Assembly: GCA_016187515.1 (NCBI GenBank)
Contig: JACPJN010000009.1
Location: 132,891 to 196,890, forward strand
Reading direction: 5' to 3'
Length of the DNA: 64,000 nt
Source: Candidatus Uhrbacteria bacterium
Lineage (GTDB): Bacteria; Patescibacteriota; Patescibacteriia; GWA2-47-26
Shown piece by piece: positions 1 to 64,000 of this stretch (positions are counted from its first letter, which is position 1; each line of letters begins with the position of its first letter). A model generated the notes under the pieces. It had not been told where the DNA came from, did no database searches, and saw only the letters and a program-made list of their open reading frames with translations. Position numbers and translations under genes: made by a program.

Positions 1-1790
1 CACGTCGAACACGCTCGGGTAGCCATTGGGGTCGGTGATTTGTTTCATGCCAATAACCACCCATTCTCTCATAGGCTGGTCAGTATAGGAAAGACGGTAA
101 TGAGGACCGACTTCGGTAGGACAGAGTTCTAATCCGAGTGCTTGAGCTTTGTCATAGATTTCTTGAGTGGTTGCGCCTTGGGAAAAGCCAAGGTCTTTTA
201 CTGTGAGCCGAACAAGATCTGCCTGTTCGGCTTTTTTCAAAGTTGTAAAATCCGGGTGTTCCATCATGGCTTTAGCATAAGGATTTATCTGCATACCGGC
301 TTGTTTGAATTCTGCTTCGATCTGTTTTACTGTCCTGCCGCCAATTACGATTTGCTCACGGCGGATTCTTTCTGCAGGAAAAGAAGTATAGATATGTTCC
401 AGATGGGAGTAGGTTTTGAAAATATTCGGGAATAATGGACCGACGTATGCTTTGGTATTTGCGTTTACTTCTTCCTTGCTCCAGGCGATTTGGTCCGGAG
501 CGCAGTCCAGAATAATCGGCGCGTCTTCTTTGGGATTGCGTTTGGAGCGCAGTTCGGCAATGCGAGGGTCTTTGGGATTGTAGCCAAAGTTCTCAATAGG
601 AGCGTTGATTTCGTAGAGAAAAATAAGGTCGTCTTTGGTAAGCGCTTGCTTGGCCTGGACCTTCCGCTCCAAAGCAGTGAGCATTTTCATATCCTGCGCT
701 TTCTTTTCGTACGATTTTCCGTCAGGAAGTGCGGCGAGTTTTGCTTGCGCCACCTCCCCAATATAGCGATCATGCTCTTCGTTTTTTCCCACCCCGCGAA
801 ACTCCAAAATGCGATCGCCTTGGCTCACAAGCACTAATCTTGGCACTGCTGGATTACCGTCCTTATCATTGGAATAATATACTTCCAAATCATTGCCGCC
901 CTGTTCGCGTTCTCCTTGCAAGTAACGCCGGGCCGTAGATTCGCCACGAATGCACCAGCCCGTGCCATAAGGAGCAAGAGAATCCACCAGCGCTTTCGGA
1001 TCTGATCCTTTGGGATATTTGACCCACCTCCCTTTGGTTTGCTTTAGTAGTTCCTCGGATATGGGCTTAAACTCTTCAATGGTCAGACCGTAGAGCTTGG
1101 CAAAGTTTTCTTTATTCAGAAGATCAAGAAATTTCTGCTTGGTTTCCGCGGAAATGTCATAGCCAAACTCTGGGGACTGACCAGCAAATTTCTTCTCCAT
1201 GGCGTCAAAGACCAAAGACAATGCCTGTTGATTCAGTTCCGGAAAAGGACTCACGGTGCCGCCATAGCGCTCGGTAAACTTTTTCTTCTCTTTGTCATAT
1301 CTTCCCATTTTCAAAACACTGCGAAAGGCCCAGTATTTGAGATAGTCCGGATATTTGGCATCCGAGGAGGCAAGATAGTCAACCCATTGATCCAACGATC
1401 GCTTTTGATCTTCAATCACTGGTTCAATAAGCTCTTTGCGCTGGTCTTGTGGAATTTCAATGTCGCCATATCCTTCTTCACGATGACGCGCAATGATTGA
1501 TTGAAAGTATGCTTCTGGAATTTCCGCGGGCTTTATTACATGGCGGGCGTACAAAGATTGCTTAATACCATCAATGCCGCGCTCCCGTTCTTGTTCATCC
1601 GGGCGCTCCACGAGATTTTTGAGGAAATCAAGATAGGCCTGGATGCGCTCATCGGGCTTGGTGGGCGGGATGGGTTCGCCAGGTCGCGTAAAATCAATGA
1701 TGTCTTGCACCTCTGCGCTTTTGGCAAGATCGCGGTATTTTTTGTGGAGAAATCCTGGGCGTTCGGGCATAGTACAATAATTTACCATGA
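1..1790 (-). CDS. Hypothetical protein, C-terminus cut by window edge. Minus-strand frame from the ATG at 1788-1790 stays open to position 1 (>590 aa, begins MPERPGFLHKKYRDLAKSAE).
   Basis: My manual translation of the minus strand shows no stop codon. Only short shadow ORFs are listed on the plus strand here. I recognise no family. Confidence 0.5.
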
Positions 1791-1916
1791 GAAACAACCG
1801 ACGTCAATTATGTTCGTGAGGTTGAACTCCCCCCGCCACCAACAAGAAAACGCAGGCGAGCGCCTCGGGGCGGCCGACTGCGGTTTTTGCGTGAGTTGCC
1901 GGCGCGGGGCGCTCGC

Positions 1917-2225
1917 CTACGTTTTTGACAAATCCCCAAATATCATTTTCTCCGTCTCTTGCGCGCGGGTGGCCAGTTCAATGTCTTTTTCCGTAATCCC
2001 CATCAGATCATAGGTGGTGGTCGCGAGTTTTACCGTATTATGGTGAATAGCGATATCCGGGTGGTGTCCCATATCCTCCGCCGCTTGCGCCACTTCATTT
2101 ACAAATACCATGGCGTCAGTAAAGGTGGGGAATACAAATTCCTTGCGCAAAAACTGGCCGTCCTGCTCCCAGCCCGGAAGGTCACTAAGCGACTTCTGAA
2201 TTTCCTCCTGTGCTAAAAGTGACAT
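1917..2225 (-). CDS. Pterin-4-alpha-carbinolamine dehydratase (PCD/DCoH)
   Basis: Motif EDMGHHPDIAIHHNTVKLATTTYD matches the PCD signature. The first 29 codons of the 131-aa track ORF overlap tRNA-Ser, so I trimmed the start to Met30 (MSLLAQEE). Confidence 0.75.
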   Translation of the reverse strand: MSLLAQEEIQKSLSDLPGWEQDGQFLRKEFVFPTFTDAMVFVNEVAQAAEDMGHHPDIAIHHNTVKLATTTYDLMGITEKDIELATRAQETEKMIFGDLSKT

Positions 2226-2230
2226 ATTAT

Positions 2231-2318
2231 TGGCGGAAGGAGTGGGATTCGAACCCACGGTGAGTTTCCCCACACACGCTTTCCAAGCGTGCTCCTTAAA
2301 CCACTCGGACATCCTTCC
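2231..2318 (-). tRNA. tRNA-Ser(GGA), 88 nt, long variable arm, CCA encoded
   Basis: Reverse complement reads GGAAGGATGTCCGAGTGGTTTAAGGAGCACGCTTGGAAAGCGTG...GGTTCGAATCCCACTCCTTCCGCCA. Anticodon loop is TTGGAAA and the acceptor pairs 7 bp. Confidence 0.85.
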
Positions 2319-2467
2319 AATTTACTCGGCCACGGCGTCTATCCCGCGCCTTTCCTTTATGGTGCGGGACGACCCCACCAAATTTCACCCCATCTCTCTC
2401 TTCCTTGGAAACCTTTAGGAGTTGCCTGGCGAGGAGACCCGCAGGCCCATTTATCTCTTAAGCGAGA

Positions 2468-2600
2468 AGTGGCCGACGGCGGTGTGTGAGCGCAGCATTG
2501 GGAGCGTCTGCAGTCCTCTCTGCAATTTTCCCTATGCTCTTAAATTGCAGAGGGACGGAAGAGGACCCTTGCAGCTGCGAGCACACACTGCCGGCGGGCG
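2468..2600. ncRNA. Candidate structured RNA: long hairpin with nested internal helices
   Basis: Outer pairing cggcggtgtgtgagcgcagc / gctgcgagcacacactgccg. Inner stems are ctgcagtcctct/agaggacccttgcag and ctctgcaatt/aattgcagag. Lies between a minus-strand CDS and tRNA-Ser. Confidence 0.3.
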
Positions 2601-2656
2601 CTTTGAGCGACCCTACCACGAGCGTGTTCCGAGACAGGCACTCCTGATGGTTTCCA

Positions 2657-3037
2657 TCACCTCCCCAATCCTACCACAACTGCCTCAACCAGTTCAACCC
2701 GCATAAGATACCAAGCCACGGCCAGGAGACCGCCAACCGCCGTCATTCCAAAACCAACCCCCAGCCAAAATGAGATACGCGGCGGCGCTAACGGGCGGTG
2801 AATCATTCTAGGCCGCATTTGCAACGGTTGATTATCTTGCGGAACTGCCGGGACCGGCTGCGGGAGTTGACTAACCCGTGACGGATTTATCAGCTGTTCC
2901 TTGGCTATTCCAAGCGTCGCGGCATTAAGCACGCTTTTTAGCGCCCTTTTTTTAATCGGCGACCCGCGTCCGGCTCGGGCACGGCGCTTTTTCAGTTGAT
3001 GGCCTTGCGATTTTTGAGAAATTTGCTTTTGGGTCAT
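2657..3037 (-). CDS. Hypothetical basic/Pro-rich protein with C-terminal transmembrane segment
   Basis: ORF only; a hydrophobic stretch sits at the C-terminus. Confidence 0.35.
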   Translation of the reverse strand: MTQKQISQKSQGHQLKKRRARAGRGSPIKKRALKSVLNAATLGIAKEQLINPSRVSQLPQPVPAVPQDNQPLQMRPRMIHRPLAPPRISFWLGVGFGMTAVGGLLAVAWYLMRVELVEAVVVGLGR

Positions 3038-3081
3038 GTAAATATTCTATCAGCATTATCTAAAACCGGCAACTTACCACT

Positions 3082-3477
3082 TCAGGACTTCTTGAAAAGC
3101 CGAAAAAATCTCTCCGGCGCAGCGGAAGTAAATAGCGCCAAGGTTGCCGCCAGCAGTCCCACGTCGCGCACCGTAATCTCATTGATTCCGGAAACCGTAA
3201 GCACAATGATCAGGTGAATGGATCCCACTGCCGCGGCAAGCCAAGTCAGTACGCCGCTCAAAAACAATACCCCGATCATAATGTCCAATACCGCGGTCCC
3301 AATCATGGCCTCGCGAAGCGGAACCGGCAAAAGTCCGGCGGCCCAGGGCGCAATAAAACCGGTTCCCCAAAGCTCCGGCGCTTTCAAAATCAAAATCCCG
3401 ATCCAAATGAAGGTTACCGCCACCCCCACGCGCAGAATGTGAAAACCCAAGACACGCATATACAATCTGCCTATCAT
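3082..3477 (-). CDS. Small integral membrane protein (about 4 TM)
   Basis: Hydrophobic helices through most of the ORF. Confidence 0.4.
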   Translation of the reverse strand: MIGRLYMRVLGFHILRVGVAVTFIWIGILILKAPELWGTGFIAPWAAGLLPVPLREAMIGTAVLDIMIGVLFLSGVLTWLAAAVGSIHLIIVLTVSGINEITVRDVGLLAATLALFTSAAPERFFRLFKKS

Positions 3478-3523
3478 TATGAGACCATTGAACAGGTGTT
3501 AGTTCTTCAACATTTTCATTATA

Positions 3524-5872
3524 TCACAAGCGCAGCCGACGCAACAGTTGGGCGTTAAAGGCCACGATAACCGTGGAAAGCGACATCAATATTGCGGCAA
3601 AGGCCGGCGCCAGAATAATGCCGAGTGGCAGAAACGCGCCCGCGGCCGCCGGAATCGCAAAGGCGTTATATCCGGTTGCCCAAATTAAATTTTCCACCAT
3701 TTTCCGGTAAGTCGCCCGCGCGAGTTTAATAATCCGCACAATATCGCGCGGGTCGCTTTTGATTAGCACAATGCCCGCGGATTCGATGGCCACATCAGTG
3801 CCCGCGCCTATCGCGATTCCCACATCCGCCGCGGTAAGCGCCGGCGCGTCATTAATGCCGTCCCCGACCATCGCCACCCGCATCCCGCGCTTTTGCAGCT
3901 CCTGAACTTTCTCCACTTTTTGCTCCGGCAACACTTGCGCAAAATATTCATCAATTCCAAGCTCCTTTGCCACCCACTCCGCTACCGGTTTTGCGTCGCC
4001 GGTTATCATTGCCACTTTCACTCCCATATCATGAAGCACGTGCACTGCCGCGCGCGACTCTTCGCGAATAATATCGGCTACTCCGAATGCCGCGACAGTT
4101 TTATCATCAGCAATGAGATATATCACAGTTTTACCTTGTGCCTGTAGTACAGTAATGTCTTTTGACAAAAGTTCCATACTTGGAACTATGGAACTTTTTT
4201 CTGGAGACGCGGAAAGTAAATTTTCTCCTCCCACCCGCACCATTTTACCATTTACAAAACCCTCTACTCCACGTCCTGGCAATGCTTTTACATCCGCCGC
4301 TTTCGGTATTGTCAAGCCGCGCTCTTGCGCGGCCTTAACAATCGCTTTGGCAATCGGATGCTCGGACTCGCGATCCACCGCCGCCGCCAGCGCCAACAAT
4401 TCATTCTGCGCGGACTGTGAACTGTGAACTGATGACTGTGAACTCACTAGTATATCAGTGACACCGTATTCGCCACGGGTTAATGTTCCGGTTTTATCAA
4501 AAAGCACTATGTCAATCTTTCGCGCCAACTCCAGCGCCAGTTTCTCGCGCACCAGCAGCCCACTGCGTGCCGAAAGCGTAGTGGAAATTGAAGCGACGAG
4601 CGGCACGGCCAATCCCAGCGCGTGCGGACAGGCAATGACGAGCACGGCCACCACACGGGTCAGCGCTACCGCGATTCCGGCATCAAGCGCTAACCATGCC
4701 ACGACTGTAACTGCGCCCACCGTAACCGCGATAATTGTCAACACCAGCGCGGCTTTGTCCGCCAGCGCTTGCACGCGGCTGCGCGAGGCCTGGGCCTGGG
4801 CCACGAGCCGCATAATACCCGCGAGCGCGGTTTGCTCGCCGACTTTGGCCACGCGCACTTTAAGCGCGCCTTCGCCATTGATTGTCCCGGCAATCACCGG
4901 ACTGCCCGGTTTTTTGTCAACCGGTTTTGACTCGCCGGTAATCATGGATTCATTCACGCTGGAAACACCCTCAACAATTTCTCCGTCCGCCGGCACCTTG
5001 GTACCCGGCCGCACAAGAACAATATCACCAACACGTAATTCTGAAACCGGTACGATCTCAATACCTTCATTCATAACCCCCCTATCCCCCCTTATCTTAA
5101 GGGGGGTATTTGTTGTGTCTCCCTCCCTTAAGGTAAGGGAGGGCGGGGGTGGGTTATGCATTGCAATCCGCTCCGCCGTATCCGGTAAAAGCTTTGCCAA
5201 CTCCCGCAGCGCGCCCGAAGCATGTCCCACTGCCGCCATTTCAATCCAATGGCCCAAAAGCATGATCGTAATCAGCGTGGCAATTTCCCAAAACAGCGGC
5301 TCGCCAATTGGCCAAAACACCGTGAGCACGCTATACGAATACGCCACCGTTATAGCCAGCGCGATAAGCGTCATCATCCCGGGCAAACGATGCTTCAGTT
5401 CCGCAATCGCGCCCCGGATAAACACCCAACCGCCGTAGAAAAAAATCATACTCGCCAACGCGAGCGTCAAATACATGTGTCCTGGAAATTCCGGAAAGTG
5501 CACGCGGAACAACTTCTGTACCACGTCAGCGTACGCCAAAACCGGCAAGGTCAGCGCCAAACACACCCAAAACCGTTGCTTGAACATATTCACACTATGC
5601 CCCGCATGTCCCGACGCTTCGGTCGGGATCCCGACTTTACGTCGGGACTTGTCCACCAATTTGTCATTTCGAGGGAGCGCGGCAACCGAGAAATCTCTAC
5701 CGCCTTGCATACCACGGTGTAGAGATTCCTCACTACGTTCGGAATGACGAATTGGTTGCGGCCGATGATGGCTACAATAATAATGCATCACCCCTTGCGC
5801 GTCCTTTTCCGCATACTCGGCCACCATCCCGCATAATTCACATTTTTGTCCTTTAGGAATTTCGTGTTTCAT
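3524..5872 (-). CDS. copB: Copper-translocating P1B-type ATPase, CopB-like (CPH motif, His-rich N-terminus)
   Basis: DKTGTLT phosphorylation motif; CPH in the TM6 segment [11 protein letters not shown]; [10 protein letters not shown] hinge; N-terminal CxxC (CELCGM). Carries three in-frame palindromic inserts. Confidence 0.9.
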
Positions 5873-7100
5873 AATCTCTTAAGAGTTTAGCCACTCCCAG
5901 CGCGGTTCCATCGTCTGTGATTTGCCGGCGCACGTTGACTCCCGATACCTTCGCTTGTATGGAAACCATGCGGACATCACGCGTAATACCGCCGTCAATC
6001 ACCAGCGTACGCGGACGAATTGGCAGCTTTTTTAAATATCCATCCACATCTTTGGCAATATACGTGAGCGCCCTATCCAATTTATTGACATCATGTAAGA
6101 CCTTGTCTATTGCGGACCCGCTTCCTTCAATTTTTGCCTCCAGCGCGAATTGTGGACGCCGCGCGCCGGGCATAAGGGTGGTAAAAAACGGCTGCCTCAA
6201 CACATACTTCGACCCTAGTGATTGCACCAAAAACGTTCCTGTGCCATAAGTGACTTTGGTAGTACCTGGACTAACCCCTACTCCATACATACTGGCTTGC
6301 TGATCGCCGCATACCGCACGCACCGGCAAACGTGCGCCAACCACCTCATGGCGCAAAACACCGAATTTTGACTGTGATGGGCGCACTTCCGGCAGTATCG
6401 CGCGCGGCACACCAAATATCTCGAGCAACTCATCATCCCACTTTAAAGTACGGATATTATACAAAAGCGTGCGCGAAGCATTAGTCCAGTCAGTCAAATG
6501 CGGCCGGCCTTCAAGCAGATTCCATAAGATCCAAGTGTCCACGGTGCCGAAAAATAGTTCACCACCCCTAACCCCTCCTCGGCGAGGAGGGGAAACGATT
6601 CGCTTTCCTCCCCTGCCCGAGGGTAGGATTAAGGAGGGGTGGGAGCGATTGCTAACCACATTCCTTAAAATCCACCCCACCTTTGTCGCGGAAAAATACG
6701 GATCAATAGCCAGTCCGGTTTTACCGCGCACCTCGTCGCTAAGAGACGGACGCCGTCTCTTAGCGACGGCACACTCTTTCGCGGTCCTTTTATCTTCCCA
6801 AACAATCGCGGGATAAATCGGTTTTCCGGTTTTGCGATTCCACACGATTGCGGTTTCTCGCTGATTGGTAAGACCGAAGGCGCGCAGTGATTTTAGCGGA
6901 ACTCGGCTTGCCCGCACTGCAGTGCGCAGCACTTGTTTGCTGACTGCCAGGAGCTCGGAGGGCGATTGCTCAACGAATCCCGGCTTTGGATGCGTTTTTC
7001 TAATACGCGCATACGCGCGTCCCACAATTTCAATACTCTGCGAAAAAACCAAGGCCTTAATTCCGGTTGTACCTACGTCAAGCACCAAATAATATCTCAT
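5853..7100 (-). CDS. FGGY-family carbohydrate kinase (glycerol kinase-like) with in-frame GC-rich insert
   Basis: N-terminal YYLVLDVGTTGIKALVF, then TNQRETAIVWN and GTVDTWILWNL, all typical of GlpK/FGGY. The insert encodes SGRGGKRIVSPPRRGGVRGG. Confidence 0.7.
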   Translation of the reverse strand: MRYYLVLDVGTTGIKALVFSQSIEIVGRAYARIRKTHPKPGFVEQSPSELLAVSKQVLRTAVRASRVPLKSLRAFGLTNQRETAIVWNRKTGKPIYPAIVWEDKRTAKECAVAKRRRPSLSDEVRGKTGLAIDPYFSATKVGWILRNVVSNRSHPSLILPSGRGGKRIVSPPRRGGVRGGELFFGTVDTWILWNLLEGRPHLTDWTNASRTLLYNIRTLKWDDELLEIFGVPRAILPEVRPSQSKFGVLRHEVVGARLPVRAVCGDQQASMYGVGVSPGTTKVTYGTGTFLVQSLGSKYVLRQPFFTTLMPGARRPQFALEAKIEGSGSAIDKVLHDVNKLDRALTYIAKDVDGYLKKLPIRPRTLVIDGGITRDVRMVSIQAKVSGVNVRRQITDDGTALGVAKLLRDYETRNS

Positions 7101-8200
7101 AGCGCAGTATCGGCAAAAAATTTCTTAATCTCCTTGCAGGGGTCGGCGCCGCGGTATAACACGCGACACACCAGATTAAGCAGCGGCGCTTTTACTTTTT
7201 TGCGGCGCGCCAAATCGAAAAAAACTTTCGTGGCGGCAACGCCTTCATGAGTTTGACTGCTTTTCTGCCATACAAATTTGCAATGCCCTTCTTTACAAAT
7301 ACGCTCGCCCAAGGCGCGATTGCGGCCATCGCCTAACCCCGTAACCACCAAATCCCCCACCCCGGCCAATCCGTGGACCGTAATCGCTTTACCGCCAAGC
7401 GCCACAACCACCTGTTCCATCTCGGCAACCGCCAGAGTAAACATAAACGCCTTCATATTCATCGGCAAACCAATTTCGTGATATTTCGTGTCCGACCATC
7501 GGTATCCTTTCGTGGTCTTTCGTGTATAACCATCGCACATCCCGAGCGCGATCGCATAAACATTTTTAAGCCCTCCGCATATACCCACCCCTTTCCAGTC
7601 CGCGGAAACCGCCACCTTAAATGTGGAGGAGGTAAAGACATCGCGCACTAATTCACGCGCTTTCTTGTCCTGACTTGCCGCGACTACCGCGGTCGGTACA
7701 CCGCGGACCAATTCCTTGGCAATGGACGGCCCGGAAATAGTAACCACCCTACGACGCAGCGCCGCGGGCAATTCCGATTGCACAACTTCGTGCATGGTAA
7801 GATTAGTCTTGGCTTCCAATCCCTTTACGACATGCGCAATTACCAACCTCCGCCCCTCACCCTCCCCTCTCCCACGGGGAGAGGGTGGCCGTAGGCCGGG
7901 TGAGGGAATTAGGCACTGTGCCAACTTCCGCACCGTCTGGCGCACATACGGCGACGCGCACGCCACGATCACTAGTGCGGCGTTTTCCACCGCCCGTTCC
8001 ATGCTCGCCTCCGGCACAATATTCTTGGATAATTTCACTCCTGGTAAAAATCGTTCATTCTTTCCAGTTCGTGCGATTACCTCGACAGTTCGTGATTCAT
8101 AATCCCAAAGCGCGGCGCGATGTCCGCGCAACGCTAAAATCTGCGCCAGCGCGGTTCCCATATTTCCGGCGCCTAAAACCGTGGTATTTATTTTTGCCAT
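7097..8200 (-). CDS. gpsA: NAD(P)H-dependent glycerol-3-phosphate dehydrogenase with in-frame palindromic insert
   Basis: Rossmann motif TVLGAGNMGTALAQIL and a GpsA-like C-terminal domain. Insert encodes SPGLRPPSPRGRGEGEGRR. Confidence 0.85.
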   Translation of the reverse strand: MAKINTTVLGAGNMGTALAQILALRGHRAALWDYESRTVEVIARTGKNERFLPGVKLSKNIVPEASMERAVENAALVIVACASPYVRQTVRKLAQCLIPSPGLRPPSPRGRGEGEGRRLVIAHVVKGLEAKTNLTMHEVVQSELPAALRRRVVTISGPSIAKELVRGVPTAVVAASQDKKARELVRDVFTSSTFKVAVSADWKGVGICGGLKNVYAIALGMCDGYTRKTTKGYRWSDTKYHEIGLPMNMKAFMFTLAVAEMEQVVVALGGKAITVHGLAGVGDLVVTGLGDGRNRALGERICKEGHCKFVWQKSSQTHEGVAATKVFFDLARRKKVKAPLLNLVCRVLYRGADPCKEIKKFFADTAL

Positions 8201-8204
8201 ACGA

Positions 8205-8579
8205 TTACTTCAACCACGCTTTCCCTTTTGGCCAGCCATACAGCATCAGCAAGGCGAGCGGCGCGCCCCAGTTGGCCCAGCGCTCCACAAAATCCCAAAC
8301 CGGCTCGCCGGCAATCGGCCGCAGGAGCGCGGTCCAAAATCCCCAGAATGCCATCCACAGAAGAGCCAACCGCACTGGCCGGACCAGCACCAACAATGCC
8401 AGCAAAATATCCATCGCCCCGATCCACGGCATGAGCGTCAGCGCCTGATCTCCGGAAAATCCCACCGCCGTAAAGTATTTAATCCAACCGGCTTTTTGCT
8501 GCAGGGCAAACACGCCGTGCCCGATAAATTCTCCGGCCACGGCAATCCGCAGAATCCACTCAATTTTTTTGATATTCAT
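8205..8579 (-). CDS. Integral membrane protein (DoxX-like topology?)
   Basis: Three to four hydrophobic helices. Confidence 0.4.
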   Translation of the reverse strand: MNIKKIEWILRIAVAGEFIGHGVFALQQKAGWIKYFTAVGFSGDQALTLMPWIGAMDILLALLVLVRPVRLALLWMAFWGFWTALLRPIAGEPVWDFVERWANWGAPLALLMLYGWPKGKAWLK

Positions 8580-8582
8580 ATA

Positions 8583-8852
8583 TTAAGCGCCTGGTTTCAT
8601 GAATGCGTTGTAAATACTTACAAAAACCGCCGCAATAACCCAGCCGTACACAAAGGCCTCCACCAAAAGAATTACTACTCCGCCCGCACTTAACATGGCA
8701 AACCCGGGATGTCCCAGTCCGGCAAGCTGCTCCATGAAGGCCCGGGACTGGCCGGTCAAGGTCGCCATCCGAATGATCGCGACAATGTGCACAATGACCG
8801 CGAAAAGTGAAAGCGTCCAGCCTACGCGAGTAATACTTAATTTATGATCCAT
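8583..8852 (-). CDS. Small membrane protein
   Basis: ORF with two TM helices. Confidence 0.35.
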   Translation of the reverse strand: MDHKLSITRVGWTLSLFAVIVHIVAIIRMATLTGQSRAFMEQLAGLGHPGFAMLSAGGVVILLVEAFVYGWVIAAVFVSIYNAFMKPGA

Positions 8853-8874
8853 ATTTTTGTGCGATTACTAATTA

Positions 8875-9201
8875 TTATTTACAACAAGCCCCGCCTTCTT
8901 TCCCTTCCTCACCATGCGCTTGCGTATGCCCGCCTCCCGCACAGCAAATTCCCGCCAATTTCCATACTCCGACCGCGATCAGGCCCCAAACAAAGGACTG
9001 CACTAAACCTGAAATGAAACTTGCCGCGTTAAATCCGCTAAATCCAAAGAACGCGATCTGCCACATCTGCAAGTGCAGCGCTGAAAGTTCAGCATCCAGT
9101 CCGCGAATCGCCGGCCAGAAAAAACACAGCACATAAAGCCCGCCAAACAATGCGCCCACTTGCAAAGCCAGTCGTGTATACGTTTTAGGATGTACGCACA
9201 T
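8875..9201 (-). CDS. Membrane protein with Cys/His-rich C-terminal tail (CCAGGGHTQAHGEEGKEGGACCK)
   Basis: Hydrophobic core plus a tail that looks metal-binding; sits in the copper locus. Confidence 0.4.
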   Translation of the reverse strand: MCVHPKTYTRLALQVGALFGGLYVLCFFWPAIRGLDAELSALHLQMWQIAFFGFSGFNAASFISGLVQSFVWGLIAVGVWKLAGICCAGGGHTQAHGEEGKEGGACCK

Positions 9202-9213
9202 ATCGTTTGTTAG

Positions 9214-9762
9214 TTATTTAAATAATTCTTTTAAATACTTTGCGATGACGAGCGCGAGCGCCACGGCCGCGAGGATTCCAACCACAGACCACAACGTGCT
9301 AAAACCAGCCGAGTATGATCCGCCCATCATCGTGCCCAATCCGGATAGTGCGCTCCTTGATCCCATCATTCCGCTTCCGCTCATCATGCCGCCTCCGCTT
9401 CCCATCATGGTCATCATATTCATCATTCCGCTCATCATTCCGGCCGGCATTGGGGCGCTGCCGTCACAGCCGGACATCCGTTTGCCCATGGCCGTATGCA
9501 TCTGCGCCTCGCTCCCCTCTCCCATCATTTTTTCCATTAGCGCGTCCATGCTTTCATGCGCCTCCCCCAGCATCTGTTCCATATAATAATCCCCCATGCT
9601 CTCAAACTTTTCATCATCCAGCATGGCGCATTGCGCGGCGCCCGCGCGCAAATCTTCCGCCAATTGCTGACCCAGGGCGCGATCAGCGCCGTGCGCGTCT
9701 GCCGCTGCCGGGGCTACCGCTAACACCAGCGTTGTTAACCCCAGGATTATCTTTTGCTTCAT
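9214..9762 (-). CDS. Secreted Met-rich protein, putative copper-binding
   Basis: Signal peptide, runs such as MMSGMMNMMTMMGSGGGMMSGSGMMG, C-terminal TM anchor. Adjacent to copB and csoR. Confidence 0.6.
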   Translation of the reverse strand: MKQKIILGLTTLVLAVAPAAADAHGADRALGQQLAEDLRAGAAQCAMLDDEKFESMGDYYMEQMLGEAHESMDALMEKMMGEGSEAQMHTAMGKRMSGCDGSAPMPAGMMSGMMNMMTMMGSGGGMMSGSGMMGSRSALSGLGTMMGGSYSAGFSTLWSVVGILAAVALALVIAKYLKELFK

Positions 9763-9788
9763 ACTCCCACCCCCTTTCCGCCGTCTGA

Positions 9789-10061
9789 TTATTTGTTATG
9801 CAGTTCAAATACCGCCAAAAGCTCCTTAATCGCTTTTTCTTCACTTTTCGCGTGCTTCATCTGGCGCGTTACATGGCGACGCAGGTGTTGCTCCAATAAA
9901 AGCACATTCATACTTTGCAAGGATTTCTGAATGGAAAGCGAATGACGGAGCAAGTCAATGCAATAGGTTTCGCTTTCAATCGCCCGCGTCAGTCCCCGCA
10001 TCTGCCCTTCCAAAATCTTTGCCCGATGCACCGCCCGTTTTTTCAGTTTCTGATCAATCAC
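9789..10061 (-). CDS. csoR: CsoR/RcnR-family metal-sensing transcriptional repressor
   Basis: ILEGQMRGLTRAIE...YCIDLL matches the CsoR family; about 90 aa; apparent GTG start. Confidence 0.75.
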   Translation of the reverse strand: MIDQKLKKRAVHRAKILEGQMRGLTRAIESETYCIDLLRHSLSIQKSLQSMNVLLLEQHLRRHVTRQMKHAKSEEKAIKELLAVFELHNK

Positions 10062-10062
10062 A

Positions 10063-10209
10063 ATTAGGAATTAGGTGAATTAGGTGAATTAGGTGAATTA
10101 GGTGAATTAGGTGAATTAGGTGAATTAGGTGAATTTGTCATTCCCCGCCCGTATCACAATCTCAATCAATCCAATTTTAGGAATTAGGTGAATTAGGTGA
10201 ATTAGAAAT
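10063..10209. repeat. Tandem 9-nt repeat (gaattaggt) x about 7, then a second block of about 2.5 units
   Basis: Direct read; lies immediately upstream of the csoR start. Confidence 0.9.
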
Positions 10210-10262
10210 TCTCAAATACCCCCCTCCCCTATTACCAATTCTATCACGCCGGTTATCCACAG

Positions 10263-10616
10263 TCAAGGCAACTCGCATCCGCTTTCCTGCGCGAGTTTTT
10301 CTATCCCCTGTTCCCCCACCAACCGATGCCCGTCCTCAAATATCCATGTAGGGTATCCCTCCACTCCCCTATCCAGACATGTTTGCGGATTTTTCGGACA
10401 TTCCACATAAGGCACATACTGGAAGGCGCTACCGAAGGCCTTTTTTTCTTGCTGGCAATGCGCGCACCAGTCCGCGCCGTACATCGTGACGCCTTTTTCC
10501 GCAAGACACTGGGCAAATCCATCCAACGAATTCGGCTTTGCCAGTTGGGCACTTTTCCACCATACACCACCTGCCACGGCTACGATCCCGATGACGCTGA
10601 ATAGATATTTTTTCAT
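10263..10616 (-). CDS. Membrane-anchored thioredoxin-fold protein (WCAHC active site), DsbA/BdbD-like
   Basis: N-terminal anchor and the motif YGADWCAHCQ. Confidence 0.65.
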   Translation of the reverse strand: MKKYLFSVIGIVAVAGGVWWKSAQLAKPNSLDGFAQCLAEKGVTMYGADWCAHCQQEKKAFGSAFQYVPYVECPKNPQTCLDRGVEGYPTWIFEDGHRLVGEQGIEKLAQESGCELP

Positions 10617-10625
10617 ACTATCGAC

Positions 10626-11135
10626 TCAACAGCACTGTTCTAATCCCTTCTCGATGTTCTGCACATTTTGCGCGTCGGATCGGTGCGGCGCGTGCGGTTC
10701 GCCATGGATCCCGCGCCGAATAAAGAACACATACACCACACCCGACAGTACTACGAGTTCAACTCCCAGTGTGGCCCAGCTCATATATTGCACCGCGCCG
10801 TACACTAGCGGAAACCCTACCACCATAACCGCAAGTTTCCACGCGATCGGATAGCGCCGAACCCAGTGCAGGGATTTTTCGCCTTGATACGCAATACCAA
10901 CCACCGTGCCGCCCATGAGGATTGAGATGGGAATTATGAATGATGAATCCCCGCACCAGAGCAAGCTCGGTGCGGGGCAGGTAGGAATTATGCCACTAAG
11001 CACAAGAACGCTAAGCGTGATCCATGTACTGCTGACTCCGGCGCATACCGGACACAATTTGAATGGCAAGAGCTTGTTCAAGAACCAAACCACGCCTGTG
11101 ATAATGAGAATGAGCAGTATAGCAAGCCACATCAT
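10626..11135 (-). CDS. Integral membrane protein with CPVC motif, putative DsbB/VKOR-like thiol oxidoreductase
   Basis: Four to five TM helices; CPVC after TM1 and a second Cys pair TCPAPSLLWC. Family assignment is uncertain. Confidence 0.4.
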   Translation of the reverse strand: MMWLAILLILIITGVVWFLNKLLPFKLCPVCAGVSSTWITLSVLVLSGIIPTCPAPSLLWCGDSSFIIPISILMGGTVVGIAYQGEKSLHWVRRYPIAWKLAVMVVGFPLVYGAVQYMSWATLGVELVVLSGVVYVFFIRRGIHGEPHAPHRSDAQNVQNIEKGLEQCC

Positions 11136-11139
11136 AGTA

Positions 11140-11928
11140 TTAGAATAAGAAGATTAGAATACCAAGCGCGACCATGGCCACTCCGCCCCATAGCCGCATC
11201 CCTTTGCGTTCTTGTTTTTGCCACGCCTGCACTTTATCCAACAGCAATTTGTTCGATGCGATCGCCAGAATAATCACCAATGGGAGCACAAACAAGATGT
11301 TGTAATAAAGCAGATACGCTAGACCTTTTGCATAGGTAATTTTATCGTGGAGCAATCCCAGAATCATGAGATACGGCCCGCCGGTGCACGGGAATTCGCA
11401 GAGTCCCACCAGCACCCCGAGCACAAACGCCGTCGGCGCGGATCCTTTTTCCATGAGCACCGCCATTTTATGATGCGCCGCGTGCGGAATTTTCAATTTC
11501 AGCGGGAAGCGCGGGAAAAACTCATTTATCAAGTTAATCCCACCGAGCACGATAAGCAGCGTGGCCCCGACTTTAGCCATGAAGTGCGGGGTATTGAAGA
11601 TATGCAGCGCGTGAAGTAAACCCAGACCAATGGCAATGTAGACCGCAAACAATCCCAGAATATACACGCTTCCGATTTTCAAGATACTGGCGCGCATTTT
11701 TCCAATACTCAAAAGAAACGCGATCGTGAGCAGGAGCACGGAAAACGCGCAGGGATTAATGCTATCAATCAGAGCGGCCACACTTACTAGAGGAAACATC
11801 CAGGTTCCACCTTTTGAAATGCCCCACAGCATGGACGTTCCGATATTGCCGATCTGTAAAACAAGCACTCCGCCAATCAGCACGAAGGCGGCAATAATAA
11901 GCCCGATAAGTTGTTTATGTTGCCGCAT
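11140..11928 (-). CDS. ccdA: CcdA/DsbD-family thiol-disulfide transporter
   Basis: Multi-TM protein; INPCAF and CEFPCTGGP resemble the conserved Cys motifs of CcdA. Confidence 0.65.
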   Translation of the reverse strand: MRQHKQLIGLIIAAFVLIGGVLVLQIGNIGTSMLWGISKGGTWMFPLVSVAALIDSINPCAFSVLLLTIAFLLSIGKMRASILKIGSVYILGLFAVYIAIGLGLLHALHIFNTPHFMAKVGATLLIVLGGINLINEFFPRFPLKLKIPHAAHHKMAVLMEKGSAPTAFVLGVLVGLCEFPCTGGPYLMILGLLHDKITYAKGLAYLLYYNILFVLPLVIILAIASNKLLLDKVQAWQKQERKGMRLWGGVAMVALGILIFLF

Positions 11929-11931
11929 AGT

Positions 11932-12459
11932 TTATGGCGTTACCGTGGCGCTGAATTTAAACTCAAACGGCGTGCCAGCGTTATTTTCCAGATACACCAC
12001 GCGGCTAATCCGCCCGACTCCGGCTGGCCCGTGGGCGGCTGGATCAAACGTTACTTCAATCGGAACCGTCTGTCCGGGAGCGAGTGTCTGATTGATTTCC
12101 GGAATTGGCCCGTGCATCGGCATTCCAAATGGCCCATAGGTTTGCCCATCCTTTAGCATTGAAGCCGTAGTACACATGCACGACGTGTATAATTTCTTCA
12201 CGGTGAGTGGATCCGTTCCGGTATTGCGCACGGAAAAAGTATGTTTGACCCTTCCCGCGGCCATGGAAATAACTCCAAAATCGTAGGACCGCGCGTCCGC
12301 GGATAATGCTCCGCCGCTGTCCGCTGCTCCGACATTGTTCTCCGGAGTCGCGGACGGCCTAGCCAACCAGACCGCTCCGGCCAGTAACACCACCGCGACA
12401 ACTCCAATAATAATGTGATTCTGATATTTTTTAAGCATTAGTTTAGTGGTTAATTTCAT
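11932..12459 (-). CDS. DUF1573 domain protein (membrane anchored)
   Basis: YDFGVISMAAGRVKHTFSVRNTGTDPLTV...SCMCT matches the DUF1573 pattern. Confidence 0.6.
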   Translation of the reverse strand: MKLTTKLMLKKYQNHIIIGVVAVVLLAGAVWLARPSATPENNVGAADSGGALSADARSYDFGVISMAAGRVKHTFSVRNTGTDPLTVKKLYTSCMCTTASMLKDGQTYGPFGMPMHGPIPEINQTLAPGQTVPIEVTFDPAAHGPAGVGRISRVVYLENNAGTPFEFKFSATVTP

Positions 12460-12522
12460 AATTATAAAACACCCCGAGTTTGAAATCGGGGTGCATGTTA
12501 AAACTTATAACAACAACCGGAG

Positions 12523-12945
12523 TCATGCACCCATCAATGCTACATCCGCCCGCGATTCATGCAACGCTAGCCAATAAATAATCCGCTGCCGGGTCTTTTG
12601 CCAAAGTTGCGCCAGGCGAATAACTCTCGCGCAACTGCACGCCCATTCTGCTTTCGGCTCATCGCTGATTAATCGCTCTTGACTAGACCGCGCGGCCAAA
12701 AAAAGGCCGACCAAAAGTAAGGTTGCTCCAATCAAGGCTTGCGAAAAAGATTTGAAGGTTTGAATGTGAAATAATAGTGACTCGGTATTCTCTCCGGAAC
12801 CCGGACAGCTTGGCAGGCCGTTGGCCGTTGCCGCAATGCAGCCGCCATGAGCGTGACCACTCCCTCCACCCATGGCGATAAATCCAAACACGGCAATGGC
12901 AATAAAGCTTACCAGGAGTATTATGCCGATATTTCTACGAGACAT
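12523..12945 (-). CDS. Hypothetical membrane protein with His/Gly-rich loop (GGGSGHAHGGC)
   Basis: ORF with TM segments. Confidence 0.35.
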   Translation of the reverse strand: MSRRNIGIILLVSFIAIAVFGFIAMGGGSGHAHGGCIAATANGLPSCPGSGENTESLLFHIQTFKSFSQALIGATLLLVGLFLAARSSQERLISDEPKAEWACSCARVIRLAQLWQKTRQRIIYWLALHESRADVALMGA

Positions 12946-12951
12946 ATTAAT

Positions 12952-13593
12952 CTATTCAAACACAATCCGAATTACATGATCCTTTGCCTCCGGTGTGTAC
13001 TGACCCACGTATTCCCGGAACTCCATATTTGCCTCACCGTTGACAAACATCTTCACCTGTCCAGGTTTTCCCGGCGTACACTCATCGCCATTTTTCTTAT
13101 CCATAATCCGATCGCGATCAAAGGAAATCCGATGCTTATCAAAGAAACGACCGAGTGTAATATCTTCTTTTTGAAGAATGCGCCCCTCAATGTGCCAGGT
13201 GTTATCGCCATGATGGTGATAAAGAGGAATGCCTACCATCTGCCCGCTTTTTGATCCAGGCAAATCGCGCTTCTCACCACATACGTCAATATCAATCTTG
13301 GCATGCCAATGCACCGGTTTATCCGTATAGGTCGTCGCGGCCGGAGTCGGGCCATTCGACGAGGTTGGCTTTGCGCTATAAATCACGGCGCCCACCACAC
13401 CGATACCCAACACTAAACTAATGACATGCCAGGCGTGAATCCGCCGCACTTTCGGCGCGCGCTCGCGCGCTTGTTCTGTTTTTTTAAGTAAACGTCGCTG
13501 TCGTCGCGTCATTGGTTGTTGATCCATATTTATTAGGCATTGTTGATTACAATTTGACTTCGATAATATCGCCGTCCTTAAATACATAGTCAA
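12952..13593 (-). CDS. Hypothetical membrane-anchored protein with His-rich segment (LYHHHGDNTWH)
   Basis: ORF only. Confidence 0.35.
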   Translation of the reverse strand: MTMYLRTAILSKSNCNQQCLINMDQQPMTRRQRRLLKKTEQARERAPKVRRIHAWHVISLVLGIGVVGAVIYSAKPTSSNGPTPAATTYTDKPVHWHAKIDIDVCGEKRDLPGSKSGQMVGIPLYHHHGDNTWHIEGRILQKEDITLGRFFDKHRISFDRDRIMDKKNGDECTPGKPGQVKMFVNGEANMEFREYVGQYTPEAKDHVIRIVFE

Positions 13594-14596
13594 GGCCTTG
13601 TACTGGTGATGCTCCGCCCACTACCACTTTAATGTGTTTCGGATCGTAAGTCAATCCCATACTGTCAAACCAAAACTTTAGCGGTACGCCAGTGGCATGC
13701 ATGTGCAAACGATTAAAGTTTGGTCCTTCCACATGGAGGAAACTTGAGCTTTTGCCATCATCATTGCCTCCCATACGATGCCCATACGGGGTAAGATCAA
13801 GTTCCTTGCCATTCTGAAGTACATGAAACTCTGCATGAATATGCGCTGACTGCAACAGCCCGATTTTTGCATCCGGATCCATGGTACACTCCATCATACC
13901 ACTTTCAATGCATTGATCAATGGCCATCCCGCACGCATCGCACGCTCCGTCGCCGTTTTTATCCATGAGTTCTTTGGCCTGGGCAATGTCGAAAAGGGTG
14001 AATTTCATCTGGCTCGTAACCCCCCTGTCCCCCCTTACCCTAAGTGGGGAATCGCTTTCGTCTCCTCCCCTTAAGATAAGGGGAGGTTGGGAGGGGTTAT
14101 GAGTCGCGAAAAACAGTCCCACCACCGCCACCACTCCCACCAACCCTCCCGCCACCTTCTTCCCCTGCTCCACAAAATCCACCACCCACCCGGTTTCCAC
14201 GCGTTTCACGATCAAATCTTTCAGATACCATCCAAGCACGCCCAGCACCAGCACTAATCCCACTGTTCGCGCGCCGGCAACCCACTCGCCGGCAAATGGC
14301 AATCCCGCCAGTAAAAGTCCGGCATTTCCAAACACGCCGCGTGTGGTAATGCAGCGCATCCTCATCCCCGCACGAATAAAAAGCAGCACACCAAATAATA
14401 CCACTGCCGCGATCCACAATGGCCACTGAAAACGATTTAAAAACAAAAGCGGCATGCCTTGGAGCGCAATGCCAAAAGTGGCTACGAGCGCGATAAGCGA
14501 AGTGCAGACATTATGACAAATCTGCCATGAACCTAAAATTGAGGCACAACCCGAGATTTTACTTCCGCGAGAGAACCAATTTGTTGAAATCTTCAT
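13547..14596 (-). CDS. Hypothetical membrane protein with in-frame palindromic insert (SPLRVRGDRGVT) and Cys-rich C-terminal domain
   Basis: Start trimmed to MKISTNWF at 14596; the track ORF extends upstream across a palindromic element and the trxB 3' end. Confidence 0.4.
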   Translation of the reverse strand: MKISTNWFSRGSKISGCASILGSWQICHNVCTSLIALVATFGIALQGMPLLFLNRFQWPLWIAAVVLFGVLLFIRAGMRMRCITTRGVFGNAGLLLAGLPFAGEWVAGARTVGLVLVLGVLGWYLKDLIVKRVETGWVVDFVEQGKKVAGGLVGVVAVVGLFFATHNPSQPPLILRGGDESDSPLRVRGDRGVTSQMKFTLFDIAQAKELMDKNGDGACDACGMAIDQCIESGMMECTMDPDAKIGLLQSAHIHAEFHVLQNGKELDLTPYGHRMGGNDDGKSSSFLHVEGPNFNRLHMHATGVPLKFWFDSMGLTYDPKHIKVVVGGASPVQGLDYVFKDGDIIEVKL

Positions 14597-14666
14597 AGCA
14601 ATATAGCGACTTGCGCAAAAAGTTCCATACTTGTGCTCCCAAGGCGCATCAGCCCACGGCTGAGAA

Positions 14667-15692
14667 CTATGGAACTTTTTTCTTATTTCTTGGGGGTATA
14701 GATTTAGGCGCGATAATCGGCAACGCATGCACCTCGCAGGCCATTCCACCGTGAACTCCCAGATCTTGATACGCCGAGGTGGCCGCCATCGCGCCTTGCG
14801 CGGCCGCAATAATATCCTGACGGAATGGCCCGGCGCCGTCGGTAATATCTCCTGCCGCGAATATGCCATCCACATTGGTTTTCATAAATTTATCCACATG
14901 GATATATCCTTTCTCGTCTAATTCCACCCCAAGTTTTTTTGCCATCTCATTGTTTGGCAACGCACCGATCTGCACGAATAAACCGCCTGCCTTGAGAACA
15001 TCCGACTCTTTATACGGCTTAGAAAGCCGCACACCTTCAAATTTGTCCGTGCCTAAAATTTCTTTTATCGCGGTGTTGTACAAAATTTCCGCCTTTCCGG
15101 TCTTTACGAGATTGGTCTCAAACCGATCCCAATTCACCGGCTCTGCGGTAATTTTGCCACCACGCACAATGAAATAAATCTTTGTCACGTATTCACCTGC
15201 CAGATTTGCGCCTTTCACGGAAGAATCGCCGCCGCCAACAATAATAATCTCTTTGCCTTTGTAAAGCGGCGCATCACAAGTCGTACAATACGAAATTCCG
15301 CGGCCGGTCAGTTCTTTTTCCTTGGGTAATCCCAGCCGCCGATGCCGCGCGCCCAGCGCGAAACAAATCGTCCGCGATAAAAGATGCGTGCCGTCCGTAA
15401 GTAGGAGATCAAAACAATGCTTTTGTCGAAGTACATCAATGACTTCTCCATCGCGCAGCTCCACACCGGTGGAGACCGCGTGATCTTCCATCTTTTGAAT
15501 AAGCTCATAGCCATCAATGCTCTTGAACCCCGGATAATTTTCAACTGTGGCCGCAATCGCGGTCTCCCCTCCGGGATCCTTGCCGCGCACCACCACGGTT
15601 TTCATCTTATATCGCTCAGCATAAATCCCGGCCGAAAGTCCGGCCGCCCCGCCGCCGATGATTGCGAAATCATACAATTTATCATCCGCCAT
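14667..15692 (-). CDS. trxB: Thioredoxin-disulfide reductase
   Basis: FAD motif DFAIIGGGAAGLSAG; redox CTTCD; NADPH motif IIIVGGGDS. Confidence 0.9.
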   Translation of the reverse strand: MADDKLYDFAIIGGGAAGLSAGIYAERYKMKTVVVRGKDPGGETAIAATVENYPGFKSIDGYELIQKMEDHAVSTGVELRDGEVIDVLRQKHCFDLLLTDGTHLLSRTICFALGARHRRLGLPKEKELTGRGISYCTTCDAPLYKGKEIIIVGGGDSSVKGANLAGEYVTKIYFIVRGGKITAEPVNWDRFETNLVKTGKAEILYNTAIKEILGTDKFEGVRLSKPYKESDVLKAGGLFVQIGALPNNEMAKKLGVELDEKGYIHVDKFMKTNVDGIFAAGDITDGAGPFRQDIIAAAQGAMAATSAYQDLGVHGGMACEVHALPIIAPKSIPPRNKKKVP

Positions 15693-15695
15693 ATC

Positions 15696-15929
15696 CTAGG
15701 ACTTTAACGCGGCTTCAATTTTTGGCTTATCAAAGCCCGTGATAATCGTACCGTTGATGTCAATCACCGGCACGCCCATAAATCCTCCGCTTTTCTTGGT
15801 CATCTCCGCTTGCGCCGCAGAATCTGCCGACACATCTTTCTCCTCGTACTGCACATTATGTTCTTTAAAATATTGCTTGGCCTGCTTGCAGTACGGGCAG
15901 GTTGGCGTAGAGTAAATGATGACGGACAT
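15696..15929 (-). CDS. Glutaredoxin (CPYC)
   Basis: IIYSTPTCPYCKQAK and GVPVIDINGTII match glutaredoxin/NrdH. Confidence 0.8.
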   Translation of the reverse strand: MSVIIYSTPTCPYCKQAKQYFKEHNVQYEEKDVSADSAAQAEMTKKSGGFMGVPVIDINGTIITGFDKPKIEAALKS

Positions 15930-15955
15930 AGTCGAATGGGTTATGAGTTATTAAG

Positions 15956-16135
15956 TTATTGGTTATTATTTTGTTTTTGATTTTCTAGGGCGTGTTTGGT
16001 AATTTCGACGTTGCAACTGTTTTGTGTGGTACACCACTGCTCACACTGGTTAGCCAAATCTTCTGATTCATAATGAAATCCGCACGCTTCACATTGATAT
16101 AATGGCTTATTGTCCTGTGATATGGATTTAACCAT
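15956..16135 (-). CDS. Small zinc-ribbon/rubredoxin-like protein (59 aa; not in ORF track)
   Basis: My translation: MVKSISQDNKPLYQCEACGFHYESEDLANQCEQWCTTQNSCNVEI... Shows a CxxC...CxxxC pattern. Sits directly upstream of grx and trxB. Confidence 0.4.
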   Translation of the reverse strand: MVKSISQDNKPLYQCEACGFHYESEDLANQCEQWCTTQNSCNVEITKHALENQKQNNNQ

Positions 16136-16147
16136 AAGTTTTCTATG

Positions 16148-16603
16148 TTACTTAATTTTGTATCGCATAAGTGCGCTGACTTGCACCGGATTTAAATGCG
16201 TAATCGGCCGGCGCTTTTTTATAAATGCTGCGGCCTGCAGTGTATTCATGCCAGTGGTCATCAAATATGCTGCGACAAGCGTAGGCGCCCGGCCATGTCC
16301 ATTTTTGCAATGTACATATACCGGAATCCTGTTCTGCGCACAAAATCGCAGCATGGCAATACCAAGCTCAAGTTGCCTAGCCGTTGGCGCTTTATGATCC
16401 GCAACCGGAAGCCACAAGTAATAGTCAACTCCAAACGGCGCGTCCAGTCGGTTTTTCTCCAACGAAATGTCCGCGCGGATTTTTTTCGCCAGCAGCCGCT
16501 CATCAAAATGCGTTTGGCAGCATTGATTCGTGCCGATATAGATGTATTCAGTGATTTTATGATAATCAAGTTTTGGATGTTGCGTGTGTCGCATATCTTG
16601 CAA
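16148..16603 (-). CDS. Dual-specificity/tyrosine protein phosphatase
   Basis: VHCKNGHGRAPTLVAAYL matches the HCxxGxxR P-loop. Confidence 0.8.
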   Translation of the reverse strand: MQDMRHTQHPKLDYHKITEYIYIGTNQCCQTHFDERLLAKKIRADISLEKNRLDAPFGVDYYLWLPVADHKAPTARQLELGIAMLRFCAQNRIPVYVHCKNGHGRAPTLVAAYLMTTGMNTLQAAAFIKKRRPITHLNPVQVSALMRYKIK

Positions 16604-16620
16604 TATTACACTCTCCGCAT

Positions 16621-17571
16621 TTACTTGTACAATTCAGTATCCTGATGCGCAGCAGTCCAGGCGAACCAAAATGAGCTGAAGGGATTAATGCGTTCCTGCC
16701 CTCCTTCTGGCAGACGGCGATACACGCGCACCACATCAAGCGCTTTGTCGTACTTAAGCACAAGGGTTTGGCCGGCAAATTCATCTACGACTTCGCCTTT
16801 TTGTTTTACCGCTTCTACCGGGTACGCTTTTGCCTTGCCATCCGTCACAATTCCAAATATAAAGGTGTCAGGCGTAAGTCGCGTATCTCGACCACCAGCC
16901 AACGAGCGCGCAAAACCCACCGAGGAAAAATAATCTCCATATGGACTTGTTCCATAAAAACGCGTGGCTCCGGTCTCCCGCGACAACACTTGCCCGTCCG
17001 GATGCGTAGCGCGCCACTTGCCGAACAACACCTGATCCGATGGCAAGAGCTCTAATTTTGCGCCAATCATCTCTCCCGCAATCGCCTCGCCTAAAATCTG
17101 CGACCATAAACTGTCGGTTTTGCGGTCGTACATCACCAGATTGGATTTCCAAAGCTTTCCTGATGTTCCAAACTCTATGCGCTCACCTTTCACTAAAGGA
17201 TCAAATACAAACCCGGTAAGGCACAGTGGGCAGTAAGTCACCAGAGTCCGCTCACCTTCAGCTGTGTCGTTGACGATCTCATGCCACACTAAAATTTGAT
17301 AGGGATAAAACCGGTGCGTAGCTCCGCGAGAAAATGCGATCCCCGGCTCGCTGTCATCCAGCCACCCCGACGCCTCTGCCGGTGCCATGAAAATTGGATT
17401 ATCAATTGACGGAATGCTATCCCTTCCTAATAGGTTTTTGATTTCACTCTGTGGAACACGACTTGGCGTCTCTTGCGTTGGTATTGGCATTTGATTGTGA
17501 AACAGCTTCCACCAAATTACAAATCCTGCCGCAACTAGAATAATGGCCAAAAATAAGATCCCTTTTTTCAT
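16621..17571 (-). CDS. DUF3179 family protein (signal-anchored)
   Basis: VWHEIVNDT...VTYCPLCLTGFVF...FGTSGKLWKSNLVMYDRKTDSLWSQ matches the conserved DUF3179 core. Confidence 0.65.
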   Translation of the reverse strand: MKKGILFLAIILVAAGFVIWWKLFHNQMPIPTQETPSRVPQSEIKNLLGRDSIPSIDNPIFMAPAEASGWLDDSEPGIAFSRGATHRFYPYQILVWHEIVNDTAEGERTLVTYCPLCLTGFVFDPLVKGERIEFGTSGKLWKSNLVMYDRKTDSLWSQILGEAIAGEMIGAKLELLPSDQVLFGKWRATHPDGQVLSRETGATRFYGTSPYGDYFSSVGFARSLAGGRDTRLTPDTFIFGIVTDGKAKAYPVEAVKQKGEVVDEFAGQTLVLKYDKALDVVRVYRRLPEGGQERINPFSSFWFAWTAAHQDTELYK

Positions 17572-17812
17572 ATTGAAACTTTACTACTTCAACACATGCA
17601 AAAGATACCCAAAAACCATAAATACAATGCCGGCAACGCCCGCATGCTGTTCCCGCTTCATTGCCCGAAAGACCGTTCGGTCAATTTTATGTTCCACCTG
17701 CACGCGGCGGTGCACCGATAGCGCAGTATAAGCAACCATAATTTTTCCAATGATGTCAAGTGTTGAGGCAAGGATATCCATATTGCTTACTCATATCCAC
17801 TCCTGCTATCAA

Positions 17813-18388
17813 TTAATTGCAACCGCAAGTTGACCCGTTTTGTGTTCCGCAGCTGCGGCAAGTGCCGGCCGGCTTGGCATTAGAAGTTTTTCCGCCGTCA
17901 ACCAGATGATTATGCTCCTGATGCGCCTGGCATGAGCATGAACATGCCGTGCAAGTTGTTTTTTTATCTTTCTGATCCATATTTTTGAATTGATAAACCG
18001 CATTGGATGTTTTAATTTTCGACCTTTTGAATTGTCTTTTGTTGTACGCAATCGCGACAATTATGATAATCGCGCCCGGCCCCCAAATCTGCCACGCTCC
18101 CCACGTGCTTAAGAATACATAACGACCAACATAGAGAAGCGCGACACCAATGACCAATAATATAAGCGGTCTCGGATTTTTGTGCGCTCGATAATCAAAA
18201 AGAAAACCAACGGCTCCGATAGCAATTAAACCAAATGCAAGCCACCGCCAGACAGGAATTAAAGCGCCTAATCCCAAATACGTAAGGAGCGAAGCCGAAC
18301 CAATCCAACAAAGCGGACAAACGCCTACTGCTCCAGCGCCTAAAACCGGCGCCAATCTTGTGAGTGCCTTTTCTATTGTTTTGCTCAT
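17813..18388 (-). CDS. Membrane protein with CPLC motif in TM1 and Cys-rich C-terminal tail (putative metal transport/binding)
   Basis: TM helices; tail CTACSCSCQAH...CRSCGTQNGSTCGCN; next to an ArsR regulator. Confidence 0.45.
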   Translation of the reverse strand: MSKTIEKALTRLAPVLGAGAVGVCPLCWIGSASLLTYLGLGALIPVWRWLAFGLIAIGAVGFLFDYRAHKNPRPLILLVIGVALLYVGRYVFLSTWGAWQIWGPGAIIIIVAIAYNKRQFKRSKIKTSNAVYQFKNMDQKDKKTTCTACSCSCQAHQEHNHLVDGGKTSNAKPAGTCRSCGTQNGSTCGCN

Positions 18389-18394
18389 ACTGAA

Positions 18395-18706
18395 TTACAC
18401 GCACGCTTTACATCGCTTGCAAAATTTTGAAATATGGCGATCCATGAGCTTTAGAAGTGGACCCACGGTCTCGCGATTAAGGAAATAGTGTCGCTCCCTG
18501 CCGCGCTGGACTACCCTCACAAATCCGCACAGTTCCAACCGACGCAGATGATGAGAGGCAAGACTTTGCTCCAATTTCAGTTTTTTAGCGATCCGGGTCG
18601 CGCTGATTGCCTTCTCCCGATTTAGAAGGTGCACAATATCCCAGCGCGCTTGATTACCAAGGGTCTCAAAAAATATCTGATGCGGCGCATGCGGAATGTG
18701 GGCCAT
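18395..18706 (-). CDS. ArsR/SmtB-family metalloregulator
   Basis: Winged-HTH core NQARWDIVHLL...ISATRIAKKLKLEQSLASHHLRRL and C-terminal Cys CKRCKAC. Confidence 0.75.
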   Translation of the reverse strand: MAHIPHAPHQIFFETLGNQARWDIVHLLNREKAISATRIAKKLKLEQSLASHHLRRLELCGFVRVVQRGRERHYFLNRETVGPLLKLMDRHISKFCKRCKACV

Positions 18707-18768
18707 ATAATATATGAATTATATATCATATGAAATATATGTCAAGTAATAATTATCCACACCCGGCA

Positions 18769-19632
18769 CTACAGCCTTGGTTGCGGAAGAAATTGATTGA
18801 GATTCGCCTGAAAATAACGGTCCACTCCCAGCCACAAGGCGATTGCCCAGATCACGAGAATAATTCCGCCAACTTGTCGAATACGCGCCGAGGCGCGCGC
18901 AAATCCCTTGATGCGCAGCGTAAGCGCCCGGCCGCCGTAGCCGATTAAGAGCATGGGCACAGCCGCGCCAAGGCCGTAGGTGAAAAATAGCAAGCCGCTT
19001 TGGAATACATTCTGTGTATTTGCGGCAAAGGTGAGAATCGCGCCAAGAATCGGACCGGCGCACGGGGTCCACACCACGCCAAGGGTTGACCCAATTCCAA
19101 ACCCGCCCCAGAAGCCGTTGCCCCCTCCCCTCGCCCCTCCCACAGGTGGAGGGGAAATGTGGGATTGTTTTCCTCCCCTGATGGGAGGAAAATTTTCAAT
19201 TGTTTCCTCCCCCCTTGTGGGGGAGGATGAAGGAGGGGGGTTGCAACACGATCCACGCGCACTGATTTTCCTCCACACAAATGTCCCCCTCACCACCATC
19301 CACTCCCACAGCGCCGGCACGGCCAACGCCACCCCGAATAAAAACAAGAGCACAATAGAGGCCACGCGCAGCGTGCCTTTGGAAATTCCCAGTACATCCA
19401 GAAAAATCGCAAACGCCGTGCCAAAAATGGTAAACGTCACCACGAGTCCAGCCACAATTCCAAGCGGCCGCCACTTACTTGTGCCCAAAGAACCGCCCAA
19501 AATCGCCGGAAGCACCGGCAAAAGGCAAGGCGCGGCAACGGTCAGCACCCCGGCGGCAAAAGAAAGAGGGAGAAGAGAAAACACAAAATGACAATTTCTA
19601 ATTGACCTAATTGCTCTAATTATTCTAAACAA
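18769..19632 (-). CDS. CcdA/DsbD-family transmembrane thiol-disulfide transporter carrying a ~46-aa in-frame GC-rich insert
   Basis: AAPCLLPVLP and VWTPCAGPILG match CcdA Cys motifs. Insert encodes CCNPPPSSSPTRGEE...GGARGGGNGFWGG. Confidence 0.65.
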   Translation of the reverse strand: MFRIIRAIRSIRNCHFVFSLLPLSFAAGVLTVAAPCLLPVLPAILGGSLGTSKWRPLGIVAGLVVTFTIFGTAFAIFLDVLGISKGTLRVASIVLLFLFGVALAVPALWEWMVVRGTFVWRKISARGSCCNPPPSSSPTRGEETIENFPPIRGGKQSHISPPPVGGARGGGNGFWGGFGIGSTLGVVWTPCAGPILGAILTFAANTQNVFQSGLLFFTYGLGAAVPMLLIGYGGRALTLRIKGFARASARIRQVGGIILVIWAIALWLGVDRYFQANLNQFLPQPRL

Positions 19633-19750
19633 ATCTCAATTCCCAATAACCAATTTTGGGATTTTGCGCCTCAGGCGCATCCGCCTTGGGCGTGAGGTGC
19701 TTGGACATTTCTTAGGTCAATTAGGATAATTAGGTTAATTAGGTTAATTT
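19601..19750. repeat. AT-rich degenerate repeats (ctaattg / aattagg units, inverted arrangement)
   Basis: Direct read; promoter region of the ccdA-like gene. Confidence 0.7.
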
Positions 19751-20274
19751 TACAACACCTGCTGCACTTTCTGTCTCAACTCTTCTTCGGAGTGATCTCC
19801 GTAGAACCGATCCACGGGGTTTCCGCTTTTATCAAGCAACACATAACTATGCTGATAGTTGATGCGATACTGCCGCATGAGCGGCTGATTATCATCCACA
19901 TTTACCCGCACGCCCATCACGGCCAGATTATCCTGCCGGGCGCGATTAAAAAACGCTTCATTAATCGGCTCTTGCCCCCGGCAGGTTCCGCACCAGTTCG
20001 CATAAAAGTAGAGAAGCGTGGCGTTACCGCTCGCCAGCGCTGCACTCAATACTTCCGGCGTGTACTCTTTATAATTCTCGGTCGCGGTAAACGGAATTTT
20101 TGGCCCGCCCAGCGACGGCTCCCCTACCACGGTGGGTAAATCGGCCCCGGGTGTTCCCGCATAGGGCGCTGGAGGCGAATTTCCCCGAGAGGCCCAAACC
20201 ACTCCGCCAATCACAATCACCGCCAGCACTCCACCCACTGCATAAATTAGATTTTTTTGAATTTTAATCTCCAT
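19750..20274 (-). CDS. Thioredoxin-family thiol-disulfide oxidoreductase (TlpA/ResA-like, WCGTC)
   Basis: Signal anchor and the motif LYFYANWCGTCRGQEP. Confidence 0.7.
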   Translation of the reverse strand: MEIKIQKNLIYAVGGVLAVIVIGGVVWASRGNSPPAPYAGTPGADLPTVVGEPSLGGPKIPFTATENYKEYTPEVLSAALASGNATLLYFYANWCGTCRGQEPINEAFFNRARQDNLAVMGVRVNVDDNQPLMRQYRINYQHSYVLLDKSGNPVDRFYGDHSEEELRQKVQQVL

Positions 20275-20332
20275 AAGGAAAGTTATTGAGTTATTATGTT
20301 ATTAAGTTCAAAGTTCTCAATAACTTAATGAC

Positions 20333-21106
20333 TTAATGGCTAACCGCCACTCCATGCATCCCATCCGCCCCGGCGCCGCCATGAGTTTGGTGACCCAGCG
20401 CATCCACCCGACCAGTGGCCAAAAGATAATCCTCAATCACTCCTTTGGGATACCAAACTCCCTTCCACCTCTGCAATTCGCCTAAAATCTCTTCATCGGT
20501 GTATTGGCCTCCATATCCCTGTAAAATATGCTTGGCAATACTGCGATACGCTTTGGCATGACGGCAGCCGCAGTTATTAATGGCCGTAACCCGCGTAGGC
20601 CCGCCGCAACAGTAATCGCAAGTCATGGTGCTAACAATTTTTTCCCACCGCGTCTGAAGATCGCCGTTTAACTGAATCTGATCTTCAAACGGCTGCCAAG
20701 CGGCCAGCGCGCCAACCGGATCATCAAAACTGATCCCGGGCGGCGCGTAAAACGGCGTTCCGGTCGCGATCATCACTATTTTGGCCGCCTCCACCGCGTC
20801 CAGCCCCTTTGGTTCTGCCGGAACTTCGGTAATCGTGGGCTGTTTAACCACTGCAGTCGTTCGCCCATCCGGATTGATTTTTGTCGCGATAATTTCCCGC
20901 GCCGAAGCGCCTTGAGTGGTAAACAATGCTTTAATACTCTTCAGTGTATTTGAGGATCCCTGGGCCTTCGGCACCATCGCGCCAATCATAAATTGGTTGA
21001 CCGCCACAAGAATTGTAACTAGCCAAATGCCTAGTTTATAAGAAAGCTCATGACTCAACTGTTCTCCAATTTGCAATTTCATATATAGGTAATTTCCAAA
21101 TTCCAA
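20333..21106 (-). CDS. Hypothetical protein with Cys cluster (CDYCCGG...CGCRHAKA)
   Basis: ORF; real start may be the internal MKLQIGE. Confidence 0.35.
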   Translation of the reverse strand: MEFGNYLYMKLQIGEQLSHELSYKLGIWLVTILVAVNQFMIGAMVPKAQGSSNTLKSIKALFTTQGASAREIIATKINPDGRTTAVVKQPTITEVPAEPKGLDAVEAAKIVMIATGTPFYAPPGISFDDPVGALAAWQPFEDQIQLNGDLQTRWEKIVSTMTCDYCCGGPTRVTAINNCGCRHAKAYRSIAKHILQGYGGQYTDEEILGELQRWKGVWYPKGVIEDYLLATGRVDALGHQTHGGAGADGMHGVAVSH

Positions 21107-21230
21107 GCACCAAATTACAAGGAAATCCTAATCTCCAAATCACAAATTACAATTATTTGTAATTTGGAATTTGTGGTTTGGTATTTGTTTGTTTTTTGGG
21201 ATTTGTGATTTGTGATTTCTCAATTAGCAC
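21101..21230. repeat. AT-rich inverted/tandem repeats (caaattaca / tgtaatttg, tttgtgatttgtgattt)
   Basis: Direct read. Confidence 0.7.
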
Positions 21231-21454
21231 CCCCCTACCATTCCTTGCAGCCCTTGATGACCAGATCCGCCCGCGGCAGGCGCTGCCGCGGCTGATGCTG
21301 ATGTAGCCGATGCCGGACGCACGCTAACCGCGCCCTTCAACCGCGCGAGTTGAAAGGTCTGAAACCCGGCAATAACGGCGACAAGAATTAAAGCCCCAAT
21401 CTGCCAATTGATTTTAGGCAGTCGCAGTGTAATCGTATTCGGTGTATCTGACAT
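21224..21454 (-). CDS. Small membrane-anchored hypothetical protein
   Basis: ORF only. Confidence 0.25.
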   Translation of the reverse strand: MSDTPNTITLRLPKINWQIGALILVAVIAGFQTFQLARLKGAVSVRPASATSASAAAAPAAGGSGHQGLQGMVGGC

Positions 21455-21497
21455 ATGAGTTATAAAGTTATTGGTTATTAAGTTACTGGGTGATTAG

Positions 21498-22352
21498 CTA
21501 TTGGGTTGGTGGCACAGTAGGCGCTTGCGCCGGTGGTTCTGGTTTTACCACTTTTCCGGTTTTTAAATCATGGTAAACGCCCATGAGCTGCTGACCGGCC
21601 CGAAAGATGTGCGTCCCGTCCTTTTCCACCGTACCGACCTGCGTCCAGACCTGCTGAAATTGCGGATACTCGGCCAGGTCGCCGGAAATCAAAATGGTCG
21701 GGGCGCTGACAATCTTGTAGAGTGCGATCAAGCGCTGTCCTTCTCCTTCACCACGATCCACAAACTTTTCTTCCGAGGGAGTCATGGCCAATCCAGCGAG
21801 CGCCCGGCGATGCAGCGCCACATCATAACACTCCGCGCAGGATTTATCCGAGACATAGGTAACGCTGAATTTTCCCTTTACGGCTCCGGAGGGAACTTCG
21901 ATATAGGGAGCCGGGACATTACTGACGACCAACGTCCCATCCTCGGCCCGCTTGCCCAGATTCTCGATAAACGAGGGCTGATCAAAAACTTTTTCAATCT
22001 CTCCTCGGATCAGCACGGTTGGCACCCGAGTAATTCCGTATTGCTTAATCAAGGCAATCCCTTGATCGCTAGTATGCTCAAAGAATTCTTCCTTGCTGAT
22101 TTCCGCCCCGGGATTGCTCTTAATCGCCTCCACTACATTTTCAACCCTAAAACATTCTTTGCAATCCGTCGCGGTAAGTAGGACTAGTTCAATTTTGGCC
22201 GGCTTGGCGGCTTCCTCCGCCAAGAGTTTCTCTTGTGCAACTTTATTTTGCGCGCGATATAACATTGCCGCGTTTACCGCCATAATCCCCCCGACCACCA
22301 GAAAAAGGGTTAGATGAACGGCGGTTTTTCTTGAAATGTGTGTGATACGCAT
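21498..22352 (-). CDS. Membrane-anchored protein with two CxxC motifs (CKEC, CAEC), putative tandem thioredoxin-like disulfide oxidoreductase
   Basis: TATDCKECF and SDKSCAECYD; N-terminal TM. Confidence 0.45.
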   Translation of the reverse strand: MRITHISRKTAVHLTLFLVVGGIMAVNAAMLYRAQNKVAQEKLLAEEAAKPAKIELVLLTATDCKECFRVENVVEAIKSNPGAEISKEEFFEHTSDQGIALIKQYGITRVPTVLIRGEIEKVFDQPSFIENLGKRAEDGTLVVSNVPAPYIEVPSGAVKGKFSVTYVSDKSCAECYDVALHRRALAGLAMTPSEEKFVDRGEGEGQRLIALYKIVSAPTILISGDLAEYPQFQQVWTQVGTVEKDGTHIFRAGQQLMGVYHDLKTGKVVKPEPPAQAPTVPPTQ

Positions 22353-22369
22353 AGTAGAGAATCAATAAA

Positions 22370-23260
22370 TTAAAATTGCGATGGCATTAAGGATGCCGCC
22401 CCATAAGTCGGCGGGTTCGCGCAAGAACGCACTGCCGCTCCCGCGCAGGTACTCAAATTGCTCTTCGGCGCCTCCGGACGCGAAAGCAGCAGCGCCATCG
22501 AGACCAGCATTGCGCCGGAAAGGAATACAAAACTTTTTGGAATCACTAATTTCATTTCCCATTGCGGATTGATAATTCGCTCAATTCGTTCATAAATTGC
22601 CGAAGCAAACGCGGCGCGCCCGTCTAATGCCTCGGGAGTATAGGTAACGTGCAAGAGTGCCCGGCCAAGATTTTCCCGATCCGGGACGGTTTTATCGGCC
22701 GCGATTTCCGCGGCCGTGCGATAAGCGGAAATAAGCGCACGCAATACCGGCACGAAAAAATACATTCGCTGCAGTAGCTCCAGGATTAGGAATCGCAAAG
22801 GATCCCGGCGCTGGACATGATACTCTTCATGGATGAGCATCGCGCTAATCTCCGTACTCGGCAATAGCTTAACGCAATGGCGGCACACCGCGATTTTTGG
22901 AAAAATAAATCCAAAAGTAAACGCGCCGCAACAATCGCCATCCTGGAGATAAAATCCTACTCCCGCAAGCGAGGACTGCTCTTGCTTTTTAAGCTCCAGC
23001 GCCATTCTCCGGGTTCGCAGATAGGTTGCCAAAAGATATACTAAAGCCGCTATAAAACCAACCGCGAAAACACCGGCAATTCCAACCGTAAGCCAGCTTG
23101 AAAAATTCATCGCGGTTCCGGCCAGGCAGGCGCAGCTTTCCTCGGTCTGCCGTGCGTTCCAGATATTTTTGACTGCTCCAATGGTAAACCACTCGGCCAC
23201 AAAAAGTGTAACAACCACTGCGGTAATGCCACGGGTGAGATTTTTTTTAGTAATCCTCAT
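22370..23260 (-). CDS. BlaR1/M56-family membrane metallopeptidase (signal transducer)
   Basis: HExxH-type motif IHEEYHVQRRDPL in a multi-TM protein. Confidence 0.7.
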   Translation of the reverse strand: MRITKKNLTRGITAVVVTLFVAEWFTIGAVKNIWNARQTEESCACLAGTAMNFSSWLTVGIAGVFAVGFIAALVYLLATYLRTRRMALELKKQEQSSLAGVGFYLQDGDCCGAFTFGFIFPKIAVCRHCVKLLPSTEISAMLIHEEYHVQRRDPLRFLILELLQRMYFFVPVLRALISAYRTAAEIAADKTVPDRENLGRALLHVTYTPEALDGRAAFASAIYERIERIINPQWEMKLVIPKSFVFLSGAMLVSMALLLSRPEAPKSNLSTCAGAAVRSCANPPTYGAASLMPSQF

Positions 23261-23282
23261 ATAAGGGATAGTAAGCGGCGCT

Positions 23283-23678
23283 TCAGCGTTTTTGCAGTCG
23301 CCGCTCCAGTGCTCTCATCTGTTCCGGATCAACTTTTTCAAGCGCGTCCACGAATTGCGCGACCGCGATAGATCCTAAATTCCGAATCAGTTGCGAGAAA
23401 AGCGCGTTACTGGTCTTGGCATAAAACTCCTCCCGACTATAGCAAGGACGGTAAAGATAGCGGCCGTTTTGCAATTCCTCTCGGCAAAGATAACCTTTCT
23501 CCACCATGCGCAGCATCACCGTCATTACCGTAGTATAGGCCAAACTCCGGCGCGAAGTTACGACGGCAACCACTTCCCGTCCGGTCCCTTTTCCTAGTTT
23601 CCAAAGCGCCTGAAGAATCAGCTCTTCCAGCTCACCCAGCACTTTTCCCTTGCGCTCCACAATTCCCCGCAAACTCAT
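23283..23678 (-). CDS. BlaI/MecI/CopY-family transcriptional repressor
   Basis: Winged-helix core LELILQALWKLGKGTGREVV...LAYTTVMTVMLRMVEKGYL. Confidence 0.8.
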   Translation of the reverse strand: MSLRGIVERKGKVLGELEELILQALWKLGKGTGREVVAVVTSRRSLAYTTVMTVMLRMVEKGYLCREELQNGRYLYRPCYSREEFYAKTSNALFSQLIRNLGSIAVAQFVDALEKVDPEQMRALERRLQKR

Positions 23679-23761
23679 AAAAGTAGTGGTTTATTAAGAT
23701 TACTACATTATGTAGTTTAAAATATATGCCGTCAAGCGATGGCTGTGGATAACCTTATAAC

Positions 23762-24580
23762 TCAAGTGATGTCGTGCTGATGCTCTCCCCAAGAGCAAAA
23801 TCCGCACTGACTATGATGCGCCGGCGACTGATCGCTCTGCAGTAGTCGAGCGGCGTTTTCGAATAATTGCCGAGCGCGCTTTATACTGGTTTCCATCCGT
23901 TTGGGCGTTATTTCAAACTGCACGACTCCATTCTCGCGCACTTCAATCGGGTGATAATACACTAACCATCCCACTCCTTTGGTTTTATAACCATTCTCGT
24001 GCAAAAGCCACTCGTAAATATCTAACTGGTGCTGATAAAATCCGGAAGAATCCTCTTTTGGCGCGTACCCGCGGGTTTTGTAATCAAGCGGTACGTAATA
24101 GCGTGCCAAATTCCTTTTACTGCTCCCCTCTCCCCCGTGTGGGAGAGGGCTAGGGTGAGGGGATTCAGTAACCACCAAACAATCATCCAAAAGTCCGATG
24201 AGTTTCGTGTTGAGTTTTTTATCAAAATAGCGCAGACCACCAGTGCGCGCGCGCCAGCCATTCAGTAATTTCTGGTCAGCGAGCAGCTTCCCCTCCACTT
24301 TTCCGCGGATTTCCGGCGGTAACCCTTCCTTTGTTCCGCGAAACTTATCAAAGTAAGTTTTTATAACACCATCCATTCCTCCCGGAAGTGAAGGGAAAAT
24401 GGTTTTTGGACGATGCACGCCCATTTTAAGCTGTAACCAAAAACACCGCGGACATTCTTTAAAAAGCGAGAGCGTGGAGGCGGAAAGCTGGATAAATCGT
24501 CCAACCTCACGGTCATTGCGAGGAGCTTTCATTGCTCCGCCAAGCGGTAACCTTCCATTCGTTCCCATAGGGTTATTCAT
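23762..24580 (-). CDS. PD-(D/E)XK nuclease superfamily protein with Cys cluster (Cas4/RecB-like fold), carries in-frame palindromic insert
   Basis: N-terminal CPRCFW; LLDDCLVV...VPLDYK fits D...ExK; C-terminal CGFCSW. Insert encodes SPHPSPLPHGGEGSS. Confidence 0.5.
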   Translation of the reverse strand: MNNPMGTNGRLPLGGAMKAPRNDREVGRFIQLSASTLSLFKECPRCFWLQLKMGVHRPKTIFPSLPGGMDGVIKTYFDKFRGTKEGLPPEIRGKVEGKLLADQKLLNGWRARTGGLRYFDKKLNTKLIGLLDDCLVVTESPHPSPLPHGGEGSSKRNLARYYVPLDYKTRGYAPKEDSSGFYQHQLDIYEWLLHENGYKTKGVGWLVYYHPIEVRENGVVQFEITPKRMETSIKRARQLFENAARLLQSDQSPAHHSQCGFCSWGEHQHDIT

Positions 24581-24752
24581 CCTCGTTTTCAGCGTTCTTT
24601 TCGCCTTCCTCCTCGCCGCCTCGGCGATGCTCTCCGTCCTCGCAATTACACTCCGTAAGCTCCTCGGCGTAAAACGGGCACTCTTCGGCCTTACACATGC
24701 CGGGCATCTCGGAGACGCCTCCGCATCCGCCGGTGCAAATAAAATGGGACAT
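24573..24752 (-). CDS. Small acidic Cys-rich protein (59 aa; not in ORF track)
   Basis: My translation: MSHFICTGGCGGVSEMPGMCKAEECPFYAEELTECNCEDGEHRRGGEEEGEKNAENEDE. Confidence 0.3.
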   Translation of the reverse strand: MSHFICTGGCGGVSEMPGMCKAEECPFYAEELTECNCEDGEHRRGGEEEGEKNAENEDE

Positions 24753-24821
24753 AGTTGTTAAATTATGAATTACGAATCATGAATTATGGACGAGGGACAA
24801 ATTCAAGCGGATAGCGCTGAA

Positions 24822-24895
24822 CTGGCTGCGGGACTAGGATTCGAACCTAGATAGGCAGGTCCAGAACCTGCTGTCCTACCATTAGACGATCCCGC
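24822..24895 (-). tRNA. tRNA-Gln(CTG), 74 nt, CCA encoded
   Basis: Reverse complement TGCGGGATCGTCTAATGGTAGGACAGCAGGTTCTGGACCTGCC...GGTTCGAATCCTAGTCCCGCAGCCA. Anticodon loop TTCTGGA. Confidence 0.85.
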
Positions 24896-24900
24896 ATCAT

Positions 24901-26103
24901 CTATTGCGTAGGTATATACTGCCATGGATTAAGCCACTGGTCAAGTTCTGTTTTTGATTTCACATATCCACGAAGATCCAGACGCGTACCTTTATGAATT
25001 CCGAAGTGCAGGTGTTTGCGCTCGCCATCGGTCTCGCTCGTGCCACCCGCACCCAACACACCAATTATGTCACCGGGCGCAACATATTCACCTACGCCCT
25101 CTTTCTCCCCCTCCTGGAAAGGGCTCTCCCCTTTTTTCTCCCCCTCTCCCCTTGTGGGAGAGGGCGGGGGTGAGGGGTCAATTTTCAAATGCCCATACAC
25201 CACCGTAACCGCTTGATCACCGAGCACGCACTCCTGCACTACTACTCCCCCATAGCCATCCGCAGTGCGTTTTTCACGGATCGTCCCACCACAGAACGCG
25301 CGCACCTCCACGTCCCGATCCTTTTCTTCATCCGACACTTCAAAATCCACCGCAGTATGGTAACCGGAAAAACGTTCGGGCTGCACCGGAGAATTTTCTG
25401 GAGCAACTTTCAGTCCAAACGGCTTTTTGGTAACGCGCGCGGCGGCACGATCGATCGGCGCACTGAAACTCACGCGATCATTGTGGAATTGAATGCTTTG
25501 GAAAAATTTTTCAAACTCCTCTTTGGGGAGATCTGGATTGCGTCCGAACACGTAAAATACGCCCGGACTGTTCTTTGCGAAGCGCACATCCGTAACCTCA
25601 TGAGTTTCATTTCGCCAGGACGGCTGATATGGAAAATCCGCTACCCCTTTTTTCTTACGAATCGTGTAGCGCACGGCAGCGTGTCCCTGCGCTTCCAACT
25701 GTGCGCGCTCCAAAATATCCACGGTACGCAGGGTAAGAAAATCGCTCGCCTCAAAATAACGGATAAAAATCTGGGAAAGCTCCCGCGCGGGCATTGCCGC
25801 CTGCACCGGTCCATAGATATTCAGCGCTTCAATCTCCGGCACATATTCCGCCTGCCATGTACTCGGAAGCTCGGCGGAAAATCGAAACACCGGATTAAAC
25901 TCCGAAAAATCTACTCGAATTAAAGCAGACGATTGTTCTCGTGTCGCTTCTTCACTCTCCGGCAATTGTCCCAAATTCTCACGGCCGTGAGAATTTGGGA
26001 CAATTAGAACTGGGGTTGTAGTGGTTTTCCCTTGCTCTTGTGGCTGCCCCGCACAGCCAGACCCGAGCAAAATAATGACTATAAAAAGTAAAATAAATCT
26101 CAT
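24901..26103 (-). CDS. M23-family metallopeptidase lipoprotein with in-frame GC-rich insert
   Basis: Lipobox GSGCAG; M23 HxH (HLHFGIH). Insert encodes SPPPSPTRGEGEKKGESPFQEGEKEGVGE. Confidence 0.8.
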   Translation of the reverse strand: MRFILLFIVIILLGSGCAGQPQEQGKTTTTPVLIVPNSHGRENLGQLPESEEATREQSSALIRVDFSEFNPVFRFSAELPSTWQAEYVPEIEALNIYGPVQAAMPARELSQIFIRYFEASDFLTLRTVDILERAQLEAQGHAAVRYTIRKKKGVADFPYQPSWRNETHEVTDVRFAKNSPGVFYVFGRNPDLPKEEFEKFFQSIQFHNDRVSFSAPIDRAAARVTKKPFGLKVAPENSPVQPERFSGYHTAVDFEVSDEEKDRDVEVRAFCGGTIREKRTADGYGGVVVQECVLGDQAVTVVYGHLKIDPSPPPSPTRGEGEKKGESPFQEGEKEGVGEYVAPGDIIGVLGAGGTSETDGERKHLHFGIHKGTRLDLRGYVKSKTELDQWLNPWQYIPTQ

Positions 26104-26777
26104 AAAAATTTCTTTAGTTGTTTTTTATTAATCGCGCCCTCCCGCAGTATCTTGGGAGGACTCACCGTAAGATCCAGTACCGTGGAAGGCACTCGGACTG
26201 AAGTGGAACCGGCATCCAACACCAGGTCTACGCGCCTAAGCAAAGCCCGTGAAATATCGGAAACGCGCGTGGGTGGCTTCTCGCCGGAAAAATTTGCCGA
26301 GGGCGCGGCCAGCGGACCGGCCGCGCGAATGAGCGCCAGCGCCACCTTGTGCGCCGGCATCCGCACCGCCACTGTTTTCACCCTCCCCTTCGGTTGAATA
26401 AAAAGTTCCATACTTGGAACTATGGAACTATTTAATTTACCCAATACTAAATCCGGAAGAGCTTTTTGCGCATGAAACACAAGAGTCAAAGGTCCTGACC
26501 AAAATTTACGCACAAGCGCACGCGCCACGCTTGGCACATCACGCGCGAGTATATCAATCGTGGATTTTTTTGATATATGCACAATCAGCGGCTTTTTTTC
26601 CGGCCGCCCTTTTATTTTAAAAATCTTCCGCACCGCGCGGGCATTAAACGCATCCGCCCCCAGCCCATACACCGTCTCGGTCGGAAAAACCACCAACCCG
26701 CCGCGGCGAATAATTTCCGCCGCATGCGCAATCACCTTCGAATCCGGCCTTTGCGCCGATATTTTTACAATCTTCAT
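26100..26777 (-). CDS. tsaC: L-threonylcarbamoyladenylate synthase (YrdC/TsaC domain) with short in-frame palindromic insert
   Basis: VVFPTETVYGLGADAFNARAVRKIFKIKGRPEKKPLIVHI. Insert encodes [11 protein letters not shown]. Confidence 0.8.
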   Translation of the reverse strand: MKIVKISAQRPDSKVIAHAAEIIRRGGLVVFPTETVYGLGADAFNARAVRKIFKIKGRPEKKPLIVHISKKSTIDILARDVPSVARALVRKFWSGPLTLVFHAQKALPDLVLGKLNSSIVPSMELFIQPKGRVKTVAVRMPAHKVALALIRAAGPLAAPSANFSGEKPPTRVSDISRALLRRVDLVLDAGSTSVRVPSTVLDLTVSPPKILREGAINKKQLKKFL

Positions 26778-26779
26778 AT

Positions 26780-26900
26780 CAGTCCCCTCCCCTTAGATTA
26801 AGTGGGGTTGGGTGGGGTTACGCCTGACCGCTTGCCTGCTTGTCCGCCTCTGGCGGGCCTTTGGCACGGCCTCTGGAGGGAAACGGAGAACAGAACTTAT
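26780..26900. repeat. GC-rich mosaic palindromic element, intergenic
   Basis: cccctccccttagattaagtggggttgggtgggg plus gtccgcctctggcggg, shared with the 29290-29320 element. Confidence 0.7.
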
Positions 26901-27784
26901 ATCAATGGCACCGTATCGGAAATATCCTGCTGATTGGGAAATTCCGTTCTCAACCGTTCAATATCGGCTGGATTCATGGTCCATCCGACTGCTCCGAGAT
27001 TTTCCTTCAAATGCTCAATCGCGGTCGTCTTGGCCAGCGTCACAATACCCGGCTGTGAAATAAGCCAATTAATTGCGATTTGTGCGGGCGTCTTGCCATA
27101 CTTAATACACATTTCGTCAAGCACTGGAGTACCCGGCTTGGTGAGCGCCCCTTTCTCAACCGGACGCCAGGCAATAAACATAATGTCGTGTGCCTGACAA
27201 TATTGAATTAACCCCTTTCGCTCCGGCTCTCGGAATATCAAATTATAGTGAACTTGATTGGCGACAATTTTATTTTTAGTATATGATTGGGCCTCTTCAA
27301 TACGCTCTTTACTAAAATTACTAACCCCGATGTGGCGGATCAAGCCAGAATCTAAAAGCGTATCCAACGCCCGCATGGTTTCCCGAATTGGAATCTCGGG
27401 ATTCGGCGCGTGGATAAGATACAAATCCAAATATGCTGTCCCCAATCGCTCCCGGCTCGCGCGTGCCGCCTTTATCACGTCATCATAGCGCAAATGTTCG
27501 TCAGATACTTTAGAGACAATAAAGAGATTACCGCGGTCCTGGCCCTTAATTGCCTCACCCGCAAGGCGCTCCGCATGCCCGTCCGCGTAACTTTCCGCAG
27601 TATCAATATGAGTTACTCCCCAATCTATCGCGACACGAATCGCCGCGATATCAGCCGCATCGTTATTTTCCGGATTACGCTCAAATCGCCCGCCCATTTG
27701 CCAGGTCCCAATTCCAAACACCGGCATTTCAAAACCACTCTTTAATTTTTTTGTCGGTATTGTCATATTGAATCTATTCTCCAA
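26897..27784 (-). CDS. Aldo/keto reductase
   Basis: GIGTWQMGG, IDTAESYADGHAE and IGVSNFS are AKR signatures. Confidence 0.85.
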   Translation of the reverse strand: MENRFNMTIPTKKLKSGFEMPVFGIGTWQMGGRFERNPENNDAADIAAIRVAIDWGVTHIDTAESYADGHAERLAGEAIKGQDRGNLFIVSKVSDEHLRYDDVIKAARASRERLGTAYLDLYLIHAPNPEIPIRETMRALDTLLDSGLIRHIGVSNFSKERIEEAQSYTKNKIVANQVHYNLIFREPERKGLIQYCQAHDIMFIAWRPVEKGALTKPGTPVLDEMCIKYGKTPAQIAINWLISQPGIVTLAKTTAIEHLKENLGAVGWTMNPADIERLRTEFPNQQDISDTVPLI

Positions 27785-27820
27785 TTCCCTCCCAAGGCGG
27801 GCAAGCGCGCCTGGAGATCA

Positions 27821-28459
27821 TCATTTTTTAATTTTGTTGAGACAGTGGCTGATTGAGGCGCGCAATTGAGCGCGCATGGTTTTATCACGCAGAATATGGA
27901 TAATGCTGGGGAGCACGGAAAGAAAAATAATCCCGACAATGATGGGCAGAAGATAGCGGTCGATATTGGGAACTACGCTGCCAAGGAAAAAGCCGAGCAT
28001 ACTCATGCCGATGGCCCAGAGCGCGCCGCCGATCACGTTGTACATAAAAAACGTGGAATAACGCATAACTCCAACACCCGCGATAATCGGCGCGAAAGTA
28101 CGCACAATGGGCATAAAGCGCGCCAGAATTATGGTCTTGCCGCCATGCGCTTCATAAAACCGGTGCGCACGCTCAAGATGATCCTTGTGAAACCAAAATG
28201 AATTCTCGCGCTTAAAAATCGCCGGGCCGACTCGTCGGCCAAACGCGTAACCAACGCCATCCCCGGCGACCGCGCATATAAAACTCCCCAGAGCAAGTAC
28301 CCAGATATTTAAAAATCCTTGCGAAGCCAAAAACCCGGCGGTAAACAGCAAACTGTCGCCCGGAAAGAAAAAACCAATCAGCAGTCCGGACTCCGCAAAC
28401 ACAATCCCAAACACCCCAAAATACCCCGCGGCTTTAATCAGTGAGATAAGATCAAACAT
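27821..28459 (-). CDS. DedA-family membrane protein
   Basis: GFFFPGDSLLFTAGFLA matches the DedA/SNARE-associated motif. Confidence 0.8.
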   Translation of the reverse strand: MFDLISLIKAAGYFGVFGIVFAESGLLIGFFFPGDSLLFTAGFLASQGFLNIWVLALGSFICAVAGDGVGYAFGRRVGPAIFKRENSFWFHKDHLERAHRFYEAHGGKTIILARFMPIVRTFAPIIAGVGVMRYSTFFMYNVIGGALWAIGMSMLGFFLGSVVPNIDRYLLPIIVGIIFLSVLPSIIHILRDKTMRAQLRASISHCLNKIKK

Positions 28460-28469
28460 ATCTGTAAAA

Positions 28470-28539
28470 TTCCGGGGCTTGGATTCGAACCAAGATAGCC
28501 AGGACCAAAACCTGGAGTCCTACCATTAGACGACCCCGG
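28470..28539 (-). tRNA. tRNA-Gln(TTG), CCA not encoded
   Basis: Reverse complement TCCGGGGTCGTCTAATGGTAGGACTCCAGGTTTTGGTCCTGG...GGTTCGAATCCAAGCCCCGGAA. Anticodon loop TTTTGGT. Confidence 0.8.
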
Positions 28540-28610
28540 AATTTTATAGACAACAAATAGACATTTGCCTTGCTGATAATATCATAGTTTATCGGATTTG
28601 TATATGCCAC

Positions 28611-28745
28611 GAGCGACAACCACTCCTTCTCCCACCCCCTCTAACTCCCCCTCGGGCAGGGGGAGAAACCTCCTTGAAAAGGAGGGGGGACTTTTTAATT
28701 TCCCCTCCTCTTTGAGGAGGGGTTAGGGGTGGTGAGAGAGTTCTT
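28611..28745. repeat. GC-rich mosaic palindromic element (ccaccccctctaactccccctcgggcagggggagaaacctcc; cccctcctctttgaggagggg)
   Basis: Direct read; a related copy sits at 29228-29290. Confidence 0.75.
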
Positions 28746-29094
28746 TGATAATCCCGGCGATTACCTCGCCAACATTCTCACATACATCATTGTCGGTAAA
28801 TCGAAGCACGCGAATTCCTTGGGCTTCAATGAACTTCTGCCGTTGTGCATCCCGCCGCTTCGCTCCCTCCTGATAATGACTATCCCCATCCAGCTCGACG
28901 ACCAATTTTACCCTGGGACAATAAAAATCGACCACATGAGGGCCGATTCCTTGCTGCCGACGAAATTTATACCCTTCCACATTACTCCCTCGCAGATAGT
29001 ACCAGAGAATTTTCTCACTCCGTGTCATTCGACTACGAAGTTTTTGACGCGTGGATTTTTGTGCGTTCGGGTTAAACAATTTTACCATAACCAC
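28723..29094 (-). CDS. DUF559 (Vsr-like) endonuclease-domain protein
   Basis: GYKFRRQQGIGPHVVDFYCPRVKLVVELDGDSH...RDAQRQKFIEAQGIRVLRF matches the DUF559 pattern. Confidence 0.75.
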   Translation of the reverse strand: MVMVKLFNPNAQKSTRQKLRSRMTRSEKILWYYLRGSNVEGYKFRRQQGIGPHVVDFYCPRVKLVVELDGDSHYQEGAKRRDAQRQKFIEAQGIRVLRFTDNDVCENVGEVIAGIIKELSHHP

Positions 29095-29330
29095 CCCTTA
29101 ATCCCCTCCTTGGAAAGGAGGGGAAATCTTAACCACCCCTTAATCCCCTCCTTGGAAAGGAGGGGAAATCTTAACCACCCCTTAATCCCCTCCTTGGAAA
29201 GGAGGGGAAATCTTAACCGCCCCTTCTCCCACCCCCTCTAACTCCCCCTCGCCTGCCCGCCTCTGGAGGGGGCAGGGGGAGAAACCTCCTTGCCTGTCCG
29301 CCTCTGGCGGGGAAAGGAGGGGAAATCAAA
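29095..29330. repeat. Three tandem copies of a 42-bp hairpin unit (cttaaccaccccttaatcccctccttggaaaggaggggaaat), then a GC-rich palindromic segment
   Basis: Direct read. Confidence 0.85.
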
Positions 29331-30240
29331 CGCGCAAGTAGCGCCGCACCGCGAAAAAGCTGGAAAGGGCGGTTAGGAAAAAAATGCCGACGAATTGCGC
29401 TCCGAAGATAAAGATCGCGTTGGCGCTGTAATAGCCGATCAGCGAAAGCGAGACATTTTCAAACAGCCGGTCAAAATGCGGCTGGACAAAATAAAGTCCA
29501 AGATAGACCACGGCGGCGGTCAAGATCGTCGCCGCAAATGAAAACAGCAAGGCCTCGAACAAAAATGGCCCCCGCACAAACCAACTGGACGCGCCAACCA
29601 AACGCATAATGCGGATCTCGCCGCGATGCGTATAGACCGCCACGCGCACCGTATTAATCACGACCAAGATCGCGATCACCCCGAATACTCCGGCCACGCC
29701 CAAACCAAACGAACGGATATTGCGCATCAGGGTGTTTATTCTGCTGATTACCAAGCGATGATCCTCAAAATTTTTCTCCTCAATAATCTCTTTGTACTCG
29801 GGGGCCTCAAGAAATTCAATAATCTTTGGGTACTGTTCCGGGTCGTGCGCGGAAACAGCCAGCGTTGCTCCAAAAGGATTTTCACCGAGTTCCTGCAGTG
29901 ATTCTGAAATTACCGGATCGTCTTTGTGCCGCTCCTTAAAACGCGCCAGCGCCCCTTCTTTGGGAATATAAGCGACTTCTTTTACTTCACTGCGCTTAAG
30001 CAGGGTATTGCGCACCTGTTCCACCTCTTCATTGGACACCTCGGGCTTGAAATACACGCTGACATCAATCTTGTCTTGTACCACCGTTACCGCCGCCTGC
30101 GAGACCGCGCCAAGGGCCACGACCAGGTTAACGGTTAAAAGCGAAAGGATGAGCAAGGTAATCGTCGCGATCGAAAGCCAAAGATTCCGGTGGAATTGCT
30201 GAAGTGAAAGTCGAACCACGCGGGCAAATGATAGAAACAT
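29326..30240 (-). CDS. ftsX: Cell-division permease FtsX
   Basis: N-terminal TM, periplasmic loop and three C-terminal TM helices (FtsX topology); ftsE is adjacent. Confidence 0.8.
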   Translation of the reverse strand: MFLSFARVVRLSLQQFHRNLWLSIATITLLILSLLTVNLVVALGAVSQAAVTVVQDKIDVSVYFKPEVSNEEVEQVRNTLLKRSEVKEVAYIPKEGALARFKERHKDDPVISESLQELGENPFGATLAVSAHDPEQYPKIIEFLEAPEYKEIIEEKNFEDHRLVISRINTLMRNIRSFGLGVAGVFGVIAILVVINTVRVAVYTHRGEIRIMRLVGASSWFVRGPFLFEALLFSFAATILTAAVVYLGLYFVQPHFDRLFENVSLSLIGYYSANAIFIFGAQFVGIFFLTALSSFFAVRRYLRV

Positions 30241-30325
30241 AGATCTTAATTGGGTAAATCAGGTAAAGCAAGCAAGTCAAGCACTTGATTTACCTGTCTC
30301 GCTTGATTTACTTGACTTGCTACAA

Positions 30326-31006
30326 TTATAACACGTATTTACCGTTTTCGTGGTCGGACATGATCTCCCCGCCATTTAAAGTAATCACCCGACGCCGGAG
30401 CTGGTTAACGACTTCGCGATTATGGGTTACCAAGACGACCGTGGTGCCAAAGCTGTTAATCTTTTTCAGTATATCAATAATCTCGCGCGTATTCAAGGCG
30501 TCCAGATTGCCGGTTGGTTCATCGGCAAGAAAAATCTTGGGACGATGCACCAAGGCGCGGGCAATCACCACCCGCTGCTGTTCTCCTCCGGAAAGCTGTA
30601 AGGGATAGCGGTGCGCTTTATCTTCCAGGCCAACGATGCGCAGCACCTGGGGAACCACTTCTTTGATGCGCCTCGGCAGCGCGCCGACCACTTCCAGCGC
30701 AAACGCGATATTTTCGTAAGCGGTCATGGCCGGGAGCAGTTTTAAGTCCTGAAACACTACTCCGATTTGTCGGCGCAGCATGGGTATGTCTCCCGCGCGA
30801 ATTCTGGTGATATCCCAATCCCCGATCTCCACTTGGCCTTTCGTCGGCCGCTCTTCGGCAATCAAAATTTTGATGATGGTGCTTTTGCCGGTCCCGCTCT
30901 GACCAACAATGGAAACAAACTCTCCGGACTTTACCGCGAAACTGATGTTCTTCAGCGCCACCGCATCCTCGGAATACATTTTTGTAACATTATGCAAATT
31001 GATCAT
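30326..31006 (-). CDS. ftsE: Cell-division ATP-binding protein FtsE
   Basis: Walker [10 protein letters not shown]; ABC signature LSGGEQQRV; Walker [12 protein letters not shown]. Confidence 0.9.
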
Positions 31007-31034
31007 AAGTTCCCTTCAAGAATCTGACTGTGGG

Positions 31035-31829
31035 TCAATTTATGCTCTCCACCTTAACGCTCACCACCCCCACTTTCGGATTGGCCAAGTGTTCAAATGC
31101 GGCCCGATCCAGATCAATCACCCGCTCCGGGTGCTTTAGCCGGTCCGGGCCAAAATCATTAACCTTCACGACTACGGATTTACCGTTATCCACATTGGTT
31201 ACTTTCAACCGCGCGCCTGGAGGATAGTCCGGGGAAGCGGCACAATGGCAGTTCTTATATTTATACCAGCTCGCGAGCCCTTTTTCAAGTACCTGATTGT
31301 GGGAAAATACCGCTAAATAAGTCGTCCCTGTGGAAATCTCCGCCCGCAAGCGGTTTTTATCCGCAACGCTTTGCGAAGGAATATCCCGCCAGACATTATC
31401 ATCACCCCAGACCCGCAGGATTTTTTTTCCTAACGCTTCGCTAGGATAGCGAATTTCAACCGGCAGAGTTACCCCGGCGTTTCCCTTGATCACCAGACGA
31501 TACATGGGGGTAATCCGATGGACTTCCCCCAGGTTTAAATAGTACTCCGAGGCAAAAGTCGCGATCTCCACGCGGCTGCCGCCTAGAAGCGCTCCGGGCA
31601 TTATCCCGATTTTGACTCGCTCTCCCAGATTGCCCAACGTTATCCCTTTAACCGCCGTATCACTGTCAATCGTCCAGGCCTTTTGCTCCACCCCGATTGC
31701 CAATACTTGGGCCTGGGCGGAAGGAATGAAGAATGGAGAATGCAGAGAAAGAAAGAGCATGAAAAATGAAGCGTGAAGAATGAAGAATCTTGAACGATTG
31801 GTATTCATAATTCTTAATTCTACATTCAT
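31035..31829 (-). CDS. RlpA-like double-psi beta-barrel lipoprotein (septal lytic transglycosylase family)
   Basis: C-terminal GLASWYKYKNCHCAASPDYPPGARLKVTNVDNGKSVVVKVNDFGP fits the DPBB fold. Confidence 0.65.
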   Translation of the reverse strand: MNVELRIMNTNRSRFFILHASFFMLFLSLHSPFFIPSAQAQVLAIGVEQKAWTIDSDTAVKGITLGNLGERVKIGIMPGALLGGSRVEIATFASEYYLNLGEVHRITPMYRLVIKGNAGVTLPVEIRYPSEALGKKILRVWGDDNVWRDIPSQSVADKNRLRAEISTGTTYLAVFSHNQVLEKGLASWYKYKNCHCAASPDYPPGARLKVTNVDNGKSVVVKVNDFGPDRLKHPERVIDLDRAAFEHLANPKVGVVSVKVESIN

Positions 31830-31833
31830 ATTC

Positions 31834-31878
31834 TGGAGCCACCTCCGGGGATCGAACCCGGGACCTCTGCTTTACGAA
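31834..31878 (-). other. Orphan tRNA 3' half (anticodon loop to CCA): TTCGTAAAGCAGAGGTCCCGGGTTCGATCCCCGGAGGTGGCTCCA
   Basis: Canonical T-arm plus CCA but no matching 5' acceptor strand. Its first 17 nt equal the anticodon/variable region of the adjacent tRNA-Thr. Confidence 0.6.
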
Positions 31879-31898
31879 CCCCGCACCTTAAGCGCCAA

Positions 31899-31971
31899 AG
31901 CCGATGGTGGGATTTGCACCCACGACCTCTGCTTTACGAAAGCATTGCTCTGCTGGCTGAGCTACATCGGC
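31899..31971 (-). tRNA. tRNA-Thr(CGT), 73 nt, unusual T-loop TGCAAAT, no CCA
   Basis: Reverse complement GCCGATGTAGCTCAGCCAGCAGAGCAATGCTTTCGTAAAGCAGAGGTCGTGGGTGCAAATCCCACCATCGGCT. Enclosed by the 17-bp inverted repeat ccccgcaccttaagcgc / gcgcttaaggtgcgggg. Confidence 0.7.
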
Positions 31972-32073
31972 GCTTAAGGTGCGGGGCTACCGGCTGAGTC
32001 CCGACGCCCCTCGGGGTCGGGAGGCCGACCACAGCGTCGGCCCTAGGTCGGCGAACGCAAAAATTATACGCCA

Positions 32074-32895
32074 TCAAATGTCCGGTGTCAACTTGCCCTC
32101 ACCGGCAGGATTATAGCCCCGGTCAATCTCATCCCCATCCAGAAAGGTGTCATTGTCGCTATCGGGGTTGGCCGGATCAGTTCCCCAAAATATCTCCAAG
32201 GCGTCGGATAGGCCATCCTGGTCAAAATCCGCGAAAAATTCCGCGGTATCAACCGAACCGCCGGTAAGATAAGGCAGCGGCTTTGGCGCGCCATTGCGCT
32301 GCGCAGTAAGGTCCTGGAGTTGAGCGACCACTGCCCCAAGCTCTCGAACGGATACCGCCGCCGCGCTTAAGAACGGGTCTTGATATTGCGCTGCTCCCCT
32401 AAACTGGCCAACGCTGAAATTTATGGGCAGTCCGGAACTCCTCTTAAAAGCGAGCATTCCATTTTGATTGGGTATGCCCTTAAATAATTCCAAGACCTCC
32501 GGATCCCACTCAAACGCGTAACGCTCGCGCCCATGAATAAAATCCTTAAAGGCGGTCAGGCGTTTAACCAAGCGCAAGTGCGAAAAGACATGATTGCTTT
32601 TACCCAGGGTAATCCAGCGATTATTCAAAAGTTTTACCGGCGGATAAGCGATCCGCAGCCAGAGCTCCCCTTTTCTTTTCACCAGGTCAAGATACATTGG
32701 TTCCTTTCCGATCTGGCCTTCAAAGCGCATGCTCCAGACCGGCTCACGGTCCAAAGCGGCTTCCATATCCATCCGCGCGGCCTCGGGCGGATAATAAAAA
32801 AAGGCCGCGGCGGCCAAGAGCGCCGAGACGATCAAACTCTTTAATGCCGTTTCAATTCTCATACCGTGGGAAGCGGCGCTTTTATCTCTTCCCAT
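32074..32895 (-). CDS. Secreted hypothetical protein with C-terminal Asp-rich calcium-binding-like repeats (DQDGLSD, DPANPDSDND, DGDEID)
   Basis: Signal anchor and TSP3-like Asp motifs. Confidence 0.4.
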   Translation of the reverse strand: MGRDKSAASHGMRIETALKSLIVSALLAAAAFFYYPPEAARMDMEAALDREPVWSMRFEGQIGKEPMYLDLVKRKGELWLRIAYPPVKLLNNRWITLGKSNHVFSHLRLVKRLTAFKDFIHGRERYAFEWDPEVLELFKGIPNQNGMLAFKRSSGLPINFSVGQFRGAAQYQDPFLSAAAVSVRELGAVVAQLQDLTAQRNGAPKPLPYLTGGSVDTAEFFADFDQDGLSDALEIFWGTDPANPDSDNDTFLDGDEIDRGYNPAGEGKLTPDI

Positions 32896-33188
32896 TCCTG
32901 CAAATCGTCATTCCATTTGAAGGCCTGCAGCTTCTCGACAAACTCGCTATCGCTATAGATATAATCAATCTGCCCGGCGCGGCCGCTCGTTTTTGAGTAG
33001 GTAGTTTTCTTGTCCAGGACCGCCGGACGCACCACATACTCCAGCCGCATCATTCCCTGCGGCCCTTGAAATTCCAAAAATTCCCGGCTGGAGCGCGGGA
33101 TATCCTCAATCGGCCCTTTGCCCTCTTTAAGCACGGTAAATTTCGCCTTGACCATGGCTTTGGTGTCGAGCCATTTATCCTCACGCAT
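32859..33188 (-). CDS. Hypothetical protein
   Basis: ORF only. Confidence 0.3.
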   Translation of the reverse strand: MREDKWLDTKAMVKAKFTVLKEGKGPIEDIPRSSREFLEFQGPQGMMRLEYVVRPAVLDKKTTYSKTSGRAGQIDYIYSDSEFVEKLQAFKWNDDLQEWEEIKAPLPTV

Positions 33189-33290
33189 AGCACTCGGTGT
33201 ACGAATTACGAATGACGTTGCGAATATTACAAATTTGAACTCAACAACTTATTCGTAGTATTCGTTCAAGATTCGTAATTCGTACACAAT
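33181..33290. repeat. AT-rich repeats (cgaattacgaatg, attcgtaattcgtac)
   Basis: Direct read; upstream of the 32859..33188 start. Confidence 0.7.
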
Positions 33291-34321
33291 CAAAATGTTT
33301 TTCCTCGATCTTTTCCGCGCCGGACGTATTCATCGCCAATTACGCCCTCATCATACAAACGCTTGACTTTCATTTCCATGGTGACCATGCCCTCCTTGGC
33401 CGAGGTCTGAATGACCGAAGGAATCTGCGCCACTTTATTTTCGCGGATCAAATTGGCAACGGCCGGATTCATAATCATCATCTCGCGGGCGGCCACCAGT
33501 CCTCCTTTGAGCGCCGGAATCAGCTGCTGCGAGATTACGGCGCGCAAGGAACCGGCCAACTGCAAGAGCACTTGCTTTTGCCGCAAGCCCTCAAACATAT
33601 CAATGACGCGCTCGACAGTGGTGGCCGCGGTTTGCGTATGCAAGGTCGAAAGCACCAAGTGGCCGGTCTCGGCCGCGGTGAGCGCCGCTTGAATGGTCTC
33701 CAAATCGCGCATCTCGCCAACCAGAATGACATTGGGGTCCTGGCGGAGCACGTATTTCAAGGCCGCGGCAAAAGTCGGCGTATCATCATCAACCTCGCGC
33801 TGTTCAATCAAACTGCGCGCGTTGGAATAAACAAACTCAATCGGGTCTTCAATCGTAATGATATGCGCGTGCCGCTCCTGGTTCATAATTTCAATCATCG
33901 CGGCCAGCGTAGTGGATTTTCCGGAGCCGGACGGACCGGTAACGAGCACCAGCCCGCTATTCAATTTAGTAAGACCGTAGATCGTCTCGTCAAATCCCAG
34001 GGCAACCGGATCGGGAATTTGCTTGGGTATCAGCCGCGCGGCCAGTCCCATCAGGCCCTGCTGAAAATGAAAATTAATGCGAAAGCGCCAGCTATCGAGC
34101 GAATAAGCAATATCCAAATCCCGCTCCCGCTCCAGCCGCTCCAGCTGCGCTTTATTCAAAAGTTCCTGCGCGATTTGCTCCACCTCGCCTTTCGGTATTA
34201 CCGTCTGATTAACAAAAGTAAGCTCTCCGGCAACGCGCAAAGTCGGGGCGGAGCCGCTCACCACATGGATGTCCGAGGCCTTTTTCTCAATCGCGAGTTT
34301 AAAGTATTTGTCGATTTTCAT
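33290..34321 (-). CDS. pilT: Type IV pilus retraction ATPase PilT
   Basis: Walker A VTGPSGSGKSTT and the PilT/PilU secretion-ATPase core. Confidence 0.9.
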   Translation of the reverse strand: MKIDKYFKLAIEKKASDIHVVSGSAPTLRVAGELTFVNQTVIPKGEVEQIAQELLNKAQLERLERERDLDIAYSLDSWRFRINFHFQQGLMGLAARLIPKQIPDPVALGFDETIYGLTKLNSGLVLVTGPSGSGKSTTLAAMIEIMNQERHAHIITIEDPIEFVYSNARSLIEQREVDDDTPTFAAALKYVLRQDPNVILVGEMRDLETIQAALTAAETGHLVLSTLHTQTAATTVERVIDMFEGLRQKQVLLQLAGSLRAVISQQLIPALKGGLVAAREMMIMNPAVANLIRENKVAQIPSVIQTSAKEGMVTMEMKVKRLYDEGVIGDEYVRRGKDRGKTF

Positions 34322-34327
34322 ATTTTT

Positions 34328-34400
34328 GGTCGGGGCACTGGGAATTGAACCCAGCCCTCACGCACCCGAAGCGTGTATACTGCCGATATACTATGCCCCG
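34328..34400 (-). tRNA. tRNA-Pro(CGG), CCA encoded
   Basis: Reverse complement CGGGGCATAGTATATCGGCAGTATACACGCTTCGGGTGCGTG...GGTTCAATTCCCAGTGCCCCGACCA. Anticodon loop TTCGGGT. Confidence 0.8.
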
Positions 34401-34530
34401 CTAGTCGGTATTTTATTATACCCCATCCTCACCCCATTTGACAAATCCACCTCATTTTTCTATAATATACCCGCTTTGGGGACAACCCCAGCACAACCAA
34501 GCATGCCTGAAAAAGGCAAGGAGGATTTCA

Positions 34531-35187
34531 ATGGCCAAAACCACCGGCTTGACGCCCCGTTTCGAAGTACATGAGCTGGGTCCTGGCTACCACGCCACGG
34601 ACATCTGGGACGAAGACGGCGATCACGAATCGCGCGGAACCGTCTGCAACAACGAGCGCACCTTCGATTCCGGCGTGCTCGCCACCGACGAGACCATCGA
34701 GGTCACCTGCGGCCGGCTCATCGTGATCTGCCTGGACTACAGCGACAGGCAGAACGAGGACGCGGAACCCTCGCACGATCTCGAACCGGACGACGACTCG
34801 GTGGTGCTCCACAAGGGCAGCCGCTACCGCCTCGTCGCCGTAGGACTGACCCAGTACCATCGCGTGTACGGCCCCGAGGAAGAGGCCGAGGAGGAACCCG
34901 CGGCCGAGGAGCCGCCTCCGCCGCCGGATGCTTCCGCCGCCCCGGCCGAAGACGCGCCGCGCACCGTCCCGGAAACGCCGGCCGCGAGCCGGTCGGACAC
35001 GCCTTCGGCGAGCGCGCCGTCCGCGAGCCCGGTGCCGCCCCCGTCCCGCGGCGGACTGGGACTGCCGTCCGTCACGCGCAGCAGCGTTCCGGAAGGGAGC
35101 GGCATCAGCGTGCCGCCCGGGTCGAGTGCCGACCTCGCGCCCCGCGCGACCGGAGGCGAAGAGGGCGAGGACGGTTCGTCCGCCTAG
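34531..35187 (+). CDS. Hypothetical protein: about 110-aa globular N-domain plus acidic Pro/Ala-rich disordered tail; strongly GC-rich relative to surroundings
   Basis: A perfect AAGGAGG sits 8 nt upstream of the ATG. The overlapping minus ORF translates as Arg-rich nonsense. Confidence 0.5.
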   Translation: MAKTTGLTPRFEVHELGPGYHATDIWDEDGDHESRGTVCNNERTFDSGVLATDETIEVTCGRLIVICLDYSDRQNEDAEPSHDLEPDDDSVVLHKGSRYRLVAVGLTQYHRVYGPEEEAEEEPAAEEPPPPPDASAAPAEDAPRTVPETPAASRSDTPSASAPSASPVPPPSRGGLGLPSVTRSSVPEGSGISVPPGSSADLAPRATGGEEGEDGSSA

Positions 35188-35293
35188 ACCAATAGGCCAA
35201 GCGCACCTTCCAACAACGGCGCGCAAGCAGAACCTGCTTGCGCGCCTTTTCACTTACTGGCCCGAAATTTCGCTTGACAATCCTATGCTAATC

Positions 35294-36619
35294 CTATTGA
35301 GCCGGCGCTGGCACAGGCGCGGGCGCGGTTTCCCCAAAGGGATTGGCTCCCTCTGGTTGCGCCGGTTTTTCAAGCGCCTCGAATTTTTGCTGTAGCCGTT
35401 CAATGCGCTCCAAAACATTGCCCGGCACGGCGCGGCGCTTGCGTTCACTGTCAAAAATCAAATTAAACATTTTCTGTCCCAGCTCGCGCTGGATCGCTTC
35501 CATGGTCTCGCGCGCCACGCGGTATTCTCCGTCCCGTAAGGCCTCTTTAACCGGTATTAACAGATCATCCAGCTGCGTTTTAAGTTCCGGATCTTTAACG
35601 CGGCGAAGCGGCTCAATAAACCCGCGCATCATCTGCAGCGCACCGTTTACGTCGCCGGGCCAGCCGGGCTCATGAAACGCGTCCTGAAGAATACCGCGCG
35701 CATCCTCATACTCTCCCGCTTGATAAGCCGCTTTGGCTTCCGCGTATTTGGCGGCAAAATTCGCCATGATCGTATTGCACTCCTCCCGGCTAAACACCTT
35801 ATCCACCCATTTCTGTTTACAAAGATTCTTGGCGCGATTCAGGTCGCGCAAAACATTATTAAGCTCCTTCGGGAGTTCCACGGCCTGCCGAATCCGATTG
35901 ATCTCTTCCCAAAACTCTCCGGTATCTCCGCACTCTTCTCCCTCGAGTACGTCTTTCATGGCATCGTTATCCGTAGCCGCGTTTAATTGCGTCTGACACT
36001 GGGTTAGGCGTTCCTTAATCGCGTCCAGCTTAACCAGTTCATCTTGAGAACCTTTAAGGCGCACCAGTTGCTTGCGCACTTTCGCTGATTCCCGCAACTG
36101 ATCGCGCCACTCGCGCAGCCGGTCTTGTTTCCACCGCGCGGTATCTTGCCCCTCACGCTGCTCATGATCATCATCCTTCATCTCCGGCCTCGACTCGCCC
36201 GGACCCGCGTCCTTTAATTCTCCTTGCGGCGGATAATTACTGCATGGGCCGGGCATCTCCACTCCATTTACTCGACAGGTCTCCTTTACCGGCTCTTTCA
36301 CTTCCAAACCCGGCTGCGGGACCGGTGGCTGCCCTTCTACGGCGGGGGGCTGGGGTTGCACTGGCTGCGCGGGCTGTGTAAGTTCGGCGGACGGCGCTGG
36401 CGGCGTCACGGTTTGCCCTTGATCTTGGGCAATCAAATACCCGGGCTCCGGAAGCAGCTCGGATAAAATCGCCCCCTGCTGCTGCGCCGCGCTACCCAGC
36501 TGGATTGACCCGGAAAGCAGAAATAACGCGGTGGCGGCCAAAACGCTGCCCGCGATTTTAATCGTCTTTTCCTTTACGTCGCCACGATGATAGTGGCAAA
36601 AATAACAGAGATTGCGCAT
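35294..36619 (-). CDS. Secreted/anchored coiled-coil protein, hypothetical
   Basis: N-terminal TM, Pro/Gln-rich linker, long charged helical region. Confidence 0.45.
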   Translation of the reverse strand: MRNLCYFCHYHRGDVKEKTIKIAGSVLAATALFLLSGSIQLGSAAQQQGAILSELLPEPGYLIAQDQGQTVTPPAPSAELTQPAQPVQPQPPAVEGQPPVPQPGLEVKEPVKETCRVNGVEMPGPCSNYPPQGELKDAGPGESRPEMKDDDHEQREGQDTARWKQDRLREWRDQLRESAKVRKQLVRLKGSQDELVKLDAIKERLTQCQTQLNAATDNDAMKDVLEGEECGDTGEFWEEINRIRQAVELPKELNNVLRDLNRAKNLCKQKWVDKVFSREECNTIMANFAAKYAEAKAAYQAGEYEDARGILQDAFHEPGWPGDVNGALQMMRGFIEPLRRVKDPELKTQLDDLLIPVKEALRDGEYRVARETMEAIQRELGQKMFNLIFDSERKRRAVPGNVLERIERLQQKFEALEKPAQPEGANPFGETAPAPVPAPAQ

Positions 36620-36625
36620 ATAACT

Positions 36626-36686
36626 TAGAGTTTAGAGTTTAGAGTTTAGAGTTTAGAGTTTAGAGTTTAGAGTTTAGAGTTTAGAT
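36626..36686. repeat. Tandem 8-nt repeat (agagttta) x about 8
   Basis: Direct read; between the coiled-coil gene start and the GT4 gene end. Confidence 0.9.
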
Positions 36687-36687
36687 A

Positions 36688-37818
36688 TTATAGCACACCC
36701 TTGTCCACAAGCGAAGTGTATAACTTTTCGGTCTCCGCCACCACTTTATCCCAGTCAAAATACCGCTTAATAAAGCCCAAGGCCAGCTTCCCTTTCTCCC
36801 GCACAATTTCCGGGTGATTGATTAGTCCGACAATCTTTTCGGCCAGATCGCTGACGTTCCCCACTGCAAATGGCACTCCGGAATGGTCAATGGCTTCCAG
36901 ATTCTCCGGGATATTGGAAATCAAGACGCATTTTCCGAAACTCATGGCTTCCAAAATCGTCAGTGATAATCCTTCGGACTCGGAAGGATGCACATAAAAA
37001 TAGGCGTGCGCGTAAAGCTGCTTCAGCTCGTCTCCGGTTTGATAACCGGTAAAAATAATCCGGTGATCTGCGGCTGCCAACTGTTTCAGGTACGCGCTGT
37101 AATCCGCGGTAAAAGAAGGCGCCCCCACAATAACCAGCTTCATCTCGCCCTTGACTTCCTCCGGAACTTGTCGGTAGGCCTCGATCAGATAGTGAATTCC
37201 TTTATGTTTAATCAGACGCGCCACGGTGACCAAATAACCATTTTTCTGCAGTCCCCATTGTTTAAGCGCCGCGCTGGATTCCATTTTGTGAATTTCTACC
37301 GCGTTGGGAATATAATGAACATTTTTTTTGTATGCTTGCCGGCAATATCTCACAATTGAATGTGAGACGCCAATCGTGGTATGCGGAATATGCGTGGCAC
37401 ACCACTCTCCGATGCGCAGCACGAACCGCGCCCAAAACCCCCACTTGGCATGAAACCGATCAATGGAATGAAACGTCACTACGATTTTAGCGCGCGTAAA
37501 AAGCCGAGGAATCCAGGATAAGAGCGCCGGGCCGACACCGTGGAAATGGATGATGTCGTACCTAGAGCGTAGAGCATAGAGCGTAGAGCATAGCGTAGAG
37601 GAAATCGTGCCTAAGTGTTTGGTTGGAATTTCCGGCACGCGCGTGAGTTTCACGCCATTCCACATATCATCTTTGGTGGCCACATATCTTTTACGCACAA
37701 ATACCGTAACCTCATGCCCGCGCTTCGCCAAGCGCGTAGATAATTCCTCCACATGCCGCTCCACTCCCCCGTCCCGATAGAAAGGTATGGCCTTCTGTCC
37801 AATGAATGCTATTTTCAT
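36688..37818 (-). CDS. Family 4 glycosyltransferase (GT4)
   Basis: C-terminal EGLSLTILEAMSFGKCVLISN resembles the GT4 E-x7-E region; N-terminal Rossmann-like fold. Confidence 0.8.
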   Translation of the reverse strand: MKIAFIGQKAIPFYRDGGVERHVEELSTRLAKRGHEVTVFVRKRYVATKDDMWNGVKLTRVPEIPTKHLGTISSTLCSTLYALRSRYDIIHFHGVGPALLSWIPRLFTRAKIVVTFHSIDRFHAKWGFWARFVLRIGEWCATHIPHTTIGVSHSIVRYCRQAYKKNVHYIPNAVEIHKMESSAALKQWGLQKNGYLVTVARLIKHKGIHYLIEAYRQVPEEVKGEMKLVIVGAPSFTADYSAYLKQLAAADHRIIFTGYQTGDELKQLYAHAYFYVHPSESEGLSLTILEAMSFGKCVLISNIPENLEAIDHSGVPFAVGNVSDLAEKIVGLINHPEIVREKGKLALGFIKRYFDWDKVVAETEKLYTSLVDKGVL

Positions 37819-37828
37819 AAAAACGCTA

Positions 37829-38569
37829 TCAAACTACTAACGATAACCTCGCCCGCTCGTCGCGTATGAGCGTCAAGACCTCTCGTTTCAGAACTTTTCG
37901 GACTAGCTGAAACTTCGCTGCGGGAAGGAGATAATTTAGGTCCTCCGAAAGTATCCGGTCGGTAATCTCTTGATCCACAAAGACATACAATTTCGCAAAA
38001 AAATCTTTTACCTTCATTCCGCTCCCCTCCCGGATCACCTCGGCGGAATAGTGGTACCCGCGCATAAAGAAAAAATGGACATCATACACGTCTCTTCCGG
38101 CAATGTTTCCGTGCGCCTCCGATCTTCCGATGAGCGCAAGAAGTTTATGCGCAAACATCGTCTCGATCGTCTGACACGTCAAAATACGATCAATCTCGGG
38201 CAGACGTTGCGGAGCGTAAGTATTCGCAGAAAGCAATGGAAATGCTGTGTCAATCTTTATAGCATTTCTTCCCTCCTCAATATACCGAAGAAAATATTGG
38301 ATGCCTTTTTTACTTGAATCCTTCACGGAAAGTCCAAGCGCCGTAAAGATGCGCTCAAGCGCGGTACGCGTTGCGACAATTTGTTTTTTGTCACCCGCAA
38401 AGTCAAAGTCAAGGTCAACGGAAAACCGATCAAGCCACCCGAGCATTGAGGCGCAAGTCCCTCCTTTAAAATAAAGCACATCTGGCAAAAACGGATCGTC
38501 CGCAATTTGCTCCAATACTCTATAAAGCCACGCTTTGTGCAGGGCGTCGTTTTTATTTGGTATGGTCAT
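37829..38569 (-). CDS. AbiEii/AbiGii-family nucleotidyltransferase toxin (type IV TA)
   Basis: YFKGGTCASMLGWLDRFSVDLDFDF matches the AbiEii signature. Confidence 0.7.
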   Translation of the reverse strand: MTIPNKNDALHKAWLYRVLEQIADDPFLPDVLYFKGGTCASMLGWLDRFSVDLDFDFAGDKKQIVATRTALERIFTALGLSVKDSSKKGIQYFLRYIEEGRNAIKIDTAFPLLSANTYAPQRLPEIDRILTCQTIETMFAHKLLALIGRSEAHGNIAGRDVYDVHFFFMRGYHYSAEVIREGSGMKVKDFFAKLYVFVDQEITDRILSEDLNYLLPAAKFQLVRKVLKREVLTLIRDERARLSLVV

Positions 38570-39176
38570 AACCTTTCATAATAGAGGACGGGTATCCAAT
38601 CGCGCGAACAATATCCCGCACGGCATCCCAATCAACTGCGGAAGGAACATCAAAGTGTTTTTTGGGATTAAAATAAAGCGTATCGGCAACCGCGCGCGGC
38701 AGATCGGCCATGCGAATTCCATCCCGAGTGTGCACTCCCGCGTCATTAAAAAGGAATTCGTCTGCCAACTTTCGTGAGCGATAGTCGTAACCGGCCAGAG
38801 CGAATCGCCGTGACACGCCGCTCACTATTGAAACAGAACGCGGCGGCTGACTAATAACCCCGGCCTCGAAAAGGACCGTCTCGCACGAAATATACGCCGA
38901 GCCATGCAATGCTTTTAGACCGATTAGATACGGATGAAGATCGGCCGGTTTTTTTATGGAATACAAACCCTTCTGAATCCTAAACAGCAGTCCCTGCGCT
39001 ACATACCGGGAAAGAGTCATATGCAGGGTGGAGGCCTTGCGGATATCCCATAGATTGGCAAGATCATTAACATGAAATACCTGCTCGCGAAGCGCCGCCA
39101 AACGCGAAAAACGCTCGCCGGACGACTCTCGGGAGCGAATAATGCGTTTATCGGCTTTTAGCATATTGCTGTTCAT
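38553..39176 (-). CDS. AbiEi-like antitoxin/transcriptional regulator
   Basis: Position and size relative to AbiEii; start trimmed to MNSNMLKADKRII. Confidence 0.5.
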   Translation of the reverse strand: MNSNMLKADKRIIRSRESSGERFSRLAALREQVFHVNDLANLWDIRKASTLHMTLSRYVAQGLLFRIQKGLYSIKKPADLHPYLIGLKALHGSAYISCETVLFEAGVISQPPRSVSIVSGVSRRFALAGYDYRSRKLADEFLFNDAGVHTRDGIRMADLPRAVADTLYFNPKKHFDVPSAVDWDAVRDIVRAIGYPSSIMKGYDHTK

Positions 39177-39352
39177 TAACCTATACTTATATGTATAGTA
39201 TAAATGAACTAAAAAATTTGTCAAAAGCCGTGGGCAAGGATTGGAAAATGCAACTAACCTCATCTTTCCGCTAGCTGCTTTTTATACAAAAAAACGCCCC
39301 CGGGACAAATCCCAAAGGGCTGAACAAGGAACAGCAGCGGAGAAGAATGGCA

Positions 39353-39964
39353 CTAGGTGCGGCACGGCACTCCGGGCTTGTTGCACTTGCATTCTGCGCG
39401 ACTATCGTAGCACCCGCCTGGCGGAAACGCCCCGGGTGGACAAGGCACGCTTACTCGCACACACCAGCCACATGGCGTTTCATTATCCGGACAGCAGATA
39501 TGGCAGGTACGCTGGAATCCGCAGTATTGAGTGCGGCAATTACCGCTCGGATCGGAAGGACCGCTGTGGTCTTCGTCAGCCGGATCCACGCACTCCCCTA
39601 CTGTTTCCTGCGTTGACCGACACATATTTGTCAACGGCGGGCAGGTACACGGCTTACGCTCTTCCTGCCATCCACCGCAGCATTCACCGCGGCGAGGCGC
39701 AGGACAGTACTCCCTGCAGACATACTTCACTTCTTCGCATCGCACGCAGCAGGGCGCGTCAGTCGGCCCCGGCCTATGCTCTACGCAGTGGCAGGGCTTG
39801 TTCGGCTTGGGAAGCGATCCTTGTGGCGCGTTTTCTTGAACGCCCTGGGCAAACACCAAGGTTTCCAGGGCAACGCGCTTGAGCAATCCGGTGGTGTAGC
39901 TGAACCAGAATGTGCCGATCACCAGTGGCACCAAAAACACGTACTTTCGTGATTGGCGGTTCAT
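39353..39964 (-). CDS. Secreted cysteine-rich protein (about 30 Cys), hypothetical
   Basis: N-terminal TM/signal, then dense Cys patterns (CHCVEH, CCVRCEE, CCGGW, CTCPP, CHICCPD). Confidence 0.5.
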   Translation of the reverse strand: MNRQSRKYVFLVPLVIGTFWFSYTTGLLKRVALETLVFAQGVQENAPQGSLPKPNKPCHCVEHRPGPTDAPCCVRCEEVKYVCREYCPAPRRGECCGGWQEERKPCTCPPLTNMCRSTQETVGECVDPADEDHSGPSDPSGNCRTQYCGFQRTCHICCPDNETPCGWCVRVSVPCPPGAFPPGGCYDSRAECKCNKPGVPCRT

Positions 39965-39973
39965 GATTATCTC

Positions 39974-40615
39974 CTACGGACGCTCGCGGGGTGGTTCAGG
40001 ACAAGGCCCGCAAGGATACGTGTCACATACAAAATAACACCCTTTGCTATCCTTACAACAACGCTCCGGTAGTTTTTCCGTGCATTGACGGCCTCGGCAC
40101 CTGGTATAACAACCGTTCGGTCCGTGGATGTTATGTGCGTCACAAAGCTGTGCTTCGCACCGCTGCTTAGTTTGGCAGTGGCTGACTTCTTCGGCGTCGG
40201 ATGCGTGTCGCGGATTCTCGCATGCACTCGGACATGAGCACTTCCGCTCATTGCACATGATCCAGCCAATGTCGGTCCGGCAGCATGTGGTGAACACAAA
40301 CTGACCGCAGCTATCACACCCGCTCCTGCATCGCTCACCTTTGAGCGCCTCACGGCACTTCTCACGCGTCGGGAAGCTCGGGCTGGCGCGAGCCGGCTCC
40401 GGCTCCTCGTCCGCCGCGATAGCATCGTTACTCACATGCGGAGTCGTGGCCTCGGCAGTGACCTGTGCCTGCCTTTCCTGCGCGTCTTGCGCGTAGGCCC
40501 ACGCCACCGCGCCACTGATGAGGATGACCGTCAGTATGACGCTCAACATGGACGTCCATGCCTTCTGGCTGAGAAGACCGCCGAAGTAGCGCTTTCGCGA
40601 ACGATTGATTGTCAT
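39974..40615 (-). CDS. Secreted cysteine-rich protein (paralog-like), hypothetical
   Basis: Signal anchor, then Cys-dense region (CRSGCDSCGQ, TTCCRTD, CSCPSACENP, CGPCPEPP). Confidence 0.5.
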   Translation of the reverse strand: MTINRSRKRYFGGLLSQKAWTSMLSVILTVILISGAVAWAYAQDAQERQAQVTAEATTPHVSNDAIAADEEPEPARASPSFPTREKCREALKGERCRSGCDSCGQFVFTTCCRTDIGWIMCNERKCSCPSACENPRHASDAEEVSHCQTKQRCEAQLCDAHNIHGPNGCYTRCRGRQCTEKLPERCCKDSKGCYFVCDTYPCGPCPEPPRERP

Positions 40616-40748
40616 GGTACTACCTCCTATTTAAACCATAACCCCTTATTTAATATATGTCAACCCTAATTTGTCCACAGAATTTTAAGCAAGAAAAGAC
40701 CGAGTGCGAGATACTTCAACACTCGGTATTCATGTGCCTCCATAATTG

Positions 40749-41921
40749 TTACCACTGCCAGGGAGAAATCTCAAACTGCAAACCAGTGGTAATCCGCAGA
40801 TCCTGTCCGGGGTTAACATGGACGATTTCCTGTTCAAGCCGCATCCACTCAAACCCTATCCAATTCCAGACCAACGTAACTTGCCCACTCACCGGAATGC
40901 GTAGACCAAACTTCCCATTGGCCTCCCGATGCAGACTTTCCGAAGAGAGCGGCAAAAACAAACGCAATTCTCCGAACGGCTGTACCACCCCGCCGAGTTT
41001 GGGCATTACCCCCTCAAGTAACACCATCCAAAATGAGGAATGCGCGTAAACTACCTCGGGCATTGCCGGTTTTTCCATCTGCGGTGACACGCGATTCATC
41101 ATTGTTTCCGCGTGATGAATGTGCCGCAGGCGCCAATCCGCGCCGCCGGGTCCGACATGCAGCCGCAGACGCCAACTATCCGGATCAAACATACTTTCCG
41201 GTATGCTCCCGGACGTGCGTTCCACAAGCCCGTCCAATTCCGCTTGCAGGTCTGCACACCGCTCGGCGCTTTGTTCATCCGACTTGGCCGCATCCCGAGC
41301 TTGCCTGCTAACGGCCTTAAGAGTATCCCGCAAAACCGGACATAACGGCGCAGTCCGTTGCGTTCGCGCGACAAGCACCAGCCCGACTCCTCCGCTTCCT
41401 CGAAGATGCGAAAGTATATCATTATGCACCCCTTCCTCAACATCCCCAAACACAATTCCGGATCGCTTTCCATCTCCATACAAACTCACTCCCAAAATCA
41501 AAACGCCCCAGGAAAACGCTCGGCCATACGCTGCTTGCGGAAGAATCGCGTCAGCGGCTCCTGTCCAATCCACCAGTACATCATCGTGTATTTCTTCCCC
41601 GTCATCTGCTGTGGATTGCTCCGGACTTCTCGCTTCTTCAGCATGCCATCGCAACATCAAGGCGGTCCGCACATTCGCGTACCATGCACCAAACCCGCCA
41701 GCCGGTTTTATCAAACCGTAGGTGGTCAATTGCAGTTCCACTCCACCGCTGACGGTAAAATGCGGCTGATCTTCATGAATTTCCGCCCCCATCTGAACAT
41801 CACGCAGATTCAATTGCGGCCTGAGATACCACGACCTGCCTTGCGCATAACCATTTGGCAAAGCCATGACTTGCGCAAGCACAACCACTACAGCATGCCG
41901 ATAGAAAACTGTGCAGATCAT
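40749..41921 (-). CDS. Putative outer-membrane beta-barrel protein
   Basis: Signal peptide, amphipathic alternating strands, C-terminal aromatic end FEISPWQW. Start codon overlaps the upstream gene (ATGA). Confidence 0.4.
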   Translation of the reverse strand: MICTVFYRHAVVVVLAQVMALPNGYAQGRSWYLRPQLNLRDVQMGAEIHEDQPHFTVSGGVELQLTTYGLIKPAGGFGAWYANVRTALMLRWHAEEARSPEQSTADDGEEIHDDVLVDWTGAADAILPQAAYGRAFSWGVLILGVSLYGDGKRSGIVFGDVEEGVHNDILSHLRGSGGVGLVLVARTQRTAPLCPVLRDTLKAVSRQARDAAKSDEQSAERCADLQAELDGLVERTSGSIPESMFDPDSWRLRLHVGPGGADWRLRHIHHAETMMNRVSPQMEKPAMPEVVYAHSSFWMVLLEGVMPKLGGVVQPFGELRLFLPLSSESLHREANGKFGLRIPVSGQVTLVWNWIGFEWMRLEQEIVHVNPGQDLRITTGLQFEISPWQW

Positions 41922-43507
41922 TGGGAATCTCCTTTATTGATTGGTGGTTTCTTCGATCCGCTATAAAGCGAAAATCCCAGATACCCTCCGCCTCCTTGTT
42001 CACCCATCAATGCGCCAAAATGCACATCCAGGTTAAGATCCCGCAACAGTAATGACAAGGGTTCAATAGCCACAGTCACACCGACCATATTCGGAATTGG
42101 AATTATGCCTGCCGTAGGCGGCACTATAGACCCACCGGAACGTTCACCCATCGGCTCATAACCCAACCACAGGTAGCGGGCCTCAAATCCAGCTCCCACA
42201 TTGCGCACGCCGCCGTTATTCCAAAAGCGTCCACGGATACCAAAGCCGCCACCGCCTGCCAAATCAGGCGGAGGGCTGCCAGCAAGATACCCGACAAGAC
42301 CAAAGCGTAACCGCAAGAGCAGGCATAGATCCATCGGCACTTCACCCTCGTAGGTGAGTACATATGGAATTGGCGTAAGCGAAGTTCCAACTACCCCACC
42401 GCCCCGCACCAATCTGCCCGCCGCAAATGACGGCACACCGCACCACCAGCATGGCGGCCAAAGGATCTGCACCGGGCCTTTACAGCATCCGGGCCAAAAC
42501 CAACTCTTGAGCCCACGCTCGCAGGTCAGGCACGTCCACCGCAACCAGGTTTCCCAGCATTTCACGCAGTCCTCTTCATTTTCTGATTCTTCTGGTGTTG
42601 GTGGCCTGGGACTGGGTGGCGCTGGGGGTTTAGGCAGTGGGGAGGGCAACTTAATCGCCACCCTAAGAGATACTACCACGTGCAAGGCCGCAAAACGCTC
42701 CTCATCACCTGATTTTTCCGCTCGCCCAAGCCGCTCATAGCGCGGAGGATTTCGTTTGATGGATGTGGCCTTCGCGTTAGGAAATACCTCGCTCCACAGC
42801 TTACCTACCTTGTCCTTCAAGTGGTCATACGCCCAGTTATCAGCAAAGAAGATCCGTAGCAGTCCCAGTTGAACATGCGGGATTTGCTCTTTAGCATATT
42901 CATCGCTTTGCGCGACCTTCTGATACTCTTCCTTTTGCCCATCCGTAAGCGCAGCCCGATCTTCTCGGGCCAACTGGAGGTCCGCCTGGCCGGTAGAGCG
43001 CGTATTAAAATCCTGCGCATCAGATTGGCCGCGTCCGGTTGCGGTGAACTCGGAATGAACGACAGCAGTGTACCCTTTCGGCAGCGCGTCATTCAGACAC
43101 GCGCGGAGCGTTTCTCCCCACTCTTCTATATCGTTGGCGGTGTCAACCACGCTATACGCAAATTTTTGGTATTCTGAATACTTTCGAAGACCGTCCGCAT
43201 CCCACGCATGACTGCCGGATATCCAACTTTCGAGTCCGGGTATCAGCGGCATCTCTTCAGGCAATCTGAATTGCCCAAGTTTGTATCCAGAGACCTTAAA
43301 TTCTTGCGTAATCTCGTAGCTCACAACTCCATTTTCACAGCGCACCACGCGATCGCTTGCGACCGCATTGAGTTGAACGATACAAGGCGCAAGCGCGTCG
43401 CACACATCAGTCGTCACGTCTTGCGCAGCGTTGGCGTACGCCGAACTGCTGACCATGGCCCAAAGGATGCACACCCCGGGCCAGGCGTTCGTAAGTGGCC
43501 TTTCCAT
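41918..43507 (-). CDS. Large secreted protein with Trp/Cys-rich module (CVKCWETWLRWTCLTCERGLKSWFWPGCCKG...CWWCG) and Gly-rich C-terminal region
   Basis: Signal peptide; first gene of the apparent 4-gene operon. Confidence 0.45.
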   Translation of the reverse strand: MERPLTNAWPGVCILWAMVSSSAYANAAQDVTTDVCDALAPCIVQLNAVASDRVVRCENGVVSYEITQEFKVSGYKLGQFRLPEEMPLIPGLESWISGSHAWDADGLRKYSEYQKFAYSVVDTANDIEEWGETLRACLNDALPKGYTAVVHSEFTATGRGQSDAQDFNTRSTGQADLQLAREDRAALTDGQKEEYQKVAQSDEYAKEQIPHVQLGLLRIFFADNWAYDHLKDKVGKLWSEVFPNAKATSIKRNPPRYERLGRAEKSGDEERFAALHVVVSLRVAIKLPSPLPKPPAPPSPRPPTPEESENEEDCVKCWETWLRWTCLTCERGLKSWFWPGCCKGPVQILWPPCWWCGVPSFAAGRLVRGGGVVGTSLTPIPYVLTYEGEVPMDLCLLLRLRFGLVGYLAGSPPPDLAGGGGFGIRGRFWNNGGVRNVGAGFEARYLWLGYEPMGERSGGSIVPPTAGIIPIPNMVGVTVAIEPLSLLLRDLNLDVHFGALMGEQGGGGYLGFSLYSGSKKPPINKGDSQ

Positions 43508-43584
43508 GGGTTGCTCCTTAATTTGTTGGCTGTTTTATTTCAAAGGACTATCTTTGTCTTAACATGACTATAAATATCTGTCAA

Positions 43585-43680
43585 TGACCGTAACCTCATG
43601 TCCGCGCCGCGCCAACCGCACCGACAACTCCTCAACATGCCTTTCCACTCCCCCATCTCTTTTCGGGTTTAAATCAAGTG
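43585..43680 (-). pseudogene. Truncated 5' fragment of a GT4 glycosyltransferase paralog (about 80% identical to 37700-37790)
   Basis: Encodes NPKRDGGVERHVEELSVRLARRGHEVTV versus FYRDGGVERHVEELSTRLAKRGHEVTV in the intact GT4 gene; no downstream gene body. Confidence 0.55.
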
Positions 43681-43717
43681 CGCTTTTGAGGTTTAATTAA
43701 CATGTGGAAAACATTGC

Positions 43718-43890
43718 CTTGACAAGTAATTACTTATATGATAAAGTGATAATACGCAAAGTAAGTCTTGCCGAACACCGACCCTATGGCGGGTCGTTCG
43801 ATGAAAATCGAACTAGGCAGTACCCCCTTTATGGGGGCGTTTGCGTTTTATAGGGCAGAAAGTATGCCCTGCTTTTTTAATTTACGCAGA
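43718..43890 (+). ncRNA. Candidate small RNA: sigma70-like promoter (TTGACA...TATGAT), three hairpins, intrinsic terminator GGGCAgaaagtaTGCCCTGCTTTTTT
   Basis: Hairpins cgaccctatggcgggtcg and ccccctttatggggg, then the terminator stem and U-tract at 43858-43887. No ORF. Confidence 0.4.
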
Positions 43891-44144
43891 ATATCTAGCG
43901 CCCATTGATTGCCATCATGTGCGTCACGCACAAGACCACAAAAAGTGCTCCATCTGTATCCTGTCCCGACTCGTCAACGTAGGCGTAGAGTTTTTGCATA
44001 GGTGTTCATTGTACCACGGATGCGGTGCTGTTATCTAGAAATCCAGAAACAAAAAACCCGCCCGCGGATTTTCCCGGGGCGGAAAGGACAAAAGGATGAT
44101 CTGATGTTTTTACGGCGCGGCGTTTCGCGGGACCGGATGCCTCC

Positions 44145-44390
44145 TTATAAGACAAAGGCCGCGATTCCCAATCCGATCCCGGCAACCGCGCATAGGCAGC
44201 CGCACACCGCGACGGACAAGCCCGTCCAAAACAGCCGATCGAATTGATCGGAGGTGTCGGGGCCTTCCGGGTCTCCCGAATCCTCAAACGCCATGACAAA
44301 ACACTCCATCCACGCAATGGCCGCGCCTCCTATGCCGAAAACTATCGCCAGAATTCCGACGAGGAAAAGAACCATAGCCCAGATGATCAT
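44145..44390 (-). CDS. Small two-TM membrane protein
   Basis: ORF with two hydrophobic helices. Confidence 0.35.
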   Translation of the reverse strand: MIIWAMVLFLVGILAIVFGIGGAAIAWMECFVMAFEDSGDPEGPDTSDQFDRLFWTGLSVAVCGCLCAVAGIGLGIAAFVL

Positions 44391-44555
44391 GATGGTTGCC
44401 CCCTGGCTTCAGTACACCTCTTTTTGAAACTGCTTGCCGCAACAGTCACACGTGTATAGAGCTCCTCGCACGTAATCCTCTCTTGGCTTCCGATCATGGT
44501 CTAACCTCCTGCTGTAAGTACACCACACTGCTTTTCCACTGTCAAGCGCGCAAAT

Positions 44556-45380
44556 CTACCGATTGATATAGGCCTGGTAATCCGCGGAGGATCGCCAACT
44601 CGCCGCGGGGATTGTCGGATGCACGGTTTTTCCGCCGAAGCGGACGGATTGCTTAATTTCATCCAAAGTATATCCGCCGTATGTATAGGCATTCACATAT
44701 CCGTACCACCACTGCTTTGAACTGACGGTTTTTTGATGAAATAAACGGTTGAATACTCCGGGCAAACGCTCGTCCAGCCCTTGGGCCAGATTTTTTGCCA
44801 ACGCTTGCTCGGTCGGCAGAGCGCGGACGCGAGCAAATCCGTAAGCAAAAGTTCCGGCGCTTAACTCTTCGCTTGCGCCGTTGACCGCCGGTGTTGACCT
44901 GGCTGGCGGACGAACTGGCGCGGCCGGAGCAACTGGAATAGCAGTTGTCACGGCAGGCGCCGGAGCTGACGCGGCGGCCGGGGGCGGAGCGGCGGAAACC
45001 GCCACGGCATACTCCTCCGAGAGCCGCGTATTCAAGGTGAGGTCGGAAACGCGCAGGCGATAGCGATAATCTTCCCCGGTACGCACCGAGCCGTCCTCAT
45101 AACGTTGTATCCCCTTGCCGATCCGTATCCGCACATCTCCCGTAACCGCGGTTCCGGTCCCGTCATTGCGAAGAATTTCAACAAAATAAAAGTCCGACTC
45201 GGGCGGATCAATCCAGGTCAGCTCGACCCGGACGCCATCGCTAACCAAGCGCACCTCCGTCGGTATGGCCGGCGCGCTGAAATCCCGCGCCGCGCCGGAA
45301 GACGGCTCTGGCCCGATAGTCGCCAGTCCCGGAAAGGGCAGCGCTATAGCCATGAAGATGATCCAGAAAAAATACCGCAT
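44556..45380 (-). CDS. Secreted protein with FN3-like N-domain, Pro/Ala-rich linker, conserved C-domain (WWYGYVNAYTYGGYTLDEIKQS)
   Basis: Signal peptide and domain layout. Confidence 0.45.
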   Translation of the reverse strand: MRYFFWIIFMAIALPFPGLATIGPEPSSGAARDFSAPAIPTEVRLVSDGVRVELTWIDPPESDFYFVEILRNDGTGTAVTGDVRIRIGKGIQRYEDGSVRTGEDYRYRLRVSDLTLNTRLSEEYAVAVSAAPPPAAASAPAPAVTTAIPVAPAAPVRPPARSTPAVNGASEELSAGTFAYGFARVRALPTEQALAKNLAQGLDERLPGVFNRLFHQKTVSSKQWWYGYVNAYTYGGYTLDEIKQSVRFGGKTVHPTIPAASWRSSADYQAYINR

Positions 45381-45535
45381 AATGATAACTTGAAACCGTT
45401 GAGCAATTGATTATTCGTGTTCATTCGTCAGGCCGCCTGGCCAGGGCAGCGCAGGAAACCGTCGATTCCGGCGGCCGTCTATTCGTGAATATTCGTGTGC
45501 ACCTGCGCAGGTGTTAATTCTTCAACAATCTCAAT

Positions 45536-47047
45536 TTACCTTAACAGACGGCCGAATAAACGCCCCACCCGCCCGATGGTGTTTTGCACCGTATTGGCGG
45601 CCAGCTCCAATACGGATGGCAGCGTTTCGGTAAATATTCCGGTAACCGGACTCACGATTGGCGTAACCACGCTCCCCACTGCCGACGCCGTGCGCTTAAA
45701 GGCCAGTTGAAGGGGGACAATCGCGTCTTGCGGCTGCGGCACCGCGCGCGCCAGATCGCGCAGAGCGGCGCGCGTTTCGGTAAATGTCGCTTTAATATTT
45801 TGACCGATCTCTTGCGCGCTTGATTGTAAGCGTGAAAGCGCTTCGTAAGTCACTTCCAAAGGCGCCTCCGGAGTCGGCGCTTCCGTAAACGACGGCGCGG
45901 TTTTGGGAATTTCCAGCGGTTGAGCCGGAGGTAACCCGGGCGCAACTGGCGGCGCCGAAACTTGTCCCCGGGCGCGCAACTCCCGAGGCGAAACCGGAGG
46001 CGGCCGCACTCCGGCAGACGGCGTTGGCCCCACTCCCGGCTCCGGCGGCTCTAAAGTCGGAACCGTTGCTTTTGGCGGTTCTTCCTTAGTCCTTACGCGT
46101 TCTTCCTTGAATAAGGGAGCGGGTTTTAGCGGCGCCGGAGTAATTTCTTCTTTCGGAGTTAACTTCGGCGGCGGAGGTTGCGCCACCGGCGGAGTCGGCA
46201 GTCCCGCGATCGTAAGCGCCTGGGGCAAACTGTATTCGCTTTCTTGGCCAGCGGACTTGGCGCGCACGTAAATTGAATGGACACCGGGCGGCACATCTTT
46301 TGTATCGAGGATCGTTTCCCACTGCCCGCGCGCGTCCGCGACAGTACGCGCTTCCAGCCGCGCCGGAATTTCTACGGTTACCGCGCTTTGGGGAAACGCG
46401 GCGCCCCTTAGATCAACTTTCTCGCCTTGCGCGACGTTAAAACGCGCCAGCGCTACGGTGGGGGGAAGAAAAATATCGGAAAGCTTAAACTGCACCACTC
46501 CCGCCGGCACATTCACCGTGTAGGTCAGCCGCGCGGATATCCGTCCCGCGCTATCGCGTCCATACACGCCAAAGGTATGCGTCCTTCCGGCCGGAATTGC
46601 CGAAATCAACGCGGCAAAAAAACCGTCCGCTCCGGCGCCGGCCTCTTTTACGACTTGCTCATTTTGTAAAATCGTCACGGCCGCGCCGGGATAAGCGCGC
46701 CCGGCGAGCGCCGCGTCCACCACGGTCGGCCCGGAGGTCGTTGATCCGCCCGCGCTGATGCCGGAAATCACTGTCGTACCGCCCGTGGCTGCCGCGGGTT
46801 GAACAAACGCCGCGCTTCCGGCTACTGCGGCATAAGACAAGCTGGTACTGCGCCCAATCGCGGTCTCCCCCACCCGTCCGTGCAAAATATAAGAAGCGGA
46901 AGCGGAGCGCGTCCCGCCATCATCCAGTATCGGATCAAGAATTTTAAAAGACGTGCTCGTAATTTCCGTCGCCGATACTCCACGAATTCCGACGAATAAA
47001 AATACGAATACCAACGAACACAACATTATTCGTCGCCATTTGTTCAT
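45536..47047 (-). CDS. Secreted Ig-like/Pro-rich surface protein, hypothetical
   Basis: Signal peptide (start trimmed to MNKWRRIM), beta-rich repeats, Pro-rich C-terminal half. Confidence 0.45.
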   Translation of the reverse strand: MNKWRRIMLCSLVFVFLFVGIRGVSATEITSTSFKILDPILDDGGTRSASASYILHGRVGETAIGRSTSLSYAAVAGSAAFVQPAAATGGTTVISGISAGGSTTSGPTVVDAALAGRAYPGAAVTILQNEQVVKEAGAGADGFFAALISAIPAGRTHTFGVYGRDSAGRISARLTYTVNVPAGVVQFKLSDIFLPPTVALARFNVAQGEKVDLRGAAFPQSAVTVEIPARLEARTVADARGQWETILDTKDVPPGVHSIYVRAKSAGQESEYSLPQALTIAGLPTPPVAQPPPPKLTPKEEITPAPLKPAPLFKEERVRTKEEPPKATVPTLEPPEPGVGPTPSAGVRPPPVSPRELRARGQVSAPPVAPGLPPAQPLEIPKTAPSFTEAPTPEAPLEVTYEALSRLQSSAQEIGQNIKATFTETRAALRDLARAVPQPQDAIVPLQLAFKRTASAVGSVVTPIVSPVTGIFTETLPSVLELAANTVQNTIGRVGRLFGRLLR

Positions 47048-47090
47048 AATTTGTGGCCATTCGCGGATTATTATAACCATTCGTGGATTA

Positions 47091-49358
47091 TTATTCCTCC
47101 GATTGTGGAGGGGAGATTGGTGGCGCGAGCTGGCCAGTAAGCGTCTGTATCTTCGCCTTCACTTCCGCATTACCCGGATTAAGTTCTTCCACTTTCCTGA
47201 AATCAGCCACGGCCTCCGCGCTCTTGCCCTGTTTTTCGTATAGCGTTCCCCGAATGAAACGCGCGTTGGCATAGTCCGGATTGCGCGCCAAAAGCGCGTT
47301 CAAAATCCGTTCGGCATTGGCGCGATCATCATCCTTATCGCGATTGACATACGCTCGCGCGAGTTGCACCAAAAATTCCATATTGCCGGAGCCGTACGGC
47401 AGCGCCCGCTCCAGTATTTGAACCGCGCCATCGCGATTACCCTCCGCCTCTAAAAAGACGGCCATTACAATATGCGCTTCCAAATAATTCGGCTTGAGTT
47501 CAATCGCGCGCTCCAGGTCGCGCCGCGCTTCCTCGGGTTTTTGCATCGCGCTTTGCAGCTGTCCGCGCCATAAATACAGCACGGGATTTGACGGCTCCAG
47601 TTCGATCGCCCGCGAAAACGCGTCAACGGCCCACTGCCTCGCCTCCGGGGCAAGCGCGATCACCTGCGCGTACATGGTCCCCAACTGCTCCCAGGCCGCG
47701 GCGGAATTGGGGGCCAGCTCGGTCGCGCGGCGCGCGGTTTGCACCGCGCCGACAATGCGCGCGCCGACTTTATCCGCGTCCGGTTTTTCCTGGCGTGACG
47801 CTTCCGTCGCGCTCTGAAATTGCAAACGCGTCAGGGTAAGATAATAGCGCACGCTCTCCGGATTACGCCCCGCCGCGCGCGCGACCGTATCAATAGCCAA
47901 ATCGTATTCCCGCCGCGCTCCCTGACTCAACCCTCGCGCAAACGCGATCTCACCGGCGTAAAAACGCCCCAGATACACCCCCAGCGTGAGAAAAGCCGCC
48001 AAAAGCGCCAGAGTGCAAAATGACGCGCCGATCGCGTATCGCGTACTATCATAGGCAATATTCCATTTTTTGAATGTCTCCGACGGTCTGGTCAATCCAA
48101 ACGCGGCCATGGTAAGCGCGAGCGCGGAAAAAAACGCGACCCAAAGCGCGGTCGTAAACGGCACGGCGAAAAGCGCGAAAACCACAATCAGCCAAAGTAT
48201 GCCGCTATGCCGAACCAGGTCAGTATTCTGCGAGCCGGCGTTTGATCTGGGCGCGGATCTGCCGCTAAATATCATGCTCCCGACCGTCAATACTAAAAAC
48301 AAAAACGGCAGTAATCCCAAAATACCCAGCGTGGCGAGCAATCCGGACGCTTCGGAAAACGGCGCGGAAAAACGCAGCGACCAGAGCAGATTCAAATTGA
48401 AACTTTCCGGCCGAAACGCGGAAAACGCGTGCGCGAAAGTTCCCGGACCGCTGCCGATAAGCGCCCGTCCGATTCCGTCCATAATCGTCCCCCCCGCGAT
48501 CTTGAAGGAAGTGAGCTGGGCCAAAGAGACCTCGGCGGGCAATACCGTAAGCGTGAGAAATCGCAGACCCTTGAAGATAGCCAGCAGTACAAAAATTAAA
48601 AGCGCGGTAAGCATTACCGAGATTACGGCCGGCCGCTCCTGCGACTTTTCACCGGTTGCCAGAATCACCGCGGCGGCCAAAGCGACAGCCCCAAAGATGA
48701 GTATCGCGGTATGTCCGATCGCCAGCATGGTGATATACGCAATCGCGGCCATAATTCCAAGACCGATCTTCGCGCGCCGCCCCCCGGCGTCCATCAATCC
48801 CAAAAAACCGGCCGCAAGCGGGATGGCCAGCAATATCCCAAAGCGCCCCTGGGTCAGCGCGGCCGGATTCCATTGCGGCAAAAACGGGTGGACCGGAACC
48901 GCGCCAATGACCTTTAGCCAAAAATATATCGCTCCCAGCGTGATTCCCCAAGCTAGCAGTCGGACGAGGCGCGCGATCTGCTTTTTATTGTCAACACTTT
49001 GTATAATCAAAAAATAAAGCAGCAGATAAAATGTAAGCGGTATAAATCCAAAAGTAAGCTGATCGTACGAACCAAAAAAACTCACCGTGCGATCTTTTGA
49101 AAAGATGCTGGAGATGAGCGCCACGACCCAAAGCATCAGGAGCGCCAGATCCGCCGGCGTGCGCCGAATTTCAATTTTCCGCTCCAAAAATCCGCGCAAC
49201 AGCCAAGCCAGAAAACCAATTCCCACGAGCGCGTACATAAGATATTGCTTTGGCAACTCCACGATCTCCGAGGTAAAAGGCAGAAAGAAAATGGGTATTA
49301 TAAGTAAAAGAACATATAATGACCACCGCGGAATTATTGATAAAATACGAATAAACAT
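47091..49358 (-). CDS. O-antigen ligase-like (Wzy_C) polytopic membrane protein with C-terminal TPR repeats
   Basis: Ten or more TM helices, then TPR-like repeats (AWEQLGTMYAQ..., ANARFIRGTLYEKQGKSAEAVADFRKVEELNP). Confidence 0.65.
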   Translation of the reverse strand: MFIRILSIIPRWSLYVLLLIIPIFFLPFTSEIVELPKQYLMYALVGIGFLAWLLRGFLERKIEIRRTPADLALLMLWVVALISSIFSKDRTVSFFGSYDQLTFGFIPLTFYLLLYFLIIQSVDNKKQIARLVRLLAWGITLGAIYFWLKVIGAVPVHPFLPQWNPAALTQGRFGILLAIPLAAGFLGLMDAGGRRAKIGLGIMAAIAYITMLAIGHTAILIFGAVALAAAVILATGEKSQERPAVISVMLTALLIFVLLAIFKGLRFLTLTVLPAEVSLAQLTSFKIAGGTIMDGIGRALIGSGPGTFAHAFSAFRPESFNLNLLWSLRFSAPFSEASGLLATLGILGLLPFLFLVLTVGSMIFSGRSAPRSNAGSQNTDLVRHSGILWLIVVFALFAVPFTTALWVAFFSALALTMAAFGLTRPSETFKKWNIAYDSTRYAIGASFCTLALLAAFLTLGVYLGRFYAGEIAFARGLSQGARREYDLAIDTVARAAGRNPESVRYYLTLTRLQFQSATEASRQEKPDADKVGARIVGAVQTARRATELAPNSAAAWEQLGTMYAQVIALAPEARQWAVDAFSRAIELEPSNPVLYLWRGQLQSAMQKPEEARRDLERAIELKPNYLEAHIVMAVFLEAEGNRDGAVQILERALPYGSGNMEFLVQLARAYVNRDKDDDRANAERILNALLARNPDYANARFIRGTLYEKQGKSAEAVADFRKVEELNPGNAEVKAKIQTLTGQLAPPISPPQSEE

Positions 49359-49373
49359 AGGGTGAGTTAAGCG

Positions 49374-50978
49374 TTATTGAGTTATTACCGGCAGTTCCTC
49401 CGCGGCCACCTCCTCTGCCGTCGTCTCTTCAAGCTGCTCCGCCGCTTCGGTCTGCGCCGCGGATTCTGGCGCGGGCGCTGGCTCCACTACTGGCGCGGGT
49501 TCCACCGGTACCGGCGTTTCCACTGCTGGCCCGGCTTCCTCCCCCTCTCCCTCGGCGGGAGAGGGCGGGGGTGAGGGGGCGCTGACACTATCCCCCTCTC
49601 CCCCGGCGGGAGAGGGTTGGGGTGAGGGGGCACTTGCCTCGCTTGATTTACTTGCTTCACTTGATTCACTGCTGCCACGCGGGGTCCCGCACGCGCCGGG
49701 CCGCACCACTACTCCGCCATTGCGCAGCGACACGCATGAAGGCGAACCGGTTACCTCATCATGCAGTGTAATCCCGGTCGGCCGCTCCGGACTTCCCACC
49801 GTCAAATCCCGCACTTGCAGCTGGCCATCTTGCGAAATACTCCAAACCCCGGAAATTCCGGCAATGCGTCCGACCTCAAGGATCGCGTAGCCATTCATGT
49901 TCAGATTATGCTCCGCCACCGTTATCAAACCGTCGGATCCTTGACTGGCGGTCAACTCATCCGGGCCATGCCAGTAGAAATTATTGACCAACATCATAAT
50001 CTGGCCATTTCCGCTCTCCCAATTTTCAAGCGCGATACCGATAACCTTCCCTGAACGCGCGGTCTTCATCGCATGACCCGCCAATGACGAGCTTACCAAA
50101 TAATCACCAACGCCAATCGCGCCGTTTTCATCGGTAACTTTGACCGGCACGCGCCCGGAAAGAGCGACGGGCAAAGGATGACGGCCCTGTTTTTGTATAT
50201 CACCGCCAATGGTCTGGACCGGTGATCCGGAAATCACGCCGAATATCTTCGCGCTATATGATTCTTGGGACTTCCCGAGTATGGCAATGGTCTCTCGTCC
50301 ATTTTCCTCGGCAATAAGACCGGTAAACGGATCAACTCTCGTGGCCTCATACGTAAAATAGGCATCGGTCAGCGCCACCACGTCCCCCACCTCTACATTT
50401 TGTTCGGTTTCATACCATTCCGCAAGGTCGCCGGCGCCATTATTGCAAGCCACGAGCGCTTCGGTCGTATCGGAAGCCGCGTCAAGATCAGATCCGGAAT
50501 GACATACCCCATTGGTGGTCGCGGTTGAATTAAAATTCACCGACGTTATTCCGGCCGGTGTTACGGTAAACTTGCTGTTATTCACGTTAATCGCGTTATC
50601 CCAACCGCTGCTGATAAACAGACCGGATGAACTCACCGTACCGGTTCCGGCTTCCGTCATACTGCCAACACTAATACCGGTGGCGATGAGATTATTGGTG
50701 GTGGAAGTGGCCGTGATATTGGCGATATTTAGAACAGTATTCGTGCTGTTGTTGGTGGTGGAGGCAAAAGTGGCATTGAGGTTTAAGAGGTTAGAACCAG
50801 TAGCGCCTTCCGCCGTAATCAGGGTAATGTTGAGCGCGTCCACATTGGCAGTGGCGGTGGTGTCGCCCGAGCCGATCGTGACCAGATCAGCTGTCGGGGT
50901 CGCATCGCCATCCAGATTAATGGTTTGTCCGTCAATAATGGCCTCACGCCTCCCGAGGCCAAAAACAGATCGCCCCAC
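49374..50978 (-). CDS. C-terminal part of a giant repetitive Thr/Ser/Gly-rich surface protein (frame-disrupted); contains two in-frame GC-rich hairpin inserts
   Basis: Repeats LNITLITAEGATGSNLLNLNATFASTT; inserts encode SAPSPQPSPAGGEGDS and SAPSPPPSPAEGEGEE. Confidence 0.45.
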   Translation of the reverse strand: MGRSVFGLGRREAIIDGQTINLDGDATPTADLVTIGSGDTTATANVDALNITLITAEGATGSNLLNLNATFASTTNNSTNTVLNIANITATSTTNNLIATGISVGSMTEAGTGTVSSSGLFISSGWDNAINVNNSKFTVTPAGITSVNFNSTATTNGVCHSGSDLDAASDTTEALVACNNGAGDLAEWYETEQNVEVGDVVALTDAYFTYEATRVDPFTGLIAEENGRETIAILGKSQESYSAKIFGVISGSPVQTIGGDIQKQGRHPLPVALSGRVPVKVTDENGAIGVGDYLVSSSLAGHAMKTARSGKVIGIALENWESGNGQIMMLVNNFYWHGPDELTASQGSDGLITVAEHNLNMNGYAILEVGRIAGISGVWSISQDGQLQVRDLTVGSPERPTGITLHDEVTGSPSCVSLRNGGVVVRPGACGTPRGSSESSEASKSSEASAPSPQPSPAGGEGDSVSAPSPPPSPAEGEGEEAGPAVETPVPVEPAPVVEPAPAPESAAQTEAAEQLEETTAEEVAAEELPVITQ

Positions 50979-51346
50979 ATTAAGGAAGTGGTGCCCAACG
51001 CATTGGAGTCCGAGGTAGAAGGAGCAAGCGCGCTGGAGGTGAGCGTCAATTCAGCAGTGCCGCCAATGCCCAGAATCAAGTTGGTGGTAGCGTTGATGTC
51101 GGTGTCCCAAGTGTCGCCAATGCTGATGGCGGCGGAAGCCACGGTGCCAGTGCCGGCTTCGGTCAAGGTGCCAATGTCCAGACCCCGCACGGTCATGGCA
51201 TTGGTGGTCGAAGTGGCCGTAAACGCGGCAATGTTGGCAACCCTGAAAGTACTGGCGGTGGTCGCGGCAAAAGTGGGGTTCAGGTTCAGCAAGGTGGAGC
51301 CGTCTGCGCCTTCCGCCGTAATCAGGGTAATGTTGAGCGCGTCCAC
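50819..51346 (-). CDS. Middle fragment of the same surface-protein gene (lies within a ~503-bp tandem duplication)
   Basis: Shares DALNITLITAEGADGSTLLNLNPTFAATT and GTTSLMWGDLFLASGGV with the flanking fragments. Confidence 0.4.
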   Translation of the reverse strand: MDALNITLITAEGADGSTLLNLNPTFAATTASTFRVANIAAFTATSTTNAMTVRGLDIGTLTEAGTGTVASAAISIGDTWDTDINATTNLILGIGGTAELTLTSSALAPSTSDSNALGTTSLMWGDLFLASGGVRPLLTDKPLIWMAMRPRQLIWSRSARATPPPLPMWTRSTLP

Positions 51347-51434
51347 ATTGGCAGTGGCGGTGGTGTCGCCCGAGCCGATCGTGACCAGATCAGCTGTCGG
51401 GGTCGCATCGCCATCCAGATTAATGGTTTGTCCG

Positions 51435-53198
51435 TCAATAATGGCCCGCGTGGGTCAAGGTCACATCCCCGTTGTCAAAGTTGATCACGCCTCCAGAGGC
51501 GAGGAACAGATCGCCCCACATTAAGGAAGTGGTGCCGAGCGCGGAACCGTCGGAAGTGGACGGCGAAAGAGCAGTGCCATCAAGCTGCAGCTCATCCGCA
51601 AGCGTTCCGGCCGTAACCACGCCAAAATCCAGCCGCCCATCTACGCTGGTGGCGGCATTCACATCAGTGGCCACCCAAGTCAGCCGCCCAAATTCGGTCT
51701 GGGTCCCGGCATCATTGGAAAGACGCAAGGTCAGATAGGCCTCGTCATTGTCCGCCATGGTCGCGCGATCGCCCTGTAAAATTGCCGCCTGTACCGCGGC
51801 ATTGTCAGTCGTGTTGGTCAGCACCGCCGTGTTTCCGGCCAAGGACACGGTAAGCAGACCGTCGGCCGTAATCGCGCCGATGCCAGTTGCCGCCCCGTCG
51901 GTTGAAATATTCCAGTCCGAAGAATCAATCGCCACTGTAGCGCTGTCGTTGCCAAGCGTGGTGGCGCCGGTGGAGGAAAGCGTGGTAAACGCGCCGGAGG
52001 ATGCCGTGGTCGCGCCAACCGAGGCATTGTTGATGGTGCCTCCGGAAATTGTTATGGCGCCGGTGACGGTCAGATTGCCGGTCGTACCCGCATCAACGAT
52101 CGTCATTAAATCATTTCCGGACGTATCTTCAATCGTAAGCGTGCCGGTCGCGCCTTCAAAAATCCGCACTCCGTCAAACAGCGCGAAATTGCCGCCGATT
52201 GAAAACGCATTGGTCAGCTGGGCATCGGAAACATCCAGGCCGGTCGTAATCGCGCCGGTAGAGGATCCCAGAATCTCCAAAGCGGTGGTCAGCGTGCTGT
52301 CGTCCGCGTTTTCCAGCACGACCAAACGCTCGGTGGTTCCGCCGGTGGCGGACTCGTTTTTAATCACCAGTCCGCGTTGGGTAGTCGCATCAGTTGACGC
52401 GTCATTGGTAAGCGACAGCGTAAGGCCGTCAAACGCGGCAGCGGTCGCGCCGGTATTCCATGAAAAAGTCGTCGCGTATTCAGCCATGGCCAGCGAAAGC
52501 GCCGCGTCCGGCGCGGTAAGGTCGTCCCAGGCGGACGAACCGCTTCCGCCCACCAGATTGGCATACGCTCCGGCGTGCTCGGACACGCGAAATCTATTAG
52601 TGGTGGAATCAAAATAAATTTTGCCTTGCCCGGAGGCGGAGACGGCGGGCGCGCTCATGCCTTGCAAATTGAAAAAGCTGGCGATATCAATTCCGCCAGC
52701 CGAATTAAGCTGAAGCACATTGTTGGCCGAAGTTCCGGCATGCGCGCCGTCAACCGTGTCCGCGTTAATCGCAAATCCCGAGGATACGATACGCTGGCGC
52801 GGAGTCAAGGTTTCGGAACTGGAAAAATCAACGTTCGGGGAAATCCCGATTTGGAGATAAATACTCGGGTCAGTGTGAAAATCCAAATTCAGCGCGTCAA
52901 AGCCGGCAGCGGTGTCACCGATAAGCGCGTTGAACACTCCGCTTTGCACGGTCAGCCCCACCGTTGCCGGCGTGCCGGACGGCCAAAGCTGGGTTCCGCC
53001 CGCCGCGTCAGACCAAATGGAAAATCGGAAATAATAGGTGGTGCCTGATGAACTGCCCAGGAGAGTTCCGCCCGCGTCCGTTAGCCGCCCTTGATAGCTT
53101 AAAATACTCGGCGGCGCGGCAAAAGACGCCCTGGCTATGCTAAAAATTACCGCCAGGGCTATCCCGAAAAATACGGCTCGCAGTGAGCTTTTCCGCAT
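51435..53198 (-). CDS. N-terminal part of the giant surface protein (signal peptide MRKSSLRAVFFGIALAVIFSIARASFA)
   Basis: Signal peptide and T/S/G/A-rich beta-repeat composition. Confidence 0.5.
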   Translation of the reverse strand: MRKSSLRAVFFGIALAVIFSIARASFAAPPSILSYQGRLTDAGGTLLGSSSGTTYYFRFSIWSDAAGGTQLWPSGTPATVGLTVQSGVFNALIGDTAAGFDALNLDFHTDPSIYLQIGISPNVDFSSSETLTPRQRIVSSGFAINADTVDGAHAGTSANNVLQLNSAGGIDIASFFNLQGMSAPAVSASGQGKIYFDSTTNRFRVSEHAGAYANLVGGSGSSAWDDLTAPDAALSLAMAEYATTFSWNTGATAAAFDGLTLSLTNDASTDATTQRGLVIKNESATGGTTERLVVLENADDSTLTTALEILGSSTGAITTGLDVSDAQLTNAFSIGGNFALFDGVRIFEGATGTLTIEDTSGNDLMTIVDAGTTGNLTVTGAITISGGTINNASVGATTASSGAFTTLSSTGATTLGNDSATVAIDSSDWNISTDGAATGIGAITADGLLTVSLAGNTAVLTNTTDNAAVQAAILQGDRATMADNDEAYLTLRLSNDAGTQTEFGRLTWVATDVNAATSVDGRLDFGVVTAGTLADELQLDGTALSPSTSDGSALGTTSLMWGDLFLASGGVINFDNGDVTLTHAGHY

Positions 53199-53284
53199 AG
53201 CGGTATTATAGCACTTTTATGGGAATCCAATATAAAACGAATGTGGATAACTCCCCTAGCTCTTTTCAACTGATTCCGAAATGG

Positions 53285-54571
53285 CTAGCTAATCAAGAGC
53301 CACTTCCACAACGGTATATACCGAATCAGCTTTCGTTGTACGCGCTCATCTTTTTCCTCGTCATGAGTAATAACAAAAAGCGTGCTGCATTTGAGTGCGT
53401 CACTCGCGCGCGTAAGCGCGGCTACTTCACGCGTTCGGGTATTATAATCCTCAATATCATATGCCACCTGAATCAACGCCTTCACGCGCGCTCTTGTTTT
53501 AATGACAAAATCAACCTCCCGTTGCTCACTATCCTGCCAATAATATACCGAATCAAGGTGTCCCTGCGCTTTGCGCCGCAACAATTCAATCGCAACCACA
53601 TTTTCATACAAATGTCCAACATCGGGAGAAAAACGGGTTGAGATCGCATTGATGAGACCAGTATCAATAACATATACTTTTCTTGGGGCGCTGACGCGCG
53701 TTTTCGGCTTATACGAAAACCGCTCAATGAAACGAATCAGATACGCCTCTTCCAGATATGACGCATACTTCTGCGCGGTGTGCACACTTTTGATGGCCAG
53801 CGCCCGCGCAAGCACATTGTACGAAAGCTGTCGCCCAAAAGAATTGAGCAGATAATGGGCGCAGGCCTTGAGCGCGGAGACCGACCGCACCTTGTGGCGA
53901 AGCGCCACATCTTTTGTGATAATTGAGGAATACAATGCGTTGAGATACTGTGAATACTGTTCTCCTTGCACGACCTCGGGAAATCCGCCGGCGCGGATAT
54001 AATCTACAAGCAATTTTTTAAACGCGGCAACTTCCTTCGTGGTAAAAACCTTTTTCTTCCATTGTACCTGATGAAAATCCAGATATTCGCGAAATGAAAA
54101 CGGAAAAATCTCAAACGCGTAATGCCTGCCCGTCAAATGAGTCGCAAGTTCCTGACTCAAAAGGTAGGCGCTGCTTCCCGTGATGACGATGTTGTAACGC
54201 GACCGTTGCAGCCGATTGACAAACAGCTCCCAGCGCGGCACGTTTTGTATTTCGTCAAAAAAAAGATACTCCATATCTGGCGTCATCTCCTGGAGCGCTT
54301 GGAGCAGCGTATTAAGATCATCTGTCCGCAAATTCGCAAGCCGCTCATCGTCAAAATTGACATAACCAAAATGCTCACCCCTCAAGAGTTCATGGCAGAG
54401 AACGGATTTACCCGCTCGCCGCGGCCCAGTGATTACTTTTACGAGCGGGGAGGCCAGCTGTGTTTTACAGCGCCACGCATCCTCTCGGGTGATGATTTTT
54501 CTTCCTTTTACAGAATTTTCAAGCGCTTCCCGTTGATCCGCAAAACAACGGAGCATGTGTTGTATATCCAT
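53285..54571 (-). CDS. AAA-type ATPase with DUF4143-like C-terminal domain
   Basis: Walker A ITGPRRAGKS; Walker B LFFDEIQ. Confidence 0.7.
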   Translation of the reverse strand: MDIQHMLRCFADQREALENSVKGRKIITREDAWRCKTQLASPLVKVITGPRRAGKSVLCHELLRGEHFGYVNFDDERLANLRTDDLNTLLQALQEMTPDMEYLFFDEIQNVPRWELFVNRLQRSRYNIVITGSSAYLLSQELATHLTGRHYAFEIFPFSFREYLDFHQVQWKKKVFTTKEVAAFKKLLVDYIRAGGFPEVVQGEQYSQYLNALYSSIITKDVALRHKVRSVSALKACAHYLLNSFGRQLSYNVLARALAIKSVHTAQKYASYLEEAYLIRFIERFSYKPKTRVSAPRKVYVIDTGLINAISTRFSPDVGHLYENVVAIELLRRKAQGHLDSVYYWQDSEQREVDFVIKTRARVKALIQVAYDIEDYNTRTREVAALTRASDALKCSTLFVITHDEEKDERVQRKLIRYIPLWKWLLIS

Positions 54572-54698
54572 AATGCCTGGATTTCCCTTTTTTTATGCAG
54601 TACACTGCATACCATATTTTGTCAGTTTAACAAATAGCCGCGCTAAACGCAATCAATCTTATCCACATCTTTACTCTAACCGTAACAAGGTCAAAAAA

Positions 54699-55745
54699 TC
54701 AATCGCCGTTGAATTCTTCCCGTGCCACCTCCCAAAGTTGCGGATAGCCCTTAAGTTTTAGCCACCGCCACCATTCCGCTCCCCAGCCATAAATTTCGTC
54801 CAGGCCGGTGCGCCGCGCGTAGTCAATTGCCGCGCGCATTTTTTCCGGCGACATCACTGCCAGCTGTTCCTCAATCGGCATATTTAAAATTCCCTCCGGC
54901 GCCCAGGCCTCCAGCTGAAGCTCGGTGATAATGAAACGCCCGGCCCACGGTTTTAGGAGATTGGCTTTGCGCGCGTAAAACGAGGGGGACATTGGATAGG
55001 TTATAAAACCCCAGATCGGACTCCAGACCTCGCGATACAAACTTGTTCCGACGATATCAGCCACCAGTGCGGACTTTATTCCAGTGGCCAGCTCACCGGA
55101 TTCGGTCATCAGTATCGGCCGCGGATCAAGTGAGCGCGTAAATTCGGCCTCGCGGCGCACAAACGAATTCTTAATCGGCGGACAATCGCCAAACCACCCG
55201 ATAAATCCTTCGTTTTCCACTTGCCACACGTGAATGTTAGGGCGATCTTTAAAATGTTCCACCACTTCGCGCATCATCTTAAGCTGGGCTTCTTCAAACT
55301 GTTTCCGGTAAGGTCCAAGACGGATATCAAACATCCTGGCAAAAAGTGAACTGCGCTCCGGAAGCCAGGCGCGAGCCCAAGCGGGCGCCCGACATTCCGG
55401 CCAGCGCGGAAGTTTAAACCCAATCGCCGGCACGACCGTCACTCCCCTTTTTTCTGCCTCGTCGAACATCCAGTCGTAGTCATCAAACACAAACCTTCCT
55501 CGCTCCACCTCAATCTCATCCCAATTGATCCCGATGCGGATCGCGTCAATCTTCAAATCATCTAGAATTGCCAGGTACGTCTCGCGCCAATCCAGTCCCA
55601 GATACTCGGCGTAGGACTTGGTAAAAGTCGTACCCCAGACTATGTTTTCCGATGGTTTAACAGTGACAGGAATCACCAAATACAGGCCGACTACAATGAT
55701 AATTACCGTAAACGAAAAAATAATCCTTTTCATCCAACGGAACAT
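54699..55745 (-). CDS. Glycoside hydrolase, TIM-barrel (GH5/cellulase-like), signal-anchored
   Basis: HVWQVENEGF resembles the catalytic NEP region of clan GH-A. Family is not resolvable by eye. Confidence 0.55.
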   Translation of the reverse strand: MFRWMKRIIFSFTVIIIVVGLYLVIPVTVKPSENIVWGTTFTKSYAEYLGLDWRETYLAILDDLKIDAIRIGINWDEIEVERGRFVFDDYDWMFDEAEKRGVTVVPAIGFKLPRWPECRAPAWARAWLPERSSLFARMFDIRLGPYRKQFEEAQLKMMREVVEHFKDRPNIHVWQVENEGFIGWFGDCPPIKNSFVRREAEFTRSLDPRPILMTESGELATGIKSALVADIVGTSLYREVWSPIWGFITYPMSPSFYARKANLLKPWAGRFIITELQLEAWAPEGILNMPIEEQLAVMSPEKMRAAIDYARRTGLDEIYGWGAEWWRWLKLKGYPQLWEVAREEFNGD

Positions 55746-55767
55746 AAAATTCCAAATTACACTTCTT

Positions 55768-55822
55768 TCGTCATCTCGACCGAGGCCCCGATCGGAATCG
55801 GGGCGGAGTGGAGAGATCTCAC
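55768..55822. repeat. Left terminal inverted repeat of the GIY-YIG element (cgtcatctcgaccgaggccccgatcggaatcggggcggagtggagagatctcacc)
   Basis: Imperfect inverted match to 56124-56180; related to the termini of the copB insert at 5608-5750. Confidence 0.7.
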
Positions 55823-56115
55823 CCCTTCCAATCCTGCGACAAGTCCTTAAAGTTTGGATTTACTTTTTTAATTAAATCCACCTTCTTCTTTCTTGACCAT
55901 CGTTTAAGCTGTTTCTCGCGAGCAATGGCATCATATGCAGTCTCATACACTTCATAGTACACTAGTTTATTGATATTGTATTTTTTGGTAAACCCTTCCA
56001 CCGCTTTCGCTTTGTGCTGGGCCGTTCTAGCCGGCAATACACTCGTCATACCAATATAGGAAGTGGTGTCCCACTTATTCATCATGATATACACGCAATA
56101 CTGTTTATCCTGCAT
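55819..56115 (-). CDS. GIY-YIG nuclease-family protein (UPF0213-like)
   Basis: YCVYIMMNKWDTTSYIGMTSVLPARTAQH matches the GIY-YIG motif; 98 aa. Confidence 0.8.
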   Translation of the reverse strand: MQDKQYCVYIMMNKWDTTSYIGMTSVLPARTAQHKAKAVEGFTKKYNINKLVYYEVYETAYDAIAREKQLKRWSRKKKVDLIKKVNPNFKDLSQDWKG

Positions 56116-56123
56116 AGCATGAT

Positions 56124-56180
56124 GTGAGATCCCTCGACTTCGCCCCGACTGCGGTCGAGGCTCCGCTCGGGATGACCACG
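56124..56180. repeat. Right terminal inverted repeat of the GIY-YIG element (gtgagatccctcgacttcgccccgactgcggtcgaggctccgctcgggatgaccacg)
   Basis: Reverse complement aligns with 55768-55822 (shared ends GTCATCYCGA ... GAGRGATCTCAC). Confidence 0.7.
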
Positions 56181-56257
56181 TTGTTTGAATTTGAAATTTC
56201 GGTCATTGGTATTTGTTTGTAATTTGTGATTTGTAATTTGGAATTTCAAGAACTGCG

Positions 56258-57601
56258 CTATTTTCGCAGTTCTTGCTCAATATCTTCCGCCTTATCCACC
56301 ACCAAATTCGCGTAATAATTGCAAATACTGCGCGAACAGTTGGGACTGCCCCCGATATAAGCCCGGGAGGCCCTCATCTCCCCTTCTCGGGTTTTGCTCG
56401 ACGCTCCGCCGCGGGCCAGTTTAAGCGCCGCTGCCGTAAAAGCATCTTCAATATTCCAAGGATCCGGCGGATTATGCCCGGTCAGCCGCGCCACTTCCCC
56501 TTCATAAGCCATCCAAGTGTTGGGTAAAAACTGCGCCGGACCCATGGCCCCGCCCCAACCATAAGAGGGCGCGCGGGAGACCGGGGTGGTATCCGGATCG
56601 CGCCCGAGTTTGGCGGTAATCGCCTTAAAGGCCTCGTGATCGCGCGGATGCATATCCTTTTTCCAGTTCCCTTTCCCCACGTTCAGTCCCAAACGCGACT
56701 CCACCTCTAAGACGGCGATCAAAAATGAAGTGCGCACCCCGGCCCGAATCGCCGCGAGCTCTCCAAAACGCACCGCCTCTTCCGCGGAAATGCCGGCCTG
56801 CTGCAAATAAGTAATCTGCTCCTTAATCTTATCCAAATCCTGTTTTTTGGTGGCAATCGTGCCAATCAGTTTGCCTTTTTCCTTCTCAATTTGAGCGAGC
56901 AGCTTGGTCTGCTGGCCCTTGCGCTTGGCCACGGTTTCCTTCTGGGATTCCTCAATCCGCTTTAAGCGTTCCTGGGCTTGTTTTTCCTCCACAATTTCAT
57001 CGCGAATCTGTTCTAACTCGCCCTTTGTCTCTTTAAGGCCGCCTAATACATCTTTCAGTCCGACGTGCAGCTGCTCCAGCTCGCTTAACGCCAAAAACAT
57101 TTCGGAGAGGCGCTGCGCCTCCGCGAAACGCAAGAGCAGCGGGGCTTCCTCCCGCGCGCGCAAAAAACGCAGCGAGGCGCCCAGCCGGTCCCGGGCGGCC
57201 TGCAGCTTGTCCGTGACCTCGCCAATCTTGGCTTCGGTCTGCTTAAGCTTATAGCCGGACTGCTCAATCGCCAGTTTCAGACCGCGAATTTCCAATTCGC
57301 TTTGGGCGATTTTTGCCTTCAGAATTTCTATGTCATTCTGGACCGAGGCGCCCTTATTTTTCCGTTCATCCACTTGCTTCCAGTATTCCGAGATTTGATT
57401 TTCGATCTCCGCGATCTGCTGCTGCCTCGTTTCAATCAACTGCGCAATATCCGCCGGGGTCTCGGCACGCGCCGGCAAAGGCGCGACAAACGTCGCGACT
57501 ATGGGAATAATGAATAATGAATAATGAATTAGGGGATTGAATCGTCGTTTCAGCCAACTCAACCCATAATTCCTAATTCTTAATTCCTGATTCCTATTCA
57601 T
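56258..57601 (-). CDS. Lytic murein transglycosylase (MltB/Slt-like catalytic domain) with N-terminal coiled-coil
   Basis: C-terminal YGWGGAMGPAQFLPNTW matches the MltB-type motif; long coiled-coil; signal peptide. Confidence 0.65.
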   Translation of the reverse strand: MNRNQELRIRNYGLSWLKRRFNPLIHYSLFIIPIVATFVAPLPARAETPADIAQLIETRQQQIAEIENQISEYWKQVDERKNKGASVQNDIEILKAKIAQSELEIRGLKLAIEQSGYKLKQTEAKIGEVTDKLQAARDRLGASLRFLRAREEAPLLLRFAEAQRLSEMFLALSELEQLHVGLKDVLGGLKETKGELEQIRDEIVEEKQAQERLKRIEESQKETVAKRKGQQTKLLAQIEKEKGKLIGTIATKKQDLDKIKEQITYLQQAGISAEEAVRFGELAAIRAGVRTSFLIAVLEVESRLGLNVGKGNWKKDMHPRDHEAFKAITAKLGRDPDTTPVSRAPSYGWGGAMGPAQFLPNTWMAYEGEVARLTGHNPPDPWNIEDAFTAAALKLARGGASSKTREGEMRASRAYIGGSPNCSRSICNYYANLVVDKAEDIEQELRK

Positions 57602-57702
57602 CTCGCTAATAGCCATAGTGCCGATTAGGATTAGTGCCCTAGTATACCACATTTCTACAAACACAAAAAGCGCCCCGGCGGAGCGTGTCTTACGGCCTCC
57701 CG

Positions 57703-58092
57703 TTACTTAAGGGACAGCTTATCTTTAATCTTCTTCACGATATCTTCCAATTTCCAGTCCAGCTTCATCAGATAATCTTGGTAAGCAACACCGCTCTCCT
57801 TGGCTGCCGCTACGGCAGCCGCGTCGCTTAAATTGGTGAGGACCATGACCGGGACGCGCGCGCCCCACTGATCTTGCCGCAACGCCTTGAGCATGGTGAT
57901 GCCGTCCATCTTGGGCATCAGTAGATCCAGGAGAATCAGATCCGGCTGGCGCGCCAGCGCTTCCGCCAGACCGGCCGCGCCATCCGCTGCCGTAAATACA
58001 GAAAATCCCTCCCGCGCCAGCTGGGTTTTGAAAATCTCGCGCAGGAGCGTCTCGTCTTCAACGATCAAAATCTTTTTTACGGCTTCCTCCAT
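57703..58092 (-). CDS. Response-regulator receiver domain protein (CheY-like)
   Basis: ILIVEDE ... LILLDLLMPKMDG ... receiver-domain motifs. Confidence 0.85.
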   Translation of the reverse strand: MEEAVKKILIVEDETLLREIFKTQLAREGFSVFTAADGAAGLAEALARQPDLILLDLLMPKMDGITMLKALRQDQWGARVPVMVLTNLSDAAAVAAAKESGVAYQDYLMKLDWKLEDIVKKIKDKLSLK

Positions 58093-58101
58093 ATATGCCC
58101 A

Positions 58102-59370
58102 TTAGTATTGACCGCCGGCCACGGGCAAGGTGACATAAAACGTGGTCCCTTCCCGCTCTTTGGATTCAAATCGAATGGACCCCCCGGCGCGATCAACAAT
58201 CGCTTTCACGATATAGAGTCCCAATCCTACTCCATCGGGATCGGCCTTTCTCACATTATCAGCCCTAAACAATTTTGTAAAGACCCGCGCTTGTTGGTCC
58301 TGGGGAATTCCCAAACCGGTATCGGACACGGCAATAACCACCGCGCCCTTTTTAAAAGAGATCGCTAGGGTGATCTTCCCTCCCGGGGGAGTATATTTTA
58401 CGGCATTGCCAAGGAGATGGTGAAAAATAATTCGGAGGAATTCCGGATCAAACTCCACCATCGGCGCCGCGCGACTGTAGCGCTCCTCTATTTTCAGCTT
58501 TTTTTCCTTAATTGCAAGCGTGAGCGCGTGGATCACTTGCGAAGCGATCTCCTGAACCTGCAGAGGTTCCGACTGCATGATCAGCGTGCTAATCTCGATT
58601 CGCGCCGTGATCAGGAGATCGTTGACAAGCGCGATCAGCCGTTCATTACTATATTCTATTTTCTCCAAATAATCCCGCTGCGCCCGCCGGAGGGGTCCGG
58701 CATCACCGGCAAGCAGTACTTCGGTATACCATTTCGCGGCAGAAAGGGGGGTGCGAATCCGGTGCGTGGCCAGCGCGATAAATTCATTTCTCGCGCGCTT
58801 GGCTTCCTGCCATTTTGCAAGATTCATAAGGAGGAACACGGCAAACCCCATCATACTTCCGGTGATGACGATAAGAGCGATGATAATCAACGCGCCCGAT
58901 CGGTGCAAAATAGCGGCCTCCTCGCGCTCGACGCCCTTGGCCAGACGAAAGGCATCCGCAACCATCGTGCGCGTTTCCGCCAAAAGCTGACCCAAAAGCT
59001 GGTTGCGGCGCGCCAGATCCGGCTCTCCCGTCAGCTGCGTAAAAATCGCTTTCAACCCTTGGTGTCCCTCCTTCAGGTCATAAAGCACGATCTGCTCTGA
59101 CGAGGCATTAAACACCGCCGACCTTAAAAACGCCCCGATGGACTCATGCTTCAAAATCCACCGCGTACGCTCCGCGACAGTCGGATCCAGCAGAAAATTA
59201 TAGGTAATGACGTTGAGCGCGGAAACCTCGCGGATCACTCCATCGGTGATGCTTCTTTTTACGCTGGCCTCTTTTTGCTGACGCGCCGCGAAAAAAAGCA
59301 TCGCGCCGATGCCGATGGCCAATAAAATCGAGAATGCCGCGGTGAGTTGTACCTTCGCTTTGGTATTCAC
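58102..59370 (-). CDS. Sensor histidine kinase
   Basis: H-box ATHRIRTPLSAA; N and G boxes (HHLLGNAVKYT, GLGLGLYIVK); N-terminal TM sensor. Confidence 0.85.
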   Translation of the reverse strand: MNTKAKVQLTAAFSILLAIGIGAMLFFAARQQKEASVKRSITDGVIREVSALNVITYNFLLDPTVAERTRWILKHESIGAFLRSAVFNASSEQIVLYDLKEGHQGLKAIFTQLTGEPDLARRNQLLGQLLAETRTMVADAFRLAKGVEREEAAILHRSGALIIIALIVITGSMMGFAVFLLMNLAKWQEAKRARNEFIALATHRIRTPLSAAKWYTEVLLAGDAGPLRRAQRDYLEKIEYSNERLIALVNDLLITARIEISTLIMQSEPLQVQEIASQVIHALTLAIKEKKLKIEERYSRAAPMVEFDPEFLRIIFHHLLGNAVKYTPPGGKITLAISFKKGAVVIAVSDTGLGIPQDQQARVFTKLFRADNVRKADPDGVGLGLYIVKAIVDRAGGSIRFESKEREGTTFYVTLPVAGGQY

Positions 59371-59474
59371 AGTGGATTAAGTATACACCTAATCGCCGCT
59401 CTTTTCAACTCACCGGCCGCTTGTGGATAAATCACAATTTTGATATAATACCCAAGCGCCAAACGAATAATAAT

Positions 59475-60644
59475 ATGCCCAGGTACTCAAAACCACTGCC
59501 ATGGGGTATTGCCGCGGGGCTTTTCCTGCTTACGCTTGCCGGTGGACTCACCATCTACACGCTCATCAACCGGCCAGAAGCTCCGGCGCTGCCCCCCTAT
59601 CTTCTCTACAATTCAACCCTGCGGTTTGAACCGGAATCCGGTCTTATCGAACTGGCCTCCCTTGCTCCCTACCGGGTGGATATTCGCGTTAACCCCGGGG
59701 GAGAGGCAATCAACGCCGCTGGAGTGCTGGTCGAGTATGACCCGGAGATGGTCATGGTTTCCGAGATTGATACGACGCGCTCATTTTGCGGTCAGGATTT
59801 TTTCCTGGAAAAAACCATAGATCAGCAGCAAGGACGCGTGAATATATCCTGCATTGCTCCTGGCGCGGGCTTTTCCGGACCGGACGCCACGGTCGCCGCC
59901 CTCCGTATCAAACCCTTGCGCGAAGGAACTTTTAGTTTGCGCTTCAATAAGGAAACCCACATCTTGGCCGCGGACGGCTTGGGCACGAATGTCTTGCGCA
60001 CCACCACCAATGGGAGCTATCGCGTCGCGCGTATAGGGACAGCGCTAGAAACAGCGCAGAATAACCATCTCGCCGCCCCACTGGTGGTGTCTGACTCGCA
60101 CCCCAATAGTGAACGCTGGTATCCGCGTACCAGTGTGCGTCTTTCCTGGGATAAAGCCGCTCCGGGGGAAGTGTATCGCTACGCGCTAGATCGTCTGCCG
60201 GATACGGCGCCTTCCGAAGGGCGCACCGTAGCGGGAGATACCATCACTCTGCAAATCGAGCGCGACGGAATATATTATTTCCATATCGCGCGCCAAAAAA
60301 ATAACCGGCTCGGACCGGCTACTCATTTTAAATTCATGGTGGATGCCACCCCGCCCCATCCTCCGGCAATCAAAGCCAGCGCCGCCGCGGTGACGGCGAA
60401 TGAAACCGTACGACTGGAATTTTCCAGTCAGGATGAAGCCAGCGGCCTGCAATCGCGCTACTTTTACGTAAAACTTGATGAGGGGGTATTTCTGCCCGTT
60501 GCCTCCCCGCTCTATGTGGCGTTCTCCGAGCCGGGCAGTCATACGGTTACGGTACGCGCCTTTGACAACGCCGGTAACAGCCGCGATGCCAGTAAAATCA
60601 TCACGATAAAACTCCGCCCGTGGTTACAGCGCCTGAAACTGTAA
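59475..60644 (+). CDS. Signal-anchored surface protein with cohesin-like N-terminal domain
   Basis: Start trimmed to MPRYSKPLPWG; shares domain blocks with 60647..62449. Confidence 0.5.
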   Translation: MPRYSKPLPWGIAAGLFLLTLAGGLTIYTLINRPEAPALPPYLLYNSTLRFEPESGLIELASLAPYRVDIRVNPGGEAINAAGVLVEYDPEMVMVSEIDTTRSFCGQDFFLEKTIDQQQGRVNISCIAPGAGFSGPDATVAALRIKPLREGTFSLRFNKETHILAADGLGTNVLRTTTNGSYRVARIGTALETAQNNHLAAPLVVSDSHPNSERWYPRTSVRLSWDKAAPGEVYRYALDRLPDTAPSEGRTVAGDTITLQIERDGIYYFHIARQKNNRLGPATHFKFMVDATPPHPPAIKASAAAVTANETVRLEFSSQDEASGLQSRYFYVKLDEGVFLPVASPLYVAFSEPGSHTVTVRAFDNAGNSRDASKIITIKLRPWLQRLKL

Positions 60645-60646
60645 CT

Positions 60647-62449
60647 TCAGCGCACCTCTTTTTCAACATCGGACAGCTCTTTTTGCACGACTCGTTCGAT
60701 CTCGTCAAAATCCCGCTTAAGCTGCCGGATCAGCTTGGTCTCCTCCGTCGTGAGCTCGCGCTTGGTTTTGGCGCGCTCAAGCAATTGAATCTGTTTGCCG
60801 ATATTGCCGCGCAGCGTTTTGAAAGACGCGTGCAATACCGCTTCAACCTCGCTCACCTCTTTCCTTATTTTTTTTCTGAACTTCGTAAACCGATACCAGG
60901 CGTAAATAAGAATCGCGGCCAGCAGAAAAAGCAGGGCGAGCAGGGTAATCACGACCGAAAGGTAAGTCACCACCAGCGACCCGACGCGCAAAAGCGGCCG
61001 CTGTCGCGCTAAAATCGTAAGCGGCGCCGATCGTTCGCTTTTCGCGCCGCGGCTGTCAGTTACTTGCGCGGCAATGGTGTAGAGACCGGCTTTAAGCCGT
61101 GTCGGCCAGATTAAAACAAACGCGCCGTTTTGATCGCTTTCCGCTTCACTCCATTCTTCCCGGCCATCTTCCGCGACAACCACCACGGACACCCGGGAGT
61201 TTGGATACGCTTTGCCCGCGACCTTCAGCGCCTCTCCCTCGGGAAGTTCGGAAGGATACCGCGTAATCTCCGGAACGGTCAGCGAACGCACGGTAAACTC
61301 TTCCGCCGCGACCGTAACATTGCCCGCATAATCAAACGCTTGGATTACCAGCGTGTGCGGTCCCGGCTCTTGCGGCGCGATCGCTTTATATATTCCGTCC
61401 CGCATTTCTTCCGGACGCACCCGTACCGCGTCCTGCTCGCCAATTGTCATCACATAGTACTCAATGCCCGAGGCGGCATCCGCCGCTGAAAATCGCACCG
61501 GCGGGCTGGGAATTTCCGACTCCTTACCTTCCGGAAAGGTAATCACAAAAGGATCCGGGGGCGTAGTATCAATCTGGAATCGAAAATGAGAAATCGCGCC
61601 CCAGCCGCGGGCATTGCGCAGACGGAGGTGGAAATACCAGGTGCCCTCCTCCACGTCCTCGTAGGTATACGCTGAAAATAATCCATCCGAACGTGTCCCC
61701 GGATCCGTGTTTGGATTGCGATCCGCAAGCACATTGACCCCGGTGATACCGGAGGACGATAGCCATGAAAAGGTGGCGGTTTTCTTGGCGTACCAGCGAT
61801 TGGGATCCGGATGAGTGGAAGAGGACACCTGGGGAGCCGCCGGCACGCCCGCTGCTGGCACCGGCGTGGTTGCCTCCGGCGCCGCCGGCCCGGTAACCGG
61901 AACTTCCAGGGCAAAACTTGCGCTTCCTAAACTTGATAAAATATTGGTCCCCTTGCCGTCATTAGCTAAAACCGAACCGGAAGAAAAATTTAAAGGCGCC
62001 GCTCCAGCCGCCTTAACGCGGAAAGTGACGCCAAGAATTTTCCCGGAAGCGCCGGTAAATCCCGGATTTAACACAATACCTTCAAAACTAACCGTGCCGG
62101 CCGAATTATTAAACACCGGCTCTTGAACCCACAAGCTGAAAATCGAGCCGGTTTTAGAAAGAGCGGTAATTTCCAGTTTGTCTTGCGGGAAGGAGATTGC
62201 GCCGGAAGCCGCGTTCACCGCCCGATCCGCGCTTGAGATCCCGACGGTTACCGAAAATGTCTTGCCGACATTATAAGAACCCGCGGAGGGCGAAATATAC
62301 AGCGCCGCCGCCTGCGCGGCTGAACCCACACTAAATGACACTAATAATAAACTAAAGCACACGAAAAAATTCGCTACCGCTCGTGTTTTTATTCGTGCGG
62401 ATTTGTGTTTTTCCTTTGTTTTTTCCTCCATAGCGCTCGCCACCCCCAT
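60647..62449 (-). CDS. Surface protein paralog (cohesin-like domain, Ig-like repeats, C-terminal TM anchor plus cytoplasmic coiled-coil tail)
   Basis: Block similarity to 59475..60644 (HPNSERWYPRTSVRLSW versus HPDPNRWYAKKTATFSW). Confidence 0.5.
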   Translation of the reverse strand: MGVASAMEEKTKEKHKSARIKTRAVANFFVCFSLLLVSFSVGSAAQAAALYISPSAGSYNVGKTFSVTVGISSADRAVNAASGAISFPQDKLEITALSKTGSIFSLWVQEPVFNNSAGTVSFEGIVLNPGFTGASGKILGVTFRVKAAGAAPLNFSSGSVLANDGKGTNILSSLGSASFALEVPVTGPAAPEATTPVPAAGVPAAPQVSSSTHPDPNRWYAKKTATFSWLSSSGITGVNVLADRNPNTDPGTRSDGLFSAYTYEDVEEGTWYFHLRLRNARGWGAISHFRFQIDTTPPDPFVITFPEGKESEIPSPPVRFSAADAASGIEYYVMTIGEQDAVRVRPEEMRDGIYKAIAPQEPGPHTLVIQAFDYAGNVTVAAEEFTVRSLTVPEITRYPSELPEGEALKVAGKAYPNSRVSVVVVAEDGREEWSEAESDQNGAFVLIWPTRLKAGLYTIAAQVTDSRGAKSERSAPLTILARQRPLLRVGSLVVTYLSVVITLLALLFLLAAILIYAWYRFTKFRKKIRKEVSEVEAVLHASFKTLRGNIGKQIQLLERAKTKRELTTEETKLIRQLKRDFDEIERVVQKELSDVEKEVR

Positions 62450-63024
62450 AAAACCGCCAGGGTGCTTATCCCCATTATAACCCATTTAAGATAATTAGCA
62501 TACCCGGCCCGGGACGGGCGGACCGCCTCTTTAATGGAAAGTGTAAGCGGCGCTCTCGTCAGCGGCGCGGGCGTGCCGGCTCCGTCGTTTATCAGCGCCC
62601 GATCTTGACGCGCGGTAATCTCCGCCTCGCCGGCTTTTTTAGCCCGAAGCACCAGCGAGAAAAGATATATTCGGCTGCCGCTGAATCCGCCAGGCGTAAT
62701 TCCGGAAAACTCCACCCCGGAAGCGGACGGATGCGGCCGCTCAATCCATATGCTAATCATGGAATTATCTTCACGCACCCCTTGGAGTTCAAGAAGTTTG
62801 GGGTATACCACTACGCCCTCCACCGCGTTTATTTCCTCACCCTGCGTATCAAGAAACACCCCGACCTCCGTGATCCTCCCGCTTTCCAGCTCTTGAGCTG
62901 GCGCGCCAAAATACAACTCCGCACCATTGGCAGGAATAAGGAATAGGGAATTAAGAATAATGGACAGAAAAAATCCCAACAATAATCGCCGTACGTTTTT
63001 CATAATTCCTAATTCATACTTCAT
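62389..63024 (-). CDS. Signal-anchored cohesin-like domain protein
   Basis: AELYFGAPAQELESGRITEVGVFLDTQGEEINAVEGVVVYP is cohesin-like. Confidence 0.4.
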   Translation of the reverse strand: MKYELGIMKNVRRLLLGFFLSIILNSLFLIPANGAELYFGAPAQELESGRITEVGVFLDTQGEEINAVEGVVVYPKLLELQGVREDNSMISIWIERPHPSASGVEFSGITPGGFSGSRIYLFSLVLRAKKAGEAEITARQDRALINDGAGTPAPLTRAPLTLSIKEAVRPSRAGYANYLKWVIMGISTLAVLWGWRALWRKKQRKNTNPHE

Positions 63025-63034
63025 AATTCCAAAA

Positions 63035-63991
63035 TTAGCCCGTCCAATAAAACGCCATTATTGAAAAATCCACCAGATCAACTTTGCCGTCGCCGTTTAA
63101 GTCAATCGCTGCCGGCGGAGCAGGTCTTTTATACCAATATGCCGCGATAGAAAAATCAATTAGATTCACTCGGCCATCCGCGTTCAAATCGCCTTTTATA
63201 AACTCCCGCGCGACTTTGGCGACATTTTTCGCGCCAACCAAAAAACTTATGGACTTGCTGAAAGAACTGATTCCGCCGCTGGACGCGCTTTTTGATCGTG
63301 TAAAATGCTGTTCCATCGCTAAGGGCGAGGTGTCAAAATTGTATAAATACACGCCCTCCTGGTCCGCGGGCGTTTTCGCGAAAAACTCCTCGTCGGAATT
63401 TACCGCGATCGTAATCTCGGCATTGGGCGCGCTTTGTCCGAAAATCGCGATGTTATCGCCCCGTTTCACCTCGCTTTTATCCACCGCGATGGTGGGCGCG
63501 ATAAAAATACCGCCCACATTAGTGGTGGCGCCGGAAGTTACGCTGATTGGAAAAGTTAAAAGAGATGAGCGTATGCCTTTGCTGTCTTCGCTGTAAACAG
63601 AAAAAATATAATTTCCGCCCGAGATGTCGGAAACGCTTACTTGAAAAGCGGCGTCCGCGCCGGCAATGGTAGAGGCCGCAATCTGGGCGTCCTTAAGCAG
63701 GGTAACCGTGCTTTTCGGGTAGGCGCGGCCGGAAAAAACCACTTGGGCTGCAATCGGCGGAGAAACCGCGCCCCCTCCTCCCCCGCCTCCGCCTCCTCCG
63801 GCGGAAGTGGTGACCGGCGCGGCCGGAGTAGCTGAAACTTGAGCGGAGCTTGCCGCGGTTTCAGTCGCGGCTTGGGCTTGCACGACAAAATAGTAGGTGG
63901 TGCCATTTACCAGTCCGGTTTTAGTAAAGGCCAAAACATTGCCTACTGATTCGTACGTATATGGTCCGCCGGACACTGTGGCGGTGCCCAC
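63035..63991 (-). CDS. Dockerin-containing surface protein (two DxNxDGxVNxxD-type Ca-binding repeats at the C-terminus); the N-terminus may extend past the window
   Basis: IKGDLNADGRVNLIDFSIAAYWYKR...IDLNGDGKVDLVDFSIMAFYW matches dockerin type I repeats. Confidence 0.55.
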   Translation of the reverse strand: MGTATVSGGPYTYESVGNVLAFTKTGLVNGTTYYFVVQAQAATETAASSAQVSATPAAPVTTSAGGGGGGGGGGAVSPPIAAQVVFSGRAYPKSTVTLLKDAQIAASTIAGADAAFQVSVSDISGGNYIFSVYSEDSKGIRSSLLTFPISVTSGATTNVGGIFIAPTIAVDKSEVKRGDNIAIFGQSAPNAEITIAVNSDEEFFAKTPADQEGVYLYNFDTSPLAMEQHFTRSKSASSGGISSFSKSISFLVGAKNVAKVAREFIKGDLNADGRVNLIDFSIAAYWYKRPAPPAAIDLNGDGKVDLVDFSIMAFYWTG

Positions 63992-64000
63992 GCGATAGTT

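What the first reader, a model, noticed from the sequence alone, without database searches (positions are those of the whole stretch)
55768..56180. GIY-YIG nuclease gene bracketed by about 55-bp imperfect inverted repeats; a related non-coding copy is inserted in-frame in the copB N-terminus
The 98-aa GIY-YIG ORF (55819..56115) is flanked by inverted repeats at 55768-55822 and 56124-56180. Their ends read GTCATCYCGA...GAGRGATCTCAC, with internal hairpins cccgatcggaatcgggg / ccccgactgcggtcgagg. The gene stop lies inside the left repeat.

An element of about 140 bp with the same terminal motifs (gtcatttcgag...cgttcggaatgac; gagaaatctctac / gtagagattcctc) and hairpins (gtcccgacgcttcggtcgggatcccgactttacgtcgggac) sits in-frame in the His-rich N-terminus of CopB at 5608-5750. 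It encodes [48 protein letters not shown].

I read the GIY-YIG unit as a candidate autonomous mini-element whose nuclease mobilises MITE-like derivatives. A GIY-YIG-driven palindromic-element system of this kind would be unusual.
Basis: partly seen in the sequence, partly recalled or inferred. Interest (0 to 1): 0.75.

Follow-up and report, generated by a model that had tools for sequence, protein, structure and literature searches.

The report
Ssn nuclease gene with hairpin repeats
A tiny GIY-YIG nuclease gene bracketed by inverted hairpin repeats in an uncultured Patescibacteria-like genome is real. It is a new example of the Ssn single-strand-DNA nuclease and repeat system described in 2025, so it is not a new kind of element.

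Summary
A 98-aa GIY-YIG ORF (55819..56115, minus strand) lies between 53-nt inverted repeats (55770-55822 / 56124-56176). They are 79% complementary and score 55, against at most 25 in shuffles. The gene's stop codon lies inside one repeat. A heavy-metal P-type ATPase gene carries an in-frame dimer of the same repeat class (5655-5756).

The system is already published. Chenal et al. 2025 (Nat Commun 16:2388) described the Ssn family: single-domain GIY-YIG nucleases of about 94 aa. Their genes are flanked by GTC-tagged hairpin repeats (NTS/SRM). They bind the hairpin only in single-stranded DNA and cut a few nucleotides 5' of it.

The window protein is 45% identical (E 3e-27) to the Neisseria gonorrhoeae SsnA orthologue, with the same spacing of catalytic residues. 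In 81 loci across many phyla the same unit flanks the gene, and its stem triplet covaries.

What this work adds:
- a Patescibacteria-like member whose long repeats escape the published search motif;
- an orthologous site in relatives that is empty, holds one solo repeat, or holds a 23S_rRNA_IVP gene. The module is therefore an insertion or replacement here.

Self-mobilisation by the nuclease is still unproven. Verdict: new member of a known kind, modest interest.

The parts
56124..56176 (-). Upstream hairpin repeat (SRM-like unit). On the gene strand it reads GTCATCCCGAGCGGAGCCTCGACCGCAGTCGGGGCGAAGTCGAGGGATCTCAC. The GTC tag faces away from the gene, and the unit ends 8 nt before the ATG.
   Evidence: Inverted-repeat arm; pattern match; outer ATCCC/GGGAT pairing and an inner 8-bp hairpin in the DNA fold.
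55819..56115 (-). ssn gene: a 98-aa single-domain GIY-YIG nuclease of the Ssn family.
   Evidence: PF01541 at 5.5e-15. 45% identity over 91 aa without gaps, E 3e-27, to the 94-aa N. gonorrhoeae SsnA orthologue. Y20, R30, H34 and E67 are invariant and Y9 is at least 90% conserved in 36 homologues.
55770..55822 (+). Downstream hairpin repeat (SRM-like unit), inverted relative to the upstream one: GTCATCTCGACCGAGGCCCCGATCGGAATCGGGGCGGAGTGGAGAGATCTCAC. It contains the complement of the gene's TGA stop.
5655..5756 (.). In-frame dimer of short SRM-like units inside the P-type ATPase gene: units 5663-5700(+) and 5719-5748(-), GTC tags outward, 18-nt spacer. The flanking 8 nt extend the palindrome.
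   Evidence: Folds as one long hairpin, z = -4.75. The closest homologues lack about 38 aa here.
5605..5651 (.). Twin GC-rich hairpin (GTCCCGAC..GTCGGGA / TCCCGAC..GTCGGGAC) next to the dimer and also read in frame. It resembles the inner hairpins of the long units. Whether it belongs to the system is uncertain.
   Evidence: (z = -3.9 and -3.3).
56232..56246 (.). Outer AT-rich inverted repeat, right copy (TGTAATTTGGAATTT). It is context rather than part of the ssn module, and it is shared with a relative's cassette at the same site.
   Evidence: Perfect 15-nt inverted repeat with 55747-55761 (I2); conserved in L099.
55747..55761 (.). Outer AT-rich inverted repeat, left copy (AAATTCCAAATTACA).
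56180..56206 (-). Relic of the first roughly 9 codons (ATGACCGAAAT.TCAAATTCAAA) of a 23S_rRNA_IVP (four-helix-bundle) gene. That gene occupies this site in relatives.
   Evidence: Alignment with L099; the L099 ORF matches PF05635.

Best explanation
The feature is an ssn locus: a gene for a single-domain GIY-YIG nuclease of the Ssn family (CDD cd10448) together with its cognate hairpin repeats.

Mechanism, inferred by homology to the characterised Neisseria and Wolbachia enzymes. The protein binds the repeat only when it is extruded as a hairpin in single-stranded DNA. Binding depends on the palindrome and on the C just 3' of it. The GTC just 5' of the palindrome is needed for cleavage. The protein nicks that strand a few nucleotides 5' of the GTC tag. 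It does not act on duplex DNA or on RNA.

Geometry here. Both GTC tags face outward. The predicted nicks therefore fall just outside the repeat-gene-repeat module, on opposite strands.

History. The module entered this lineage at an intergenic site where relatives have nothing, one solo repeat, or a 23S_rRNA_IVP gene.

The ATPase element. It is a non-coding dimer of the same repeat class, tolerated in frame in a variable linker.

Shown: sequence anatomy, family membership by sequence, repeat-gene association, stem covariation, and presence/absence at the orthologous site.

Inferred: the nuclease activity and its specificity. Also inferred, at roughly one chance in three, is that spread of the module and of the dimers depends on Ssn nicking followed by host repair or recombination. 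That would be a REP/RAYT-like relationship rather than classical transposition.
For: Family identity.
- 45% identity, E 3e-27, to the N. gonorrhoeae SsnA orthologue. That orthologue is 94 aa and lies in a cluster of NTS repeats.
- Y9, Y20 and E67 have the same 11- and 47-residue spacing as the Y6, Y17 and E64 that were mutated in N. meningitidis SsnA.
- It is a single GIY-YIG domain of 98 aa.

Repeats.
- All four window units read GTC-AT-YYY-CGA...AT-C. These are the tag and the 3' C that Chenal et al. found critical for cleavage and for binding.
- Upstream-forward plus downstream-inverted units occur in 45 of 81 loci. The opposite arrangement occurs in 7.
- Proteobacterial loci have the same layout.
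- Units number 352 in 454 kb of loci, against 16 after shuffling.
- Covariation: 108 of 135, against a permuted mean of 20.2 and maximum of 32, with 12 triplet types.

Gain of the module.
- The relatives keep the SLT-like and GH42-like genes adjacent, and none has ssn between them.
- The DNA not shared with relative L099 starts about 5 nt outside one GTC tag and ends about 8 nt outside the other.

Biochemistry and the published association: PMC11893778.
Against: - The published SRM search motif finds no unit in the window and matches in only 4 of 81 loci of this clade. The repeats here are longer (49-53 nt, with an extra inner hairpin) than the 20-35 nt motifs that were tested.
- The single arms are not more stable than shuffled sequence.
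- No enzyme from this clade has been assayed. 45% identity does not fix the specificity.
- Chenal et al. found that keeping the hairpin while changing its sequence abolished activity. It is therefore unknown whether this enzyme would act on the ATPase units, whose stems are TTC and TCC rather than CCC and CTC.
- Only two repeat sites occur in 64 kb. A Neisseria-like role in limiting recombination would have little to act on.
- No promoter-like site was found for the gene.
Confidence: 0.8

Rival explanations
1. One reading: an autonomous mini-transposon. The GIY-YIG protein acts as the transposase. It excises and reinserts the repeat-gene-repeat unit and MITE-like dimers such as the one in the ATPase gene.
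For: - The layout is IS-like with terminal inverted repeats.
- The module is absent from the orthologous site in relatives, and its boundaries lie within 5-8 nt of the GTC tags.
- Distribution across phyla is patchy at 51-76% identity.
- Homologues lie between sufB and sufC, and between gltA and lpxB.
- Dimers whose spacers resemble the gene's promoter region occur in Gastranaerophilales-like loci.
- An ORF about 98% identical sits in two different repeat arrangements.
Against: - GIY-YIG enzymes hydrolyse DNA and form no covalent intermediate. No strand transfer is known for Ssn (established knowledge of the superfamily).
- There is no target-site duplication at either element.
- The window has one gene and one dimer in 64 kb.
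- One homologue has the same downstream neighbours in all 10 places shown, of 24 contigs read, and the same upstream neighbours in 9 of them.
- The ATPase units are not derived from this gene copy.
- In the L016/L024 pair the highly similar segment is the ORF alone, not ORF plus repeats.
Confidence: 0.2
2. A host-serving (domesticated) function as in Neisseria. The nuclease cuts incoming or exposed single-stranded DNA at the repeats and so modulates recombination or natural transformation. The repeats next to the gene are merely its oldest targets.
For: - There is experimental evidence in N. meningitidis: knocking out ssnA raised transformation with NTS-bearing DNA about 5-fold.
- The gene shows stable single-locus inheritance in one gut lineage.
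Against: - There are only two repeat sites in 64 kb of this genome.
- The gene is missing in all relatives sampled at this site, which is unlike a conserved host function.
- Competence was not examined here.
Confidence: 0.2
3. RNA-level elements. The inverted repeats act in the transcript, as a 5'/3' stem, a stabiliser, a terminator or a translational control of the nuclease mRNA. The ATPase copy would be a coincidental palindrome.
For: - The repeats abut the ATG (8 nt away) and overlap the stop codon, so they would be transcribed with the gene.
- REP-type repeats are known to affect mRNA.
Against: - There is no Rfam match, even at E up to 5.
- No T-run terminator was found.
- The invariant unpaired GTC tag and the 3' C are explained by the protein's recognition of single-stranded DNA and not by an RNA stem. 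SsnA does not bind RNA.
- The same units occur far from any ssn gene and inside coding sequence.
Confidence: 0.05
4. A classical free-standing GIY-YIG homing endonuclease gene. It would cut an empty duplex target, such as a repeat dimer, and copy itself in by double-strand-break repair.
For: - The gene sits exactly between two inverted units, where dimers have a short spacer.
- ORF-only identity occurs between differently flanked loci.
Against: - The protein has no DNA-binding domain beyond the 98-aa catalytic core.
- Characterised family members do not cut duplex DNA.
- It is not in an intron, an intein or a phage context.
Confidence: 0.07

Closest known systems
Ssn nucleases with NTS/SRM repeats (Chenal et al., Nat Commun 2025;16:2388, PMC11893778)
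   Same: - Single-domain GIY-YIG protein of about 94-98 aa, 45% identical to the gonococcal SsnA orthologue.
- Same spacing of catalytic residues.
- Gene flanked on both sides by hairpin repeats with a 5' GTC tag, a palindrome that starts with AT, and a C after the palindrome.
- The upstream-forward, downstream-inverted layout is also seen in proteobacterial homologues.
   Different: - The host looks like Patescibacteria. This phylum is not mentioned in the paper's main text.
- The repeats are 49-53 nt with an extra inner hairpin, and they do not match the published degenerate SRM motif.
- There are very few repeats in this stretch of genome, against hundreds in Neisseria, Rickettsia and Wolbachia.
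- One dimer lies in frame inside a gene.
- Activity has not been tested.
CGTC-tagged REPs (Di Nocera, De Gregorio and Rocco, BMC Genomics 2013;14:522), including Neisseria dRS3 and Rickettsia RPE-4/RPE-6
   Same: - Short palindromes with an unpaired (C)GTC tag.
- Stems begin with A-T.
- They are often arranged as inverted dimers.
- They are sometimes found inside genes.
That paper reported no dedicated transposase for this class.
   Different: - The stems and loops of the ssn-flanking units are far longer than the 8-9 bp stems and 4-5 nt loops described.
- The tail is CTC(AC) rather than CCA.
- Only 2 of the 4 units have a C before GTC.
REP/REPIN elements with RAYT (IS200/IS605-like HUH tyrosine transposases)
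   Same: - A usually single-copy nuclease gene bracketed by inverted copies of the hairpin repeat that it recognises in single-stranded DNA.
- Non-autonomous singlets and inverted dimers lie elsewhere in the genome.
   Different: - The enzyme fold and chemistry are unrelated: hydrolytic GIY-YIG against HUH with a covalent tyrosine intermediate.
- The tag is GTC rather than GTAG.
- Mobilisation has been demonstrated or strongly supported for RAYT and not for Ssn.
GIY-YIG homing endonucleases (I-TevI type) and UPF0213 proteins (BH0048, PDB 1ZG2; EF2693, 1YWL)
   Same: The GIY-YIG catalytic core. UPF0213 structures are the nearest solved relatives by profile search (E 8e-7 and 9e-5).
   Different: - Homing enzymes carry separate DNA-binding domains and cut duplex DNA at intron-less alleles.
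- UPF0213 is a different subfamily with no known repeat association.

Membership tests
Ssn family (cd10448 GIY-YIG single-strand DNases) | Single GIY-YIG domain of about 90-100 aa with no extra domain | tested here: met
   98 aa. PF01541 covers residues 5-78 and there is no other Pfam or NCBIfam hit.
Ssn family (cd10448 GIY-YIG single-strand DNases) | Homology to Neisseria SsnA at E < 1e-10 (the paper's criterion) | tested here: met
   BLASTP 45% over 91 aa, E 3e-27, against the 94-aa ORF L096:1498-1782 of N. gonorrhoeae. tblastn gave 2e-17 in a 7.3-Gb database. That this ORF is the SsnA orthologue is inferred from its length and the surrounding NTS copies. The N. meningitidis protein itself was not available.
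Ssn family (cd10448 GIY-YIG single-strand DNases) | Catalytic Tyr, Tyr and Glu (Y6, Y17, E64 in N. meningitidis SsnA) | tested here: met
   Y9, Y20 and E67 align with them. Y20, R30, H34 and E67 are invariant and Y9 is at least 90% conserved in 36 homologues.
Ssn family (cd10448 GIY-YIG single-strand DNases) | Gene flanked 5' and 3' by SRM hairpin repeats | tested here: met
   GTC-tagged hairpin units lie on both sides. The same is true of 45 of 81 homologous loci.
Ssn family (cd10448 GIY-YIG single-strand DNases) | Repeats match the published degenerate SRM motif HGTCWYN(0-2)YYVSBRHN(0-5)WNVSBRGN(0-2)RNCYNB | tested here: not met
   0 matches in the window, matches in only 4 of 81 loci, and 9 matches in the 3.3-kb gonococcal locus used as a positive control. 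This motif is a search tool and not a definition of the family. The units here are longer variants.
Ssn family (cd10448 GIY-YIG single-strand DNases) | Assignment to CDD cd10448 and placement in the Ssn clade | not testable with these tools
   No CDD library or reference tree is available here.
Ssn family (cd10448 GIY-YIG single-strand DNases) | Site-specific cleavage of single-stranded DNA only, 5' of the repeat | not testable with these tools
   Needs biochemistry.
CGTC-tagged REPs (Di Nocera 2013) | Unpaired CGTC tag at one end, with a stem that begins A-T | tested here: inconclusive
   GTC followed by AT is present in all four units. The preceding base is C in two units (55769 and 5749), G in one and T in one.
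CGTC-tagged REPs (Di Nocera 2013) | 8-9 bp stem, 4-5 nt loop, CCA-like tail | tested here: not met
   The units are 30-53 nt with interrupted stems, and the tail is CTC(T)AC. Many homologous loci do have 25-nt units with 8-bp stems and 5-nt loops.
REP/RAYT (REPIN) systems | HUH/Y1 transposase and GTAG-tagged REPs | tested here: not met
   The protein is GIY-YIG and the tag is GTC. This is a functional analogy only.
Classical IS/MITE transposon | Terminal inverted repeats, plus target-site duplication, plus a transposase with strand-transfer chemistry, plus multiple copies | tested here: not met
   Inverted repeats are present. There are no direct repeats at the junctions of either element. The enzyme is a hydrolase. 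There is one gene and one dimer in 64 kb.
GIY-YIG homing endonucleases | Catalytic domain linked to a DNA-binding domain, located in an intron or a phage | tested here: not met
   98 aa with the catalytic core only. It lies in a chromosomal intergenic site between an SLT-like and a GH42-like gene.

The most novel reading that the evidence does not exclude
The repeat-gene-repeat module is an active selfish cassette. It would spread by a mechanism not yet described: Ssn nicks extruded hairpins just outside the outward-facing GTC tags, and host repair or recombination copies or moves the segment. That would make Ssn the long-missing mobilising enzyme of CGTC-type REPs, including intragenic ones such as Rickettsia RPEs. 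In Patescibacteria-like genomes the cassette would also compete with 23S_rRNA_IVP gene cassettes for the same AT-rich palindromic intergenic landing sites.
Probability: 0.2. Interest if true: 0.7.

Novelty: new member of a known kind. Interest (0 to 1): 0.3.

Why it matters
It extends the Ssn nuclease and hairpin-repeat system to an uncultured small-genome lineage. It shows that the published search motif misses a large clade: Patescibacteria, Melainabacteria, filamentous cyanobacteria, Omnitrophota, Ignavibacteria and planctomycetes. In that clade the stem triplet covaries while the GTC tag and the 3' C stay fixed. This gives a ready-made set of natural nuclease and target pairs for single-strand-DNA tools.

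The orthologous site occurs empty, with a solo repeat, with an IVP gene, or with the ssn module. Together with the in-frame dimer in an ATPase gene, this gives concrete material for the open question left by Di Nocera 2013 and Chenal 2025: does this nuclease propagate GTC-tagged palindromes?

Tried and rejected
- Rfam, at gathering thresholds on the window and on 10 loci and at E up to 5 on the locus, found no RNA family.
- NCBIfam gave no hit. A single-sequence search of the PDB gave no hit.
- Literature searches on GIY-YIG combined with inverted repeats, MITE, COG2827, UPF0213 or YhbQ, and on raw repeat strings, gave nothing relevant. The relevant paper surfaced only through dRS3 and CGTC-REP terms.
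- I considered that outward-facing GTC tags might distinguish this clade from an inward-facing Neisseria type. I rejected this: Aeromonas, Sinorhizobium, Shinella and Sphingobium loci have the same outward layout, so the gonococcal locus is the exception.
- I looked for more copies of the four units in the window by pattern search and short-word BLAST. There are none. The only other hits are a probable chance regex match at 55479-55530 inside the GH42-like gene and a decayed look-alike at 10137-10164.
- I looked for polymorphism of the locus in other samples. The five contigs compared, of 11 that carry the protein, are identical over the locus.
- The promoter and terminator scan was uninformative.
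- The paper's supplementary tables are not held, so its own list of homologues could not be checked.

Full report

Yes. The 98-aa ORF at 55819..56115 on the minus strand matches the Pfam GIY-YIG domain (PF01541, 5.5e-15). It lies between two arms, 55770-55822 and 56124-56176, which are 53 nt long and 79% complementary.

A local alignment of the two flanks scores 55. Shuffled flanks give a mean of 15.6 and a maximum of 25. A set of 124 equally spaced control pairs across the window gives a maximum of 23. The composite end pattern occurs twice where 0.00 matches are expected. The TGA stop lies inside the left arm, and the right arm ends 8 nt before the ATG.

The second element is also real. The ORF 3524..5872(-) is a heavy-metal P-type ATPase. 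Its homologues are annotated as Cu2+-exporting ATPases. It reads in frame through three parts:
- a unit at 5663-5700(+);
- an 18-nt spacer;
- an inverted unit at 5719-5748(-).

The palindrome extends to 5655/5756. As single-stranded DNA the dimer folds as one long hairpin (z = -4.75). An adjacent twin hairpin at 5605-5651 is also significant. The closest ATPase homologues that share the same N-terminal domain lack about 38 residues exactly there, in a linker that varies between homologues.

Two corrections apply. The ATPase units share with the ssn-flanking units only the motif class, GTC-AT-YYY-CGA...AT-CTC. BLAST detects no similarity between them. The 64 kb holds no further copies.

**2. 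What is it?**

*The protein family.* The protein has more than 7000 relatives, and the named ones among the best hits come mostly from Patescibacteria. I fetched 80 loci from one genome per species. They come from Patescibacteria, Melainabacteria, Nostoc and Calothrix, Omnitrophota, Ignavibacteria, Planctomycetota and others, at 51-76% identity.

*The repeat unit.* Across these loci the gene is flanked by a small unit of the form GTCAT-xyz-(GA)...loop...x'y'z'-ATC(TC).
- Strict matches number 352 in 454 kb, against 16 after shuffling.
- A forward unit lies just upstream in 54 of 81 loci, and an inverted one at or after the stop in 63 of 81.
- Both are present in 45 loci. The opposite orientation occurs in 7.

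*Covariation.* I ran a test that does not presuppose pairing. Of 135 GTCAT tags next to the genes, 108 have the complementary triplet followed by ATC within 60 nt. Permuting the triplets among loci gives a mean of 20.2 and a maximum of 32. Twelve triplet types are used. The unit is therefore a conserved hairpin with a fixed 5' GTC tag and a fixed 3' C.

**3. It is already described.**

Two papers cover it.

*Di Nocera et al. 2013 (PMC3733652)* defined 'CGTC-tagged REPs'. These include Neisseria dRS3 and Rickettsia RPE-4/6. Their stems begin with AT, and they are often found as inverted dimers and sometimes inside genes. The authors stated that these repeats 'apparently lack a dedicated transposase'.

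*Chenal et al. 2025 (PMC11893778)* made the link to a protein.
- The NTS repeat CGTCATTCCCGCGMAVGCGGGAATCYRG, and its broader class SRM, flank genes for a 94-aa single-domain GIY-YIG protein named SsnA (CDD cd10448).
- 71% of homologues have an SRM nearby, and 42% have one on both sides.
- SsnA binds the hairpin only in single-stranded DNA and cuts a few nucleotides 5' of it.
- The three nucleotides before the palindrome control cleavage. The C after the palindrome controls binding.
- Duplex DNA and RNA are not substrates.
- In N. meningitidis the enzyme lowers transformation by NTS-bearing DNA.
- The authors note that NTS-ssnA-NTS looks like an insertion sequence, and they compare it with RAYT/REP as a hypothesis.

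No later paper on the family is in the library.

**4. Membership tests.**

A PLSDB record labelled as a plasmid is in fact a gonococcal chromosome of 2.17 Mb. It supplied the Neisseria orthologue: a 94-aa ORF lying in a cluster of NTS copies.

*Tests met.*
- The window protein aligns to that orthologue at 45% identity over 91 residues without gaps, E 3e-27.
- Y9, Y20 and E67 correspond to the mutated Y6, Y17 and E64.
- All four window units carry GTC, then AT, and a C after the palindrome.
- The layout with GTC tags outward is the same in Aeromonas, Sinorhizobium, Shinella and Sphingobium loci.

*Test not met.* The published degenerate SRM motif finds nothing in the window. It matches in only 4 of 81 loci of this clade, while it finds 9 copies in the 3.3-kb gonococcal locus. 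The ssn-flanking units here are 49-53 nt long with an additional inner 8-bp hairpin. Taken singly, they are no more stable than shuffled sequence. I treat the motif as a search device and not as a definition of the family.

**5. How did it get here, and does it move?**

The protein and its locus are identical in the five Logan contigs compared, out of 11 that carry the protein.

Relatives with 66-73% identical GH42-like proteins keep the SLT-like and GH42-like genes adjacent. None has ssn between them. The spacer at that site takes three forms:
- about 30 nt in three loci;
- about 120 nt with one solo long unit in one locus;
- about 500 nt with a 23S_rRNA_IVP (PF05635) gene in four loci.

Locus L099 shares with the window both the AT-rich outer inverted repeat (window 55747-55761 and 56232-56246) and the first roughly 9 codons of the IVP gene. 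That relic lies at window 56180-56206(-). The unshared DNA in the window begins about 5 nt outside one GTC tag and ends about 8 nt outside the other. In this lineage, then, the repeat-gene-repeat module replaced an IVP gene. Its boundaries lie on the scale of the published cleavage offset. This is suggestive and not proof.

Other hints of turnover:
- A dimer downstream of a Gastranaerophilales-like ssn gene has a spacer that resembles the gene's promoter region.
- An ORF about 98% identical sits in two different repeat arrangements, with breakpoints at the unit tails.
- Homologues lie between sufB and sufC, and between gltA and lpxB.

Evidence against active transposition:
- There is no target-site duplication at either element.
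- The enzyme is a hydrolase with no known strand-transfer activity.
- The window has one gene and one dimer in 64 kb.
- One homologue keeps the same downstream neighbours in all 10 places shown, out of 24 contigs read, and the same upstream neighbours in 9 of them.

**6. Verdict.**

The system has been known since 2025, however, and the mobilisation step remains a hypothesis.

I rate this a new member of a known kind. There are two useful additions: a clade whose repeats escape the published motif, and an orthologous-site series that documents gain of the module. Interest is 0.3.

The most novel reading still open is that Ssn is the mobilising enzyme of GTC-tagged palindromes, and that it competes with IVP cassettes for AT-rich palindromic sites. 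I give this a probability of 0.2.

Noticed in passing
L099:740-1126, L102:3566-3928, L100 and L105 (same site); relic at window 56180-56206(-): At the orthologous SLT-like/GH42-like intergenic site, four relatives carry a small 23S_rRNA_IVP (PF05635, four-helix-bundle) gene flanked by AT-rich low-complexity inverted repeats. The window keeps the same outer repeats and the first roughly 9 codons, with the ssn module in place of the rest. Two kinds of small gene appear to use the same landing site.
   Followed up: partly
window 10059-10212, 19589-19758, 21091-21219, 36611-36700, 56181-56247: Intergenic AT-rich arrays of short tandem motifs (GAATTAGGT xN, TTAGAGT xN, AATTTGGAATTTG-like) are often arranged as inverted pairs. 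One pair is an empty palindrome (21091-21219). One brackets a GC-rich hairpin (19589-19758). One brackets a decayed GTC-tagged unit (10137-10164, GTCATTCCCCGCCCGTATCACAATCTCA). One brackets the ssn module.
   Followed up: partly
window 5077-5151, 6559-6642, 14061-14094, 19124-19241, 24124-24167, 25139-25182, 26783-26816, 28618-28735, 29088-29225, 49540-49634: A second and much more abundant hairpin repeat family (CCCCTCC..loop..GGAGGGG with G/C-rich tails) is present, including a 3x tandem of 42 nt at 29088-29225. Copies lie in frame inside the same ATPase gene (peptide [27 protein letters not shown]) and in the next ORF, 5853..7100 (SHPSLILPSGRGGKRIVSPPRRGGVRGGE).
   Followed up: no
L103:3850-4010: A relative has one solo long GTC-tagged unit at the orthologous site and no ssn gene. 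Its reverse complement reads GTCATTCTGAGGAGTCCCGCAGGCGCGGGACGACGAAGAATCTC.
   Followed up: partly
L016:2860-3440 and L024:356-936: Two species share an ssn ORF about 98% identical, but the flanking repeat arrangement differs. The same GCT-type unit is upstream in one and downstream in the other. Similarity breaks at the unit tails, which suggests that the hairpins are rearrangement hot spots.
   Followed up: partly
L081-L090, about 60 nt upstream of the ssn ATG: In a Gastranaerophilales-like gut lineage the sequence TGTTATAAT lies 6 nt before the ATG, between the upstream unit and the gene. This suggests an extended -10 promoter and a leaderless mRNA. The window locus has only 8 nt between unit and ATG and no such box.
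   Followed up: no
L089 and L090, alignment A1 columns 200-480: A tRNA gene upstream of ssn carries an insertion or duplication of about 180-240 nt within its 3' half in two of five samples. It could be an integrating element or an assembly artefact.
   Followed up: no
L111 (Azospirillum lipoferum AZO_p3), L109 (S. meliloti), L107 (Planktothrix plasmid): ssn homologues with their repeats lie between sufB and sufC, between gltA and lpxB, and between an MmeI-type enzyme and DISARM drmA. These are insertions into operons or defence islands.
   Followed up: no
window 50754-51572: Two adjacent direct repeats (190 nt at 92% identity and 88 nt at 78%), spaced about 500-540 nt apart. This is probably an internal duplication in a gene.
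   Followed up: no
PLSDB records NZ_CP119140.1, NZ_AP026896.1 and others: Several 'plasmid' records of 2-5 Mb are really chromosomes and have almost no annotation. This was useful here for reaching the Neisseria ssnA locus, but it is a caveat for plasmid statistics.
   Followed up: no
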